DNA of 64,000 nt from Spirochaetia bacterium (GCA_963668315.1 OY764216.1:1152001-1216000), one strand, 5' to 3'. Shown: positions 1 through 64,000, counted from the stretch's first letter. Made by a program: numbers and translations. Notes: generated from the letters alone by a model not told the origin.

Positions 1-147
1 AAGTACATATATGTAGTGTTTTCCAAGAGGTAAAATATGTGTTTATTAAACGAAATAAGAAGGGAAAGAGGGAAATCCTACGATTTTTACTCTTTCCTTA
101 CCCGTCATACACGAATGTGATGCCCGGGAAGGAAAGGATTGGTTTAT

Positions 148-1311
148 TTATCTGAAAGCCTTTGACAGAATCTCTTCTGTATCCTTCGGTGCCAGAGTCT
201 TTCTGTCCATACCGAATAAGCCTCCCATCGCATCATGGGCATTCCGGGCCAGGACGGGAATTTCATCCCTGCCGATTCCGTATTCGGACATTTTAAGATT
301 ATCTACACGGCACTCTTCCTGCATTTTCTTCAGGGCCCGCAGGAAGCCGTGGGCGGATGCCTCCTCTCCCATCACCTGGCCCATAACGGCGAGACGTTCC
401 GGGCAGACCTGCGCGAACGTCTCGAAGTAGGAGAGACTGAGCATGATCAAACCGGCTCCGTGGGGCAGTTCGGGATGATAGGCGCTCAGGGCATGTTCCA
501 TGGAGTGTTCCGATGTACAGGACGACGTGGATTCCACCATACCCGACAGGGTATTGGCCAGAGCCACGTAGCTGCGTGCTTCCAGATCGGATCCGTCGGC
601 CACGGCGCGGGGGAGGTAGCTGCTCAGCAGTTCGATGCTTTTAAGGGCATAGGCGTCGCTCACCGGGGTGGCTATGGTGGCAATATATCCCTCCGCGGCA
701 TGGAAAAAGGCGTCGAAGCCCTGATAGGCTGTCAGATGGGGAGGAACGGATGTCATGAGTTCCGGATCGATGATGGAGAGAGCCGGATAGGTATCGTCCG
801 TTCCGAAACCGATTTTCTCCTTCGTCTCCAGATTGGTGATGACGGTCCAGGGGTCGGCCTCCGTACCCGTGCCGGCGGTCGTCGTTATGGCAACAACAGG
901 CAGAGCGCCGTTGGGCACCGGCAGACCTTTTCCGGTTCCGCCGAAAATGTAGTCCCAGTAGTCACCGGGGTTTTTCGCCATGACGGCGATGCTCTTGGCC
1001 GAGTCGATACTGCTTCCCCCTCCCAGACCCAGGACGAAATCACAGTTCTCTTTCTTTGCCAGAGCGGCTCCTTCCATGACATGGTCCTTGATGGGATTGG
1101 GGAGAATCTTGTCAAATACCACCGAATCGGCTCCGTTCTTTTTCAGGAGAGCCTCTACACGGTCCAGATAACCGTACTTTCTCATGGAGGTTCCCGAGGA
1201 AATAACGATCAGGGCTTTCCTGCCGGGCAGGGCGGCGTTTCCGAGTTCTTCCAGCTTTCCGGCACCGAAAATCAATCTGGTGGGAATACGGTAATCAAAA
1301 CTTACTGACAT
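148..1311 (-). CDS. Iron-containing alcohol dehydrogenase
   Basis: GLGGGSSID, TTAGTGTE, DAFFHAAE and HSMEH...HGAG motifs; start moved to ATG 1311 downstream of a GAGGAG RBS. Confidence 0.92.
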   Translation of the reverse strand: MSVSFDYRIPTRLIFGAGKLEELGNAALPGRKALIVISSGTSMRKYGYLDRVEALLKKNGADSVVFDKILPNPIKDHVMEGAALAKKENCDFVLGLGGGSSIDSAKSIAVMAKNPGDYWDYIFGGTGKGLPVPNGALPVVAITTTAGTGTEADPWTVITNLETKEKIGFGTDDTYPALSIIDPELMTSVPPHLTAYQGFDAFFHAAEGYIATIATPVSDAYALKSIELLSSYLPRAVADGSDLEARSYVALANTLSGMVESTSSCTSEHSMEHALSAYHPELPHGAGLIMLSLSYFETFAQVCPERLAVMGQVMGEEASAHGFLRALKKMQEECRVDNLKMSEYGIGRDEIPVLARNAHDAMGGLFGMDRKTLAPKDTEEILSKAFR

Positions 1312-1417
1312 AGTTTTTTCTCCTCTATACATTAGAATACCAGCAAAAGGGGAGAAAGGGTTTTTTTTTCTGTTTTTTTTTGCCGCCTGTGTTATGCTAA
1401 TCCCCGGAGAAACGGAT

Positions 1418-2413
1418 ATGATTATTAAAACGACTTCCTATCCCCGGGCGGCCCTGATCGGGAACCCTTCGGACGGATATTTTGGAAAGACCATCGCCTT
1501 TACCTACGGAAACTTTCAGGCGGATATTACCCTTTATCCCACCGATGAACTTCGCATACTGCCGGGGCAGAGAGACGTTTCCCGCTACGGCGGAATAGCG
1601 GCTTTGAGTGATGACGTCAAGCATTTCGGGTACTACGGCGGCGTCCGCCTTATCAAGGCGGCCATCAGGAAATTCTACCTCTGGTGCCAGGAGCATTACA
1701 AGCCGCTCCATGACCGGAACTTTACCATCCGCTACCACTCCAATATTCCCCTCCATCTGGGCATGGCCGGTTCGAGCGCCATCGTAACGGCCGTTATGAG
1801 GGCTCTTCTGGAGTACTATAAAGTGGAGATTCCCCAGCCCCTTCTGGCGAACCTTATCCTTTCGGTTGAGACGGAGGAGCTTTCCATCGGGGCGGGGCTT
1901 CAGGACCGGGTGGCCCAGGTTTACCGGGGCATAACCTACATGGATTTCGACAAGACCCATATGGATGAAAAGGGCTACGGGATTTACGAACCGCTGAAAA
2001 TCCCCGGGGATCTGCTTCTCTATATCGCTTATAAAAGGGATAATTCCGAGGGTTCCGAGGTGGTTCATAATGATCTCCGCTACCGTTATGACAAGGGAGA
2101 CAAGGACGTTCATAAAGCCATGGAAAAGTTCGGCCGTATCACGCTGGATTTCAGAAAAGCCCTGAATGACAAGGATTATGAGTCCATTCACCAGCTTATG
2201 AATGCCAACTTCGACCTGCGCCGGCAGATAATGCACGTTTCGAAGGAAAACCTGAGAATGGTCGAACTGGCCCGATCCGCCGGGGCTTCCGCTAAATTCA
2301 CGGGAAGCGGCGGTGCCGTTATCGGAACCTGCCCCGATAAAAACGTCCTGGAGAATCTGAAGAAGACTTTAAGCGGGGAAGGAATCGATCTGATTATCCC
2401 CCGCATCGTATAA
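1418..2413 (+). CDS. GHMP kinase, glucuronokinase-like
   Basis: GNPSDGY, GYYGGVRL, NIPxxxGMAGSSA, LQDRVAQVY and KFTGSGG motifs as recalled from plant glucuronokinase; GGAGA RBS before ATG 1418. Confidence 0.8.
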   Translation: MIIKTTSYPRAALIGNPSDGYFGKTIAFTYGNFQADITLYPTDELRILPGQRDVSRYGGIAALSDDVKHFGYYGGVRLIKAAIRKFYLWCQEHYKPLHDRNFTIRYHSNIPLHLGMAGSSAIVTAVMRALLEYYKVEIPQPLLANLILSVETEELSIGAGLQDRVAQVYRGITYMDFDKTHMDEKGYGIYEPLKIPGDLLLYIAYKRDNSEGSEVVHNDLRYRYDKGDKDVHKAMEKFGRITLDFRKALNDKDYESIHQLMNANFDLRRQIMHVSKENLRMVELARSAGASAKFTGSGGAVIGTCPDKNVLENLKKTLSGEGIDLIIPRIV

Positions 2414-2463
2414 ACAAGGAAATGTGCGGCAGGAAAGATCCGGTTCCGCACGAAGGAGTACTC

Positions 2464-3336
2464 ATGGTTAAAAAAGCCGTCATTCCCGCCGCGGGATTCG
2501 GGACCCGGTTCCTGCCCGCCACGAAAAGCCAGCCCAAAGAGATGCTGCCCATTGTGGATACCCCGACCATACAGTATGTGGTTCAGGAGGCGATTGATGC
2601 GGGTATCACCGATATCCTGCTCATCATCGGAAGGGGAAAGAGAACCCTGGAAGAATATTTCAGCATCAACTATGAACTGGAAGATCAGCTCCGGGAAAAA
2701 AAGAAGCAGGCCGAACTGGACCTGATTAATTTTCTCCCCTCCCATGTGGCCGTTCACTTTATCTGGCAGCATGAGCAGAACGGTCTGGGCGACGCGATCA
2801 AGTATGCCCGCCACCATGTGGGCGACGAGCCTTTTGCCGTGCTTCTGGGAGACACGGTTCTTGAGTCATTCACCGGCAAACCGGTGACCCGCCATCTCAT
2901 CGATGTATACGACCGATACGAAGAGGGCGTTTTCGCCCTGGAAGAGGTGGCCCCCGAACTGGTCAGCCGCTACGGTGTTATCGACGGGGAAGACCTGGGA
3001 CAGGGAATCTTCAAAATCGCCGACATGGTGGAGAAGCCTGCCATGGATGAAGCCCCGTCCAATCTGGTCGTGGCGAGCCGTTATGTCCTTCCCCCGGAGA
3101 TTTTCACCGCCCTCGATGTGGTGGAACCGGGCAAGGGCGGGGAGATTCAGCTTACCGATGCCCTTCGCCTGCTTATGAAAGATCAGCCCATGTACGGCTA
3201 CAGAATAGACGGTATCCGCCATGATATGGGGAACAAACTGGAGTTTCTGAAAACCAATATTCATTACGGGCTTAAGCATAAGGACCTGGCCGAAGGGCTT
3301 AAGGATTATCTGAGAGAGCTGGTCAAGACATTCTGA
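2464..3336 (+). CDS. galU: UTP--glucose-1-phosphate uridylyltransferase family
   Basis: KAVIPAAGFGTRFLPATKSQPKEMLP, VEKP and GGEIQLTDA motifs; AAGGAG RBS. Confidence 0.88.
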   Translation: MVKKAVIPAAGFGTRFLPATKSQPKEMLPIVDTPTIQYVVQEAIDAGITDILLIIGRGKRTLEEYFSINYELEDQLREKKKQAELDLINFLPSHVAVHFIWQHEQNGLGDAIKYARHHVGDEPFAVLLGDTVLESFTGKPVTRHLIDVYDRYEEGVFALEEVAPELVSRYGVIDGEDLGQGIFKIADMVEKPAMDEAPSNLVVASRYVLPPEIFTALDVVEPGKGGEIQLTDALRLLMKDQPMYGYRIDGIRHDMGNKLEFLKTNIHYGLKHKDLAEGLKDYLRELVKTF

Positions 3337-3402
3337 CCGGAAGACGGCCATCACAGGTCCGCCGGCGTATAATAAATATTCCCATGTAATAAAGAGGTTG
3401 CC

Positions 3403-4806
3403 GTGTTCGAAAAAAGCGTATATATAGAGCGTAGACAAAAACTGATGAACCGTATGGGGAGCGGGCTGATTCTCCTTTTAGGCAACGGAGACTCGCCCCG
3501 GAATTTCCGGGACAACGCCTATTCCTTCCGTCAGGACAGCAGTTTCCTCTACTACTTCGGTCTGAACCACAGCGGTTTTGACGGTCTTCTGGACTGCGAG
3601 TCGGGAGAAGTCTCCCTTTTCGCCGATGATCTGACCATCGATGATTATGTCTGGACCGGAGTCCAGCCCACCGTGGCCGATCTGGCCCGTACGAGCGGAG
3701 TGGACAGAGCTTTCACTTCCGACAAACTGCCGGCTCTGATCGACGGAGCCCTCTCCGCCGGTCGGACGATCCATACGCTCCCCCCCTACAGGGCGGAGCA
3801 CAGCCTTAAACTGGGGCGGCTCTTTCATCGGAATCCGGCGGTTGATTCTTTCGAGGCTTCGCGGGCTCTTATTGAAGCCGTGGCGGACCAGAGAAACCAT
3901 AAGGAAGATCGGGAAATTGAAGAGATCGTAAAGGCGGTCGACGTAAGCGTGGATATGCACTGTGCGGCCATGAGACTCTGCCGTCCCGGGATTACCGAGG
4001 CGGCCATTGCGGCGGAAGTGGAAAGAACCGCCCGGGCTCAGGGGATGGAGTCGGCCTTTACCGTTATCGCCACAAAAAACGGGCAGACCCTTCACAACCA
4101 TTATTACGGAAATACCCTGGCCGAGGGAGATCTTTTTCTCCTCGACGCCGGAGCGGAGACCGCCCGCGGCTATGCGGGGGATCTCTCCAGCACCGTTCCC
4201 GTGGGCGGACGTTTCACCCCCCGTCAGCGGGAGATTTACGATCTGTCGCTCCGGGCCCATGACCGGGCCATTGAACTGCTGGCGCCGGGAGTGTCCTTTG
4301 TTTCTGTTTATTATGAGTCCGCCCGGGTTATCGTGGAGGGGCTGAAAGATCTGGGAATCATGAAAGGTTCCGTACAGAGTGCTCTGGAACAGGGCGCCCA
4401 CGCCATGTTTTTCCCCTGCGGCCTCGGCCATCTCATGGGGCTGGACGTGCATGATATGGAGAACCTGGGCGAAGAGATTGTAGGGTACGGCGGCAAGGAG
4501 AAATCCGCCCAGTTCGGGCTGAAATCCCTGCGGCTGGGCCGTGAGCTGGAACCGGGATTCGTCCTCACCATTGAGCCGGGAATTTATTTCATCCCCGAGC
4601 TCATGGATTTATGGTCCTCCCGCGGCCTGCATAGGGAATTCATCGATTACACCGAACTGAACAAATACCGGGACTTCGGCGGTATCAGGAATGAGGAGAA
4701 CTTCCTCATTACCGGGAACGGGGCCGAGCGTCTGGGAAAAGAGAAGCCCAAGACGGCGGAGGATGTGGAGGCTATAACAGGTTCCGGATCTCTTCAAGCC
4801 GGCTGA
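3403..4806 (+). CDS. pepP: Xaa-Pro aminopeptidase (M24B)
   Basis: FRQDSSFLYY N-domain; LLDAG, GHLMGLDVHD, TIEPGIYF and GIRNEE metal motifs; GTG start. Confidence 0.9.
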   Translation: MFEKSVYIERRQKLMNRMGSGLILLLGNGDSPRNFRDNAYSFRQDSSFLYYFGLNHSGFDGLLDCESGEVSLFADDLTIDDYVWTGVQPTVADLARTSGVDRAFTSDKLPALIDGALSAGRTIHTLPPYRAEHSLKLGRLFHRNPAVDSFEASRALIEAVADQRNHKEDREIEEIVKAVDVSVDMHCAAMRLCRPGITEAAIAAEVERTARAQGMESAFTVIATKNGQTLHNHYYGNTLAEGDLFLLDAGAETARGYAGDLSSTVPVGGRFTPRQREIYDLSLRAHDRAIELLAPGVSFVSVYYESARVIVEGLKDLGIMKGSVQSALEQGAHAMFFPCGLGHLMGLDVHDMENLGEEIVGYGGKEKSAQFGLKSLRLGRELEPGFVLTIEPGIYFIPELMDLWSSRGLHREFIDYTELNKYRDFGGIRNEENFLITGNGAERLGKEKPKTAEDVEAITGSGSLQAG

Positions 4807-5464
4807 TCTCGTAGGTGGGGGAAGCCGTCCCGTCATTGAGCAGCTCGTCCGGGTTGAACCAGCAGCTGTCTATGCCGAAGGCATCGGCTCCCGCCATGTC
4901 GGATGTCAGACTGTCGCCTATCATCAATACTTCATCCTTGCGGTAATCATAGCCTTCCATGGCCTTTTCAAAGTAGGCGGGGAGAGGTTTTTGAAAGCCG
5001 ATTTCCTGGGAGATCGCCAGCCGGTCGAAATGTCCCTTCAAGCCCGCTCTGGTCAGTCTGCCTCTCTGAATACGAGCCAGGCCGTTGGTCGCCAGAATGA
5101 GAATATACTTCCCCCTGAGGTAATCAAGAAACTCCCGCCCCCCCTCGATGAGGAAGTCCCCTTCCTCGAGCCGGGACAGATAGTATTCTCCCATCTCTTC
5201 AGGGGACAGGGCGGGTTTTTCCCTCTTCCCCAGCTCCCCGCACAGCGCCGAAAAACGGGCGGCGTTGATTTTTCCGGGATCCATCGTTCCCTCCTCCAGC
5301 ATCTCCCAGGCTTTCCTGTTCTCCTCCAGGAAGGTGTTTATGAAAAGATCCCTGTCCTTCCACCCTATATAGTCTATTGTTTTATTCAATGCCCGCATCT
5401 CTGACTTCTTGAAGTCCAGAAATGTTCCGTCCGCATCTATTAAAAGGTATTTATACTGTTTCAT
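4772..5464 (-). CDS. HAD hydrolase, YjjG-family pyrimidine nucleotidase
   Basis: DADGTFLDF, TNG, KP and IGDSLTSDMAG HAD motifs; start at ATG 5464. Confidence 0.85.
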   Translation of the reverse strand: MKQYKYLLIDADGTFLDFKKSEMRALNKTIDYIGWKDRDLFINTFLEENRKAWEMLEEGTMDPGKINAARFSALCGELGKREKPALSPEEMGEYYLSRLEEGDFLIEGGREFLDYLRGKYILILATNGLARIQRGRLTRAGLKGHFDRLAISQEIGFQKPLPAYFEKAMEGYDYRKDEVLMIGDSLTSDMAGADAFGIDSCWFNPDELLNDGTASPTYEISRLEEIRNLL

Positions 5465-5690
5465 AGGAGTACTGTAGACTATCGGGGACTTCGGGGCAAG
5501 TCCGTCCTCCCGGCCTCCGCCATCATTATTACGGCAGGGAAAGGGCAAAAAAAACACAAGCTTCACAGGATCATCACGGAGAGGAAAAAAAACGCTCTTT
5601 TTTTTAAATTTTCATTCATTTCTCACGTTAAGAAAAGTGAAATGTTTGACGGTTTATGCTCTTCGTGCTACATTGTAATGGGAGTGTAAC

Positions 5691-7091
5691 ATGAAGAATG
5701 TTTTATATGCTTTTATGATCTTATTGGCAACTCTTTTTCTGTTTGCCGGCTGTGGCTCCGAACCGGAAACCACAGAGGAAGTTACAGAGGAACCCGCCGT
5801 TGTCACCCCTGAAGAAACGGCTCCTCCCGTTGAAGAGGCCGCAGTGAAGGAACCGGAACCGGAGCCTGTCGACCTTTCATTTCTTGACGATGCGGAAGCA
5901 GCGCTTCTCAGAGCAGGAGAAGTAGGCGCCGCGGAATTCCATCCCGACCGTTTTAACGATCTGGCCGTGGAACTGGAAGATATCAAGGCTCTGGCTGAAA
6001 CCGATCCGGAAAGCGCCAAAGAGAGAAGCGACGCTCTTATTGCCGCCGCCAATAAGCTCTATGACGATTCCCTCGTCTCCGTCAGGGATTATTATTCTGC
6101 TCAGATGGACAAAATGGATAAGACGCTTCTTGAGATGGAAGCGGATAAATACGCCGCCAAATCCTGGGCTCTCACGGTTATCATGAGAGAGGATACGGAA
6201 AAGAAATTTCTTGAAGGCGACTACAGCGGCGCCCGTTTCGCCTACCGTGAAACCATGACGGCCAAGCAGAGTCTCAAAGACGGGCTCGAGAACAACATAG
6301 CCTGGATAAATATCCTGATCCGCGACACCGAAATGTATCTGTCCGATGCGGAAGATCTGGAAGCCTATATCTGGGCCGAAGATGAGCTGGACAGGGCCGA
6401 CGGGCTCCTGGAGGAAGGACGGGTTCATTACGCCGATTACGATCTGAAGGCGGCTGAGAAATCCCTTCTCGAAGCAAAGGCCATTGCCCGGCAGATTGCT
6501 CAGGGCGGCGGCAGGATGCAGCAGATTAATAAAACCGACTCTCTCCTCGTTGATGTCATGAAAGCCATTGAGAATGCTTCCAACATGACCATCGTTGATG
6601 AAGAGGGCAATATTATCGATCCTAATCCCTGGAAGGGCGAGGATTACCTCCAGCAGAATCCTCTGAAGGAACTCAAGAACGATGTGGAGAAAGAGGAGGA
6701 GGAGAGTAACCTCAAGGATTACGTCCCCGCCGACGGTTCCACCGATGTCATGGGCGAAGATGAAGAAGCCGACACCAGTTACCTCCTTACCGCCCAGAAA
6801 CTATGGGAAAAAGGGGTCGAAGCCCGTAATGCCGAGAATCTGGAGCTGGCGAATGAGTACTTCCACCAGGCGAAGATTTTCGTTGAAGCTTACCAGAGCA
6901 ATGCGGTGAGCGACTTCTATACGGTTGTCGGTCGCCAGGTCGATACGGATTGTCTGTGGCGTATCTCCGAATATGATTTTGTCTATGATAATCCTTTTCT
7001 CTGGCCGAAAATCTGGAGAAGAAATAAAAGGCTTATTCAGAATCCCGACTTGATCTATCCCGGACAGGTATTGATCATTCCCCCCAAATGA
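5691..7091 (+). CDS. Lipoprotein with helical body and C-terminal LysM peptidoglycan-binding domain
   Basis: Lipobox FAGC; C-terminal DCLWRIS...NPFLWPKIW..N...IQNPDLIYPGQVLIIP. Confidence 0.85.
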   Translation: MKNVLYAFMILLATLFLFAGCGSEPETTEEVTEEPAVVTPEETAPPVEEAAVKEPEPEPVDLSFLDDAEAALLRAGEVGAAEFHPDRFNDLAVELEDIKALAETDPESAKERSDALIAAANKLYDDSLVSVRDYYSAQMDKMDKTLLEMEADKYAAKSWALTVIMREDTEKKFLEGDYSGARFAYRETMTAKQSLKDGLENNIAWINILIRDTEMYLSDAEDLEAYIWAEDELDRADGLLEEGRVHYADYDLKAAEKSLLEAKAIARQIAQGGGRMQQINKTDSLLVDVMKAIENASNMTIVDEEGNIIDPNPWKGEDYLQQNPLKELKNDVEKEEEESNLKDYVPADGSTDVMGEDEEADTSYLLTAQKLWEKGVEARNAENLELANEYFHQAKIFVEAYQSNAVSDFYTVVGRQVDTDCLWRISEYDFVYDNPFLWPKIWRRNKRLIQNPDLIYPGQVLIIPPK

Positions 7092-8623
7092 AGGTTGTCG
7101 TAGTACAGCCTTCCCTTGAAGATTTCTATACGACCCCCCATCGTCTATCGGCGATGGGGGGCTTTTCAATTAAGGCGCTTCTTGAAAAGCAGGGCCATTC
7201 GGTAACCCTGTTGAATTTTCCCCTTATCCCCAAAAAACCCCGGCGTAAACCGCTGCCCGAATGGGCTGGGCACCTTACCCCCCATCTCCTGGAGGAAAAG
7301 GGGCCCGTAAGCTATTTTTCCCGATGGTATCGCTGGGGGGCCGAGCCGGAAGAAGCCGCCCGCCTTATCCATGATGAAAATCCCGGGCTCATCCTTATCT
7401 CCCTTTTCGCCCATGCCTATGGTGAAGAAGTTTTTTCCCTGGCCCGGGCGTGCAAGGCTTTTACCGGCGATAAGGACTCCGTTCCAGTCTTTGCCGGAGG
7501 AGCCGGCGTGACTGTCCGGCCTGAACTGTTTACAGTTGATCCGCATATAGATCTTGTCCTGGCCGGGGAAGGGGAAGTGCTTTTTAAGGATTACTCTTTG
7601 GCCGAGTTGATCCTTATGGCAGGAAAGGGAAAGAGACTGATTCGGGCCGATCGCTACTGTTCCTCCGATGAAATGGTTCCTCTCTTCTCCGTTACGGGAG
7701 GGGGAAAGACCCATGTTCAGGCCGCCTCTCTCCTCTCCCGGGGCTGCCCGAGGGGCTGCCGTTTCTGTTCTAACCGCCTGACCCAGGGAGAGCGGGTCAG
7801 AAGGCTGGACGAAGAAACTGTTCTTGAGGGTTTTGAATGCCTTCTCCGCAGCCCTCAGTTAGGAAGAGAAAAAAAGCTGACCCTGGACCTGGAAGATGAC
7901 AATCTGCTGATGAACAAACAATATTTCCTCCGTCTTCTCCGGGAGTTCAGAAAACGCTGGGTTAGCGACGGGCGTCCGGAAGAAAATTTGTTCTTTACGG
8001 CGGAGAACGGCATGGATTATGAACTTCTGACACGGGAAATACTGGAGGAACTGGTTTCTTCTGGTTTCCGGCAGTTCAATTTTTCCCTGGCATCGGCCGA
8101 TAAGAAACTTCTGGCCCGGGAAAATCGCTTTTTCCACCCCGGGAAACTGGGGGAGCATCTGGACTATCTGAAGCAAGGGAGTATTCCGTCGGTAACCTAT
8201 TTTATCTGCGGTCTGGAAGGAGACTCAAGAGAATCCGCGGCGGAAGCCCTTTTTCTGCTCGATTCCCTACCGACAAGGCTGGGTATCTCTCTGTTTTATC
8301 CCGTTCCCGGACTGGAAGGCTTTACCGGCACTGACCCCCTCAAGGGAAATCCTCCGGGGCTGGCCAGGGGAAGCATGGCTTATCCCTGGAACGGTTCTCT
8401 CTCTACTCTAACCCTTGTGACAGCCTTCAGGCTCTCCCGTTTCATCAACCTGCTCAAGGATGAAAGAGCCTTTAGGGACCATGGTGATTTGATTGACCTG
8501 ATACGCAGAGAGAATAGGCTTTATACCTATGACCTTCAGGGAAAAAAAATCCCCGTACCTGAACAGGACGGGGAACTTGTCTCACTTGTGCTGGGAAGTC
8601 TTACTTATCAACGAAGCTGTTAA
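7088..8623 (+). CDS. B12-binding-domain radical SAM protein
   Basis: SRGCPRGCRFC (CxxxCxxC), N-terminal cobalamin-binding-like segment, GEGE and EDDN motifs; ATGA overlap with upstream gene. Confidence 0.82.
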   Translation: MKVVVVQPSLEDFYTTPHRLSAMGGFSIKALLEKQGHSVTLLNFPLIPKKPRRKPLPEWAGHLTPHLLEEKGPVSYFSRWYRWGAEPEEAARLIHDENPGLILISLFAHAYGEEVFSLARACKAFTGDKDSVPVFAGGAGVTVRPELFTVDPHIDLVLAGEGEVLFKDYSLAELILMAGKGKRLIRADRYCSSDEMVPLFSVTGGGKTHVQAASLLSRGCPRGCRFCSNRLTQGERVRRLDEETVLEGFECLLRSPQLGREKKLTLDLEDDNLLMNKQYFLRLLREFRKRWVSDGRPEENLFFTAENGMDYELLTREILEELVSSGFRQFNFSLASADKKLLARENRFFHPGKLGEHLDYLKQGSIPSVTYFICGLEGDSRESAAEALFLLDSLPTRLGISLFYPVPGLEGFTGTDPLKGNPPGLARGSMAYPWNGSLSTLTLVTAFRLSRFINLLKDERAFRDHGDLIDLIRRENRLYTYDLQGKKIPVPEQDGELVSLVLGSLTYQRSC

Positions 8624-9650
8624 GGTAGGAGTTGAACTGCCTTCCGAACTCCTTGTTAATCGTCTTTTTCACATCGGTATTTACCCGGGACAGGGCGGCC
8701 GATTCCGACGTGGAGGCGGAGATGTCGCTCTCATTTACCGAGAGAATCACATTACCCTTCTCGTCGACAATATCTATCACCAGATACCATTTGAAGTTTT
8801 CATAATCGTTACTGCGGGCCACTTTTTCCGTCCGCACCGAACCTTTGACCGCGATATCTCCGCCCGGGGAAACGGAAAAGCCCATATCCGTCAGAGATTC
8901 GGACAGAACCGATGCGGCGTTTCCGCCGTCGTCCCCTTCAAACTCCATCCGAAAGGACATATCTCCTGCGGCGTCGGTCCTATTGTCTCTCAGGGATTGA
9001 AGATCATAACCCATTCCGGCCACGCGGGCGGCGGAGGGTGAGATAATCTCCAGCTGCTCCCTCATGACCTCATTGCCCATGGCTATGATATAGGCCGAAT
9101 CGTAGTAGGCGTAGCGGGAGAGTTTCGAGTCGGCCTTGTCTCCGTTGGAAATAAGCCGGTTGAGAACCTGGGACTGCTCATTCATTCTGGATTTGTAAAG
9201 GTCCGCCGTCTCTTTGCGGTTCAGATAGGCGGCGACGATAACAGTACCCATGCTGTCCGTCCAGGACTCGCCGTATTTCATATTCATCAGCGTCTGGTCA
9301 CTCAGCTGGGAAATCTTATCGGTGACCGAGGTTTCCTCCGTGCTTCCCGCAAAAGCACCGGATGCCCGCATTTCCACAAAGCGGCTCTCCACGGTACTGT
9401 CCACGACTATGCGGCTCTCGAATATCAGGGCCATATTGGATGCCGCCTTGGCCTGGGCCTTTGAAAGGCTGTCGCCATCACCGAGCACGGCAAGGTACTC
9501 GTCTTCGGGATAGGCGGAATGGATATCGGTTACCCAGTCGGGCTGCTTTCCCTTGCTGCCGGAGGATGATCCGGAAGCCGAAGGGGATGATGCGCATCCC
9601 GCCAGTAATAAGATCAGGAGCAGCGCTCCCGGTATGATTGCGTTTTTCAT
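8601..9650 (-). CDS. LPP20-family lipoprotein
   Basis: Lipobox LAGC; PDWV...YLAVLGDG...AQAKA pattern. Confidence 0.7.
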   Translation of the reverse strand: MKNAIIPGALLLILLLAGCASSPSASGSSSGSKGKQPDWVTDIHSAYPEDEYLAVLGDGDSLSKAQAKAASNMALIFESRIVVDSTVESRFVEMRASGAFAGSTEETSVTDKISQLSDQTLMNMKYGESWTDSMGTVIVAAYLNRKETADLYKSRMNEQSQVLNRLISNGDKADSKLSRYAYYDSAYIIAMGNEVMREQLEIISPSAARVAGMGYDLQSLRDNRTDAAGDMSFRMEFEGDDGGNAASVLSESLTDMGFSVSPGGDIAVKGSVRTEKVARSNDYENFKWYLVIDIVDEKGNVILSVNESDISASTSESAALSRVNTDVKKTINKEFGRQFNSYLNSFVDK

Positions 9651-9664
9651 TGTCACTACCTCGC

Positions 9665-11089
9665 TTAAAACATATGGACCGATTCTAAAATCGAATTGTA
9701 ACGGTTGATCTCTCTTCCCCCGATCGGATCTGTGAAGACAAGGGAACCGTTATTATAATATTCCACACGAAAATCATAAAACCCCGGTTCCAGATAAAAT
9801 TCTCCCGTGTAGGCTCTGGCGGGAAAGAAATTGGAAACCCTGAGATCGGCGTTTTCCGTGGCATCCACCGCCACATCGGTGGCTACTCCCATGGCCAGTT
9901 TGAGGAGTTCTCCTCCCAGCCCGCCGACTTGATCATCGATGATGGAATTCGTCGCCGACTGCCCCACCTCTTTCGCCACTCCCTTCACAATAGCCCGGGT
10001 TACGGTTTTTCCGATGATGAGGGGAAGTTCATTGGCAAATGTCGTCTGGGCCACCAGTTCAATATCTTCGGTCAGTCCCAGTTCGCCGACGAGGGTATCG
10101 TTGGCATAAACCCGAATCCCGTCGATATCGATCCCCCTGTCGAACATTTTGGGAAACTGGAGCTTCATGTGGAATCCGTAGCTGAGTCCGGGAACGATCA
10201 TGCCGTTGATGTCGGAGATGCTCCTCAGGTAGTCCTCCTCCCCCTGATCCACGGTGGTGAAGAAGAGGGAGTTCGCCGATGAATCGACATAGTAGGTTAC
10301 GGATTTTTTTCCCGGGGACTGGCCTGTAAAGGCGAAGACGTTCACCGGGACTGCCGTTCCCCCGGCCGGACGGGCGTCGGGAGGAAGGCCCATGGGGAAG
10401 GGGTAGAGAAGAGGCTGGCTCAGATAGGACATATTAAAATAGTCCCTATCGATCCGGGCGTCATCGTAATCGCCCATGGCCCGGTAGAGAATCACTCCCA
10501 GGTATCGTGCCAGGGCATTGTTGTGGAACTCGTTGGTAATTTTTTTTACCTGAGCCTGGGTGTCCTCTCCGCTCCGGCTGTATTCATCATACATGGCGTC
10601 ATATTTATCCTGCAGGAAATCCATCTTGTTGTTCAGTCTTCTGACTTCCACCAGGGCGCTTTCCGGATCTTCCAGGGCTGCGTAGTTGAGGGCTTTGAAT
10701 ACATTGATATAGAGATCTTCATAAATCTCTCCATCATAGTCTTTCGCGTTATCGTTCAAGACCGCCGATCCTATGGATTTGGAAATACTGTTGGTATAGA
10801 GTTCCTCCATGGCGAACTCCGCTTCACTCAGGGCCGTATTGCTCTCTTCGTAGCGGCCGGCGTAGTGATAAAGCATACCCACGTCCAGATAGTAGAGCAC
10901 CCGCTCTTTCTCTTTATAGACCGTTCCCTTTGCTTCTTCAATGACAGCCGCCGCGGCATCGAAATTTCTCTGTTTGACATAGGCTTCCGATTCTACATAC
11001 TGCGTCTGTGTCGTCATTGTGCTGGCGCAGGACATCAGCATGAGAATAACGGCCCCCGCCGGAAGAATCTTTCGGCCAGCTTTTACCAT
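9665..11089 (-). CDS. COG3014-like TPR-type lipoprotein
   Basis: Lipobox LMSC; LDVGMLYH, Y.GE.YE...IN.FKALNY, ALVEVRR and ADLR motifs; start overlaps the lpoB stop. Confidence 0.72.
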   Translation of the reverse strand: MVKAGRKILPAGAVILMLMSCASTMTTQTQYVESEAYVKQRNFDAAAAVIEEAKGTVYKEKERVLYYLDVGMLYHYAGRYEESNTALSEAEFAMEELYTNSISKSIGSAVLNDNAKDYDGEIYEDLYINVFKALNYAALEDPESALVEVRRLNNKMDFLQDKYDAMYDEYSRSGEDTQAQVKKITNEFHNNALARYLGVILYRAMGDYDDARIDRDYFNMSYLSQPLLYPFPMGLPPDARPAGGTAVPVNVFAFTGQSPGKKSVTYYVDSSANSLFFTTVDQGEEDYLRSISDINGMIVPGLSYGFHMKLQFPKMFDRGIDIDGIRVYANDTLVGELGLTEDIELVAQTTFANELPLIIGKTVTRAIVKGVAKEVGQSATNSIIDDQVGGLGGELLKLAMGVATDVAVDATENADLRVSNFFPARAYTGEFYLEPGFYDFRVEYYNNGSLVFTDPIGGREINRYNSILESVHMF

Positions 11090-11691
11090 GAGTTCTTCGC
11101 CCGCTCTATAAACTTCTTGATATCCTTGGAATCGATCCATACCTTCTCATTGCTCTCTATGTCTATCAATTCCATATCAACCGTATAGAGGACGACTTTC
11201 TTTCCCTCCGCCTGATCGGTCTGGGTGGTGAAAACGCCGGTAAGCATGTAATCGGCTCCCGTTTCGGCCGCCAGGGCCGCCATGGTCTCCTCGGTGGCAT
11301 TCCCCTGCTGGTCCAGTTTCTCTTCCCGGAGCTGCAGTCTCTCTTCCGAACTGGCGACAAAGGAAACCTCGCCGCTGTTGACCAGTTCTCTTTCAATATC
11401 CTTTGTGAAAGTCCTTGTCTCGATGTGTTCGGAACTTCTATTGCTGATGTATCCGACGATGACAACAGGATCGCGTCCTTCCTCATCGCGGAACCTTCCC
11501 AGCCATCGGCTGTTCAGGAGGCTGTCTATCATTGTTTCCGCTACCAGACGGGAATCCGTATCATTCCAGCGGCCGCTCAGATCCACCACTTCATCGGTGG
11601 CTATACGGCTTACGGAGGTGCTGGTTGTGGCACAGCTTCCCAGAAGGGCGGTTATCATTATAATCAGTAGTGGCAGGGTTCTGCTATTCAT
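11083..11691 (-). CDS. lpoB: Penicillin-binding protein activator LpoB-like lipoprotein
   Basis: Lipobox LGSC; DLSGRWNDTD, NRSSEHI, GADYML and EKVW motifs; GAGGAG RBS. Confidence 0.75.
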   Translation of the reverse strand: MNSRTLPLLIIMITALLGSCATTSTSVSRIATDEVVDLSGRWNDTDSRLVAETMIDSLLNSRWLGRFRDEEGRDPVVIVGYISNRSSEHIETRTFTKDIERELVNSGEVSFVASSEERLQLREEKLDQQGNATEETMAALAAETGADYMLTGVFTTQTDQAEGKKVVLYTVDMELIDIESNEKVWIDSKDIKKFIERAKNSW

Positions 11692-11837
11692 GGCTCGACT
11701 CCTCATTTTTTTGGGCATAATTCTACTTCTATTCTACATCATTAATGTAACAATTGCTAAAGCCATTTCTGTTCAAACTTCTTTTTTTTAAAAAAAGTCC
11801 CCTTGCTATAGGTATTTTTCCCGTTTAGAATATGTCC

Positions 11838-12857
11838 ATGACCATAGAGGGAAAAGAGTATAGAACCGTCTGGTTCGAGGAAGGGGCTGTCTGTTTGTTA
11901 AATCAGCCTCTCCTGCCCCATAAAGTCGAGGTGGTCCGCTATACCGATTACCGCGAGGTAGCGGCCGCGATCGGCCATATGGTCGTCCGCGGAGCTCCGG
12001 CTATCGGGGCGACGGGAGCCTACGCCATGGCTCTGGCCGCGGAAAAAGGGGTAGATATCGAGGAAGCCGCCCGGACCATCGGCCGGTCGCGCCCGACAGC
12101 ACAGGATCTGTTTTACGGGATAGAGCGAGTTCTCGCCGCGGTCAAAGGGGGGCAGAATGCTCTGGACGAGGCGGAACGCATTGCCGAAGAGTATGTCTCG
12201 GCTTGCGAAAGGATCGGGGAATACGGTGCTGAACTGATACGGGACGGTATGAGGCTGAACACCCACTGCAATGCCGGATGGCTGGCTACCGTGGACTGGG
12301 GAACCGCTCTGGCCCCCATATTTAAAGCGGCCCGTCAGGGGAAAGAGCTGTATGTATACGTGGACGAAACCCGGCCGAGATGTCAGGGCAGCCGCCTTAC
12401 CGCTTTCGAGCTGGTCCAGGAGGGAATCCCCCATGCGGTTATCGCCGATAACGCGGCGGGGTATTTCATGGCCCGCGGGGAGATTGATATGGTTATCGTG
12501 GGAAGCGACAGAATCGCCGCCAACGGGGATATCGCCAATAAGGTAGGCACCTATACCAGCGCTCTCGCGGCACGGGCCAACGGAATCCCCTTTTATGTGG
12601 CAGCCCCGTTTGCCACGATTGACGGGAACTGCTCCTGCGGCGGTGAGATTCCCATCGAAGAGAGAAGCGGTGATGAGGTCGCCTATGCGACGGGACTCTC
12701 CGAAAGGAGCGGTAGTGTTGAACGGGTGAGAATCGCTCCCCGGGGCAGTTCATTCCGCAATCCCGCCTTTGATGTGACTCCCGCGGAACTGATTACAGGG
12801 ATCATTACGGAAAAAGGGGTTATCAGCCCCAAGGATATCGGACGGCATATTTCATGA
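11838..12857 (+). CDS. mtnA: S-methyl-5-thioribose-1-phosphate isomerase
   Basis: VRGAPAIG, SRPTA, THCNAG, DETRP..QG.RLT, ANKVGTY and NPAFDVTP motifs; start 11838 or 11832. Confidence 0.93.
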   Translation: MTIEGKEYRTVWFEEGAVCLLNQPLLPHKVEVVRYTDYREVAAAIGHMVVRGAPAIGATGAYAMALAAEKGVDIEEAARTIGRSRPTAQDLFYGIERVLAAVKGGQNALDEAERIAEEYVSACERIGEYGAELIRDGMRLNTHCNAGWLATVDWGTALAPIFKAARQGKELYVYVDETRPRCQGSRLTAFELVQEGIPHAVIADNAAGYFMARGEIDMVIVGSDRIAANGDIANKVGTYTSALAARANGIPFYVAAPFATIDGNCSCGGEIPIEERSGDEVAYATGLSERSGSVERVRIAPRGSSFRNPAFDVTPAELITGIITEKGVISPKDIGRHIS

Positions 12858-13651
12858 AGATACTGTTTATTGGAGACATTGTGGGAAAGGGAGGAATCTT
12901 TACCGTTAAGAACCTTCTGCCTGCTTTGAAGAAAGAGAAGGGCATTGATTTTACCATCGCCCACTGTAACGGAACAACCGGCGGTTTCGGTATGGGACGG
13001 AATCATGCCGTCTACCTGCATAAGCTGGATGTAAACTGCATGACATCGGGAGAGTGCGTTTATTACAAGAAGGATATCGTGCCCTTCATCGGAAAGTCGT
13101 TCTTTCTTTTGAAGCCGGCGAATCTCCCGACGGGAACTCCCGGGCGGGGATGGTCCTTTTTCAGCGTGGGCGGCAGGAAGCTTGCCGTCATATCCATGCT
13201 GGGACAGAACGGCTACAACAAGATGCACACGAACAATCCCTTTACCTATATTCCTGATCTTATTGAGAGGATCAATCAGCAGACCCCGCTGGTCATATTC
13301 AATTTCAACGCCCTGACCACGGCGGAGAAACAGACCATGTTTCAGCTCATGGACGGAAAAATCGGCGCCGTGATAGGCTCGGGGTCACGCGCCCTGACGG
13401 CCGACGGGGGCGTGAGCGGGAAGGGAACGGCTTTTATTACCGATGCGGGCCGTACGGGAAGCCTGCTCTCCGTCGCCGGACTTGACCGGGAGATCGAGAT
13501 TCGCAAGCAGCTGACACAGATTCCCGAAAGGTCCGTTGATTCAACTGCCTCCCTTGAGCTTCAGGGCGTGGTGATTGAGCTTGACGATGATACGGGGAAA
13601 GCATTATCTTTAGAAACACTGCGCATTCCATGCGAGGAGGAGATGTCATGA
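12854..13651 (+). CDS. YmdB-family metallophosphoesterase homolog with degenerate active site
   Basis: MKILFIGDIVG, PAN.P..TPG.G and GTAFITD.G.TG scaffold; most metal ligands replaced. Confidence 0.8.
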   Translation: MKILFIGDIVGKGGIFTVKNLLPALKKEKGIDFTIAHCNGTTGGFGMGRNHAVYLHKLDVNCMTSGECVYYKKDIVPFIGKSFFLLKPANLPTGTPGRGWSFFSVGGRKLAVISMLGQNGYNKMHTNNPFTYIPDLIERINQQTPLVIFNFNALTTAEKQTMFQLMDGKIGAVIGSGSRALTADGGVSGKGTAFITDAGRTGSLLSVAGLDREIEIRKQLTQIPERSVDSTASLELQGVVIELDDDTGKALSLETLRIPCEEEMS

Positions 13652-14115
13652 TAAATTTTGCCCGGGTCGTTGAGTTAGGTGAAGACGGCCTGGTTTATGC
13701 ACGTTATATGAAACCGATGAGTCCCAAGGCCGCCACGTCCCGGAAGTTCTGGAAAGTGAAAGAGAGGTCTTTCCCCGTGGAGAATCCCAACGGGGACAGC
13801 GTGAAGATAGGCGATTACGTGGAGATAAGCATCAAGACAGGGCTGACCATCGGAGCCGCTTTCCTGGTTTTTATGGTTCCCCTTATACTTTTCGCCGCTT
13901 TTTACGGTATTGCCGGTTCCTTCTGGGAAGGTGAAGGTCTCCGCGCCCTGGCCGGTCTGGCCGGCCTGGCCCTGGGGCTTGTCCTTCCCGCCTTCATTAA
14001 TCTGCTGAAGAAGGAGAAGAACTATCCCCGGCTGGAAAAGGTGCTGACTCCGGAGCAGCTGAGGGAGAAGGTCGCCTGCGAGACCGACTGCGCCTCCTGC
14101 GGCGGATGCGGTTAA
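13648..14115 (+). CDS. RseC/MucC-like membrane protein
   Basis: N....KIGDYVEI followed by AAFLVFMVPL and two TM helices; Cys-rich C-terminus. Confidence 0.65.
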   Translation: MINFARVVELGEDGLVYARYMKPMSPKAATSRKFWKVKERSFPVENPNGDSVKIGDYVEISIKTGLTIGAAFLVFMVPLILFAAFYGIAGSFWEGEGLRALAGLAGLALGLVLPAFINLLKKEKNYPRLEKVLTPEQLREKVACETDCASCGGCG

Positions 14116-15239
14116 CAACGGGCCAGTTCGTTTAGTCTCCTTGCCATATTGTTCAGGGAGACTACCTCACAGATATTATTGTTTTCTATGGCAACCCGGG
14201 GCATTCCGAACACAACGGAGGACGCTTCGTCCTGGGCCAGGGTTATGCCTCCGCTCTTATAAATCCCCCCGATTTCTGCGGCTCCGTCACGGCCCATCCC
14301 CGTCATAATGACGGCTATACAGTTGCCCCCGTAATTTTTCGCCACCGACTCGAAGAGGACGCCCGCCGAAGGCTTGTGACCGTTTTGAGGCGGCGCATCG
14401 GACAGGGAAACGATCGAGGCCAGTTTTCTTTTCTCCACTTCCACATGCTTGTCGCCCGGAGCGATGAGGATCCTGCCCGGTTTGAGAATGTCCCCGTGCT
14501 GGGCTTCCTTGACTTCCAGGGGGGAAATCTTATTAAGGCTGTTGGCAAACTCCTTCGTGAAGCCGACCGGCATATGCTGGACGACGACGATGGGGAGGTT
14601 CATACGGGGGGAGATCTGGGCAAACACCTGGCGGAGAGCATTCGGCCCTCCCGTAGATATTCCCAGGGCTATCAGCTCGGGTGTTCCCCTAACGGAGGAC
14701 ATGTCTCTGACACCTTCCGTCCCGTCTGCTTTTTTTTCCGGTTCCCTGACAGGAAAAGACGTGGATGAGATGGTCTCGTGGACGGGAAGGGGTTTTGTTT
14801 CCCTCACGGGAATATGGCCCACCCGCTTACGGTAATTCTTGCCGTAAGCCTTCAGGAGAGTTATTAACTGGGTTCCGATTTCCCGGAGTTCATCCGGGCC
14901 GTTTCCCTGGGGTTTCGTGATAAAGTCGGATGCTCCGTGCGACAGGGCTTCCATGGTGACCGCCGCACCTTCCTTGGCATGGGCCGAGAGGACGATAACC
15001 GGAATATCCACTTCTTCCTCTTCGCGCCATTTGAGAAATTCAATGCCGTTCATCTCCGGCATCTCCAGGTCTGTGACGATCACTTCGGGCATGAGCATGG
15101 GGATTTTCTGGGTGGCGAAGCGGCCGTTCATGGCAACGCCGACCACTTCCAGTTCCTCATCACTGGAAATTATTTTTTTGAGCATATTCCTCATCAGGGC
15201 GGAATCATCTACCACCAGAACTGACAGGGGTTTGGACAT
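14112..15239 (-). CDS. cheB: Chemotaxis protein-glutamate methylesterase
   Basis: Receiver domain plus GISTGGP, VQHMP and MTGMGRDGA. Confidence 0.95.
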   Translation of the reverse strand: MSKPLSVLVVDDSALMRNMLKKIISSDEELEVVGVAMNGRFATQKIPMLMPEVIVTDLEMPEMNGIEFLKWREEEEVDIPVIVLSAHAKEGAAVTMEALSHGASDFITKPQGNGPDELREIGTQLITLLKAYGKNYRKRVGHIPVRETKPLPVHETISSTSFPVREPEKKADGTEGVRDMSSVRGTPELIALGISTGGPNALRQVFAQISPRMNLPIVVVQHMPVGFTKEFANSLNKISPLEVKEAQHGDILKPGRILIAPGDKHVEVEKRKLASIVSLSDAPPQNGHKPSAGVLFESVAKNYGGNCIAVIMTGMGRDGAAEIGGIYKSGGITLAQDEASSVVFGMPRVAIENNNICEVVSLNNMARRLNELARC

Positions 15240-15251
15240 CTATCTTCCTTC

Positions 15252-16073
15252 CTATTTAAGCATTTTGCCGTAGAGGCAAGCCCAATCAGTCTTAATGAAT
15301 TTAAACTGAGTGTCCATCCCGAAAAGGGATTCGGAGTGGCCGATAAAGAGATAGGAGTGTTCCGTCATGACTTTCCAGAACTGATCTACCACATTCTTCT
15401 GGGCGGCTTCGTCGAAATAAATAAGCACATTTCGGCAAAAAACGCAATCCACGTTTCTCTGTCCGCTGTCGTATTTGAGATTGTGATAATCGAAACGTAT
15501 ATGTTTTTTCAAATCATCGATGACCGTATAGTTCTCACCCTGCTTGGTAAAATACTTCTTCAGGTACTGTTCGGGTACATTTCTTACCATATTGGTATTG
15601 TAGGTTCCCATTTGCGCCTTCATAAGAGATTTAAGGCTGAGGTCTGAGGCTATTATGGTAAAGTCATAACCGGGAGGAAGATATTCCTTCAGCACCATGG
15701 CGTTGGTATAGGGCTCTTCTCCCGTTGAACAGCCGGCGCTCCAGAATATCAGTTTTTTTTCCAGGCCGTTTGCTTTTTTGTATTCGACAAGGTCGGGTAT
15801 GACATAATTGATAAAGGCATCATAATGGGCCTGATTCCTGAAAAAACGGGTCAGGTTCGTCGTTATGGAATCCAGGAAATTCCTTGTTTCTCCTTCGTCT
15901 TTTTTCAGCATATCGAAGTATTCACGCGGGGTCTCAATCTGATGCTGTCTTAGTCTTTCCTTCAGACGGCTTTCGAGAATGGAGCGGTTGGAATCGGAGA
16001 AACTTATTCCGCTCTGCTCATATATGTAATCCCTGTAGAGAGAGAACATGGTGTTATCAAAAAAATCTGCCAT
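15252..16073 (-). CDS. cheR: Chemotaxis methyltransferase
   Basis: TTNLTRFFR, WSAGCSTGEEPY, FCRNVLIYFD and GHSESL. Confidence 0.95.
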   Translation of the reverse strand: MADFFDNTMFSLYRDYIYEQSGISFSDSNRSILESRLKERLRQHQIETPREYFDMLKKDEGETRNFLDSITTNLTRFFRNQAHYDAFINYVIPDLVEYKKANGLEKKLIFWSAGCSTGEEPYTNAMVLKEYLPPGYDFTIIASDLSLKSLMKAQMGTYNTNMVRNVPEQYLKKYFTKQGENYTVIDDLKKHIRFDYHNLKYDSGQRNVDCVFCRNVLIYFDEAAQKNVVDQFWKVMTEHSYLFIGHSESLFGMDTQFKFIKTDWACLYGKMLK

Positions 16074-16182
16074 CCCTTCTTTCCTTAATAGTTATTTGCG
16101 GGTTGATTTTTCGCATTATTGATCTGTATATAAATTGTAATGTCTTCCATAGGGCCGTGTCAAATCTATTTTTGCAGGGGAA

Positions 16183-16947
16183 TTAAGAAAAACGGGAGAG
16201 AATCTTCTCAAGTGAGAGATCACCGCCGAAGATATCAAGGGCGGACCCGACCGTGAAATCGATATTTCCCTTCCCTATGGCACTGATTTTTTCTATATCT
16301 TCCAGAGAGCCTATACCGCCCGCATAGGTGACGGGGAGGTTGCCTTCCCGGGCCAGAAGCGCCACTAGATCTTCCTCTATGCCGCATCTTGTTCCTTCCA
16401 CATCCACGCCGTGAATGAGAAACTCATCGCAGAAGGAGGTCAGTTCGCCCATACCTTCCGGTGTCAGGGCGAAATCGGTAAAAGTCTGCCAGCGATCGGT
16501 CACGACAACCCATTTGTCCTCTTTTTTCCGGCAGCTCAGATCAATCACCAGGCGTTCCTTTCCGGTCAGACGGCTGAAGTCTTCCAGCTCTTTCCAGTCC
16601 AGCCGCCCGTCGCGGAACAGCGCGGACGTTACTATCACGTGGGAGGCGCCGGCCTCCAGCCAGTCCAGGGCATTGTCACGGGTTATGCCCCCCCCTATCT
16701 GTAGTCCGCCGGGCCAGGCTTCCAAGGCTTTCCGGGCCTGGGCGTCGTTACCCGGGCCCAGCTTGATGACGTGCCCCCCGGTGAGATTTTTTTCTTTATA
16801 GAGAGAAGCGTACCAGGAAGCGTCCTTGTCGGAGACGAAGTTCTCCCTCGCCGAACCGGACTCCCCCTCAGAACCGTCCTGGAGAGTGCCTCCCACGATC
16901 TGTTTGACGCGGCCTCCGTGGAGGTCTATACAGGGTCTGAATTTCAT
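16183..16947 (-). CDS. hisA: ProFAR isomerase, His6/eukaryote-like subtype
   Basis: FRPCIDLHGGRVKQIVG, GGHVI.LG, DLSCR and YAGG motifs. Confidence 0.88.
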   Translation of the reverse strand: MKFRPCIDLHGGRVKQIVGGTLQDGSEGESGSARENFVSDKDASWYASLYKEKNLTGGHVIKLGPGNDAQARKALEAWPGGLQIGGGITRDNALDWLEAGASHVIVTSALFRDGRLDWKELEDFSRLTGKERLVIDLSCRKKEDKWVVVTDRWQTFTDFALTPEGMGELTSFCDEFLIHGVDVEGTRCGIEEDLVALLAREGNLPVTYAGGIGSLEDIEKISAIGKGNIDFTVGSALDIFGGDLSLEKILSRFS

Positions 16948-17050
16948 GAACCCATTATAGCCTATTTCGATTTTTTGAAAAGAGGATGCGGGGGGGCGGG
17001 AGAAGAATATTTCATGTGACTTACGCTCTAAAGTATGTTATGCTTGAACC

Positions 17051-18802
17051 ATGATATCGACAATTAATAATCTGTTGTTTCAGGCCATTGAAAAGTATTT
17101 CGATCGAAAGGCTTTCTCCCATTACGGAGAAGATAAGGACATAACCTACCTGGAACTGGGGCAATCGGTTCGGAGGATAGGACGCTGGCTTCTCTCTCAG
17201 GGAATCAAACCCGGGGATAAGGTGGCCCTCCTGGCCGAAAGTTCCCTGTATTGGCCTCAGGTGTATTTCTCCGTTACGACGATGGGAGCCGTCCTGGTTC
17301 CCATCCTGCCCGACTTTCAGGGGGAGGAAATTCAGAAGATTCTGGACCATTCGGAGGCGAAGCTGATTTTTCTGTCAGCCTCCCAGAAGAAGAAAATGGA
17401 TGCCTTCGGACTCACCATGCCTTCGATTCTTCTGGATGATCTGGACGAACTTGAGGGGAAAAGCGGCCAGCAGAAAGAGCTGGACCGGCATCTGGACGAG
17501 GCGCGCCTGGCCGTGAGGGAGGATACCCTTGCCGCTATTCTTTACACGTCAGGAACGACTGGACACTCCAAGGGGGTCATGCTTACCCACAGGAACTTCA
17601 CGACCAATGCCATGGCCTCTTCCCATATCCCCAAGCCTAAACTGAAACCGGGCCATGAATGGCTCTCCCTCCTGCCTCTGGCCCATACTTTCGAGTGTAC
17701 CATCGGCATGCTTATCAACGTTTATACAGGGGGGCATACCTACTATCTGGGCAGGCCTCCGGTCCCCAGCCTTATTCTGAAAGCCCTCAAGAAAATACGT
17801 CCCAAGGTGATACTCTCCGTTCCGCTGCTAATCGAGAAGATTTATGCCTCTTCCATCAAGCCGGTCGTGACAAAGGGTTTTCTCGGGTCGCTGTATAAAA
17901 TCCCCCCCCTGAAAAGGCCCATACACTGGCTGGCAGGAAGGAAGCTTTACCGGACATTCGGGGGAAGGCTCATTTTCTTCGGTATCGGGGGTGCTCCCCT
18001 TTCCGCCGAGGTGGAAAGATTTCTCCGTGACGCCCGTTTTCCCTATTCCATCGGATACGGACTGACGGAGACGAGCCCCCTTCTGGCGGGAAGCCCCCCT
18101 CTCAGAGGAGCCTACCGTTCGACCGGTAAAGTTCTCCGGGACGTGGAAATCCGCATTGCCGGGGAAGGGGAGATTCAGGCCAGGGGACCCAATGTGATGA
18201 AAGGGTACTACAAAAATGACGAGATGACCGCCGAAGTCATGACCGAGGACGGCTGGTTCCGCACCGGAGACATTGGGTATTTCGACAGACGGGGCAATCT
18301 TTTTATAAAAGGGCGCATTAAGAATGTCATCCTGGGAGCCAACGGGGAGAATATTTATCCCGAATCTATTGAATCGGTTATAAATGCGGAGCCCTTTGTG
18401 GAGGAGTCCCTCGTCCTGGAGGAAGGCAACGGTCTTACCGCCCTGGTTAATTTCAACTATGAGAAGATCATAGAGGAGCTTCAGCGGCTCCGGTATCATA
18501 TGGAGCATAAAGAGGAAACCAGGGAGTTTCATGTCGAAGAGGACAAAAAAGGGTGGATTCCCTCGCCTGAGGATATCAGGCAGTTCATCGAGAAGTACAC
18601 GGGGAATCTGACGAACACCGTGAACAAGCGGCTGAATGTTTTTTCCCGGATTTCCCATATGAGGGAGGAGAAGGAGCCCTTTATCAGAACTCCCACGAAA
18701 AAGATCAAGCGTTTCCTTTACGACCATATGGGCCGGAAGGAAGGGACCGAAGATACGCAGGACGGAAAGGATAGGGAGGATGCGTCCCGGGAGGACTCCT
18801 GA
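17051..18802 (+). CDS. Long-chain fatty acid--CoA ligase (AMP-binding)
   Basis: YTSGTTGHSKGV, GYGLTET and GWFRTGDIG. Confidence 0.88.
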   Translation: MISTINNLLFQAIEKYFDRKAFSHYGEDKDITYLELGQSVRRIGRWLLSQGIKPGDKVALLAESSLYWPQVYFSVTTMGAVLVPILPDFQGEEIQKILDHSEAKLIFLSASQKKKMDAFGLTMPSILLDDLDELEGKSGQQKELDRHLDEARLAVREDTLAAILYTSGTTGHSKGVMLTHRNFTTNAMASSHIPKPKLKPGHEWLSLLPLAHTFECTIGMLINVYTGGHTYYLGRPPVPSLILKALKKIRPKVILSVPLLIEKIYASSIKPVVTKGFLGSLYKIPPLKRPIHWLAGRKLYRTFGGRLIFFGIGGAPLSAEVERFLRDARFPYSIGYGLTETSPLLAGSPPLRGAYRSTGKVLRDVEIRIAGEGEIQARGPNVMKGYYKNDEMTAEVMTEDGWFRTGDIGYFDRRGNLFIKGRIKNVILGANGENIYPESIESVINAEPFVEESLVLEEGNGLTALVNFNYEKIIEELQRLRYHMEHKEETREFHVEEDKKGWIPSPEDIRQFIEKYTGNLTNTVNKRLNVFSRISHMREEKEPFIRTPTKKIKRFLYDHMGRKEGTEDTQDGKDREDASREDS

Positions 18803-18895
18803 TAGGGCAAATCCCGGACGATTGAAAGCTCCTCACTTGATCAAGGAAGAAAAATAGCCGATTATAATGATAGTCAGGAAGGAAAGGAGATAAAT

Positions 18896-19345
18896 ATGGC
18901 TCTCTTGGAAAGAATCGAGGAAAGTGTTATTAAGGTGCCTCTGGAATCGACGACAAAGCACGATGTTATCAGAGAACTGGTTCTCCTTCTCAAGGATGCC
19001 GGGAAAATAGATGATGCCGATTCCATCGTGGAGGCCGTAGAGTCAAGGGAAGTCCTCTGCAGTACCGGACTGGACCGGGGCATTGCCGTTCCCCATGCCA
19101 AAACCGATGCCGTACCCGATCTGACCATTGCCATCGGAATCTCTCCCGACGGGGTGGATTACGAAGCTCTTGACGGAGAGCCGTCGAAAATCTTCTTTCT
19201 GATCCTTGCTCCCCCCGACCAGTCGGGCCCCCATGTTCAGGCCCTCTCTGAAATCGCGAAAACCACCCAGTCCTCCGTTCTGGTGAGGATGCTTCTGGCG
19301 GCCAAATCTCCCGCGGAAGTAGTGGAACTCTTTATGGATGAGTAA
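18896..19345 (+). CDS. PTS IIA (fructose/nitrogen-type) domain protein
   Basis: RE...STG....IAVPHAK phospho-His motif. Confidence 0.88.
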   Translation: MALLERIEESVIKVPLESTTKHDVIRELVLLLKDAGKIDDADSIVEAVESREVLCSTGLDRGIAVPHAKTDAVPDLTIAIGISPDGVDYEALDGEPSKIFFLILAPPDQSGPHVQALSEIAKTTQSSVLVRMLLAAKSPAEVVELFMDE

Positions 19346-19353
19346 AAATTGGC

Positions 19354-19379
19354 TCCTTCTCCCCACGGGGGGAGAAGGA
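19354..19379. terminator. Probable bidirectional terminator hairpin between convergent genes
   Basis: TCCTTCTCCCC-ACGG-GGGGAGAAGGA, perfect 11-bp stem. Confidence 0.7.
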
Positions 19380-19386
19380 AACCATC

Positions 19387-20634
19387 TTATCCCTCTTTAT
19401 AGAAAGCTTTGAAAAGGTCTCTTGTGTAATCTATATCCTTGATTCCCGCTGTCTCCCTGATGCTGTGCATCGCCCAGATCGGAAGTCCCATATCCAGGCA
19501 GGGTATGGTGGTTGCCGCGGAAAGAAGGGGGCCGACCGTGGAACCGCAGGGGAGGTCGGAGTGATGAATATAGGTCTGCAGAGGAATTCCCGATTCCCGG
19601 GCCAGAAGTTTGAGCCGGGCTTCCGTTTCCCCGGTAGTGGCGTACTTATTGTTGTTGTCGATTTTTATGACGGGGCCGCCGTTTATGTCGCACCGGTAGG
19701 CCGGGTCATATTTGTCTCCGTAATTTCCGTTCCATCCGTGGGCCACATCGGCGGAAATGATATAGGAGAGAGGGCGGGATCTGTGCAGTGTCTCACGACC
19801 CAGTCCCCGGGCCAGGCAGATGCGCTCCATGAGGTGTTCCGTCAGGCCGGAAAGGGCGCCTTCAGCCGTCCGGCTGCCCGTCTCTTCGCTGTCGAAGAGG
19901 AGGGCGATAGGCGTTGCTTCCGCCGGCGTCGAAACGGCCAGGGCCTCGGCGGCCAGAAGGCAGTGAACAAGGTTGTCAATCCGTGATGAACTGAGAAGGG
20001 CGGTATCGCCGCTTCCCATAAGGACCGGTTCCCCCGCCAGATAGAGTTCCATCTGGCTTGAGAGAATGGAATCCCTGTCTATGGAGAGCTTTTCCGCAAT
20101 ATAATCGTAAAGATCGGTATTGAGGGTAAGGGTCACCGGGAGATGGACGGCCGGCTTGATTTCGTATCCCTTGTTTATTTCCCGGTTCAGGTGAATCGCC
20201 GCGTTGGGTATGATGGCCACGGGCTCTTCCGAATTGAAGAGGAGCCTTTCCGGGCGTCCCTTGACGCCGGGCACCAGGACCGATCCGGCCAGGCCCAGAG
20301 GACGGTCCTGCCATGTGGAAAGGATGGGGCCGCCGTAGACGGAAACACCGCCGGTCAGAAAAGCCCCTTCCCGTCGGAGGGACTCTTTTTTCAGCCGCAG
20401 ATGGGGACTGTCCGTATGGGCGGCGATAATATTGAAACGGGGTACTTCGGCGGAACCCACCCGAAAGGCGGCCAGGGAGCGGCCGTTTTTAATCACATAG
20501 TAACCGCGGCCCGGTTCCAGGTCCCAGGAATCCTCTTCGTTAAGGTGCTGGAAACCGGACTGGTCCAGCAGCTTTTTCACTTCCGCCACGCCATGCCAGG
20601 CGGAGACGGCGTTCTTAAAAAAATCAGTTAACAT
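19387..20634 (-). CDS. M18-family aminopeptidase
   Basis: AHTDSP, RIDNL, DSEETGS, SADVAH, GSTVGP and MHSIRE. Confidence 0.9.
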   Translation of the reverse strand: MLTDFFKNAVSAWHGVAEVKKLLDQSGFQHLNEEDSWDLEPGRGYYVIKNGRSLAAFRVGSAEVPRFNIIAAHTDSPHLRLKKESLRREGAFLTGGVSVYGGPILSTWQDRPLGLAGSVLVPGVKGRPERLLFNSEEPVAIIPNAAIHLNREINKGYEIKPAVHLPVTLTLNTDLYDYIAEKLSIDRDSILSSQMELYLAGEPVLMGSGDTALLSSSRIDNLVHCLLAAEALAVSTPAEATPIALLFDSEETGSRTAEGALSGLTEHLMERICLARGLGRETLHRSRPLSYIISADVAHGWNGNYGDKYDPAYRCDINGGPVIKIDNNNKYATTGETEARLKLLARESGIPLQTYIHHSDLPCGSTVGPLLSAATTIPCLDMGLPIWAMHSIRETAGIKDIDYTRDLFKAFYKEG

Positions 20635-21272
20635 CAGTTTTCCTTCTTAGAGTCTTTCAATGTCTGGTGAATAAAGGCGGAGAGGACATCCATGGCCCTC
20701 TGGTTATGACCGCCTTCCGGAATTATCAGATCGGCATAAGCTTTCATCGGTTCTATGAATTCATCATGCCCGGGCCGTACGACATTCAGGTACTGTTCTA
20801 CGACCGAATCCACCGTCCGGCCCCGTTCTTCTATATCCCTGAGCATCCGGCGTATAAAACGGATATCTCCGGGGGTATCTACGTAAAGTTTCAGATCGAT
20901 CAGATCCCTCAGGCGGGGATCGGCATAGATCATTATCCCTTCGAGGATGATTATGCCCTCCGGTTCGATGGTCACCGTTTTTTCCGAACGGCGGTGGTTT
21001 ACAAAGTCGTAAACGGGCATCGGGGCCGGTTTTCCCTGGCGGAGAAGGGCCATGTGGGTTGTGAGAAGATCCATGTCAAAGGCATCGGGGTGGTCAAAGT
21101 TCACCGCCGTAATGTGTTCGTTGTCCACGGTTTTCTCGAAGGACCGGTAGTAGTTATCCTGGGGAATGACCGTGAAGCCTTCCACAATTTCGGCGATCTT
21201 TCTTACGATCGTTGTCTTGCCCGAACCCGAACCGCCGCAGATCCCTATGATAAGGGGACCGTCTTTTTTCAT
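20634..21272 (-). CDS. udk: Uridine kinase
   Basis: GGSGSGKTT, QDNYY, NFDHPDAFD and RD..ERGR. Confidence 0.93.
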   Translation of the reverse strand: MKKDGPLIIGICGGSGSGKTTIVRKIAEIVEGFTVIPQDNYYRSFEKTVDNEHITAVNFDHPDAFDMDLLTTHMALLRQGKPAPMPVYDFVNHRRSEKTVTIEPEGIIILEGIMIYADPRLRDLIDLKLYVDTPGDIRFIRRMLRDIEERGRTVDSVVEQYLNVVRPGHDEFIEPMKAYADLIIPEGGHNQRAMDVLSAFIHQTLKDSKKEN

Positions 21273-21297
21273 CCTCTTCTCCTCCCGATGTCTCCGC

Positions 21298-21501
21298 CTA
21301 ATAATGGGGCGGTTTCCTGCTGACCGGAGATTCTTCCATGAGCTCGCTCATCTCTTTTACCTTGGCTACAAGCAGGGTCATGCGCTCTTCCTGTTTCATC
21401 AGACGCTTCTCCTGGTCCGCCACAATCCGGCTTAACTCCTGGATGGTGTCTTCCTGGTAGCTGATTTTGGTTTCCAGGGTGATCAATTTTTCCTCACTCA
21501 T
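21298..21501 (-). CDS. slyX: SlyX-family protein
   Basis: LE.KISYQE..I.EL coiled coil ending in KPPHY. Confidence 0.85.
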   Translation of the reverse strand: MSEEKLITLETKISYQEDTIQELSRIVADQEKRLMKQEERMTLLVAKVKEMSELMEESPVSRKPPHY

Positions 21502-21570
21502 CGGTCCTACCTCTTTGGTTGCTGACTATTATACACGGACTTATTTGCTTTGATAACCTGTTCCGTGCCG

Positions 21571-22698
21571 TCAATCAGGGTAAACACGGGGAACCCGCCC
21601 GGTAATGAGGCAGCAGACTTCATAGGATATCGTATCGAGCTGTTCGGCGATGGCGGCGGCGGAAAAAGGGCAGGGGGGCGGTCCGAAAAGAGTCACGGGA
21701 TCTCCCAGGGACACCCGGCAATCGGCTCCCAGGTCCACCATTATCTGATCCATGCATATCCGGCCGATCACGGGGTAGGTGTTCTCTCCGATCATGACCG
21801 AACCCCTGTTGGAGAGATGCCGGCTGTATCCGTCCCCGTAGCCGATGGCCACGGTGCCGATCCATGTCTCTTCTTTTGCCCGCCAGGTTCTTCCGTAGGA
21901 TACGGACTCTCCGGGAAGGACCTTTTTCAGGAAAACAAGTTCGGAAGTCAGTTCCATCAGGGGGAGAACTCCCAGGGGGGTCCCGGGAAAGGGCTCGTAG
22001 CCGTAGAGAATGATTCCCGGGCGCACCATATCCATGAAGCTGTTCCTATGCTGTACCAGGGCGCCCGAATTCGCCCCGTGGACAAGAAAGTCTTCCGGGG
22101 AATCGGGGAGAGAACGGACGGCGTCGGCCGCCTGTATCAGAGCGGTGGTCTGGTCCTGGGTGAATTGAATGTCCCGTTCCTCCGGTGAGTCGCTGACCGG
22201 GAAATGGGTGCATATTCCCGCCAGGCAGAGCCGTTCCGAAGAGAAGATTCGGCGGGCCAGGGAGACGGCTTCTTCGGGGCGGCAGCCGATGCGGCCCATG
22301 CCCGTGTCTATCTTCAGGTGAACGGGTAGCTTCTTTTCTTCGGGCAGTACCGACCGGGCCGCTCTGTCCAGGGCGTCCAGGTATTCCGCCGACCCCGCGT
22401 AGGGCTGGAGACCCAGCTCTGCCAGTTCCGCCAGCTCCTCCGAAGGGGCGTGGCCCATCATGAGAACGGGCCCGGAGATTCCGGCGTCCCTGAGCTTCCT
22501 GCCTTCCGACGTACGGGCCACGGCAAGGTAATCGCAGCCGTACTTCAGAGCGGCCCTGGCCACGGGAATCATTCCGTGCCCGTAGGCGTCGGCTTTCACG
22601 GGGAGACAGATCTTTCTTTCCGAGCCGATACGCTGCCGGATTATATCTATATTGTGCCTGAGGTTTTCCAGGTGGATAATCGCTCTGGTTCCTGTCAT
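21571..22698 (-). CDS. alr: Alanine racemase
   Basis: VKADAYGHG, KIDTGMGRIG, VRPGIILYG, GYGDG and GRICMDQ. Confidence 0.95.
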   Translation of the reverse strand: MTGTRAIIHLENLRHNIDIIRQRIGSERKICLPVKADAYGHGMIPVARAALKYGCDYLAVARTSEGRKLRDAGISGPVLMMGHAPSEELAELAELGLQPYAGSAEYLDALDRAARSVLPEEKKLPVHLKIDTGMGRIGCRPEEAVSLARRIFSSERLCLAGICTHFPVSDSPEERDIQFTQDQTTALIQAADAVRSLPDSPEDFLVHGANSGALVQHRNSFMDMVRPGIILYGYEPFPGTPLGVLPLMELTSELVFLKKVLPGESVSYGRTWRAKEETWIGTVAIGYGDGYSRHLSNRGSVMIGENTYPVIGRICMDQIMVDLGADCRVSLGDPVTLFGPPPCPFSAAAIAEQLDTISYEVCCLITGRVPRVYPD

Positions 22699-23216
22699 TT
22701 CTCAATTCCCGTCCGGGCGGAAACGCCCTCGCTGTAGTAGTGTTTGACTTCCGTCATTTCCGTGACCAGATCGGCCAGTCCAACTATCTCTTTCGGCGCA
22801 TATCGCCCGGTAATGATCAGTTCGGTCTTTTCTTTTTTCTCCCCTATGAGATAGAGCGCATCCTCCAGGGGGATGACGTCCAGGTGTAGGGCCACATTCA
22901 GTTCGTCGGCGATCACCACATCCCATTCTCCCGAGGCTAGAACGGATGCCAGTTCGGCAATGCCCTTTTCGGCCAGGAGCCGGTCCTCTTCGGCCACTTC
23001 GTTATTGATAAAATGGGGAGCTCCGAACTGCTTGATGGTTATCAGGTCATCGAAACGTCTCAGGGCCCCGATTTCCGAATAGTCCCCCGATTTGAGGAAC
23101 TGCCCGATAAATACTCTATGCCCTGCCCCCGCTGAACGCAGAGCCAGCCCCAGGGCGGCGGTGGTTTTTCCCTTGCCGTTGCCCGTGTATATCTGGATAT
23201 AACCCTTATCTTTCAT
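22695..23216 (-). CDS. cobO: Cob(I)yrinic acid a,c-diamide adenosyltransferase
   Basis: YTGNGKGKTTAALG, QFLK, TGR and AR.GIE. Confidence 0.9.
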   Translation of the reverse strand: MKDKGYIQIYTGNGKGKTTAALGLALRSAGAGHRVFIGQFLKSGDYSEIGALRRFDDLITIKQFGAPHFINNEVAEEDRLLAEKGIAELASVLASGEWDVVIADELNVALHLDVIPLEDALYLIGEKKEKTELIITGRYAPKEIVGLADLVTEMTEVKHYYSEGVSARTGIEK

Positions 23217-23352
23217 AGTGAGAAAATTATAGCACAGGAGAAGGGGAGAACAAAGAGAGTCACTATGGCGGTGTTGAGGCGGATAGGGGGAAAGATCTTT
23301 TCAGCCCGTTCTTTCCCTTGTAAAAATGAAACGTCGGTTCTATACTGACTCC

Positions 23353-25116
23353 ATGAAAGTAAACAGAATGGAACGGGTAAAAAGATTCATCCCCTATTAC
23401 GGGCCTTACAAGGCTCTTTTTTTTGCCGATTTAATCTGCGCCGTTTTTATCGCCGCCATTGAGCTGGCCTATCCCATGCTGACCCGGCATGTCCTGCAGA
23501 CCATTATTCCCGAAGGCACGACGGGACGGCTCATCTTTACTCTGGCCCTCATGCTGGTGCTGTATATCCTTATGGCGGGATTGAACTGGTTCGTAACTTT
23601 CTGGGGACATATCATCGGTGTCCGGATGGAAGCGGATATGAGGCATGATCTGTTTGCCCATATGCAGGTTCTGCCCTTCAGTTTTTACGACAACAACCGG
23701 ACCGGCGTGCTTATGTCCCGGGTCGTGAACGACTTGAACGATATTTCCGAAGTGGCCCACCACGGGCCGGAGGATGTTTTTCTTTCATTCCTGATGATGG
23801 TGGGCTCCTTTGTGCTCCTCCTGGGGATTGAGTGGCATCTGGCGGTCATCATCTTCGGAGTGATGGTTCCCCTGATCCTCTGGTTCAGCATCACCCGCAG
23901 GACGGCCCTGGGGCGGACATTCCGAAAACTGCGTGAGCGGATAGGGGAGATAAACGCCCTTCTGGAAAACAGCATCTCCGGCATCCGGGTGGCCCGGGCC
24001 TTTACCAACGAGTGGTACGAGAAGGAGAAGTTCGACGGGACCAACGGGGATTTCCGCAATGCCAAAACCGATGCCTACCGGGCCATGGCCGACTACCATA
24101 CGGCGATAGGTTTCTTTCTGAGCCTCCTGAATGTGACCGCCCTGGCCGCGGGAGCCTTCTTCATCCGCCTCGGGTTCATGGATATCGCCGACCTTCTGGC
24201 TTTCATGCTCTATATCAACCTGGTGGCCCAGCCTATCCGCATGTTTACCAACTTCACCCAGCAGTTCGAACAGGCCATGGCGGGCTTCAACCGCTTCTGC
24301 GAAATCATGGATGTGGAACCGGATATCAAGGACAAGCCCGACGCCAGGGAACTGACCGATGTGAAGGGAAATATCAGACTGGAAAATGTCACCTTCAGCT
24401 ACGATGACAAGAACCATATCCTCAAAAATGTCGATGTGGATATCAAGGCGGGGCAGACCGTCGCTCTCGTGGGGCCGACCGGGGCGGGAAAAACAACACT
24501 CTGCCATCTCATCCCCCGGTTCTACGAGCCCCAGGAGGGGAGGGTGTCCGTGGACGGCCATTCGGTGGAAGATCTGACCCTGGAGAGTCTGCGCCGCCAG
24601 GTGGGGCTGGTTCAGCAGGATGTGTTTCTCTTCACCGGGTCGATAAAGGACAATATCTCCTACGGACGGCCCGATGCGGCGGACGAAGAGATTGTGGAGG
24701 CGGCGAAGAAATCAGAAATCCACGATTTCATTGAGTCCCTTCCCGACGGCTATGACTCCTGGATAGGGGAGAAGGGGATACTCCTTTCGGGAGGGCAGAA
24801 GCAGCGCCTCGCCATTGCCCGGGCTTTCCTGAAGAATCCTCCCATCCTCATCCTGGACGAAGCCACCAGCGCTCTGGATAACCATACGGAAGCCCGTATT
24901 CAGAAAGCTCTCGAGGAGCTGAGCCGCGGACGGACCTCTCTGGTTATCGCCCATAGGCTGTCAACAGTCCGCCATGCCGATAAGATAGTCGTTCTCACCA
25001 CCGATGGAATCGAAGAGGAGGGAACCCACGAGGAACTCTACGGGAGAGAAGGATTATACCGCCGCCTGTACGATTCTCAGTTTGCGTCCCCGCCGGTGGA
25101 GGACAGGGTCGGCTGA
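23353..25116 (+). CDS. ABC exporter, fused permease/ATPase
   Basis: TM domain plus GPTGAGKT, LSGGQKQR and LDEATS; start at ATG 23353 suggested by promoter spacing. Confidence 0.9.
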   Translation: MKVNRMERVKRFIPYYGPYKALFFADLICAVFIAAIELAYPMLTRHVLQTIIPEGTTGRLIFTLALMLVLYILMAGLNWFVTFWGHIIGVRMEADMRHDLFAHMQVLPFSFYDNNRTGVLMSRVVNDLNDISEVAHHGPEDVFLSFLMMVGSFVLLLGIEWHLAVIIFGVMVPLILWFSITRRTALGRTFRKLRERIGEINALLENSISGIRVARAFTNEWYEKEKFDGTNGDFRNAKTDAYRAMADYHTAIGFFLSLLNVTALAAGAFFIRLGFMDIADLLAFMLYINLVAQPIRMFTNFTQQFEQAMAGFNRFCEIMDVEPDIKDKPDARELTDVKGNIRLENVTFSYDDKNHILKNVDVDIKAGQTVALVGPTGAGKTTLCHLIPRFYEPQEGRVSVDGHSVEDLTLESLRRQVGLVQQDVFLFTGSIKDNISYGRPDAADEEIVEAAKKSEIHDFIESLPDGYDSWIGEKGILLSGGQKQRLAIARAFLKNPPILILDEATSALDNHTEARIQKALEELSRGRTSLVIAHRLSTVRHADKIVVLTTDGIEEEGTHEELYGREGLYRRLYDSQFASPPVEDRVG

Positions 25117-26270
25117 TCCGGGTCTGAATAGAAACAGGCCCGGTTCCGTCCTTCCGTCTTGGCTTTATAGAGTGCCTTATCCGCCCTGCGGATGAGGTTT
25201 TCCATATCTGAGTAGGTATGAAGTTCACCGTGGGCAATACCGAAGCTGGCCGTGACATAGGGCGAAATGGGAGACGCCCCGTGGGGAATGGCCAGACGGC
25301 CGATTTCATCGATCAAGCGCTGTGTAATCTCATGGAGCTTGTCTATTTCTGCGGTGGGAAGGATGAGAATGAACTCTTCTCCTCCGTATCGGGCGGCCTG
25401 GTCGTGGCCCTTCCGTATTATCGATTCCAGCGTATGCCCCACGGCTTTGAGGCAGGTGTCACCGGCCTGATGGCCGTAGGTATCGTTGTATTTTTTGAAA
25501 AAATCCACATCGATAAGTATGACTTCCAGAGATTTCTCCAACGGGCTTCCGGAAAGGAGCCTTATGACGAAATTCTCCATGGCCCTTCTGTTGGATAATC
25601 CTGTTAGTGAATCCTTTTCCGAAAGACTCTGCAGTTCGGTATTCTCCTCGCTGAGTGAATCGCCCCTTTTTTTCTCTCTGTATATGAGAAGGAAATTTTT
25701 CCTTTTCTCCTTTTCCAGTGAATAATTGGCAAATATAGAAAATATCATGTTGGAGAGGAGGAAGGAGAGATTGAAGACCTGGATAGCAAGGGAGTTTCCG
25801 GCGTAGAAAGGGATAAAGGCGATATACATGAAAAATACCGCGAAAGAAATTATCACTCCATGGTGAAACCGGAGCCTGACGACGAGGTTGGCGAATATGA
25901 GAACAAGGCTGACTCCCGGATGGTAGATCACGGACAGTTCGCATTGGCTGCGGGAGATGAGAAAGATCAGGGAGAGGGCCGTCAGAAAAATGAGAGCCGA
26001 TTCCGCCCGTTCCCTTATGAGGGCCGGAGGGTTGGATTTCTGGAAAATCATCCCGATGATAAGCAGGGGAGTGATGATGCCCAGCCTTACGATAAGAGCT
26101 GTGGCGTATATATCGGGTATCATATAATGATCGGGAATCAGAAAGAGAAGGTAAACAAATATGGCGGGATATCCTCTGACGTAGAGCTGGCGAGACCGCT
26201 CTTTTGCGGTTTCTTCTTCATAGAGTCTCTCCATTTCCGGTTCAAACCGCAATCGCCATTTTTCTTTCAT
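25077..26270 (-). CDS. Membrane-bound diguanylate cyclase (GGDEF)
   Basis: Multiple TM helices; DSLTGLSNRR, DVDFFKKYND and RYGGEEF. Confidence 0.9.
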   Translation of the reverse strand: MKEKWRLRFEPEMERLYEEETAKERSRQLYVRGYPAIFVYLLFLIPDHYMIPDIYATALIVRLGIITPLLIIGMIFQKSNPPALIRERAESALIFLTALSLIFLISRSQCELSVIYHPGVSLVLIFANLVVRLRFHHGVIISFAVFFMYIAFIPFYAGNSLAIQVFNLSFLLSNMIFSIFANYSLEKEKRKNFLLIYREKKRGDSLSEENTELQSLSEKDSLTGLSNRRAMENFVIRLLSGSPLEKSLEVILIDVDFFKKYNDTYGHQAGDTCLKAVGHTLESIIRKGHDQAARYGGEEFILILPTAEIDKLHEITQRLIDEIGRLAIPHGASPISPYVTASFGIAHGELHTYSDMENLIRRADKALYKAKTEGRNRACFYSDPDQPTLSSTGGDAN

Positions 26271-26399
26271 CGCTTTGATTTGCCTTCGGCTGTGACGGTG
26301 AGTTAATCTCGCCTTCGGCCTTCAGAAGTAAGAATACTTCTCTTTCTATGAGATTTCAAGAGCCGGGAGAGAGCCATGATGTAATAATGCAGAAAGGGG

Positions 26400-26437
26400 T
26401 TGCCTCATTGGTCACAATGTTCTATTATCATACAATA
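26400..26437 (+). promoter_or_regulatory. Sigma70-like promoter of the GntR gene with overlapping ATCAkACA motif
   Basis: TTGCCT-17-TATTAT; CTATTATCATACAAT (26422-26436) is identical to the reverse complement of 41694-41708. Confidence 0.55.
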
Positions 26438-26447
26438 GGAGAGGCGT

Positions 26448-27155
26448 ATGGCAAAGATTCGTCAGAAAACGGTTGTAGAGCAGGTGATGGAGCAGATCAA
26501 AGAGCTGATCGCTTCGGGAAAATACCAACCGGGGGATAAACTGCCCACCGAGCATGAGCTGGCTGAGAAATTCGGCATCGGCCGTTCGTCTATCCGTGAA
26601 GCCATCAAGATCTTCAACTACCTGGGTGTTCTGGAATCCAAGGCCGCCAAGGGAACCTTCCTTTCCGACCGGGGCAATATTTCGGCCGAAGCCCTGTCGT
26701 GGTCCATTCTGCTGGGAAAGGATGAACTGCAGGAGCTGATTGAAACCCGGGGCGCCATAGAGCTCTGGAGCATCATCACCCTGACCGGGCTTTATCAGAA
26801 TGATCCGGAGAAATGCACTCCTGTCATAGAGGAGCTGAAAGAGCAGATCCGCAAAATGAAAAAAGGACTGGAAGAGGGAAAGCTTGAGGAGATGGTGGAA
26901 GCCGATTATGCCTTTCATAATATCGTTGTCAAAAGCACGGAAAACTCCCTTTTCTACTCTATCTACAAAACCCTCAAATCCTTCATGTATGAAGAGATCG
27001 TCCAGTCTCAGAATGATTACGCCGATCCGGGACTGATTGTTTCGGAGCATCAGGATATCATCGATACCATTATGTCCGGCGATATCAACCGCTCCGTGAA
27101 GACTTTCAATTCCCATATCGTCAATATTGAAAATCGACTGAAAATCCACGATTAG
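26448..27155 (+). CDS. FadR/GntR-family transcriptional regulator
   Basis: PGDKLPTEHELAEKFGIGRSSIREA wHTH; FCD domain with D..FH and EH. Confidence 0.92.
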   Translation: MAKIRQKTVVEQVMEQIKELIASGKYQPGDKLPTEHELAEKFGIGRSSIREAIKIFNYLGVLESKAAKGTFLSDRGNISAEALSWSILLGKDELQELIETRGAIELWSIITLTGLYQNDPEKCTPVIEELKEQIRKMKKGLEEGKLEEMVEADYAFHNIVVKSTENSLFYSIYKTLKSFMYEEIVQSQNDYADPGLIVSEHQDIIDTIMSGDINRSVKTFNSHIVNIENRLKIHD

Positions 27156-27163
27156 GTTTTCCC

Positions 27164-27607
27164 GTGATACTTGTAAGCGCCTGCCTGGCGGGGGTCTCCT
27201 GCCGTTACGACGGAAACAGCAATACCGTAGAGGAACTGGAAAATCTCGTGAAATCGGGGCAGGCGATAGCCCTATGCCCTGAGGTGCTGGGCGGGCTCCC
27301 CACTCCCCGAGTCCCCTGCGAAATCGTGACGGGCGAGGGGGAAGAAAAGCGTGTCCTCGATAAACACGGAGAGGACAGGACAGCCGAATTCGAAGAGGGC
27401 GCCCGGCTGACCGAAGAGATATGCCGTCTTTTGGGCATTAAGACTGCCGTTTTGAAATCGGGAAGTCCTTCCTGCGGCTGTCGCCAGATTTACGACGGTT
27501 CTTTTACCGGCAAAAAACGGGAAGGCCGGGGATTGACGGCGGAGCAGTTAATTCTATCGGGTATAACGGTCTGCAATGAAAAAGACTGGGGAGAGAAAAG
27601 CCGATAG
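27164..27607 (+). CDS. DUF523 / 2-thiouracil desulfurase family protein
   Basis: ILVSACLAG..CRYDG, CPEVLGGL.TPR and SPSCG. Confidence 0.88.
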   Translation: MILVSACLAGVSCRYDGNSNTVEELENLVKSGQAIALCPEVLGGLPTPRVPCEIVTGEGEEKRVLDKHGEDRTAEFEEGARLTEEICRLLGIKTAVLKSGSPSCGCRQIYDGSFTGKKREGRGLTAEQLILSGITVCNEKDWGEKSR

Positions 27608-27671
27608 CCTCCTCTCCCCGGTATGAAATATCCCGCTGCTTCAGAAGCCGCTGGGTTGATTCTTGAATATC

Positions 27672-28565
27672 CTAGATTCCCGTGTGCTTGCTTATGTAGG
27701 CCCGGGCATTCTTGGCATAAACGAAGGGATTGGCTTTAGCCGGATCCTGCTCCGCTTCCACAACCATCCAGCCTTCGTATCCATTCTCTTCCAGTATGGC
27801 AAAGAGGGAGGGAAAATCGATGCTTCCGTCGCCGGGAACCGTGAAGACACCCTGCCTTACCGCATCCAGGAAGGATGAATCCTTTGCTTTCACATCGGTG
27901 AAGACATTGGTTCTCATATCCTTGAGGTGGACATGGCCCACGCGGGAGATAAACTTCTTCAGCGCGGCGACGGGATCTTCCCCGGAGAAGGCGAAGTGAC
28001 CCGAATCAAAGAGGAGGGTTACTTTGGAAGGATCGGTCTCGTTCAGGAACCTTTCCGTCTCTTCGATAGTCTGAACGCCCGTACCCATGTGATGGTGGAA
28101 TGCCAGGGTCAAGCCTTCCTCTTTGGCTATATGGCCCAGCTTGTTCATGCCGTCGGTCAGTCTCTTGAACTCCTCGTCAGTAAAAACGGCCTTGCCGGAG
28201 AATACGGAAGTTTTCGTATCTCCCTGGCAGCTTCTGGTCTGTTCCGAAGGTCCGATCACGTCGGCGCCCATGGCCTTCAGGAAAGCCAGCTGCGCCCTGA
28301 AGTCCTTTTCCACCTGCTCAAAGGGCTGGGAACAGAGGAAGGAACTGAACCACTGATTGCAGATTTTAATGCCCCGCACGTCCAGGTACTCTTTGAGAAC
28401 CGCCGGATCCTTGGGGTATTTGTTGCCTACTTCCGAACCGGTATAACCGGCCAGAGCCATTTCGCTGACGCACTGTTCGAAGGAATTTTCCTTTCCCAGG
28501 TCGGGCATATCGTCATTTGTCCAGCCGATAGGCGCCATGGCCAGTTTAACCTTGTTTTTATCCAT
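27672..28565 (-). CDS. iolE: myo-Inosose-2 dehydratase
   Basis: APIGWTNDDMP, HHHMGT, HVHLKD, FTVPGDG and VVEAEQDP. Confidence 0.95.
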   Translation of the reverse strand: MDKNKVKLAMAPIGWTNDDMPDLGKENSFEQCVSEMALAGYTGSEVGNKYPKDPAVLKEYLDVRGIKICNQWFSSFLCSQPFEQVEKDFRAQLAFLKAMGADVIGPSEQTRSCQGDTKTSVFSGKAVFTDEEFKRLTDGMNKLGHIAKEEGLTLAFHHHMGTGVQTIEETERFLNETDPSKVTLLFDSGHFAFSGEDPVAALKKFISRVGHVHLKDMRTNVFTDVKAKDSSFLDAVRQGVFTVPGDGSIDFPSLFAILEENGYEGWMVVEAEQDPAKANPFVYAKNARAYISKHTGI

Positions 28566-28623
28566 ATAAAACCTCTGTGAAAACCTCCGGCATTACGCCG
28601 GAGTAGTATGTTTATACTGAAAA

Positions 28624-30558
28624 TCAGTATTTTCTGGCTCTTTCAAGCTCTTCTTTCTGTGCTTCGGTCTTCTCTACGATGGAAGGATTCTTTGCCACTT
28701 CGGCCTGTCCGCAGCGCCAGAAACCTTTGTATCCGTCGGTCATGGTTTTGGGCAGGACCTTGATGTCGAACACCGTTGAAACGGTCTGCTTCTTCGCATC
28801 GGCAATGGCGTCGCGCAGTTCCTGCTCGTTCCGTATCGAATAGGTCTTACAGCCGTATCCCTCACCGATTTTGGCAAAATCGATGGCGATAAGCGAGCCG
28901 TCCAGTTTGCCGGTCTTCTCGTTTCTATGGCGGAATTCCGTTCCGAAACTGCCCTGGCCCCTATCCATCTGAAGGTTGTTGATACAGCCGAATTCGGCAT
29001 TGTCGAAGATCACCAGATTGATCTTCTTCCCTTCCTGGAGGGAGGTCGCCAGTTCGGAGTGGAGCATCATGAATGATCCGTCTCCCAGGTAGGCGTATAC
29101 TTCCCGGTCAGGTTCGGCCAGTTTGACTCCCAGGGCCGCGCCAATTTCATAACCCATGCAGGAGTAGCCGTACTCCATGTTGTAGGAGCGTTCGCTCTTG
29201 GCCCGGAATACCCTCTGAAGGTCGCCCGGCAGGGACCCGGCGGCTCCGACGACAATGGCGTCCTTATCAAGAACATCATCCAGTATGCCCAGGACTCCGG
29301 TCTGCGTCATTTTGGAGCCGAAGAACTTGCTGTACTCTTCCAGTGCGTCTGTCAGGCCGTCTTTGATCTCGGGAACGAATCCGGGGCCGGTATATTCTAC
29401 GGAGAAAAGTCGGTTCAGCTCTTTATCCCATTCGGCTTTGGCATCCTTTATCTCATTCTGATAGGAGGATTTGTAGCCTTCGGCGGAAAGAGCCTTTCCT
29501 ATGGCTTCCAGAGACATTTTCGCATCGGCCGTTACCCGGACGGCATCCATTTTGTACGAGTCGAAAGAGGCCACATTGATATTCACGTAATTCACATTGG
29601 GATTCTGGTAAAGCCATTTGGAGGCGGTGGTGAAGTCGGTATAGCGGGTTCCCACTCCGATAACCAGATCGGTCTCCTGTCCCAGAATGTTGGCGGCCAG
29701 ACAGCCGGTGGTGCCGATGCCTCCCAGGTTCAGGGGGTGGCTGTAGAGGGTGGCGCTTTTTCCCGCCTGTGTTTCGGCGTAGGGAATGTTGAAATCCTCG
29801 CAGAACTTGAGCATCGCCTTGCCCGCTTCGGAGTAGCGCACACCGCCGCCGCAGATAAGGAGGGGCTTTTTCTTGTTCTTGATCATGGCCACGGCTTCTT
29901 TTACCATGGCGTCGGTGGGAGCCGTTCTCTCCAGGCGGTGAACCCGCTTCTGGAAGAAATACTCCGGATAGTCGTATGCTTCGCCCTGAACATCCTGGGG
30001 CAGACAGACGGCTACGGCGCCCGTGTTGGCCGGATCGGTCAGGGTTCTCATGGCGCCGATCATGGCGGACATGAGCTGTTCGGGACGGTTGATCCTGTCC
30101 CAGAATTTACAGACGGGCCTGAAGGCGTCGTTGGTGGTAAGGGTCAGGTCGTGGAACTGCTCCATCTGCTGCAGAACCGGGTCGGGCTGTCTCGTGGCGT
30201 AGGTGTCGCCGGGCAGCAGGAGAACGGGAATTCTGTTCGCCGTGGCCGTGGCGGCGGCGGTGACCATGTTGGCGGCGCCGGGCCCTACCGAGGAGGTGCA
30301 GGCGTAGATCTGGCGGCGGTGATTCTGCTTGGCAAAACCCATGGCGGCGTGGGCCATGCCCTGCTCGTTGCGCCCCTGGTGGACGATCAGGTCGCCCGGG
30401 TCTTCTTCAAGGGCCTGTCCCAGACCGACCACATTGCCATGTCCGAAAACGGTAAAAATACCCTTTACGAATTTATGTTCTTCCCCGTCGAACTCCAGAT
30501 ACTGCTGATTGAGAAATTTGACCAGCGCCTGGGCTACGGTCATTCTTATCGTTCCCAT
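28624..30558 (-). CDS. iolD: 3D-(3,5/4)-trihydroxycyclohexane-1,2-dione acylhydrolase
   Basis: [32 protein letters not shown] and GDGS TPP motif. Confidence 0.96.
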
Positions 30559-31370
30559 TATTTATCCTCCGTTGTATGTTTCATTTCGGGCCAGATTTTG
30601 ACATCCTTTTCCAGAAGCCATTCGTGGTCCTGTACAAAATAGCGTGTTGTCGGCAGCCAGCGGTCTTCGGGCAGGTGGGGGATCATCCAGATGTAGTACA
30701 TGGCATAGCCCGCACCGGCTACCTGCGAGTGGGTCTTTCCCGGGGGAATCAGACAGGTATCTCCATTCTTTACAAAGTAGGGGTCCTCGTTCAGAAGGGA
30801 GACGCCGAATCCCTGCTCGGGAAAGTGGCGGTAGTGGTAGATTTCCGGCTGAGGGTGATGATGGGGAGGGTAGCTGGACCATTTCCCCGGGTGGTTTATC
30901 ACTTCGCCCAGAACCATATTGGAATCGGGGGCGAGCTCTCCGTCGAATACGGTACGTACCGTTCTGATGGATGTCTCATTTAAAACCCCGCCGCCGAAGA
31001 TATCGCACCGGACATCCTCTTTTGTGTAGAGTTTAGGAGAAAATTCCACGGGGTTTTTCTTCTTCTCCACGCAGAGCTCCGTGTCTTCAATCGCTTTGAT
31101 GGTAACGGGAATATCCTTGGGGACATGGAGCGTAACGGGATTTTCCTCAAAACAGGACCATCTTTCGGCTACGGCCGTGTTTCCCCCCCAGGAAAATTCC
31201 ACTTTTCCCTTTATAATAAGCCAGGCTCTTTCCTTGCTTTCATGGCAGTTCCAGGTCTCTCCCTTTTTCAGGTTGAGAATACCGAAGTCAAGAAGCATAT
31301 GGGAATGGATTCCTTCCTCTTCGGTTATGACAGTATATCCGCTTTTCTTTATCTGATTCTTAATGATCAT
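30558..31370 (-). CDS. iolB: 5-deoxy-glucuronate isomerase
   Basis: GEV...[15 protein letters not shown] cupin motif; position directly upstream of iolD. Confidence 0.88.
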
Positions 31371-31393
31371 GGATGCCTCCCTTATGAACGTTA

Positions 31394-31422
31394 ATTATAT
31401 TGTAGTATTGTCTGATAATCAA
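31394..31422 (-). promoter_or_regulatory. Promoter of iolBDE with ATCAGACA-type repeats in the spacer
   Basis: Minus strand reads TTGATT-atcagacaatactacaa(17)-TATAAT. Confidence 0.7.
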
Positions 31423-31449
31423 GTCTTATTTTTCCCAATCACTGGTCAA

Positions 31450-32472
31450 TCAGGTCGATTCCCGGGTTATCAGACGGGGAGGGATGCTTATCTTTGTCCT
31501 GGAAATGAGATTCCCCTTTTTTTTGTTATCAATCTGTTCCAGAAGACGATCACAGCAGAGACGGGCGAGTTCCTCCTTGGGCTGATGAACCGACGTCAGG
31601 CCGGGGTTGCTGTACCGGGCCAGTTCGCTATCATCATAACCGGCAATAGCCATATCACCGGGAATGGAAAATCCCTTGTCCTTCAGGGCTCTCATGGCGC
31701 CCAGGGCCATTAAGTCGTTGCAGCCGAAAAGGGCGTCGAACTGTCTCAGCTCATCCCCCATTCCGTTGATTGTCTCCTTGGCCGACTCAAAGGTGGAATC
31801 GCAGAATATTTTTTTTACGCTGCCACCCGCCTTTTTTACTATTTCGCAGAACCCCTGTTCACGCTGGCGGAATTCCAGGTGCTCCTGAATCATGGCCAAG
31901 AGTAGGAAATGCCTCCGTCCTCTCTCCAGAAAATGCCTGGCCACCTGCCGCCCTCCCTCGATGTGATCGGTGAATATGATCTCCTGATCCATGGTCGAAT
32001 CACAGGGAGGGTAGTGGAGAAAAACGGTCGGAATAGGATGGTCCCTCAGATAATCATGGCTTTCTTTGTCCAGTCCCTCCATGAGAATGATGAATCCGTC
32101 GACCTTGTTTCTGGATACCAGGCGGATGATGTTGTTGATTTTGCTGTGATTGCTGAGCTGGGTGAAGATAAGATCCATGTCCGCTTCTTCCAGCCGGCCC
32201 CTCAGGCTGTTGAGGAGCATGCCGTGATAAACATTGACGTTGACCAGATGGTAATTTTCAGGCAGGACGATAGCTACCGTTCCTACCTGACTGGTTATCA
32301 TGCTGCGGGCACCCGCGTTGAATTCAAAGCCCAGGTCACTGGCTATGCGGCTGATCTTCGTTCTTGTCTTCTCCGCCACCAGGGGGCTGTTGTTCAAGCT
32401 CCTGGAAACGGTGGCGAAGCTGACTCCGGCGATTTCCGCGATATCCTTAATTGTAACCTGGCTGCTCATCAT
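31450..32472 (-). CDS. LacI-family regulator
   Basis: TIKDIAEIAGVSFATVSRSLN HTH; GYDD and LTSVHQP. Confidence 0.93.
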   Translation of the reverse strand: MMSSQVTIKDIAEIAGVSFATVSRSLNNSPLVAEKTRTKISRIASDLGFEFNAGARSMITSQVGTVAIVLPENYHLVNVNVYHGMLLNSLRGRLEEADMDLIFTQLSNHSKINNIIRLVSRNKVDGFIILMEGLDKESHDYLRDHPIPTVFLHYPPCDSTMDQEIIFTDHIEGGRQVARHFLERGRRHFLLLAMIQEHLEFRQREQGFCEIVKKAGGSVKKIFCDSTFESAKETINGMGDELRQFDALFGCNDLMALGAMRALKDKGFSIPGDMAIAGYDDSELARYSNPGLTSVHQPKEELARLCCDRLLEQIDNKKKGNLISRTKISIPPRLITREST

Positions 32473-32482
32473 ATTTACCGGT

Positions 32483-33496
32483 CTAGAATGTCAGCTGCCT
32501 GCGGGATTCAAAGGATTCTTTGCACTTGTAGGCAATTTCCGAAACCCTGGTACCGTCATAGACGGAGACCCGGGGTTTCTTCCCGGTTAGAATACATGAC
32601 ACGAATTCCTGAATCTCGTTGACGTAGGACGTTTCGAAACGCTCCAGGAAATTCTCGCTGCACTCCCGCCGGACTCCGCCCGAATCCAGTATCTCCACCA
32701 GATTCTTCTGAGGCACCGACGCGATACGCAGGATCCCTTTGGTTCCGATGATTTCCGTCTCCACATTATAGCCGTGAGGCGCGGTTCTGCCGGCGAAAAG
32801 AAAGGCCATGGCATCATTGTCGAACTGCATGAGGCAGGAGACATTGTCGCCGTCGCCGTATTCCCCGAACTCCGGATGGGCGTAGCAGCCGCCCATGGCC
32901 GTTACCGACAGGGGTTCCGCCTTGAGAAACCAGCGGGCCAGATCTATATCATGGACCGCCATATCAAGAAACTGACCTCCCGAATGCCCCGCGAAAGCGA
33001 TGGCTCCGTCTATGAACTTTTCCGGGTCCTGGCTATAGGAGCGGAAGAGAATGGGTTTTCCTATCTCTCCCTTCTCCACTTTCTCGTGGGCATACATGTA
33101 GGACTCGTCGAAACGCCTCATGAACCCAAGCATAAAGACTTTATCCGGATGCGCTTCCACGGCTTTTTCCGCCTGCCGGCACTCTTCCACCGTCACGCCC
33201 AGGGGTTTTTCGGAGAAGACATGCTTCCCCGCAGCCAGGGCGGCGGCGATTTGCTTCGTGTGCAGTCCCGAGGGAGAGACAAGGCAGACGGCGTCAAGCT
33301 CATCAAGTTTCAGCATCTCTTCAAAGCTTGAGAAGCGGTGGGGAACACCCAGCCTGTCCGCCGTCTCGTTCAGAAGGCTTTCGTTAAGATCGCAGAGGGC
33401 AAAAAGCTCGGCGTTCATAATCTTTGTGGCGATGTTTTCGGCATGGGCCAGCCCAAGCCGTCCCAGACCGACAGAGCCGATTCTGATCTTATCCAT
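32483..33496 (-). CDS. iolG: Inositol 2-dehydrogenase-like Gfo/Idh/MocA oxidoreductase
   Basis: GLGRLG, EKP, GFMRRFD and DMAVHDID; iol context. Confidence 0.8.
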   Translation of the reverse strand: MDKIRIGSVGLGRLGLAHAENIATKIMNAELFALCDLNESLLNETADRLGVPHRFSSFEEMLKLDELDAVCLVSPSGLHTKQIAAALAAGKHVFSEKPLGVTVEECRQAEKAVEAHPDKVFMLGFMRRFDESYMYAHEKVEKGEIGKPILFRSYSQDPEKFIDGAIAFAGHSGGQFLDMAVHDIDLARWFLKAEPLSVTAMGGCYAHPEFGEYGDGDNVSCLMQFDNDAMAFLFAGRTAPHGYNVETEIIGTKGILRIASVPQKNLVEILDSGGVRRECSENFLERFETSYVNEIQEFVSCILTGKKPRVSVYDGTRVSEIAYKCKESFESRRQLTF

Positions 33497-33507
33497 TGCG
33501 GGCCGCC

Positions 33508-34527
33508 TTAGTCTTTCTTGGCGTTCTTGCGCATATCGATGATAACGGCCACCACAATGATCACACCTTCGGTAACCTGCTGCCAGTAGGCGTCTACCCC
33601 AAGGAGGGTTAAGCCGTTTCTCATGACCGAGAGGACCAGAGCTCCGACGAAAGCGCCCCAGATGGTTCCGATACCGCCGGAGTGGCTTGTTCCGCCGATG
33701 GTAGTAGCGGCGATGGCGGTAAGTTCATAACCCGTGGCGGCACCGGGGTGAACCGAACCGACGCGGCCGGCGAAGACAACGGCGGCCAGACCGGCTAGAA
33801 GACCGGAATAGGCATAAATGGCGATCAGGTTGCGGCTTACATTAACGCCGGATACCTCGGCTGCCTTGATATTGCCGCCGATGGCGTAGACGCTTTTCCC
33901 GAACCGCGTCATATCCAGGAGGACATAACTGACTCCAATCATCACAAAGTAGATGACGACGGGAATGGGGAGGAAGCCGAACAGTTTGCCGCCCAGGGCC
34001 GTCATGGAGGGGATGAGCGTACTGACCGGTTTCCCGTCGGAGTAGATCAGGGCAAGACCGCGGGCCACGGTCATCATACCCAGGGTGGATATGAACGCGG
34101 GGATGTGTGTCTTGGCTATCAGGGCGCCGGATACGGCTCCGCAGAGGGCTCCTACCGCCAGGGCGGCCAGAATCGGTACGATCACGGGCATCTCCGCCAG
34201 GTTGGGGAAATATTTGCCCGTTGCATCGGCCGTCTGGGCCAGAGAGGCCGCGATAACGCCGGAAAAGGCCAGGACCGAACCGACGGAGAGGTCGATTCCC
34301 TTGGAAATGATGACGAAAGTCAGTCCCAGGGCCATAATCCCGAAAATAGACGACTGGGTCAGTACATTGAAAATGTTGGAACGGCTCAGAAAGGCCGGCT
34401 CCATGATGCTTATGCCGATTATCATTATCAGCAGGACGAATACGATTCCGTATTTCTGAAGGATCATTTTCGCCTTCCGGTTCTTATCCGCAAGGGCTTC
34501 CTTGTTATTAATGGCAGCTGTAGACAT
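33508..34527 (-). CDS. Sugar (inositol) ABC transporter permease
   Basis: GIDLSVGS, YAIGGN and YEL.AIAA..IGGTS..GG.G (RbsC/MglC type). Confidence 0.92.
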   Translation of the reverse strand: MSTAAINNKEALADKNRKAKMILQKYGIVFVLLIMIIGISIMEPAFLSRSNIFNVLTQSSIFGIMALGLTFVIISKGIDLSVGSVLAFSGVIAASLAQTADATGKYFPNLAEMPVIVPILAALAVGALCGAVSGALIAKTHIPAFISTLGMMTVARGLALIYSDGKPVSTLIPSMTALGGKLFGFLPIPVVIYFVMIGVSYVLLDMTRFGKSVYAIGGNIKAAEVSGVNVSRNLIAIYAYSGLLAGLAAVVFAGRVGSVHPGAATGYELTAIAATTIGGTSHSGGIGTIWGAFVGALVLSVMRNGLTLLGVDAYWQQVTEGVIIVVAVIIDMRKNAKKD

Positions 34528-34530
34528 CTC

Positions 34531-36048
34531 TTAGTTCTCCTTTTCTACGGATTTACCAGTGGCGTAGGACATTAATTCTTCCTGGGTGAGATCGGGTCTG
34601 TTCTCTACGATACCCGTTACCCGGCCTTCGTGCATAATCATGATTCTGTCGCTCATTCCCATGACTTCCGGCAGTTCCGAGGAGATCATCACAATGGATT
34701 TTCCCTCTCCGGCGAGTCTGGTGATAAGCCGGTGGATTTCCGATTTGGCTCCCACATCGATTCCTCTGGTCGGCTCGTCAAGAAACAGAATATCCGGATT
34801 GGTCAGAAGCCACCGGGCGACCAGTACTTTCTGCTGGTTTCCGCCGGAAAGATTCTGGACTTTCTGCATCAGACTGGGGGTCTTCACCTGAATCTTGGTC
34901 ACGTAATCGTCGCAGTCCTTTTTGAGTATTTTGCTCTTGATCAGTCCCACCTTGTTCAGGTATTTGGGGATATTGGTAATAGCCATATTGAGCCTTACGG
35001 AAAGCATGGGGAAAATGCCCGACTGGCGCCTGTCTTCCGTCAGAAGGGCCATGTGCCTGGATATGGCGTCCCGGGGGCTCTTTATCTGCACTTCCTTACC
35101 GTCGATCAGGATCTCTCCGGAAACCTTGGGGCGGATACCGAAAATCGTTTCGATGACCTCCGTTCTCCCCGATCCGATAAGTCCTGCCACGCCGAGGATT
35201 TCTCCCTTTCTCACAGAGAAGGATACGTCCCTGAACAGGCGCTGATGGGTCAGATTCCGGACCTCCAGCTTGACTTCCCCGATCTCGCAGGGGACCTTGG
35301 GAAACATCTCATTTACATCCCTGCCCACCATCATGTTGATCAATTTGTCAACGCTCAGCTTATCCGTATCTTCCGAACCGATATAAGTTCCATCCCGGTA
35401 TACGGTGATCCGATCGGTGATCTCATAAACCTCATCGAGCTTATGGGAGATGTATATGATGCTTTTTCCCTGTTCCTTGAGCTTCCGCATGATGTTGAAA
35501 AGCTGTTTTACTTCTTTATCGGTCAATGCCGATGTAGGCTCGTCCATGATGATAAGTTTGGAATCATAGGACACGGCCTTGGCGATTTCTATCATCTGCA
35601 TCTTAGCCACAGTCAGGTCGGCCATTTCCGTTCTGGGGTCTTCGTTAAGATCGATTTCCTTGAGCACTTCGACGCTCATATCATACATTTTTTTATGATC
35701 GACAAATCCGAATTTGTTTACCGGTTCTCTTCCCAGCCATATGTTTTCCATGATGGGGCGATGAAGAACGGGGCTTAACTCCTGGTGTATCATGGAGATA
35801 CCCATGTTCAGGGCCTGGGAAGTATCATAACCCTCTCTAATTTCTCCATCATAGATTATCGTTCCCGATGTCTGACTGTGGACGCCGGCAAGACAGTTCA
35901 TCAGGGTTGACTTCCCTGCACCGTTCTCTCCCATTAGGGCGTGTATTTCTCCCGGGCGGACTTTAAGCTCAACCCCTTTGAGAGCCTTGACGCCTGGAAA
36001 ATTCTTTACGATGTCCTGCATCTGCAGGATATAGTTTTCCTCTGCCAT
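34531..36048 (-). CDS. Sugar ABC transporter ATP-binding protein
   Basis: GENGAGKST, LSGGNQQK and DEPTRGIDVGAK (RbsA/MglA type). Confidence 0.94.
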   Translation of the reverse strand: MAEENYILQMQDIVKNFPGVKALKGVELKVRPGEIHALMGENGAGKSTLMNCLAGVHSQTSGTIIYDGEIREGYDTSQALNMGISMIHQELSPVLHRPIMENIWLGREPVNKFGFVDHKKMYDMSVEVLKEIDLNEDPRTEMADLTVAKMQMIEIAKAVSYDSKLIIMDEPTSALTDKEVKQLFNIMRKLKEQGKSIIYISHKLDEVYEITDRITVYRDGTYIGSEDTDKLSVDKLINMMVGRDVNEMFPKVPCEIGEVKLEVRNLTHQRLFRDVSFSVRKGEILGVAGLIGSGRTEVIETIFGIRPKVSGEILIDGKEVQIKSPRDAISRHMALLTEDRRQSGIFPMLSVRLNMAITNIPKYLNKVGLIKSKILKKDCDDYVTKIQVKTPSLMQKVQNLSGGNQQKVLVARWLLTNPDILFLDEPTRGIDVGAKSEIHRLITRLAGEGKSIVMISSELPEVMGMSDRIMIMHEGRVTGIVENRPDLTQEELMSYATGKSVEKEN

Positions 36049-36151
36049 ATTTACTCCGATTGGAGGGAAGGAGAGATTTCCCCTTCCCTGTACGAACTCC
36101 GCCCAGGATATTCCCGCCCTTTTCAGGCAGGGCAGGGCGGATGGTTATTGA

Positions 36152-37099
36152 TTACATGAAGTCTGCGAGATTTTCAGGTGTGATAAGAACGAAGGGAACC
36201 CATACGAGGGGAACAACTTCCTGACCCTGAAGAACCTTGTGGATAAGTTCGGCTGAACCTTTTCCCTGTCCCACAGCATCCTGCAGAACGGTGGCGGCAA
36301 GGGAACCGTTACCTACGGCTTCCTTGGCATCGGGAATGGCATCGACACCCATGACGGGAACGTCTTCACGACCGGCGGCTTTCAGGGCTTCTACGGCACC
36401 AAGGGCCATTTCGTCATTGTTGGCGCAGATACCTTTCAGATCATCGCCGTAAGCGGTAATCCAGTTTTCAGTGATGGTCATACCCTGGTCTCTCTGCCAG
36501 TTAGCTGTCTCTTTGGCGAGGATTTTAATTCCGGGGAACTTGGCTTTGGCGGTAACTTCGTTTCCTTCGGTTCTCTTCAGAGCGCCTTCGTTATCGAGTT
36601 TTCCCATGAGGATTCCCACTCCGCCTTTTCCGCCGAGCAGTTCGCCCATGTACTCCATCTGCTGCGTACCGGCAATAATTTCCTGGGAACCGACATAGTA
36701 GACATTTTTGGGAAGATCTTTTTCGGCATAGGGATTTCTATTGACGAAACAGAGGGGAACGCCGGCTTCATCGGCCGCTCTGACAATGGGGCCCATGGCG
36801 CTGGTGTCAACGGGGACGACGATGAGAGCGTCCACTCTCTGAGCCAGAAGGGTATTTACCAGATCCTGCTGGCGGATAACGTCTTCCAGAGCATCCTGCA
36901 GTACGATTTCCACATTGTCCACGGTAGAGAAATACTCTTCCGCCGCATCCATTACGTAAGTCTGAAATGTATCGTTGAAATTATTACATACATAACCGAC
37001 TTTAAAGCTGTCCTTTGCTCCGTCACCATCTCCTGATCCGTTGGCGAAGAGTGCCGCTGCTGCTAGCAGTGAGAATAGAACGAGCCATACCTTTTTCAT
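36152..37099 (-). CDS. Sugar (inositol) ABC transporter substrate-binding protein
   Basis: Signal peptide; VNR, ANNDEMALGA and ATVLQD (RbsB-like). Confidence 0.9.
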   Translation of the reverse strand: MKKVWLVLFSLLAAAALFANGSGDGDGAKDSFKVGYVCNNFNDTFQTYVMDAAEEYFSTVDNVEIVLQDALEDVIRQQDLVNTLLAQRVDALIVVPVDTSAMGPIVRAADEAGVPLCFVNRNPYAEKDLPKNVYYVGSQEIIAGTQQMEYMGELLGGKGGVGILMGKLDNEGALKRTEGNEVTAKAKFPGIKILAKETANWQRDQGMTITENWITAYGDDLKGICANNDEMALGAVEALKAAGREDVPVMGVDAIPDAKEAVGNGSLAATVLQDAVGQGKGSAELIHKVLQGQEVVPLVWVPFVLITPENLADFM

Positions 37100-37133
37100 A
37101 AATTAACCTCCAATGATTCGTTTGCTCCTTGAA

Positions 37134-37155
37134 TTATTGCAAACGTTTTCAATAA
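37134..37155. promoter_or_regulatory. LacI-type operator upstream of the ABC-iolG operon
   Basis: TTATTGCAAACGTTTTCAATAA, 22-bp palindrome with one mismatched pair and central CG; weaker copy at 37339-37354; minus-strand TTGACA(37184-37189)-18-GATAAT just upstream. Confidence 0.72.
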
Positions 37156-37376
37156 AATTATTATCATCCCAGTTTTGTGATACTGTCAATGAGAAAGTTT
37201 ATAAAAAAGAAGCATAGTGGAATATAATGTTATATAGTAATGAAATGCGTAATTCTCAGTCTATCAGACAATAAGACAGAAAACGGCCTATTGTGTAAAA
37301 AAGACAATTGTTTAATATAGATAAAAAAAGATCGATTATTACAAACGTTTACATGCAATAATACTGTTTTAATTAT

Positions 37377-37423
37377 AAAAAAGAAACCGCACCGGAAAGT
37401 TGGATAAGGTCCGGTGCGGTTTC
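37377..37423 (-). terminator. Rho-independent terminator of the transaldolase-ALDH-carboxyltransferase operon
   Basis: 14-bp stem GAAACCGCACCGGA/TCCGGTGCGGTTTC followed by a T-run on the minus strand. Confidence 0.8.
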
Positions 37424-37598
37424 GGTGCGATTGAATTGTATCTGAATACCTTGAGCTACTTCTTCCTGCTGATCCAGAGAGAAGCATCGGCATAAATACC
37501 GGGAGTTTTGTCTACGGATGCATCGCGTGACTCGATTTCTCTTTTAAGGCGACTGCTTTTTCTGACCAGTCTTCGTTCTCTGCTTTTTCTCAAATTCA

Positions 37599-39194
37599 TC
37601 ATAATGGTATGTTCCCGTGTTTTTTGGCAGGTCTCTCCTCCTGCTTTTCCGCGATCATTTCCAGGGATCTGATCAATTCCTTCCGTGCCGCCTCCGGGGC
37701 GATCACATCATCCACGATGCCAAGGGAGGCTGAAGAGAAGGGATTCATGAATTTTCTCTGGTATTCATGCATCTTGATCTCTTTAATCAGGTTTGAGTCC
37801 TTGGCCGACTGTATTTCATTCCTGAATATGATATTCGCCGCTCCCGAAGCGCCCATTACGGCAATCTCCGCAATCGGCAGGGTCAGCACTCTGTCATAGC
37901 CCAGCGCCCTTGAAGCCATCCCAATATAGGCGCCTCCATAGGCTTTCCTCAGGACCAGGGCGATTTTGGGAACCGTGGCTTCCGCTATGGCGTAGAGGAG
38001 TTTGGCCCCGTGGCGAATAATGCCCCCGTGCTCCTGTTCCGTGCCCGGCATATATCCGGGTACATCCACAAGGGATATGACCGGAATGGAAAAGGCGTCG
38101 CAAAAGCGGATAAACCGGGCCGCCTTGTCGGAAGAGTCCTTATCCAGCGCTCCGGCGTATACCTTCGGCTGATTTCCAATGATGCCCACCGATCGACCCG
38201 CGAGCCGGGCAAATCCGACCACCATGCTGCGGGCGAAATCCCTGTGGACTTCCAGAAAGCTTTCCCTGTCAAAAAGGAGTGAAATGATCTCCCTTATGTC
38301 ATAGGATTTCGTGGACTCCCCGGGTATGATATTCAGAATATCTCCCGTTTCCCTGTTGGGATCGTCGGTGCATTCCACCCGGGGCGGCGCTTCCCTGTTG
38401 GAAGAGGGAAGATAGGAGAGCAGCCTGGTTACCGTGGCGAAGCACTCCTCCTCGCTGGCGCAGTGGAAATGAACGTTGCCGCTCAGGCTGCTGTGAGCCA
38501 TGGCTCCGCCCAGGTCCTCGTGGCTGACTTCTTCTCCCGTTACGGCCTTGATAACGTCCGGACCGGTAATGTACATATGGCTCGTTTTATCCACCATGAA
38601 GACAAAATCGGTCAGAGCAGGCGAATAAGCCGCTCCCCCGGCGCAGGGCCCCATAATCAGGCTGATCTGGGGAATGACACCGGAGGCAAGAATATTCCCC
38701 CGGAATATGTTCCCGTAACCTTCCAGGGACATGACTCCTTCCTGGATACGGGCCCCTCCCGAATCGTTTATCTGAATGAAGGGCCTGCCCGTTTTCAGCG
38801 CCATTTTCTGGGTGGACGCGATCTTGGAGGCATGCTGTTCGCCCAGGGACCCGCCCAGAACGGTAAAGTCCTGGGAGGAGAGCCAGATCTGGCGTCCGCC
38901 GAGTAGGGCACTGCCCGTGATTACCCCGTCTCCGGAAATCTTTTTGCTGTCCATTCCGAAGTCGTCGATACGGCTCATCTCGTAGGGATGATTTTCCACG
39001 AAACTGCCTTCGTCGGTGAGGAGCTGAATCCTCTCCCGGGCTGTGTGCTTTCCCTTTGAACGCTGTCTGGCCTGACGGTCCTCGCCGCCCCCGGCCAGCA
39101 TGGAAGAGCGCATCTTATCCAGAAGCTTAAGGCTCTCCCTGTGGCTATAGGGCAGTTCGGGCGTACTATCAGTTGCCTTTTCTAACTTGCTCAT
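37599..39194 (-). CDS. Acyl-CoA carboxyltransferase (PccB/MmdA-like)
   Basis: TARERI, QDFTVLGGS, DSGGARIQEG, GPCAGGAAYSP, DVPGYMPG, KAYGGAY and KKHGNIPL; start overlaps the ALDH 3' end. Confidence 0.92.
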   Translation of the reverse strand: MSKLEKATDSTPELPYSHRESLKLLDKMRSSMLAGGGEDRQARQRSKGKHTARERIQLLTDEGSFVENHPYEMSRIDDFGMDSKKISGDGVITGSALLGGRQIWLSSQDFTVLGGSLGEQHASKIASTQKMALKTGRPFIQINDSGGARIQEGVMSLEGYGNIFRGNILASGVIPQISLIMGPCAGGAAYSPALTDFVFMVDKTSHMYITGPDVIKAVTGEEVSHEDLGGAMAHSSLSGNVHFHCASEEECFATVTRLLSYLPSSNREAPPRVECTDDPNRETGDILNIIPGESTKSYDIREIISLLFDRESFLEVHRDFARSMVVGFARLAGRSVGIIGNQPKVYAGALDKDSSDKAARFIRFCDAFSIPVISLVDVPGYMPGTEQEHGGIIRHGAKLLYAIAEATVPKIALVLRKAYGGAYIGMASRALGYDRVLTLPIAEIAVMGASGAANIIFRNEIQSAKDSNLIKEIKMHEYQRKFMNPFSSASLGIVDDVIAPEAARKELIRSLEMIAEKQEERPAKKHGNIPL

Positions 39195-40551
39195 CGAATA
39201 ATTCCTCATCTGAGGGCTGCCGGCTGGCAATCGGGGAGGAGACCCAGGTCGTATTGAGCAGATGTTTCCAAGTAATATTTTCGCTGGCTATGTTACCGCC
39301 CCAGGTTCCGCAACCCAGAGTCAGAGTGGTGGGCATTCCGTTTGTCCAGGCACCGCTGTTAGCAAGGCACTGGGGCTGGTTGACCATGACCCGGGATACC
39401 TTGACCTGTTCTGCGACGGCCAGAATCCTTTCTTGCTTGCTGGTGTGGATACCGCAGGAGTGACCGGCTCCGGAATAAGCCGTAATATCGTTCACCAACT
39501 GAATGGCATCCTCGAATTTATTCCACTTGTAAAGCGTTGTCACCACGGAAAGCTTTTCTCCGGAGAAGGGATAGTCGGCGCCGGTTCCCGTCTCTTCCAC
39601 TGCCAGGAAACAGCAGCCTTCGGGGATCTCGATCCCGGCGATTCCGGCAATTTTGGCGGCAGGCTGGGCTACCACGTTTCTATTGAGAGTATGGCCGTCG
39701 GGCCACAGAGCCTTCTGGAGTTTTGCTTTCTCTTCGCTGCTGCAGACATAGCCGCCTTCCGCCGTGATAGCTTTGATGAAGTCGTCATAGATCACATCCT
39801 GGACAACGCAGGCGTTCTCAGCGGAACAGCTCGTCGCCTGGTCAAAGGTCTTGGATCTTCTGATTTTATCGGCTACCACAGCCATGTCCTGGGTGTCGTC
39901 CACGATGGTGACGGCATTTCCCGCTCCTACGCCGTAGGCAGGGGTACCGCTGGAGTAGGCCGCCTTAACGAGACCGCCGCCTCCCGTCGCCAGGATCAGA
40001 TCGCACTGCTCCATGACCGCCTGGGAGTTTTCCATGGAAACTTCGTCCACGCTGATAACGAGATCGGCGGGGAAACCGGCTTTTTCAATCACCCCGCGGA
40101 TCTTATCCACGACGAGCTTGTTGGTCTTTTTGGTGCGGGGATGGGGGCACATGATAATCGCGTTTCTGGTTTTCAGGGCATTCATGGCCTTGAGAACGGG
40201 AGTCGCTTCGCAGTTGGTACAGGGAATAAGGGCTCCGATGACGCCGATGGGCTTGGCTATTTTGATAAGGCCGAGGGCTTCGTTTTCTTCGATAATACCC
40301 ACGGATTTCTGTCCTTTCATATCAAACCAGCCGCCTCTGACTTTATTCATCATTTTGGCGTATTTGCTGGGAACATCACCCATGTTGGATTCCTCTACGG
40401 CAAACTCGGCCAGGCTCTGGGCAAAATCTTCCTGAATGGCGGCCCAGGCAATCCTCTGGCAGAGATCGTCCACCTGTTCCTGGGTGGCAAACTCAATTTT
40501 CTTCTGAGCCTCTTTGGCTCTTTTCATTAATCCGCTAACATAATCTGACAT
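39169..40551 (-). CDS. CoA-acylating aldehyde dehydrogenase (SauS/SucD/AdhE-N type)
   Basis: P.TN..AT, ATGG.GLVKAAYSSG.PAYGVGAGN, catalytic SCSAEN, FSGEKLS, GHSCGIH and LTLGCGTWGGN. Confidence 0.9.
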   Translation of the reverse strand: MSDYVSGLMKRAKEAQKKIEFATQEQVDDLCQRIAWAAIQEDFAQSLAEFAVEESNMGDVPSKYAKMMNKVRGGWFDMKGQKSVGIIEENEALGLIKIAKPIGVIGALIPCTNCEATPVLKAMNALKTRNAIIMCPHPRTKKTNKLVVDKIRGVIEKAGFPADLVISVDEVSMENSQAVMEQCDLILATGGGGLVKAAYSSGTPAYGVGAGNAVTIVDDTQDMAVVADKIRRSKTFDQATSCSAENACVVQDVIYDDFIKAITAEGGYVCSSEEKAKLQKALWPDGHTLNRNVVAQPAAKIAGIAGIEIPEGCCFLAVEETGTGADYPFSGEKLSVVTTLYKWNKFEDAIQLVNDITAYSGAGHSCGIHTSKQERILAVAEQVKVSRVMVNQPQCLANSGAWTNGMPTTLTLGCGTWGGNIASENITWKHLLNTTWVSSPIASRQPSDEELFDEQVRKGN

Positions 40552-40571
40552 AGCTTCAATCTCCTCTTATC

Positions 40572-41648
40572 TTATTTGTCAGGATTGGGGATCATCAGAT
40601 CCCGTACGATGCCCACGAGCTCATGGTATCCGGCGATAAATCCCCGCAGGGTCCGGGCTGTGGCTCCGTATTGTTCGAACTCTTCGGGCTTCATGCCGTC
40701 CGGTTCATAGGCTCTTGTGAAGTCGGGGAACTTTTTATGGAGTTCCTCCAGGATGGCGGGATCGACGGGGTCGTCGATGGTGACTTTTACATCCACATCG
40801 CTTCCGTTGTATCTTTTCTGCCACTTGTAGGGAATGGTCTGTACGATATCGTCGCCGACGAGCTGGGACCAGTGAAGGTGATTTCTGTAGGCGGCTACGA
40901 GAAGACGGGTGCGGTATCCCTTTTCTTTATAAAGTCTGTAGGCGTTCTTGAAGGCGGCGACTCCGGCCCAATCCAGAGTGCCGGGATTGGTTATGATGTT
41001 TTCCTTCTCGGCGATAACCCTGAGCCAGTCGTCGAGGCGTCCCACCATGATCGTACATACGGGAATCATGTTGGACGTATCCTTGCCCTCCGCTTCCCTT
41101 CTTTTCAGACCGTTTTCAACGGCTTCGGCCACGGCCATAGCCTGGGGAACGGTAAAACAAACGGTAGCATTGATATTCACGCCCCGGTAGGTTGCCTCTT
41201 CGAAGGCTTTGATACCGGCGGCGGTGGTGGGCATTTTCACCATCATGTTGGGAGCCAGGGTGCTGAACTGTTCCGCCTGGTCGGCCATGGCGGCGGCGTT
41301 GCGGTAAAGCTGGGCGTTCGTCTGAATGGAAATCCGGCCCTTGAGGCCTTTTTCTTTATCGAAAACGGGTTTGAGAACTCCCGCTCCCTTTACAGCCATC
41401 TCTTCGATAAGCTTCCAGGCAATCTCTTCTTCTCCCGCTTCGGGCATCTCCTTGATGATTTCCTTGATGCGTCCTTCCCACTGGGGCATTTCCTTTTTAA
41501 GAACATTAAGAACGATAACGGGATTTGTCGTGGCGCCCGTGGCTCCATGGCTAATAGCGTATTCCAGCTCTTCCACAGAACAGGAATCATTCCACACTTC
41601 CATATCGCATATGGAAACAGATTTTTTTATTGGACTCATATCACCCAT
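40572..41648 (-). CDS. Transaldolase-family protein with atypical active site
   Basis: WNDS, GATTNP, Schiff-base VKMP.T..G, NATVCFT and VGRLDDW. Confidence 0.88.
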   Translation of the reverse strand: MGDMSPIKKSVSICDMEVWNDSCSVEELEYAISHGATGATTNPVIVLNVLKKEMPQWEGRIKEIIKEMPEAGEEEIAWKLIEEMAVKGAGVLKPVFDKEKGLKGRISIQTNAQLYRNAAAMADQAEQFSTLAPNMMVKMPTTAAGIKAFEEATYRGVNINATVCFTVPQAMAVAEAVENGLKRREAEGKDTSNMIPVCTIMVGRLDDWLRVIAEKENIITNPGTLDWAGVAAFKNAYRLYKEKGYRTRLLVAAYRNHLHWSQLVGDDIVQTIPYKWQKRYNGSDVDVKVTIDDPVDPAILEELHKKFPDFTRAYEPDGMKPEEFEQYGATARTLRGFIAGYHELVGIVRDLMIPNPDK

Positions 41649-41677
41649 GATTAACTCCTCGTAAATATATTAAAGTC

Positions 41678-41762
41678 TTGGACCGATTGTCTAATTGTAT
41701 GATAATAGGAAAAAATGATTTTGTAAAGAGAAAAAAACATTTATTATCATAATATCAGACAA
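41678..41762 (-). promoter_or_regulatory. Promoter/operator of the transaldolase operon
   Basis: Minus strand TTTACA-17-TATCAT overlapping tandem ATCATACA-ATTAGACA-ATCGGTCC; extra TATCAGACAA at 41753-41762. Confidence 0.6.
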
Positions 41763-41809
41763 AGGTAAAAAAAGAGGGCCCGGGAGAATGAATCCCCTGG
41801 CCCCGGTTT

Positions 41810-42190
41810 TTATTTTTTTCTGGCTATGACTTCAATTTCCACGAGAACATCTTTGGGGAGCCGGGCCACTTCCACGGCGGCTCTGGCGGGGTAGGGGGCT
41901 TCAAAAAAAGCACCGTAAACCTCATTCATCGCGGCGAAGGTATTCATATCCTTGAGAAATACCGTCGCTTTGAGAACGTCGGCCATGGTGCATCCCGCTT
42001 CTTCGAGAACGGCTCTGACATTTTTCAGGGAGCGTTCCGTCTGAACGGCTATATCTTCGCCGGCCAGGGCTCCCGTTTCGGGATCAAAGGGAATCTGTCC
42101 TGAGACAAAAACCAGGTCTCCCGATACGGTTCCCTGGGAATAGGGTCCGATGGCTCCGGGGGCGTTCTTTGTGGTAATAGCTTCTTTCAT
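41810..42190 (-). CDS. ridA: RidA-family enamine/imine deaminase
   Basis: AP.AIGPYSQ, SGQIP and PAR..VEV..LPK...VEIE; GGAGG RBS. Confidence 0.92.
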   Translation of the reverse strand: MKEAITTKNAPGAIGPYSQGTVSGDLVFVSGQIPFDPETGALAGEDIAVQTERSLKNVRAVLEEAGCTMADVLKATVFLKDMNTFAAMNEVYGAFFEAPYPARAAVEVARLPKDVLVEIEVIARKK

Positions 42191-42360
42191 TCTGTTATCC
42201 TCCATTGATATCTTGTTGTGAACATTTTACTGCCCTTTTGGCGGCAGCGGGTATTAAATACATAATACTAACATATTTCCCTGTTTTTTAACCATATCAT
42301 AATGGTCCTGTATTAGGGTGGGCACAAGAGCGTCATAGACTGACGGCTCCGGGAGGTCCT

Positions 42361-43440
42361 ATGAAAAAGAGACTGGCCTTTTCCTGTGCGGGCGAAGGGT
42401 TCGGGCATATAGCCCGGATTGTGGCTCTGAGCGAGCAGCTGAGGAATCGGTTTGAATTGGTTTATTTTGTCCCCCAGTCGGTTCAGCCCTTTCTTTTTCG
42501 TCACCTGGGGGAGGTCCCCGTCATTACGATTCCCTCTTTTCAGTTTGTCCTCAGGAATCACGGCGTCGACTATTTCGAGACGGGCAAGGTGAATGCGGGG
42601 CATTTTCTGCATTTCAGAGAGATCACCGGCCGGATTCGGACGCAACTCAAGGAGTGGCAGATCGATGCTCTGGTCTGTGATTTCGAGCCCTTTGTCTCCC
42701 GGGCCGCTTCGGGAATGGGGCTGCCTCTTCTCAACCTGAACCATCCGGGAATCGTTCTGAAAACCCTTCCCCTGAGTCTAAACGGCATCGTCAGCAGGAG
42801 TGTGGCCCGATTTATGACCCCCCGGGCGCAGGATACCCTCTTCTGCTCTTTTTTCAACGGGGAAGTCGGGCCGATTATCCGCAGGGAAATACGGGAGAAG
42901 AGTCCCCGCCGTGAGGATTTTTTCCTCGTCTATACAAAAAAGGACTCCCGGGGAAAAGTCATCCATGCCCTGTCGGCATTTCCTGAATATACCTTTGAGA
43001 TCTTTCCCCGGGAGGGAGGGGATTTCGCCGACGCCCTGAGCCGCTGCAAGGGAATCATCGCCCCTGCCGGGCATCAGCTTCTTTCCGAAGCCCTGTATCT
43101 GGGTAAACCGGTTCTGGCCTTTCCCCAGAAAAACCAGTACGAACAGAAAATCAATGCCCGCATGCTGGAAAAGTCCGGCTACGGGATCCATGGGCGGTTC
43201 CATCGGATGAAAAAAGACATGGCAAGATTCTTCGGAAAAATCGAAGAACTGCCCGCCAGGCAGGATCGTTTTGAGAGATTCCAATTTACCGATGATACCG
43301 ATTATGTGGTGGACTATATCACCCGATTTGTCGAGACGCAGACCGCGGGCGAACCGTCAAAACTCTACCGCTACACCTACCTTGATACCCTTCAGGAGAA
43401 GTTTGAGGTTATCTCGCGGGAATTGAGAATTGAGAATTGA
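42361..43440 (+). CDS. GT-B glycosyltransferase (MJ1255/VC2487-like)
   Basis: GEGFGH..R, CDFEP and AG..L.SEA...GKP.L..P...Q.EQ..NA. Confidence 0.8.
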   Translation: MKKRLAFSCAGEGFGHIARIVALSEQLRNRFELVYFVPQSVQPFLFRHLGEVPVITIPSFQFVLRNHGVDYFETGKVNAGHFLHFREITGRIRTQLKEWQIDALVCDFEPFVSRAASGMGLPLLNLNHPGIVLKTLPLSLNGIVSRSVARFMTPRAQDTLFCSFFNGEVGPIIRREIREKSPRREDFFLVYTKKDSRGKVIHALSAFPEYTFEIFPREGGDFADALSRCKGIIAPAGHQLLSEALYLGKPVLAFPQKNQYEQKINARMLEKSGYGIHGRFHRMKKDMARFFGKIEELPARQDRFERFQFTDDTDYVVDYITRFVETQTAGEPSKLYRYTYLDTLQEKFEVISRELRIEN

Positions 43441-43447
43441 GAATTGA
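43420..43447. repeat. Tandem heptamer (GAATTGA)x4, left flank of the four-helix-bundle gene
   Basis: Read directly from the sequence. Confidence 0.92.
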
Positions 43448-43492
43448 GGCGGCCGGGATATTTCATTAGCCCTTTGTTTCAAGGGGGCTTTG

Positions 43493-43846
43493 ATGAATAC
43501 TTGGAATATCAGGGAAAGGTGTCTGGAGTTTTCTGTTAGGATTGTCAAATTGGGATTTGCTCTGCAGAAAAAAGGCGGCATCTGCTTTATTTTTGCTGAT
43601 CAGATTGTAAAATCTGGAACATCTGTTGGAGCGAATCTCGAAGAGGCTCAGGGAGGTCAGAGTCGAAGAGATTTCATTGCCAAAATGTCCATTTCTCATA
43701 AAGAATCCCTGGAAACGGTCTATTGGCTGAAATTATTAATCAAAGCTGAGATCATGAAATCTGAAGAAATCTTCCCTCTTCTAAAAGAAGCCAATGAAAT
43801 TACCTCAATCTTAACAGCTATACTCAGGTCAACAAAAAAACATTAA
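43493..43846 (+). CDS. Four helix bundle protein (23S rRNA IVP-like, TIGR02436-type)
   Basis: DQI.KSGTSVGAN.EEA....SRRDF..K..I..KE..ET.YWL.LL; visibly more AT-rich than its neighbours. Confidence 0.9.
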   Translation: MNTWNIRERCLEFSVRIVKLGFALQKKGGICFIFADQIVKSGTSVGANLEEAQGGQSRRDFIAKMSISHKESLETVYWLKLLIKAEIMKSEEIFPLLKEANEITSILTAILRSTKKH

Positions 43847-43851
43847 TCCCA

Positions 43852-43879
43852 ATTCTTCATTCTTCATTCTTCATTCTTC
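43852..43879. repeat. Tandem heptamer (ATTCTTC)x4, right flank, imperfectly inverted relative to the left array
   Basis: Reverse-complement unit GAAGAAT matches left unit TGAGAAT at 5 of 7 positions. Confidence 0.9.
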
Positions 43880-44800
43880 ATTTAGATAAAGCGTGAGATC
43901 AGAAAAGCTGCCCTTAGCCCAATTTCTCTCTGCGGAACACCAGAGAAGTAAACTCCATCTCCGCAATCGCCTCGGGGGGATTTTCTCGATATGGCCCATC
44001 ATCTCCTCAAACGTCCGGTAACCGAACCGGCGGGTCACTTCTTCGAAGCCTTCCACATACATGAGGGCTTTTCCCGCGAATCCGCTGTCAAAGGGGCGGC
44101 TCTTCTCTAAGGTGAGGTTCTCGGCTGTATGGCGGATCTTCTCCAGAAGGGTCGGCCGGAACAGGGCCAGGGAGTGGGAAGAGAGAATGCCGGAGATTTC
44201 CTCCCGGCGGCGCAAAACCTTCTCTACGGTGTCCCGGTAAACCGGTAAAGAGGCCGATTCCCTGAGGAAGAGCCAGACGTGGCTGGAAAAGGAGTCGCCG
44301 CTGAGGAGTATTCCCGTTTTTCTATCCAGAAGACAGATGCCTCCCTGCGTATGTCCCGGTGTATGGATAATTTCCACATCCCGATTCCCCAGGGCAATCA
44401 CATCTCCGTCTCTGACGAGAGAAACCGGAGTCCCGCTCTTGCGGAAAAAGTCCGACCGGTGCTTTCTCTCTTTTCCGCTCAGGTTCTTTCGGCTTGCGAG
44501 GTAAATAAGAGTTTTGGTCCGGAGTGAAGAGTGCTGTTTCATGAGAGGAACATCTTTTTCGTGTATCATAGCCCCGTCGAAATACCGGTTTCCCATCATA
44601 TGGTCTATATGGCCATGGGTGTTGATCACCTGCAGGGGAAGATCGGTGACTTTGCGAACCAGGGCGGGCAGTTCTCCGAAGCCGAACCCCGTATCAATGA
44701 GGAGAGCCTTCGCGTCTCCCGCAATCAGCGTACAGAATACTCCCAGAGATTCATATATATGGTAAAGCCCGTCGTCGATTTCCGTAATTCGTCCGCTCAT
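43871..44800 (-). CDS. MBL-fold metallo-hydrolase, probably frameshifted near the C-terminus
   Basis: LIDTG, THGHIDH, TPGHT.G, SGD and SH motifs; see finding at 43914-43979. Confidence 0.85.
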   Translation of the reverse strand: MSGRITEIDDGLYHIYESLGVFCTLIAGDAKALLIDTGFGFGELPALVRKVTDLPLQVINTHGHIDHMMGNRYFDGAMIHEKDVPLMKQHSSLRTKTLIYLASRKNLSGKERKHRSDFFRKSGTPVSLVRDGDVIALGNRDVEIIHTPGHTQGGICLLDRKTGILLSGDSFSSHVWLFLRESASLPVYRDTVEKVLRRREEISGILSSHSLALFRPTLLEKIRHTAENLTLEKSRPFDSGFAGKALMYVEGFEEVTRRFGYRTFEEMMGHIEKIPPRRLRRWSLLLWCSAERNWAKGSFSDLTLYLNEE

Positions 44801-44810
44801 CCCGTTTCTC

Positions 44811-46664
44811 TCAGCCTTCCCGCTCCGCCAGCTCGGCCCAGCGCTCTTCCTTCGCCGGAATCAGCTCTTCGATCTCCTTGTACCGCTTCGTCGCTTCGGC
44901 CAGCTTTTCCGGATCGGTCTCGTTAACGAAAAGCACCTCGAGCCCGGCCTTCTCCTCTTCGAGGACCATAATCTCCTCGGTCAGGCTCTCCAGCTCCCGC
45001 TTCTCCTTGAAGTTCAGGCCCTTTTTCTCCCGGTTCACCTGTTTGCCCGCGGGGGGCTCCACTTTCCGGGCGGACAATTCCGCTTCCCGTTCCTCCTCCT
45101 TCCGGGCCTCCCGGTAGTCGGAGTAGTTCCCCGAGAATCCCAGAATCGCCCCGTCCCCTTTGAAGACGAAAAGGTAGTCGGTGGTGCGGTCCAGGAAAGC
45201 TCTGTCGTGGGAGACGATCAGCAGGCAGCCGTCGAACTTGTCCACGTAGTCTTCCAGAAGATCCAGCGTGTCCATATCCAGGTCGTTGGTGGGCTCGTCC
45301 AGAATCAGGAAATTGGGATTATCCATGAGAACCCGGGCCAGATAGAGGCGCCGCCGTTCCCCGCCGGAGAGACGCTTGATCTTCTGCCGGTGAATGGAAG
45401 AGGAGAAGAGGAACCGCTCCAGGTATCCCGAAGCGCTCACCTGGGAGCCGTCGGGCAGGGAAATGCGGTCGGAAACCTCACGGATGTAGTCGAGCAGGGT
45501 CACCTCGGGATTCATGGGACGGCTCATCTGGTCAAAGTAGCCGAAGTGGGTATTCACGCCCTTCTCGATCCGGCCCCCGTCGATGGGCAGACGCTCGGTG
45601 ATCAGGTCCAGAAAAGTCGTTTTCCCCGATCCGTTCGGACCGATAATGCCGATGCGCTCTCCCTTCTTGAACCGGTAGGTAAAGGGGGTTATTATCTGTC
45701 TCTCCCCGTAGCTCTTCTCCGCCTTGATCAGGTCGATGATCCGTTTGCCCAGCCGCCGGTTCCCCGAGGTGAACTCCGCCATCTGCTGCTGGACCTCCAC
45801 CCGGCTGTCCATCAGGTTCTCGATGTTCATCTTCCGTTTCTTGTCCTTGGTGGAACGGGCCTTGGGGCCCTGGGCCAGCCAGGCCAGCTCCATCTTGAGA
45901 ATCGCCTCGATCCGGTTCTGCTCCCGGGCCTCCCGGTCCAGCCGCTCCCGCTTCTTCTTCAGGGAGACGGAGAAATTCCCGGTGTACTTGTAAATCTTCT
46001 GCCGGTCCAGCTCCATAATCGTATTGCATACCGAGTCCAGGAAGTACCGGTCGTGGGTGACCATGACAAAGGCCGCCCGGGTCTTCCGCAGCCAGGTTTC
46101 CAGCCACTCGATCGTGTCGATGTCCAGGTGGTTGGTAGGCTCGTCCAGGAAGAGCAGGTTGGCCCCGCTCGCCATCATCCGGGCCATGGCCACCTTCTTC
46201 ACCATTCCGCCGGACAAAGTGCCCCCCTTCTGATCCGGATCGGTTATACCCAGCTCGGTCAGGTAGGAGAGGTACTCCTTCTCCAGGGTCCAGCACCCCT
46301 CGTGCTCCACCCGGTGGGTCAGCTCTTCCAGGTCGGGAGATCCGTCCGCCGCCGCCCGGTGATACTCCTTCAGAAGCTGAATCCGCGGATCGTCCGAGAG
46401 GTACAGCTGGTCCCGGATCGACGTGTCCGGCTCCAGCTTCGGCAGCTGCTCCAGCACGCTTATGCGCAGATCGTTATTCCGGGTGATTTCCCCCTCGTCG
46501 GCCTTAAGCCTCCCCGCGAGAATGTTCATCAGGGTGGATTTCCCCGCCCCGTTCGGCCCTATAAAGCCTATCTTATCGGTATGCTCGATCCCGAAAACCA
46601 CCTCGGAGAAAAGGGTCTGGTCCCGGACATGCTTGGCAACACCGTCAATTGACATGAGATTCAT
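44811..46664 (-). CDS. ABC-F ATPase (Uup/YfmR-like)
   Basis: Two NBDs (GPNGAGKST, GPNGSGKTT, LDEPTN), no TM segments, C-terminal coiled coil ending RWAEL. Confidence 0.92.
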   Translation of the reverse strand: MNLMSIDGVAKHVRDQTLFSEVVFGIEHTDKIGFIGPNGAGKSTLMNILAGRLKADEGEITRNNDLRISVLEQLPKLEPDTSIRDQLYLSDDPRIQLLKEYHRAAADGSPDLEELTHRVEHEGCWTLEKEYLSYLTELGITDPDQKGGTLSGGMVKKVAMARMMASGANLLFLDEPTNHLDIDTIEWLETWLRKTRAAFVMVTHDRYFLDSVCNTIMELDRQKIYKYTGNFSVSLKKKRERLDREAREQNRIEAILKMELAWLAQGPKARSTKDKKRKMNIENLMDSRVEVQQQMAEFTSGNRRLGKRIIDLIKAEKSYGERQIITPFTYRFKKGERIGIIGPNGSGKTTFLDLITERLPIDGGRIEKGVNTHFGYFDQMSRPMNPEVTLLDYIREVSDRISLPDGSQVSASGYLERFLFSSSIHRQKIKRLSGGERRRLYLARVLMDNPNFLILDEPTNDLDMDTLDLLEDYVDKFDGCLLIVSHDRAFLDRTTDYLFVFKGDGAILGFSGNYSDYREARKEEEREAELSARKVEPPAGKQVNREKKGLNFKEKRELESLTEEIMVLEEEKAGLEVLFVNETDPEKLAEATKRYKEIEELIPAKEERWAELAEREG

Positions 46665-46685
46665 GGGCGTAGTCTACTCTATTTG

Positions 46686-46810
46686 GGCGGCCCCGAACAA
46701 GCCCATGGCTTGCCCGGGCCGGGCTGTCCGGCGGTCCGCTGCCGCTTCCGTCCCCGGCTCCGCCGGCGACCCCTGCCGGGCGCCTCCCATCCCTGCCGCG
46801 CCGGCGGCAG
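46686..46810. repeat. GC-rich multi-hairpin intergenic element (REP-like or structured RNA candidate)
   Basis: Stems CAAGCC/GGCTTG, CCGGC/GCCGG, CCGGCGG/CTGCCGG and CTGCCGC/GCGGCAG. Confidence 0.55.
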
Positions 46811-46854
46811 TATAATTATACCGCTAATCCGGTACAAACATACTGGCCTGCCGA

Positions 46855-49920
<3,066 letters not shown>

Positions 49921-50005
49921 TTATTTCTCCTGAAGTGTTCTTATCTCAGTATTGGGTAATAAATGCTAATTGACAAGGGTTAGAATGTGGTTTATCAGGT
50001 AATAT

Positions 50006-50926
50006 ATGATGATTCGGAATAATGAAGAACGGCGTATCTTCCGCTCCTTTTCCTCGGGGGAGAGAGATGGATTGCTCTGTGCCGGGGAGATTTTCAAGCA
50101 AGGTGTCACCGATGATACGGTCAGGGCGAAATACCCCTTTTTCTGCCTGGTCCTGGTGCTGGAGGGCAGGGGAAGCTACAGTGATGACAGGGGGTATAAG
50201 TCAGATCTGCACAGGGGGATGGTTCTTCAGCGGCTTCCCGACAGAAAACATACCGTTCGGATTGACCCGGAGAGCATGTGGCATGAAGTCTTTATCGGGT
50301 TCGGGCAGATGGAGTATGGGGAGAAGGAATATTCCGGGGAAGAGAGGCCGGGGGATTTCTGGAAAGCCGATCTTCTTGCGCCCCGCTTCAACAAGACCTC
50401 GGATATCCTTCGGGCCCTCTCCCTGATGGATGTCACAAATCCCTGCTTCACCCTGTCCGGTGAGGATGCCCGTCTTGCGGGTGCGGTCAGATCCTTTGCC
50501 GAAAAACTGGAGCGGGCGGAGTCCGATCTGCTGCCGTTGCTGACCGGCGAAGCCATGGGGCTGTTCTCCCGGATCTGGCTGGCGGGGGAAAAGGGGGCGG
50601 GAAAACCCTTGGATCCCGTGTCCGAGGCAAGGAGGCTTCTGGAGGAACAGGCGGGGACGCGGTGCCCCGTGGAAAAGATCCTCAGCCCCCTCCCTCTGGG
50701 CTACGCCAGGCTGAGGGAACGGTTCCGGGAGGAGACCGGGATCAGTCCCGGAAGGTATCGTCTTCTCAAACGGATTGAGCTTGCCTGCTCCCTCCTTTCG
50801 GCCGACGGCAAGTCGTCCGGAGAGACGGCCCGGGTACTCGGGTATGATGATACTTCGTCTTTTTCCAAACAGTTCAGGGCCGTCATGGGACTGAGTCCCG
50901 GAGAGTATAAAAGGAGGCAGGAATAA
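50006..50926 (+). CDS. AraC-family regulator, divergent from the GH2 gene
   Basis: N-terminal cupin-like segment; C-terminal GYDD.SSFSKQFR.VMG.SP.EY. Confidence 0.88.
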   Translation: MMIRNNEERRIFRSFSSGERDGLLCAGEIFKQGVTDDTVRAKYPFFCLVLVLEGRGSYSDDRGYKSDLHRGMVLQRLPDRKHTVRIDPESMWHEVFIGFGQMEYGEKEYSGEERPGDFWKADLLAPRFNKTSDILRALSLMDVTNPCFTLSGEDARLAGAVRSFAEKLERAESDLLPLLTGEAMGLFSRIWLAGEKGAGKPLDPVSEARRLLEEQAGTRCPVEKILSPLPLGYARLRERFREETGISPGRYRLLKRIELACSLLSADGKSSGETARVLGYDDTSSFSKQFRAVMGLSPGEYKRRQE

Positions 50927-51138
50927 AGTCGAGAAATACCGATCTTTTTTAGCAAAACGGACTCTCCGGGGATTGATGAAACCTGATTAATACTGGATTA
51001 TGGACAAATGTCAAAATAGAGATACCCTGTGTGTCTCGTAAAAATTACCTATTATATAGCAAAAATGAGGGTTAAACCTCTTTTTTTATGCATTTATGAA
51101 AAACATATAATTATATAAATGTAAATGTGAGGAATTGC

Positions 51139-53232
51139 ATGAAAGAGAAAAAAAGTCGAAAAATCAGTATTATCTTTTCTGTATATCTGATGATAGGATT
51201 GCTCCTGGGATTTACGGTTCTTGCCTTAGTCAGCTCAAGGATTGTGGAGCATCGTATTTTCCTTGATAAGATGGAAGAGATGGGCATTGATGTCCAGGAT
51301 GTCATAAATGACATTGAGAGTACCATCGACCTGGAAAAGACCCGGGTTGAACTCCTGACGGACAGTTATACCTTCCTTCAGGCCTATTCCAGTGGGGATA
51401 TGAACAGGGTAAATGCGTTTTTTGCCGAGCAAGTCAGGAACAACCGGTATGTGGAAAGCATTTTTATCATGAATGGGGAAGGGACTATCGTTGCCAGTAA
51501 TGTCGATGAGGCTCTGGGAAAGAGCTTGAAGGGAGCGCCCGTTGTTTCCGGTATTCTCAATAACAGAGGGAAAGCCTATGTCGATCTTTCTCTGGCCATT
51601 TCTCCTCAGTCCGGGCATATGATGCTGAGTATAGGCAAAACGGTTGATCTCAACGGCTCGGTTGCCGGCCTTCTTGTCAGCAGTATCGATCTGACCAAGT
51701 TCTCCGAGAGTCGTGTTATAAGCAAACGGTACGGCGAAGAGGGATACCCCTTTGTCTTCTCCGAAAAGGGCATAATGATCATGCATCCCGACAAGGATCG
51801 GATCCTCAAGGACTACTCCCATGACGACAACAGCAGCATCAAGGCCACCCTTGCCTCCGGGCTGGACAAGGGCTCGCTGGAGTATGTTTACAACGGGAGG
51901 TCCAAGCTGTCGGTCTATTCCAAAATGGACAGCCTTCCCTGGTATGTATCAACGACCATCTACGAGAAGGATCTCCACAGGACATCGCAGATTCTCATCA
52001 AGTACATACGCATCTTCAGTCTCATTATCTGTGCTCTGCTGGTCTTTTTTATCATCTTTCTGTTCAACCGCCTGGTGATTGGACGAATCCGCAAGCTGGA
52101 AGACGGTCTGTCTATCATCTCTTCCGGGGATCTGCGCATTCAGCTGTCCCCTACCAGGAATGATGAGATCACATCCATCTTCCGGCAGTTCAACGGCATG
52201 GTGGAGAGCTTTGTCGATTTTATGGGAAACGTAAAAAGGGGCGTTATCGTTGTCGGCCGGTCCAGTGAGGAAGTGGATAACAATGTAAAAGAGACCGTCG
52301 CCGCTATTAACGAAATAGACGGCAACATTCAGAGCGTTCAGAAGCAGATAGAGAACCAGAGTGCCAGCACCGAGCAGACTGCGGCTTCCGTGGAGGAGAT
52401 GACCCGCAATATCAGCGCTCTGGGAGTTTCCATCCACGAACAAGCGGCCAGCGTCGTACAGTCTTCCTCTGCCATCGAGCAGATGACGGCCAATATCGGC
52501 TCCATCTCACAAGTTGTGAGAAGCGCCCAGGGACAGGTTTCCCATATGAGCCAGGCCACGGAGAAGGGTAACGAGAAACTGAACCGCGTTCTCGGCCTTA
52601 TGAACGAGATCGTCAAGGAGTCGGATCAGCTGATGTCGGCCAATGAGGTTATCGCCAACATGGCGTCCCAGACAAACCTCCTGTCCATGAATGCCGCGAT
52701 CGAGGCAGCCCATGCGGGTGAAGCAGGAAGGGGATTCGCCGTTGTGGCCGAGGAGATCAGAAAGCTGGCAGAGCTTTCCTCGGAACAGTCTTCCGTCGTC
52801 AACAGCAACCTTTCTACTATCAAGGCTTCCATTGATACGGTTACCCAGGCGTCGAAGGAAACGAGCGAGGAGTTTTCCGGTATCAGAAAAGCCGTGGATC
52901 AGGTGAATACGATCTTCAGCGAAATAGAAAATTCCACCGAGGAGCTGAGCGCGGGAAGCGCGCAGATTCTGGAAGGACTGGGACGGATGAGGGAGATCAC
53001 CAGCGAAGTGCAGGTGGGATCCGACGAGATGACCGAGGGCAACAGACAGATCATAGAGGCGGTGGAGCATCTCAGGGATATTACCCTGGAGATAAATCAT
53101 GCCATTAAGGAGATCGGCCTGGGAATGGGGGAGATCAACTCTTCCATCGGCAAGATTGAGAATATGAGCAAGGATAATGTAAACGCCGTGGATGATATTA
53201 CCGTTGCCGCCAAGGCTTTCACCATAGAGTAG
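51139..53232 (+). CDS. Methyl-accepting chemotaxis protein (Cache sensor, HAMP)
   Basis: Two TM helices; [35 protein letters not shown]. Confidence 0.93.
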
Positions 53233-53258
53233 ATTCTGTTCCGGATTCCCTATGAGTT

Positions 53259-54290
53259 TTAAGAACCGCAGCTCTCTCTTATCACTAAAGTCGGCTGGAG
53301 TTTTACATCCTTCGTTATGCCGCTTTTCCCGGAATTTATCCTATCCAGCAAATGCCGGCAGGCCAGCTGGGTCATCTGCTCGAGCGGCTGATGTACGGTC
53401 GTGAGACGAGGTTTGAAATAGGTGCTGAGTTCTATATCGTCAAATCCGACCAGGGCGATATCCTGGGGGATGCGGATGGATAATTCCATGAAAGCCTCCC
53501 TGGCACCCAGGGCAACCATGTCGTTCTGGGCGAACAGGGCCGTGGCTTTTCGGAAAATTTCTCTGTGGTTCATCACCCCGTCATAACCGGACTGAAAATA
53601 ACACCCCCCTTCCCGGATTATCAGTGATTCATCAATCTCCCTATCGTAGAAATGGTGGGCCGTCCTGTAGCCTTCCGTCCTCAGTTTATACTCCTGCCCT
53701 TCGTATTCTTCCGTGGTTATGGTGGCTATTTTTCTGTGGCCCCTTTTCAAAAGATGCTCCGTTGCCAGATAGCCACCGCGAAGATGGTCGGTATAGACTT
53801 TGTCCACCCCTTCGAAGTCGGGATCGTCGGGATAATGATGGAGAAAGACATAGGGGATTCGGGAGGATTTCAAAAACAGCTTCGTATCGGAGGAGAGGGT
53901 CGTACAGGCGATAAGCAATCCATCAACTTTCTTCCCGATAATGAGTTTTTTGATATTACTGGCATCGGAAAAGCGGTTGTTGGCAAACGCGACAATCAGG
54001 TCCATATTCTCCTTTTCAAGGCTTTTCTGCAGCTGGCCGTGAAAGGTACTGAAATAGAGGTTGGAGCTGTAATCCATAAAGTCATTGGGATAGATTATGC
54101 CGATGGTGTTGGAGCGGTTGGTGATCAGGCTCCTGGCGCTGGCGTTGAATTCAAAACCCTGTTCTCCGGCGATTTTTAAAATCCTGTCCTTGGTGGATTG
54201 AGAGATCAGGGGACTGTCATTCAGGCTACGGGAAACGGTAGACTGGCTTACCCCGGCCAGCAGGGCCAGGTCTTTTGTCGTTATGGACAA
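53259..54290 (-). CDS. LacI-family regulator
   Basis: TTKDLA..AGVSQSTVSRSLN HTH; GFDD and LTTVHQP; TTG start. Confidence 0.92.
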   Translation of the reverse strand: MSITTKDLALLAGVSQSTVSRSLNDSPLISQSTKDRILKIAGEQGFEFNASARSLITNRSNTIGIIYPNDFMDYSSNLYFSTFHGQLQKSLEKENMDLIVAFANNRFSDASNIKKLIIGKKVDGLLIACTTLSSDTKLFLKSSRIPYVFLHHYPDDPDFEGVDKVYTDHLRGGYLATEHLLKRGHRKIATITTEEYEGQEYKLRTEGYRTAHHFYDREIDESLIIREGGCYFQSGYDGVMNHREIFRKATALFAQNDMVALGAREAFMELSIRIPQDIALVGFDDIELSTYFKPRLTTVHQPLEQMTQLACRHLLDRINSGKSGITKDVKLQPTLVIRESCGS

Positions 54291-54360
54291 TTTGAAGGAC
54301 TCCGGTTCTTTTTGTATTTACGATAGCATCTTTATTCATAATAATCCATCATATAAAGAA

Positions 54361-54523
54361 ATGCAACCGTATGCATAGTCTCGTATTTGCGACGGGATAG
54401 TCAAAATATCCCGGAATATTTCAGATGATTGCTTTCTTTGGATGAAATAACAGCTGGAAAAAGCTTTACAGTTTAAAAAAAACGGCTTATGATGCAAAAA
54501 GTGCAATGCAAGCGTATGCATTG
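54361..54523. promoter_or_regulatory. Two LacI-type operators and the promoter of the second inositol operon
   Basis: ATGCAACCGTATGCAT (54361-54376) and CAATGCAAGCGTATGCATTG (54504-54523); TTTACA(54465)-17-TATGAT(54488). Confidence 0.72.
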
Positions 54524-54552
54524 AGAAAGTTTACGATTGTAAGGAGTCCGGG

Positions 54553-55380
54553 ATGAGGGAGGAAAGAGTAAAGTTCGCCTTGAATCATATGGTTTGTCCC
54601 CGTTTTTCATTCAAAGAGTTCTGTCATGTCGCCGTTGCCCTGGGATTAGAGGCTGTCGAATATCGTAATGATGTGGGATTTCACAGCATTGATAGTCATG
54701 AAAAGGCAAGGGAAGCGGGCACAGCCGCAAAAGATGCCGGTCTTAAGGTTCTGACGATAAATGCCCTCTCTCGTTTTAACCTCTGGGACGAAATCCGGGC
54801 GGAAGAGGCGGAAAAACTTGCCCTCCTGGCCAAAGAAGCCGGGGCTCATGCTCTGGTTCTGTGTCCCCATGTCGATGTGGAGGATGAGTCAGAGTCGAGT
54901 GAGGACGAGAGAGCTGCCGGTCTGGAGAGGGCCCTGTCCGGTCTGTCCCCCATCCTTGGGGCCCACGGGCTGAAGGGCTTCATTGAAGTGCTCGGCTTTC
55001 CTGTCTCAACCTTACGTTTTAAAAAAGATGCGGCGGCGGCAATAAGGAATGGGGGATATGAGGGCCGATTTTCTCTGCTCCATGACACCTTCCATCATAA
55101 AGGTTCGGGAGAGAAGGAATTTTATCCCGATTTGACGGGGTTGGTTCATATCTCTGGAGTGGAAGAACCGGCAGTTGGGTTTGAAGAGATGCAGGACTCC
55201 CACAGAATCCTTATCGGACCAAAGGACAGGCTGGATAACATCGGACAGATGAGGGAGTTATGCGAAAAGGGATATCAGGGATATTTCTCCTTTGAGCCCT
55301 TTTCCGAACCTGTCTGGAAATTGAAAGATCACGCCGAGGCTGTCAGGGAGAGTATACAGTATATTCTCGGGCGGCTTTAA
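54553..55380 (+). CDS. TIM-barrel sugar isomerase, IolI-like inosose isomerase candidate
   Basis: FALNHM, VE.RND, INAL..FN, E.LGF..S.LR, HDTFHH, VHISGV and SFEPF. Confidence 0.72.
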   Translation: MREERVKFALNHMVCPRFSFKEFCHVAVALGLEAVEYRNDVGFHSIDSHEKAREAGTAAKDAGLKVLTINALSRFNLWDEIRAEEAEKLALLAKEAGAHALVLCPHVDVEDESESSEDERAAGLERALSGLSPILGAHGLKGFIEVLGFPVSTLRFKKDAAAAIRNGGYEGRFSLLHDTFHHKGSGEKEFYPDLTGLVHISGVEEPAVGFEEMQDSHRILIGPKDRLDNIGQMRELCEKGYQGYFSFEPFSEPVWKLKDHAEAVRESIQYILGRL

Positions 55381-55404
55381 TCCCAAAAAAGAGGAGAAGG
55401 ACTA

Positions 55405-56418
55405 ATGGAAAAGGAATTGAGAGTCGGACTTATCGGCACTGGTGCCATAGGGAAAACCCATATAGAGAGAATCAACAATAAATTGCAGGGCGCCAGGGTT
55501 GTCGCCGCAGCCGATGTCCATGGGGAGTACGGAAAGAAGGTCGCCGCCGATTACGGGCTTATGCCTTTTGACTCTCCCGAGGAACTGATCAATTCGGCCG
55601 ATGTGGATGCGGTCGTCGTCTGCACGGCCGATGAGCATCATGAACGGCTGGCTGTCGCTGCTATTAAAGCGGGAAAGTATGTTTTCTGTGAAAAGCCCCT
55701 GGCCCCTACCGCCGCCGGAGCGAAGAATGTGGTTGATGCGGAGATCGCCGGGGGAAAACAGCTTGTTCAGGTCGGATTCATGAGGCGCTATGATCCCGGT
55801 TACGTCCAGCTGAAAGAGATCATCGACAGCGGTCAGATCGGCGATCCCCTTATGCTGCACTGCGCCCACAGAAATCCCGATATCCCCGAGTCGATTAGCT
55901 GGGATGATTCCATGGCGGTGGAAAACTCCATGATTCACGAAATCGATGTGCTCCGCTGGCTACTCGGAGAGGATTATGAGACGGCGGAAGTCGTATTTCC
56001 CAGAAAAACGAAGAACGCCGGGGAATATCACGATCCCCAGATTATGATACTGACGACAAAATCGGGAGTACGCATTGATGTGGAATCCTTCGTAAACTGC
56101 CGTTATGCCTACGATATCCAGTGCGAAGTCGTCTGCGAGGAGGGCGTCGTTCGCTTACCCGAACCCAATAATGCCTCCATCCGCACCAACGCTTCCGTTG
56201 TGAACCCCATCTGCAAAAGCTGGTCCGAGCGGTTTGTCGACGCTTACAACCTGGAATTCCAGGCATGGATTAATGCCTGTAAAGAAGGGATCGTGGACGG
56301 GCCGACGGCCTGGGACGGGTATGTCGCCGCCATAACGGCCACTGCCGCTTCCAGAGCCCGTGTCGCTCAGAAAAAGGTTACGATTGATATGGAACAGAAG
56401 CCGGGATTTTACAAGTAG
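55405..56418 (+). CDS. iolG: myo-Inositol 2-dehydrogenase (B. subtilis IolG type)
   Basis: GTGAIG..H, FCEKPLA, VQVGFMRRYD.GY, HRNP, IHEID, Y.YDIQCEVV and GPTAWDGY. Confidence 0.85.
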   Translation: MEKELRVGLIGTGAIGKTHIERINNKLQGARVVAAADVHGEYGKKVAADYGLMPFDSPEELINSADVDAVVVCTADEHHERLAVAAIKAGKYVFCEKPLAPTAAGAKNVVDAEIAGGKQLVQVGFMRRYDPGYVQLKEIIDSGQIGDPLMLHCAHRNPDIPESISWDDSMAVENSMIHEIDVLRWLLGEDYETAEVVFPRKTKNAGEYHDPQIMILTTKSGVRIDVESFVNCRYAYDIQCEVVCEEGVVRLPEPNNASIRTNASVVNPICKSWSERFVDAYNLEFQAWINACKEGIVDGPTAWDGYVAAITATAASRARVAQKKVTIDMEQKPGFYK

Positions 56419-56430
56419 GAGTATCAGGTA

Positions 56431-57372
56431 ATGGTATTGGCAACATGCACAGATGTTTTCGGCGATCTCTCCTATCCGGCTATGCTGGATAAGGTGAAAT
56501 CTTACGGCATAGATTATGTGGAAATGACTGCCGGGGGGTGGTCTCCCTGTCCCCATGTGAAAACGGCGGAGCTTCTGAATGATGAAGATAAGCTCAAGGC
56601 CTTCAAGGCGGAACTGGAAAAGAGGGATATGAAAATCGCCGCGCTGAATTGCTCGGGAAATCCCCTTATCGATACGGATATGGGAAAACATCACGCCGAG
56701 ACGGCCCGACAGACGATAGCACTGGCCGAGAAACTGGGCGTGGAAAAAATTGTGATGATGTCCGGTCTTCCCGGCGGCGCTCCGGGGGATATAACGCCCA
56801 ACTGGATTACCACGACCGTTTCCTGGCCGGATTATATGGCGGAAACCGTCCGATACCAGTGGGAAGACGTGGCTATCCCCTGGTGGAAGGAGTTCGTAAA
56901 GTATGCCGATGACCACGGGGTAAGGCAGATCGCCCTGGAGGAGTTTCCCCTGCAGCTTGTCTATAACACGGAGACCCTTATGAGGCTAAGAGACGCGGTC
57001 GGTCCTAAAATCGGCATGAATCTGGATCCCTCCCACCTTATAGCCATGGGAGCCGATCCTATCGCCGCCGCCCGGGCGACGGGAGACGCCATCTACCATA
57101 TTCACGGCAAGGACGCCCGTATCGAAAGGGGCCTGTGCGATGTAAACGGGCTTATGGAGACCAAACCGGTAACCGATAGGGCCAGCAGAACCTGGAACTA
57201 CGTGGCCGTGGGATGCGGGCAGGGGCTTCAGTGGTGGAAAGAGTTTTTCTCCGTGGTAAGGATGTGCGGATACAACGGGGTTGTCTCCCTGGAGATGGAG
57301 GATCTTACCATGAGCGTGGAAGCGGGCATGCGGACTTCCGTGGACGCCCTCCGGCAGACAATCAGTTTATAA
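56431..57372 (+). CDS. Sugar phosphate isomerase/epimerase (xylose isomerase-like TIM barrel)
   Basis: ALNCSGNPL, IALE, NLDPSH, HIHGKD and SLEMED. Confidence 0.8.
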   Translation: MVLATCTDVFGDLSYPAMLDKVKSYGIDYVEMTAGGWSPCPHVKTAELLNDEDKLKAFKAELEKRDMKIAALNCSGNPLIDTDMGKHHAETARQTIALAEKLGVEKIVMMSGLPGGAPGDITPNWITTTVSWPDYMAETVRYQWEDVAIPWWKEFVKYADDHGVRQIALEEFPLQLVYNTETLMRLRDAVGPKIGMNLDPSHLIAMGADPIAAARATGDAIYHIHGKDARIERGLCDVNGLMETKPVTDRASRTWNYVAVGCGQGLQWWKEFFSVVRMCGYNGVVSLEMEDLTMSVEAGMRTSVDALRQTISL

Positions 57373-57427
57373 TTGACGCCCTTCCCGGAATATTAACCGG
57401 AGAAGGATATATCTTGGGAGGTATAAT

Positions 57428-58324
57428 ATGAAGATAGCCTTTGATGTGGATGTTCTCGCCAGAGCCATGAATATTAACGATATGGTCCATCAGGTGGCCG
57501 ACTGGGGATACAAATACATCGAACAATCTCCCCATCCGCGGATTAATCCCTTTTACAAGCATCCTCTCTTTTCCCGGGAGACGGAGGCGGAATACAGGAA
57601 AGCCCTGAAGGATACCGGAGTGGAACTCTCCTCCTTTATTGTGGTTTACCGGTGGTCGGGGCCTACGGAACTTCAGAGGGAACATGCCGTGGCCAACTGG
57701 AAGAGAATCCTGGAGATAGCCGATTCCATGGGCGTGCGGGTCATTAATACGGAGCTGTCCGGCGATCCCCATCAGCAGGAGATCTGCAACGGTATGTGGT
57801 TCCGTTCCATGGAGGAGCTCCTCCCCCTGTTTGAGAAGTACGATATCCGGGTGGAGATTCAGTCCCATCCTTACGATTTCTGCGAACTGAACAACGAGAC
57901 CTGCGATATGGTCAAATCTTTCCGGTCCGACTATGTGAAATATGTCTATTCCGCTTCCCATGGATTTTTCTATGACGAAGGGTTAGGGGATGTGAAGAGT
58001 ATGCTCAAATATGCCGGGGACGATCTCTCCCACGTGCTTATTGCGGACACCTACAATCAAACACCCAAAGCCGGTGCCGGATTGAGGTATATCCTGAATC
58101 CTCCCGGAGTGGATGCCACTATTCATCAGCATACGCCCATGGGATTCGGGGACGTGGATTTCGAGGGGATTTTTGAAACCCTGCGCGACATGGATTTCGC
58201 CAACAGACAGTTCAAGGCTGGAGGGGATGCCATTGTCTGCGTTTCCTATTTCGGGTATCCCGAACTAATGGCCAAGGAGGCTCCGGCCGCCAGGGAGCGG
58301 ATCGAGAGGGAGTTGCTGGGGTAG
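57428..58324 (+). CDS. iolH: IolH-like TIM-barrel isomerase/epimerase
   Basis: YIEQSPHP..NPFYKHP, NTELSG, HP.DF.E, RYI.NPPG and HQH...G.GDVD. Confidence 0.7.
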   Translation: MKIAFDVDVLARAMNINDMVHQVADWGYKYIEQSPHPRINPFYKHPLFSRETEAEYRKALKDTGVELSSFIVVYRWSGPTELQREHAVANWKRILEIADSMGVRVINTELSGDPHQQEICNGMWFRSMEELLPLFEKYDIRVEIQSHPYDFCELNNETCDMVKSFRSDYVKYVYSASHGFFYDEGLGDVKSMLKYAGDDLSHVLIADTYNQTPKAGAGLRYILNPPGVDATIHQHTPMGFGDVDFEGIFETLRDMDFANRQFKAGGDAIVCVSYFGYPELMAKEAPAARERIERELLG

Positions 58325-58343
58325 GTTTATTTTCGTTATTTTC

Positions 58344-58469
58344 AACCACGAATTGCGCGAGGAACATGAATTTTGCGACCGTTCTGCATTCTGAATGTAA
58401 GCTGCGGTACCTTTTTTATAAACTCCAATGATTAAAAAAACTTTTGTGAAAATCGTGTGGTTCGTGGTT
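58344..58469. repeat. Inverted repeat built from degenerate 9-mers between convergent genes
   Basis: AACCACGAA-TTGCGCGAG-GAACATGAA ... TTTGTGAAA-ATCGTGTGG-TTCGTGGTT. Confidence 0.6.
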
Positions 58470-58471
58470 TT

Positions 58472-59446
58472 TTATTTGCCCAGACACTTCTCGGATACTT
58501 CCCTGGAAACCCTCTCTGAGTAGTCATCCCGGCTCCATCGCCCCGGTGTCCATCCCTTGAGAAAGCGGTGAAAGTCGGCCCAGGCATAGGGGAACAGTTC
58601 CCGCCAGTTCTCTTCGACACGGTCGGGATCCTGTTTTTTTCCGTAGAGCCGCAGGGCGGAACGGAAATGGGCGAAGTAGGTATCCAGCAGGGCGGGCACG
58701 TTCTCCTCGCAGCGGTCGTAAAAGAAGCAATCTCCCGCCAGATAGGCCAGATCCTTCATGCCGCATCCGCCTCCGGCGTATTGAAAATCCACCGCCGCCA
58801 CGGCGGTCCTGTCCGGTCGGAAGCAGAAATTAGCCAGTTTGGCGTCACCGTGAACGATGGTCGGGTAAGGCGTCTCTTTGAGCTTGAGGTCGATAAGGGG
58901 AGCCGCGGCCCTCAGTTTTTCGTCATTCAGTAATGCCAGCTCTTCCGGGCGGGTCTCCAGATGCCAGTAGGTGCCCGTTTTCCAGAGCCCCTCCGGCTTC
59001 TCGCCGAGAAACAGGGCGTGAAAGTGGGCCAGCCAGCCAAGGCTGAGTTCCGTTTCCGCCGGTCCGGCGTTGCGTACCCTGCCGGGATAACCGGAAGCAT
59101 CCATATCTTCCAGAACCATAACCATCTCGTCATCGCTGCCTTCGCCGCCGAAACAGCGGGGCACGGGGCACTCGGGGCGGCACAATCCGGCCCAGCTCCG
59201 GTACCAGGCGGTCTCCACGTGATAGGACCGCCGCTTCCTTTGGTCGGAGAGCGCCTCATGCGCTTCTGTACGGGGGTACTTCACATGTTTGACCACGACG
59301 CTATTTTCTCCGCATCCGGTCAGGTCGTAGCGCATTATATGGCCGTATCCGCTCCAGAGGGTCTGGATGGTCTCTCTTTTCCGGGCTTTCGAGGCGCCGG
59401 TGGAGCGGCAGATCAGAGTTTCGATATTAAGGGGAGCTCTCTTCAT
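58472..59446 (-). CDS. APH/choline kinase-like phosphotransferase (EcKL/DUF1679-like)
   Basis: LWSGYG, VVVK, HGDAKLANF and DFQY.G.G.G..DLAY. Confidence 0.82.
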   Translation of the reverse strand: MKRAPLNIETLICRSTGASKARKRETIQTLWSGYGHIMRYDLTGCGENSVVVKHVKYPRTEAHEALSDQRKRRSYHVETAWYRSWAGLCRPECPVPRCFGGEGSDDEMVMVLEDMDASGYPGRVRNAGPAETELSLGWLAHFHALFLGEKPEGLWKTGTYWHLETRPEELALLNDEKLRAAAPLIDLKLKETPYPTIVHGDAKLANFCFRPDRTAVAAVDFQYAGGGCGMKDLAYLAGDCFFYDRCEENVPALLDTYFAHFRSALRLYGKKQDPDRVEENWRELFPYAWADFHRFLKGWTPGRWSRDDYSERVSREVSEKCLGK

Positions 59447-60313
59447 CTAGAAGGGATACCAGAACATGCCGTCCAGGCTGAACCTGAGGCAGAGGTAAAG
59501 AACAAGGAAAAGGGCCATGAAAACAAAGGTCAGGTAGTCTCCCGCCGTCAGGGGCTTGAGATTGTACCAGGTTCGCCCCTTCATCCGGCCGAATCCCCGA
59601 AGCTCCATGGCGTTGGATATGGTATCGGTCTTGTCCAGGCTGCTGAGTATGAGAGGAATTAGGATAGTGGTGACATTTTTAAAGCGCCGGGCGAAGGAGA
59701 CGTTCTTGGAGAGGTCCACCCCGCGGGCCTGCTGGGAGTGCATGATATTCACGAAATCCTTGGTAACCTCAGGGAGATAGCGCAGGGCCAGGCTGACCGA
59801 ATAGGATATCTTGTAGGGGACTCCCAGCCGGGAAAGACTGGCGGCGAACTCCGTGGGATGGGTGGTCAGAATAAATACCAGGGCCATGGGGAAAATCGTC
59901 AGGTATTTGGAGGCCACCGTCAGGAGGTACCAGAGGGTTTCGCGGGTTACCGTGTATCGCTCGGTAATCACAAAAATAACGGTCCGGCCTCCGATATACA
60001 CCTCGCCCTGGTTGGGGGAGAAGACGAATATCCACAGGGCGTTGAAGACCACCACGAAGAGCATGAAAAACGCAAAGGGCCGGTATACCCGGAAAGGAAC
60101 GCGCGTCACGATGAGTAGAACTATGCCCATAATCAGCATGGAGCCGATAATGCGGTAGTCGAAGGTCAGGAGGGCCAGGGTTATCCAGTAAATGAAGAGG
60201 AGGAATTTGGTAACCCCGCTCAGGCGGTGAAGAGGAGATCCGGTTTCCACATAATTGAGTCCGGTGCGGATTTTACTCGCGTCCAAGGGCGGCCTCCCTC
60301 TGTTTTCTGTCAT
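59447..60313 (-). CDS. ecfT: ECF transporter T component
   Basis: TM helices; ALRY.P, QQARG and MELRGF. Confidence 0.9.
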   Translation of the reverse strand: MTENRGRPPLDASKIRTGLNYVETGSPLHRLSGVTKFLLFIYWITLALLTFDYRIIGSMLIMGIVLLIVTRVPFRVYRPFAFFMLFVVVFNALWIFVFSPNQGEVYIGGRTVIFVITERYTVTRETLWYLLTVASKYLTIFPMALVFILTTHPTEFAASLSRLGVPYKISYSVSLALRYLPEVTKDFVNIMHSQQARGVDLSKNVSFARRFKNVTTILIPLILSSLDKTDTISNAMELRGFGRMKGRTWYNLKPLTAGDYLTFVFMALFLVLYLCLRFSLDGMFWYPF

Positions 60314-62006
60314 GGGCGATAAAGCGGTTGATGAAGTCCTCCGGATTCTGTCCTTCCAGTCGGCCGGCCAGTTCGAAGAGGCTGGTCTCCTTCAGATTGG
60401 CCCGTTTGATGACGTCCCGGTCTGAGAAAACATGGGCGATGGAGCTGTCGCAGATCAGTTCGCCTTCGGAAAGGACTACCGCCCGGTCGGTATACTCCAG
60501 GGCCAGGTGCATGTCGTGGGTCACCATCATGATGGTGATATTCCTTTCCCGGTTCAGTTTCTCCAGAAACCCCATGATCTCCGTATAGTGGCGGAAGTCC
60601 TGTCCCGCCGTGGGCTCGTCCAGAATGAGGAGTTCCGGCTCCATGACCAGGATGGAGGCGATGGTCACCCGCTTTCTCTGGCCGTAGCTCAATGCCCGGA
60701 TGGGCCAGTTACGGAAGGGATAGAGGCCGCAGAGTTTCAGTACATCGTCTACCCGGCGGTCGATCTCTTTCTCTTCTACGCCCCGCAGCACGAGGCCGAA
60801 GGCCACTTCCTCCCGGATGAGCGAGTGGGATATCATGTGGTTCGGATTCTGCATGACGAAACCGATGGAGAGGCTGCGCTGATTGACCGGCTGGTCCAGC
60901 AGATTCTCCCCTTTGAAAACAAGCCCGCCCTTGTCGGGAGAAATCACGCCCATAATCAGCTTGGACAGGGTGGATTTTCCCGCCCCGTTTTTCCCCAGCA
61001 CCGAAAGCATCTCTCCCCGGGCAACAGAAAAGCTAATATCCTTCAATACGGACTGACTGCCGTCGTAGCTGTAGGATAAACCGTTTATCTCCAGAAGGGG
61101 ATCTCCTTTTTTCCGCGGAACCGGAACGGATTTTTCATCCATCCAGGAGGCGAGGGCGGGAGCCAGATCTTCCAGGTTAATCTCTTCCAGGGAGGAGGGA
61201 CGGCGAATCGATTCGGCCGGGCAGCCGGCGTATTTCAGAGCCGTGAGGTAGAGGGGTTCGCGGATGCCTTTTTCAATCAGGAGGGAACCGGAGAGCAGTT
61301 CGTCCGAAGGGGAGTCGGACACGATGCGGCCCTTCTCCATCAGGATGATCCGGTCCACGGGACGGTGCAGGACATCTTCCAGGCGGTGTTCGATAATGAT
61401 GACCGTTTTACCCGTTTTCTTCTGGATCTCGTCGATCAGCTCGATGGCGAGCCTTCCGGTCTGGGGATCCAGATTGGCCAGGGGCTCGTCGAAGAGGAGG
61501 CACTCCACATCATCCACCATGACGCCCGCCAGGGACACACGCTGTTTCTGTCCTCCCGAAAGTTCGAAGGGCGCCTGGGAAAGGAACGCTTCCATATCCA
61601 CCATCTCGGCGGTTCTGTTCACGGTCTCTTTCATCTCGGGCAGGGACACGCAGCTGTTCTCCAGGGCGAAGGCGATATCTTCGGCAACGCTCAGGCCCAC
61701 GAACTGGCAGTCCGTATCCTGGAGTACCGTTCCCACAATCTGGCTGATGGGAAACAGTCCGGTATGCCTCGTTTCCTTGCCCTTTATCTGAGCCGAACCG
61801 GTCATTTTCCCCTTGAAGGAGAAGGGTATCAGACCGTTCAGACAGCTGCCCAGGGTGCTTTTCCCGCTGCCGCTGGGCCCTACTATCAGGATTTTTTCGC
61901 CCCGGTGAACCGTCAGGTTGATTTCGTGGAGAGTCGGAGCGTTCTGAGACCGGTATTGAAAGGAAAAATCCTTAAACCCTATGAGAGGTTCGGCTGTCTT
62001 AATCAA
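60273..62006 (-). CDS. ECF transporter tandem ATPase
   Basis: Two NBDs (GPSGSGKST/LSGGQKQR and GKNGAGKST/LSYGQRKR); TTG start. Confidence 0.9.
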   Translation of the reverse strand: MIKTAEPLIGFKDFSFQYRSQNAPTLHEINLTVHRGEKILIVGPSGSGKSTLGSCLNGLIPFSFKGKMTGSAQIKGKETRHTGLFPISQIVGTVLQDTDCQFVGLSVAEDIAFALENSCVSLPEMKETVNRTAEMVDMEAFLSQAPFELSGGQKQRVSLAGVMVDDVECLLFDEPLANLDPQTGRLAIELIDEIQKKTGKTVIIIEHRLEDVLHRPVDRIILMEKGRIVSDSPSDELLSGSLLIEKGIREPLYLTALKYAGCPAESIRRPSSLEEINLEDLAPALASWMDEKSVPVPRKKGDPLLEINGLSYSYDGSQSVLKDISFSVARGEMLSVLGKNGAGKSTLSKLIMGVISPDKGGLVFKGENLLDQPVNQRSLSIGFVMQNPNHMISHSLIREEVAFGLVLRGVEEKEIDRRVDDVLKLCGLYPFRNWPIRALSYGQRKRVTIASILVMEPELLILDEPTAGQDFRHYTEIMGFLEKLNRERNITIMMVTHDMHLALEYTDRAVVLSEGELICDSSIAHVFSDRDVIKRANLKETSLFELAGRLEGQNPEDFINRFIAHDRKQREAALGRE

Positions 62007-62015
62007 AGGGTAACC

Positions 62016-62561
62016 CTAGTCTTCGGAAAGATTGCTTTCCTGCTTGTTCCTGTTCGCCACAAGCGCCAGTATGGCCGTGCCGATAACGGCGATCATGACC
62101 GTATTGGTGCTGGAGCTTATGAGCTGCTGGGCGATAACCTTATTGAGAGGTTCGGAATAGATGAAAAAGTCCAGGATGGCGGAGACGCTGTACCCGATAA
62201 AGTTACCCGCCAGGCCCAGTATGATAAAGAGAACGATATCCTTGGTGGGAAAGGTTCCCTCATCCAGCCTGTTCGAAGTGGCTTTTCCGAAAAAACCGAC
62301 GATAAGTCCGGCAATGCCCGATCCGAGAATCCAGGACGGCCAGAATCCCCATCCGCCGAAAAGGTCGGTCAGCGCATGGCCGAGAATCCCCACGAAGAAA
62401 CCGACGATCGGTCCGAAGAGGGCGGCGAAGATAGCCAGAACCGCCGTGGCGGGCCTGAGTGTGGTGTTGGCGAATACGGGGATGCTCAAAAGGCCTCCCA
62501 CGCCGTAAAGTGCGGCTCCGATGGCGATAACGACAACGGTTTTTGCGGTAAATTTTTTCAT
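62016..62561 (-). CDS. ECF transporter S component (UPF0397-like)
   Basis: [20 protein letters not shown]...D and EP..KV..Q. Confidence 0.85.
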
Positions 62562-62634
62562 CTCTTACCCCTTTAATGAAAATATGCCCAATCTTAGCAC
62601 ACTTGTAGTGTTTGTTAAATCTTTTACAGGGCTC

Positions 62635-63531
62635 TCAGGGCAGTTTATTTCCCGCAGAGAGGTAAATCTCGTACCACTCCTTGCGCGTCAGGGTAAATCC
62701 CGTCGCCATACTTACCTGAGCCACCCTCTCGGGGTTGGTCGTGCCGATGACGGCCTGAATCCCGGCGGGATGGCGGAGAATCCAGGCAATGGCTACAGCC
62801 GAATTGGTGACGCCGTACTTTTCCGCCAGGTTGTCGATGGTCCAGTTGAGCTTGGGGAACTTGTCGTTGTTAAGGAAAACCCCTTCGAAGAAGCCGTACT
62901 GAAAGGGAGACCAGGCCTGTATGGTGATGTCGTTGATGCGGCAGTAATCCAGAATCCCCCCGTCGTGGTCCACCGAATTTTCCACTTTCATGTTCACGTT
63001 CAGCCCCGCGTCGATCATACCCGTGTGCATGATGCTGAACTGGAGCTGGTTGAAGAGAATGTCTTCCTTCACGTACTTCTTCAGAAGTTCTATCTGGTAG
63101 TGGTTGTGATTGCTCACGCCGAAGTGGAGAACCTTTCCCTGTTTGTGAAGTTTCTGAAAGGCCTCGGCCACCTCCTCCGGTTCAACCAGGGCGTCCGGCC
63201 TGTGAAGGAGCAGAACGTCAAGGTAATCGGTTTTCAGCCTGTCCAGTGTCTTGTCCACCGCTTCCAGGATATAATCTCTGGAAAAGTCGAACATCCCTTC
63301 CCGTATCCCGCATTTGGACTGGAGAATGATGTCGTCCCTCTTGATGGGGAGATTGGCCAGAGCCGAGGCAAAAACTTCCTCCGAGACTCCTCCTCCGTAA
63401 ATATCGGCGTGATCGAAAAAGTTGATTCCCCTGTCAAAGGCGGTGGCGATAAGCCTTTCCCTTTCCCCGGGTTCCATTCCCGAAATCCTCATGCACCCCA
63501 TGATGATCCTTGATCCGCCCTTTATCTTCAT
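62635..63531 (-). CDS. Aldo/keto reductase (YdhF-like)
   Basis: FDHADIYGGG, QSKCG, LLHRPD, FGVSN and QAWSP. Confidence 0.92.
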   Translation of the reverse strand: MKIKGGSRIIMGCMRISGMEPGERERLIATAFDRGINFFDHADIYGGGVSEEVFASALANLPIKRDDIILQSKCGIREGMFDFSRDYILEAVDKTLDRLKTDYLDVLLLHRPDALVEPEEVAEAFQKLHKQGKVLHFGVSNHNHYQIELLKKYVKEDILFNQLQFSIMHTGMIDAGLNVNMKVENSVDHDGGILDYCRINDITIQAWSPFQYGFFEGVFLNNDKFPKLNWTIDNLAEKYGVTNSAVAIAWILRHPAGIQAVIGTTNPERVAQVSMATGFTLTRKEWYEIYLSAGNKLP

Positions 63532-63644
63532 AACTAGATCCTCCCTTGACCGGTCTTTTATTAATTATAGGTTTTCCGAAGAAAAGACGCAAATGGTAGC
63601 GCAATATATGTAATAATGATAAGGTGGGACCCAGGGGGAGTATC

Positions 63645-64000
63645 ATGACCGACGACCATAAGATCATACTGTTTCAGGGGGATTCCATCACCGATTGCGG
63701 GCGCAGGCGGGATTTCGAGGTGACCGAGTATAACACCGGCATGGGGGACGGCTACGCCCGTATGATTACCGCCGATCTGAGGGCGGCCCGGCCTACGGAG
63801 GGACTGAACTTTCTCAACCGGGGAATCAGCGGCAACCGGGTGGTGGATCTTTACGCCCGCTGGAAGTCCGATGCGCTGAACCTGAAGCCCGATCTGATCA
63901 GCATTCTTGTCGGGGTGAACGATCCCTGGCATCATTTCAATTACGACAACGGTGTGGAACCGGAGCGTTATGAGCAGATCTACCGGATGCTTCTGGAGTG
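63645..64000 (+). CDS. SGNH/GDSL hydrolase, truncated by the window edge
   Basis: Translated by hand: MTDDHKIILFQGDSITD...NRGISGN...ILVGVND; GGGGAG RBS; absent from the ORF track because it has no stop in the window. Confidence 0.88.
   Translation, partial: MTDDHKIILFQGDSITDCGRRRDFEVTEYNTGMGDGYARMITADLRAARPTEGLNFLNRGISGNRVVDLYARWKSDALNLKPDLISILVGVNDPWHHFNYDNGVEPERYEQIYRMLLE

Follow-up and report, generated by a model that had tools for sequence, protein, structure and literature searches.

A transaldolase-like protein, an acylating aldehyde dehydrogenase and a carboxyltransferase as candidates for a kinase-free ending of myo-inositol catabolism

Background

Canonical myo-inositol catabolism, known from Bacillus subtilis and Salmonella, proceeds through IolG-E-D-B-C-J-A, and iolC counts as one of four essential core genes in genome screens for inositol use (both according to the accessible part of PMC9430895). 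In Megamonas, active inositol use was reported together with iolG/E/D/B and no detected iolC or iolJ, without explanation (PMC13617567). The locus described here, from a Spirochaetia bacterium (GCA_963668315.1), raises the question of how the product of iolBDE, 5-dehydro-2-deoxy-D-gluconate (DKG), may be used where IolC, IolJ and IolA are missing. An earlier note on this DNA had proposed that a neighboring trio of genes provides a kinase-free lower pathway. "The window" below means the whole 64-kb stretch that was analyzed (OY764216.1:1152001-1216000). The source genome is a single contig, 97% complete, and is the basis for all genome-wide statements of presence or absence; most comparison genomes are incomplete MAGs.

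Results

Gene content of the locus

All the locus genes were found on the minus strand, at the following window positions. The adjacent GntR gene, which lies outside the range of the earlier note, is listed last.

40572..41648, minus: divergent transaldolase-family Schiff-base enzyme (TAL-like), 358 aa, PF00923, AF2/Foldseek; proposed DKG transaldolase/aldolase
39169..40551, minus: CoA-acylating aldehyde dehydrogenase (ALDH) of SauS/SucD/AdhE type, 460 aa; proposed to convert malonate semialdehyde to malonyl-CoA
37599..39194, minus: acyl-CoA carboxyltransferase (CT) of 12S/MmdA/PccB type, 531 aa; proposed malonyl-CoA decarboxylase alpha subunit
37377..37423, minus: intrinsic terminator-like hairpin closing the trio; 14-bp stem, 13-nt loop, U6 tail, -26 kcal/mol, z = -6.85
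41695..41762, no strand assigned: trio promoter region; two copies of a shared operator-like motif over a sigma-70-like site
37138..37352, no strand assigned: ABC-unit promoter region; one shared motif, two LacI-type sites, TTGACA-18-GATAAT
36152..37099, minus: sugar ABC substrate-binding protein (SBP), PF13407
34531..36048, minus: sugar ABC ATPase, PF00005, MglA/RbsA-like
33508..34527, minus: sugar ABC permease, PF02653
32483..33496, minus: iolG, inositol 2-dehydrogenase; TIGR04380, 368 bits (cut-off 355)
31450..32472, minus: LacI-family regulator, PF00356 and PF13377
31408..31419, minus: shared operator-like motif at the iolB promoter, from the motif search
30558..31370, minus: iolB-type isomerase, divergent subfamily
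28624..30558, minus: iolD, THcHDO hydrolase; TIGR04377, 939 bits (cut-off 715)
27672..28565, minus: iolE, 2-inosose dehydratase; TIGR04379, 412 bits (cut-off 290)
26424..27155, plus: FadR-type GntR regulator (26448-27155; PF00392 and PF07729) whose own promoter carries the shared motif (26424-26436)

iolE, iolD and iolG each score above their own NCBIfam cut-off. The iolB product matches Pfam KduI/IolB (PF04962) at 169 bits and TIGR04378 at only 93 bits against a cut-off of 205. This is no bar to its identity, because iolB of three canonical iolB-iolC-iolJ-iolD clusters also falls below the TIGR04378 cut-off (73-89 bits); low-scoring iolB genes similar to that of the locus adjoin iolC/iolJ in other genomes. 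The profile matches agree with the uptake ABC, iolG, iolE, iolD and, as a KduI/IolB-family gene, iolB that the earlier note names. The tight trio operon described there is likewise borne out: the TAL-like and ALDH genes are 20 nt apart, the beginning of CT and the end of ALDH share 26 nt, and none of 200 shuffled sequences is as stable as the hairpin and U-run 3' of CT. The overlap assumes that CT starts at the ATG at 39194, which is likely, rather than at the TTG at 39230. The trio has its own promoter as well as its own terminator.

Canonical lower-pathway enzymes are missing

Among 52 window ORFs scanned against Pfam, none matches a PfkB kinase, a class II aldolase or an MMSDH, in agreement with the earlier note, which had seen no iolC, iolJ or iolA in the 64 kb. 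The same picture holds for the whole genome. The best iolC model score is 116 bits against a cut-off of 300, the best IolA/MMSDH score is 167 against 448.5, and neither a DUF2090 aldolase nor a dedicated IolJ was found; the single class II FBA lies unlinked, ~1.85 Mb from the locus. The PfkB family gives 11 weak matches in the genome.

The TAL-like enzyme

The TAL-like protein matches PF00923 at 150 bits and falls below every NCBIfam transaldolase cut-off (best, 117 against 367 bits). Its predicted AF2 structure (pLDDT 97) has transaldolases as top Foldseek matches, with TM 0.80-0.81 at 19-22% identity. The TIM-barrel fold and the Schiff-base Lys, Asp, Asn and Thr place it in the TAL/FSA superfamily. 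D21, N42, K138, N160, T162, R204 and R255 are invariant in 116 of 116 sequences, and so are the atypical residues Q109, T199, M201 and A253. Q109 and M201 align to the Glu and Phe of Francisella Tal. A classical transaldolase (EC 2.2.1.2) would have Glu and Phe here, at what we take to be TalB positions 96/178. The roles of transaldolase F178 and R181 are treated in PMC3962226, of which a part was available. An FSA-type enzyme shares the Gln but has Tyr where the TAL-like family has Met. The active site is therefore neither that of a classic transaldolase nor that of FSA, and neither known acid/base residue (Glu of TAL, Tyr of FSA) is present. Ala stands in place of the phosphate-site Ser, with both Arg residues kept, which fits a substrate with a carboxylate end group. 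Similarity to sulfofructose transaldolase is weak (E ~5e-8). The only other PF00923 gene of the genome is FSA-type, and since a Glu/Phe-type transaldolase is missing from the genome, a housekeeping role for the TAL-like enzyme is conceivable. The 3-oxo-isoapionate decarboxylase OiaC is also a transaldolase-family enzyme; DKG is not a beta-keto acid.

Linkage and distribution

Among 80 related GTDB loci, in which the TAL-like gene spans at least nine phyla, iolD or iolB lies near it in 45. When only the 43 loci flanked by 5 kb or more on both sides are counted, the number is 32, and 5 have no iol gene. In Petroclostridium sp. X23 (L114), both the TAL-like and the ALDH gene lie within the iol cluster. 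A class II FBA is near the TAL-like gene in 0/80 loci, an iolC-like gene in 6/80, ALDH in 14/80 and CT in 9/80. The full trio is adjacent in 10 of 20 TAL loci of relatives, and for 8 of these 10 the region that was fetched contains iol genes, so that the trio's linkage to iol genes is conserved. The earlier note had also proposed anti-correlation with iolC as a test, and a class-wide sample of 201 Anaerolineae genomes came out in its favor. In this sample, 36 were iolD-positive: 23 have iolC only, 8 the TAL-like gene only, none both and 5 neither (Fisher p = 4e-5, or 1e-4 without the centre genome, values that are overstated by kinship). The TAL-like gene fills the iolC slot, iolB-TAL-iolD against iolB-iolC-iolD. 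More broadly, iolC is absent from 36 of the 45 genomes with the TAL-like gene beside iolD/iolB and above cut-off in the other 9. On the other side, 5 of 11 close trio-bearing relatives keep iolC, which in four examined cases has a class II aldolase as its neighbor; because of this the TAL-like enzyme could serve another substrate in those relatives.

Members of the family also occur outside inositol loci. In a 301-genome Spirochaetota sample, 4 of 6 strong TAL carriers are without iolD, as are 3 of 11 carriers in Anaerolineae. Other contexts include IolM/N/O-like genes, AOR and FGGY kinases.

The aldehyde dehydrogenase and the carboxyltransferase

The ALDH scores 523 bits against NF047625 (SauS), below the cut-off of 600, and no sulfonate genes were recognized among the window ORFs scanned. 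It has the catalytic Cys, Glu and His of CoA-acylating ALDHs (EutE/AdhE/SucD type). Its best PDB match is an acetylating succinate-semialdehyde dehydrogenase (8CEI), to which Cys242, Glu332 and His364 align, and all 15 PDB matches at E <= 1e-20 are, by name or by our presumed assignment, of the acylating type. In the 45 genomes with the TAL-like gene beside iolD/iolB, 13 have the ALDH only, 27 MMSDH only, 2 both and 3 neither; this anti-correlation supports the ALDH as a stand-in for IolA. Among 20 further loci with ALDH relatives, a class-III aminotransferase gene adjoins in 8, several with pyrimidine-degradation genes, and CT lies beside the ALDH in 6. Complete modules of CT, biotin carrier and beta subunit occur near the ALDH in G037, G039, G404, G405, G372 and G408. 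In the tree, the window ALDH shares a clade, at a support of 96, with six ALDHs of pyrimidine/aminotransferase or CT context. Because these relatives sit in beta-alanine/pyrimidine operons beside complete modules of the Na+-pumping decarboxylase kind, malonate semialdehyde is the likely substrate shared by the inositol-context and beta-alanine/pyrimidine-context enzymes.

The CT matches PF01039 at 599 bits and TIGR01117 (MmdA) at 724 against a cut-off of 999, with GPCAGG and RKAYGG motifs intact. The genome has no other full-length copy and encodes a complete ACC separately. At the PccB D422 site it carries Ile, as do the broad-range enzymes of Thermotoga (1VRG) and Sulfolobus (1X0U). The genome has no methylmalonyl-CoA mutase. 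No biotin carrier, gamma or beta (pump) subunit is linked to CT at the locus, so Na+ coupling there is only putative. Close relatives also lack a CT-linked biotin carrier or pump subunit, and in them the sole beta-subunit gene comes after a long gene of OadA type. Elsewhere the genome encodes OadG-A-B, AccB and AccC.

Regulation

One operator-like motif is common to four promoters: those of the trio (copies at 41695-41706 and about 41751-41762), the ABC unit (37262-37272), iolB and the adjacent GntR gene. The window contains 3 strict matches where 0.10 would be expected, for a motif that was derived from these same regions and that overlaps a -10 hexamer at some promoters. In spirochaete loci it occurs upstream of the TAL-like gene in 19/35 (within 200 nt), of iolB in 6/12 and of GntR in 10/20, and is found upstream of neither ALDH (0/14) nor CT (0/13). 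The LacI-type sites of the ABC-unit promoter lie at about 37138-37150 and 37342-37352, and two tighter patterns match nowhere else in the genome. In relatives, GntR homologs are encoded between CT and SBP or divergently from TAL. The FadR-type GntR protein is the probable regulator of the unit.

Discussion

In our preferred reading, which we regard as reasonably probable, this inositol unit without iolC, dedicated iolJ and iolA is completed by the trio, through DKG cleavage, malonyl-CoA and acetyl-CoA. Unphosphorylated DKG is very probably the substrate of the TAL-like enzyme, which would split it through a Lys138 Schiff base into malonate semialdehyde and a three-carbon unit. The latter would be transferred to glyceraldehyde 3-phosphate (GAP), giving F6P, or be released as dihydroxyacetone (DHA) and recaptured by the genome's FSA-type aldolase, with the same net result. 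Transfer is somewhat favored, because the genome has no DHA kinase and the enzyme no Tyr at the FSA position. The ALDH would probably convert malonate semialdehyde to malonyl-CoA, and CT, with much the same probability, would remove the carboxyl group to give acetyl-CoA. That group may be handed to the biotinyl domain of OadGAB, a pump whose genes are not linked to the locus, and drive Na+ export, a step that we consider slightly doubtful; it may otherwise be transcarboxylated to pyruvate through OadA or lost by uncoupled decarboxylation.

The kinase-free lower pathway of the earlier note is thus supported by genomic absence, linkage and anti-correlation, with activities that we infer from sequence. 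Its one-to-one assignment of the trio to the missing steps did not hold: the TAL-like enzyme would stand for IolC plus IolJ, and ALDH plus CT for IolA. The two are independent modules that occur separately, and 27 of the 45 carriers pair the TAL-like gene with an ordinary MMSDH. As to the avoided kinase step, iolC is indeed absent, but GAP transfer yields F6P, which needs PFK, so ATP would be spared only through a PPi-dependent PFK; candidate genes for it are present. Co-regulation and the beta-alanine/pyrimidine context of ALDH and CT are support beyond that given in the earlier note.

It may be argued that the TAL-like enzyme replaces IolJ only, and that an unrecognized PfkB or other kinase makes DKGP, which a TAL-like class I aldolase then cleaves. 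This would agree with the nine carrier genomes that have iolC, with the weak PfkB matches, and with four loci (L068, L082, L087 and L130, Chloroflexota among them) that hold iolC and the TAL-like gene with no FBA nearby. However, iolC without a neighboring FBA is ordinary, since all six iolC-bearing Anaerolineae loci examined are the same. The lack of iolC in most carriers and in 0/8 of those among iolD-positive Anaerolineae, the TAL-like gene in the iolC slot, and the free C1 hydroxyl of TAL/FSA donors also speak against it, and no kinase cluster recurs among 100 loci except FGGY in three non-iolD loci. We consider this explanation quite improbable. It is about equally improbable that the trio serves another sugar or sulfonate (sulfofructose, sulfoacetaldehyde, a 5-keto-hexonate of another cyclitol), or that the TAL-like enzyme is the housekeeping transaldolase, and that catabolic genes merely cluster here. 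SauS is the best family for the ALDH, the genome has no canonical transaldolase, TAL homologs also occur away from iol genes, and the trio has a promoter and a terminator to itself. On the other hand, the iolBDE product would be left without a route, the SauS cut-off is missed, similarity to sulfofructose transaldolase is weak and there is nothing for a carboxyltransferase to do on a sulfonate; moreover, the trio and iolB promoters share a motif and the TAL-like gene lies inside iol operons across phyla.

The remaining alternative accepts the proposed cleavage of DKG and differs on its sequel: the ALDH itself would decarboxylate to acetyl-CoA, as a convergent IolA, or malonyl-CoA would mainly feed fatty-acid synthesis, and CT would use another acyl-CoA or carboxylate. 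CT is indeed near the TAL-like gene less often than ALDH, has no linked biotin carrier, and could find carboxylase partners in AccB/AccC. Against this stand the overlap of CT with ALDH, the recurrence of the pair in settings unrelated to this one, frequently together with a biotin carrier and a beta subunit, the missing mutase for a methylmalonyl-CoA route and the separate complete ACC. We hold it to be unlikely, if a little less so than the two above.

A fuller version of the preferred reading would be a complete, co-regulated kinase-free lower pathway in which three activities are undescribed: a DKG:GAP transaldolase whose acid/base chemistry is of a third kind within the TAL/FSA family, a malonate-semialdehyde dehydrogenase that forms malonyl-CoA, and a stand-alone CT that borrows its biotin domain and pump from oxaloacetate decarboxylase. 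PPi-PFK would save the kinase ATP. This version seems rather unlikely to hold in all its parts; if it did, decarboxylation energy dissipated by IolA would instead pump Na+. If the proposed pathway is true, the enzyme that replaces IolC and IolJ is thereby named, one that occurs in at least nine phyla among 80 loci, transaldolase chemistry extends to a carboxylated unphosphorylated ketose, and anaerobes would gain energy conservation from malonate semialdehyde, which would also serve uracil and beta-alanine breakdown. A literature search found no description of this ending, and a kinase-free, malonyl-CoA ending of inositol catabolism is apparently undescribed.

Comparison with known systems

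The locus shares with the canonical Iol pathway the uptake system, IolG, IolE, IolD and an IolB-type isomerase, the C3+C3 split of DKG carbon and acetyl-CoA as end product; it differs in having no kinase, no class II/DUF2090 aldolase and no decarboxylating MMSDH, and in its predicted F6P (or DHA) rather than DHAP and free malonyl-CoA intermediate. With TalB/Tal and FSA (PF00923) the TAL-like enzyme has in common the predicted fold (TM ~0.8), the Schiff-base Lys, Asp, Asn and Thr and two anion-binding Arg; in it, Gln takes the place of the TAL Glu, Met that of the TAL Phe or FSA Tyr, and Ala that of a phosphate-binding Ser. The ALDH resembles SauS and SucD (8CEI) in family, catalytic residues and a semialdehyde-type substrate with an anionic tail, and departs from SauS in its score below cut-off, its inositol, beta-alanine and pyrimidine contexts and its carboxyltransferase partner. 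CT, with both motifs, resembles the alpha/12S-type subunit of the Na+-pumping methylmalonyl-CoA decarboxylase (MmdA-D) and of transcarboxylase 12S, but it is under the MmdA cut-off, has neither a gamma subunit nor a biotin carrier nor a beta subunit linked to it and is found in a genome without mutase, with malonyl-CoA as predicted substrate. In Anaerostipes rhamnosivorans, as far as the accessible part of PMC8355322 goes, IolC and IolJ are kept and 3-oxopropionate is reduced to propionate via a CoA transferase; both anaerobes would replace IolA, but here the aldehyde carbon would be oxidized to malonyl-CoA and not reduced. A similar logic is that of the sulfo-TAL pathway of Bacillus (PMC7491151, in the part available; structures 8BC2-4), in which an isomerase is followed by a transaldolase on a ketose that is unphosphorylated and anionic at C6, and then by an ALDH on the C3 aldehyde. 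The SF transaldolase is short (220 aa), whereas the TAL-like family, of 358 aa, has Gln/Met at the acid/base positions and is proposed here to act on a carboxylate substrate.

Organization of the locus

On the minus strand the genes follow the order TAL, ALDH, CT, sugar ABC transporter, iolG, a LacI gene, iolB, iolD and iolE. The first three, referred to here as the trio, are:

40572-41648, minus strand: TAL, transaldolase-family gene
39169-40551, minus strand: ALDH, CoA-acylating aldehyde dehydrogenase gene
37599-39194, minus strand: CT, carboxyltransferase gene

The likely start of CT is the ATG at 39194, which is preceded by a ribosome-binding site and agrees with the start of the nearest ortholog. 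The trio genes are close-packed, with a 14-bp hairpin and U-run at the 3′ end, so the tight operon with its own terminator described in the earlier note is borne out. The iol genes named there are likewise present: iolG, iolE and iolD pass curated cut-offs, and iolB, which has a Pfam match but falls below its curated cut-off, scores as low as iolB of three canonical iolB-C-J-D clusters. The host is a spirochaete, and the closest named TAL homolog (80%) is labeled Oceanispirochaeta.

Immediately 5′ of the trio, beyond a terminator-like hairpin, lies a RidA-family gene (window 41810-42205), probably unrelated to the trio because just 1 of the best 80 loci among at least 575 TAL relatives has such a gene close to TAL. 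A second inositol-type accessory unit, 12 kb away (window 53259-58324), comprises three xylose-isomerase-like TIM barrels, a dehydrogenase resembling B. subtilis IolG (NF052679, 443 vs 540) and a LacI gene divergent from the rest; through it, other isomers of inositol may enter the pathway.

No canonical lower pathway in the genome

The genome (5.62 Mb, single contig, 97% complete) was searched for the enzymes that normally process DKG, the IolB product. The top iolC score of 116 bits falls short of the cut-off at 300 (above-cut-off matches in other genomes score 304-409 bits), the top score for MMSDH (IolA) was 167 against 448.5, DUF2090 was not found, and the one class II aldolase is distant from the locus. 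Therefore, the IolB product is left without a known route, and the absence reported in the earlier note extends to the whole genome.

Distribution of TAL

In 22 of 64 parts of GTDB, at least 575 TAL relatives were confirmed, of which the best 80 were used for locus counts. iolD or iolB lies within the fetched flanks in 45 of these 80 loci, and in 32 of the 43 whose flanks each extend 5 kb or more. Phyla represented among the loci are Spirochaetota, Chloroflexota, Acidobacteriota, Verrucomicrobiota, Planctomycetota, Myxococcota, Actinomycetota, Pseudomonadota, Bacillota and Fusobacteriota. An iolC-like gene is near TAL in 6 of the 80 and a class II aldolase in none; in TAL iol operons, TAL often occupies the iolC slot between iolB and iolD. 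The proposed linkage to iol genes has exceptions: among 301 Spirochaetota genomes sampled, 4 of the 6 strong TAL carriers are without iolD, as are 3 of 11 Anaerolineae carriers.

At the genome level, iolC exceeds the cut-off in 9 of the 45 TAL+iol genomes. Because these had been chosen for TAL, a separate sample of 200 evenly drawn Anaerolineae genomes, plus the genome on which it was centered (G387), was examined, with only 10 iolC candidates scored per genome. Among its 36 iolD-positive genomes, 23 have only iolC, 8 only TAL, none both and 5 neither (Fisher p = 4e-5, or 1e-4 without G387, a significance inflated by kinship). The expected anti-correlation holds in this class, but 5 of 11 close trio-bearing relatives retain iolC. 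In four such relatives examined, a class II aldolase accompanies iolC, in two of them as a separate complete cluster.

Thermotoga-type IolN is encoded in 6 of the 80 loci (L081, L085, L091, L104, L129 and L062), mostly with IolM-like and IolO-like genes. Three of them (L085, L091 and L104) also carry tartronate-semialdehyde reductase, which points to a 5-keto-hexonate being cleaved to tartronate semialdehyde. The existence of IolN-type loci shows that the TAL family is not single-purpose, and is consistent with activity of the family on several different 5-keto-hexonates, with a C3 semialdehyde formed from each.

Some loci depart from these arrangements. L213, L215 and L216 (genomes G482, G519 and G577) contain iolD-iolE(-iolG) after a glycosyltransferase-like ORF, with no iolB, iolC or TAL nearby. 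Genome G291 (L131, 99% complete) has iolG-iolD-iolB and neither iolC nor TAL. In L220 (9969-11225; G572, a genome without iolC), the TAL homolog inside the iol operon contains an internal TGA stop and is either a pseudogene or an assembly error.

Active site of TAL

The AlphaFold model of TAL (pLDDT 97) matches transaldolases with TM ~0.8 at ~20% identity. All 116 aligned TAL sequences retain the Schiff-base Lys138, Asp21, Asn42, Asn160, Thr162, Arg204 and Arg255. In alignment with Francisella transaldolase, Gln109 stands opposite a conserved Glu, Met201 opposite a Phe, and Ala253 opposite a Ser that we take to be the phosphate-binding one. TAL thus differs from classical transaldolase in lacking its Glu, and from fructose-6-phosphate aldolase (FSA) in lacking its Tyr. 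Changing that Phe to Tyr is reported to make TalB an aldolase, and the phosphate ligands are described as two Arg and one Ser (PMC3962226). Having two Arg but no such Ser suits a carboxylate.

DKG is 5-deoxy-D-fructuronate, with the C3/C4 configuration that TAL/FSA enzymes require, and its cleavage by TAL would yield malonate semialdehyde. No DHA kinase is encoded in the genome, which favors three-carbon transfer to GAP. Its sole other PF00923 gene (G000:C1:43233-43895) is FSA-type (Gln/Tyr) and a candidate for recapturing free DHA; a transaldolase of the Glu/Phe type was not found in the genome. As for the kinase step that the earlier note sees avoided, the F6P formed would still require PFK, so ATP would be spared only via a PPi-dependent PFK, for which there are two candidates; PFK-family genes number four in the genome.

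Contexts of ALDH and CT

ALDH is of the acylating type, scores below the SauS (sulfoacetaldehyde dehydrogenase) cut-off, and has 8CEI, a succinate-semialdehyde dehydrogenase, as its closest PDB match (Cys242, Glu332 and His364 aligned). At E <= 1e-110, ALDH alone occurs in 13 of the 45 TAL+iol genomes and MMSDH alone in 27; 2 have both and 3 have neither. MMSDH is found in 0 of 11 close trio relatives.

Twenty further ALDH loci, previously unexamined, were picked from 53 matches. A class-III aminotransferase adjoins ALDH in 8, several of which also carry a nitrilase-family hydrolase, a xanthine/uracil permease, PreTA or dihydropyrimidinase; CT occurs in 6, TAL+iol in 2, a distinct paralog with split transketolase in 4, and 3 have no informative context. 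One ALDH, in L150, lies directly beside a canonical iolJ-C-E-D-B cluster. The window ALDH shares a clade (support 96) with pyrimidine-context enzymes in a 43-row tree, and malonate semialdehyde is described as a product of uracil degradation via beta-alanine (PMC7332683). A taurine-to-sulfoacetaldehyde route would use similar genes, but it would need no carboxyltransferase. Malonate semialdehyde is the single metabolite common to the ALDH contexts.

L206 (4973-10656), L207, L208 and L212 carry a separate ALDH clade (~50% identity) beside inositol genes, with CoA transferase, an HMG-CoA-lyase-like enzyme and split transketolase as neighbors; a transketolase could act there on DKG via malic semialdehyde and malyl-CoA. 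In L193 (4094-11678, genome G020), a near-identical second ALDH-CT pair follows genes for two FAD oxidase subunits and for a cysteine-rich Fe-S protein, which may form a 3-hydroxypropionate-type dehydrogenase supplying malonate semialdehyde.

CT is the sole full-length 12S/MmdA-type carboxyltransferase in the genome, which encodes ACC elsewhere and has no methylmalonyl-CoA mutase. Where S. coelicolor PccB has Asp422, CT has Ile, a change that admits acetyl-CoA and is also seen in broad-range enzymes. Of the best 80 loci, only 9 have CT close to TAL. In genomes G037, G039, G404, G405, G372 and G408, a carboxyltransferase is encoded within ~14 kb of ALDH together with a free biotin carrier and a beta subunit; the beta subunit found in the window genome and in 10 of 11 close relatives is encoded after a long OadA-type gene. 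The window CT must borrow a carrier (OadA biotinyl domain or AccB) or work carrier-free, and thus Na+ coupling is plausible but the weakest step of the scheme.

A shared operator-like motif

TAL, the ABC unit, iolB and a FadR-type GntR gene just past iolE all have the motif ATT(A/G)TC(A/T)(G/T)ACAAT at their promoters. Its strict form occurs 7 times in the genome, with 3 copies in the window against 0.10 expected, a figure flattered by derivation of the motif from these regions and its partial overlap with -10 hexamers. Conservation across genomes is better evidence: in 37 spirochaete loci scanned, it lies upstream of TAL in 19/35, GntR in 10/20, iolB in 6/12, the substrate-binding protein gene in 4/13, ALDH in 0/14 and CT in 0/13. 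It would tie the trio and iolBDE into one regulon. A medium pattern has 14 genome copies in all, elsewhere for example at G000:C1:753318, 2176730 and 2761763; some distant copies may mark further members of the regulon or serve other regulators of the FadR type.

Proposed pathway and relation to known systems

The locus is real, and the predicted pathway is well supported by genomics. In the most likely mechanism, IolG/E/D/B would convert inositol to DKG; DKG and GAP would give F6P and malonate semialdehyde; the latter, with CoA and NAD(P)+, would give malonyl-CoA; and malonyl-CoA would yield acetyl-CoA and CO2. In a literature search covering few subscription journals, this ending was apparently undescribed. 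What the locus adds is that a TAL module and an ALDH/CT module are joined in a single operon with one probable regulator, within a closed genome from which all three canonical enzymes are missing. The first step would resemble the sulfo-TAL pathway and the last a Na+-pumping acyl-CoA decarboxylase, but the locus can be assigned to neither of these systems, and its enzymes cannot be assigned to classical transaldolase, FSA or SauS. The anaerobic inositol route of Anaerostipes, as described in PMC8355322, retains IolC/IolJ, unlike the window genome. The predicted route is a variant of the known inositol pathway.
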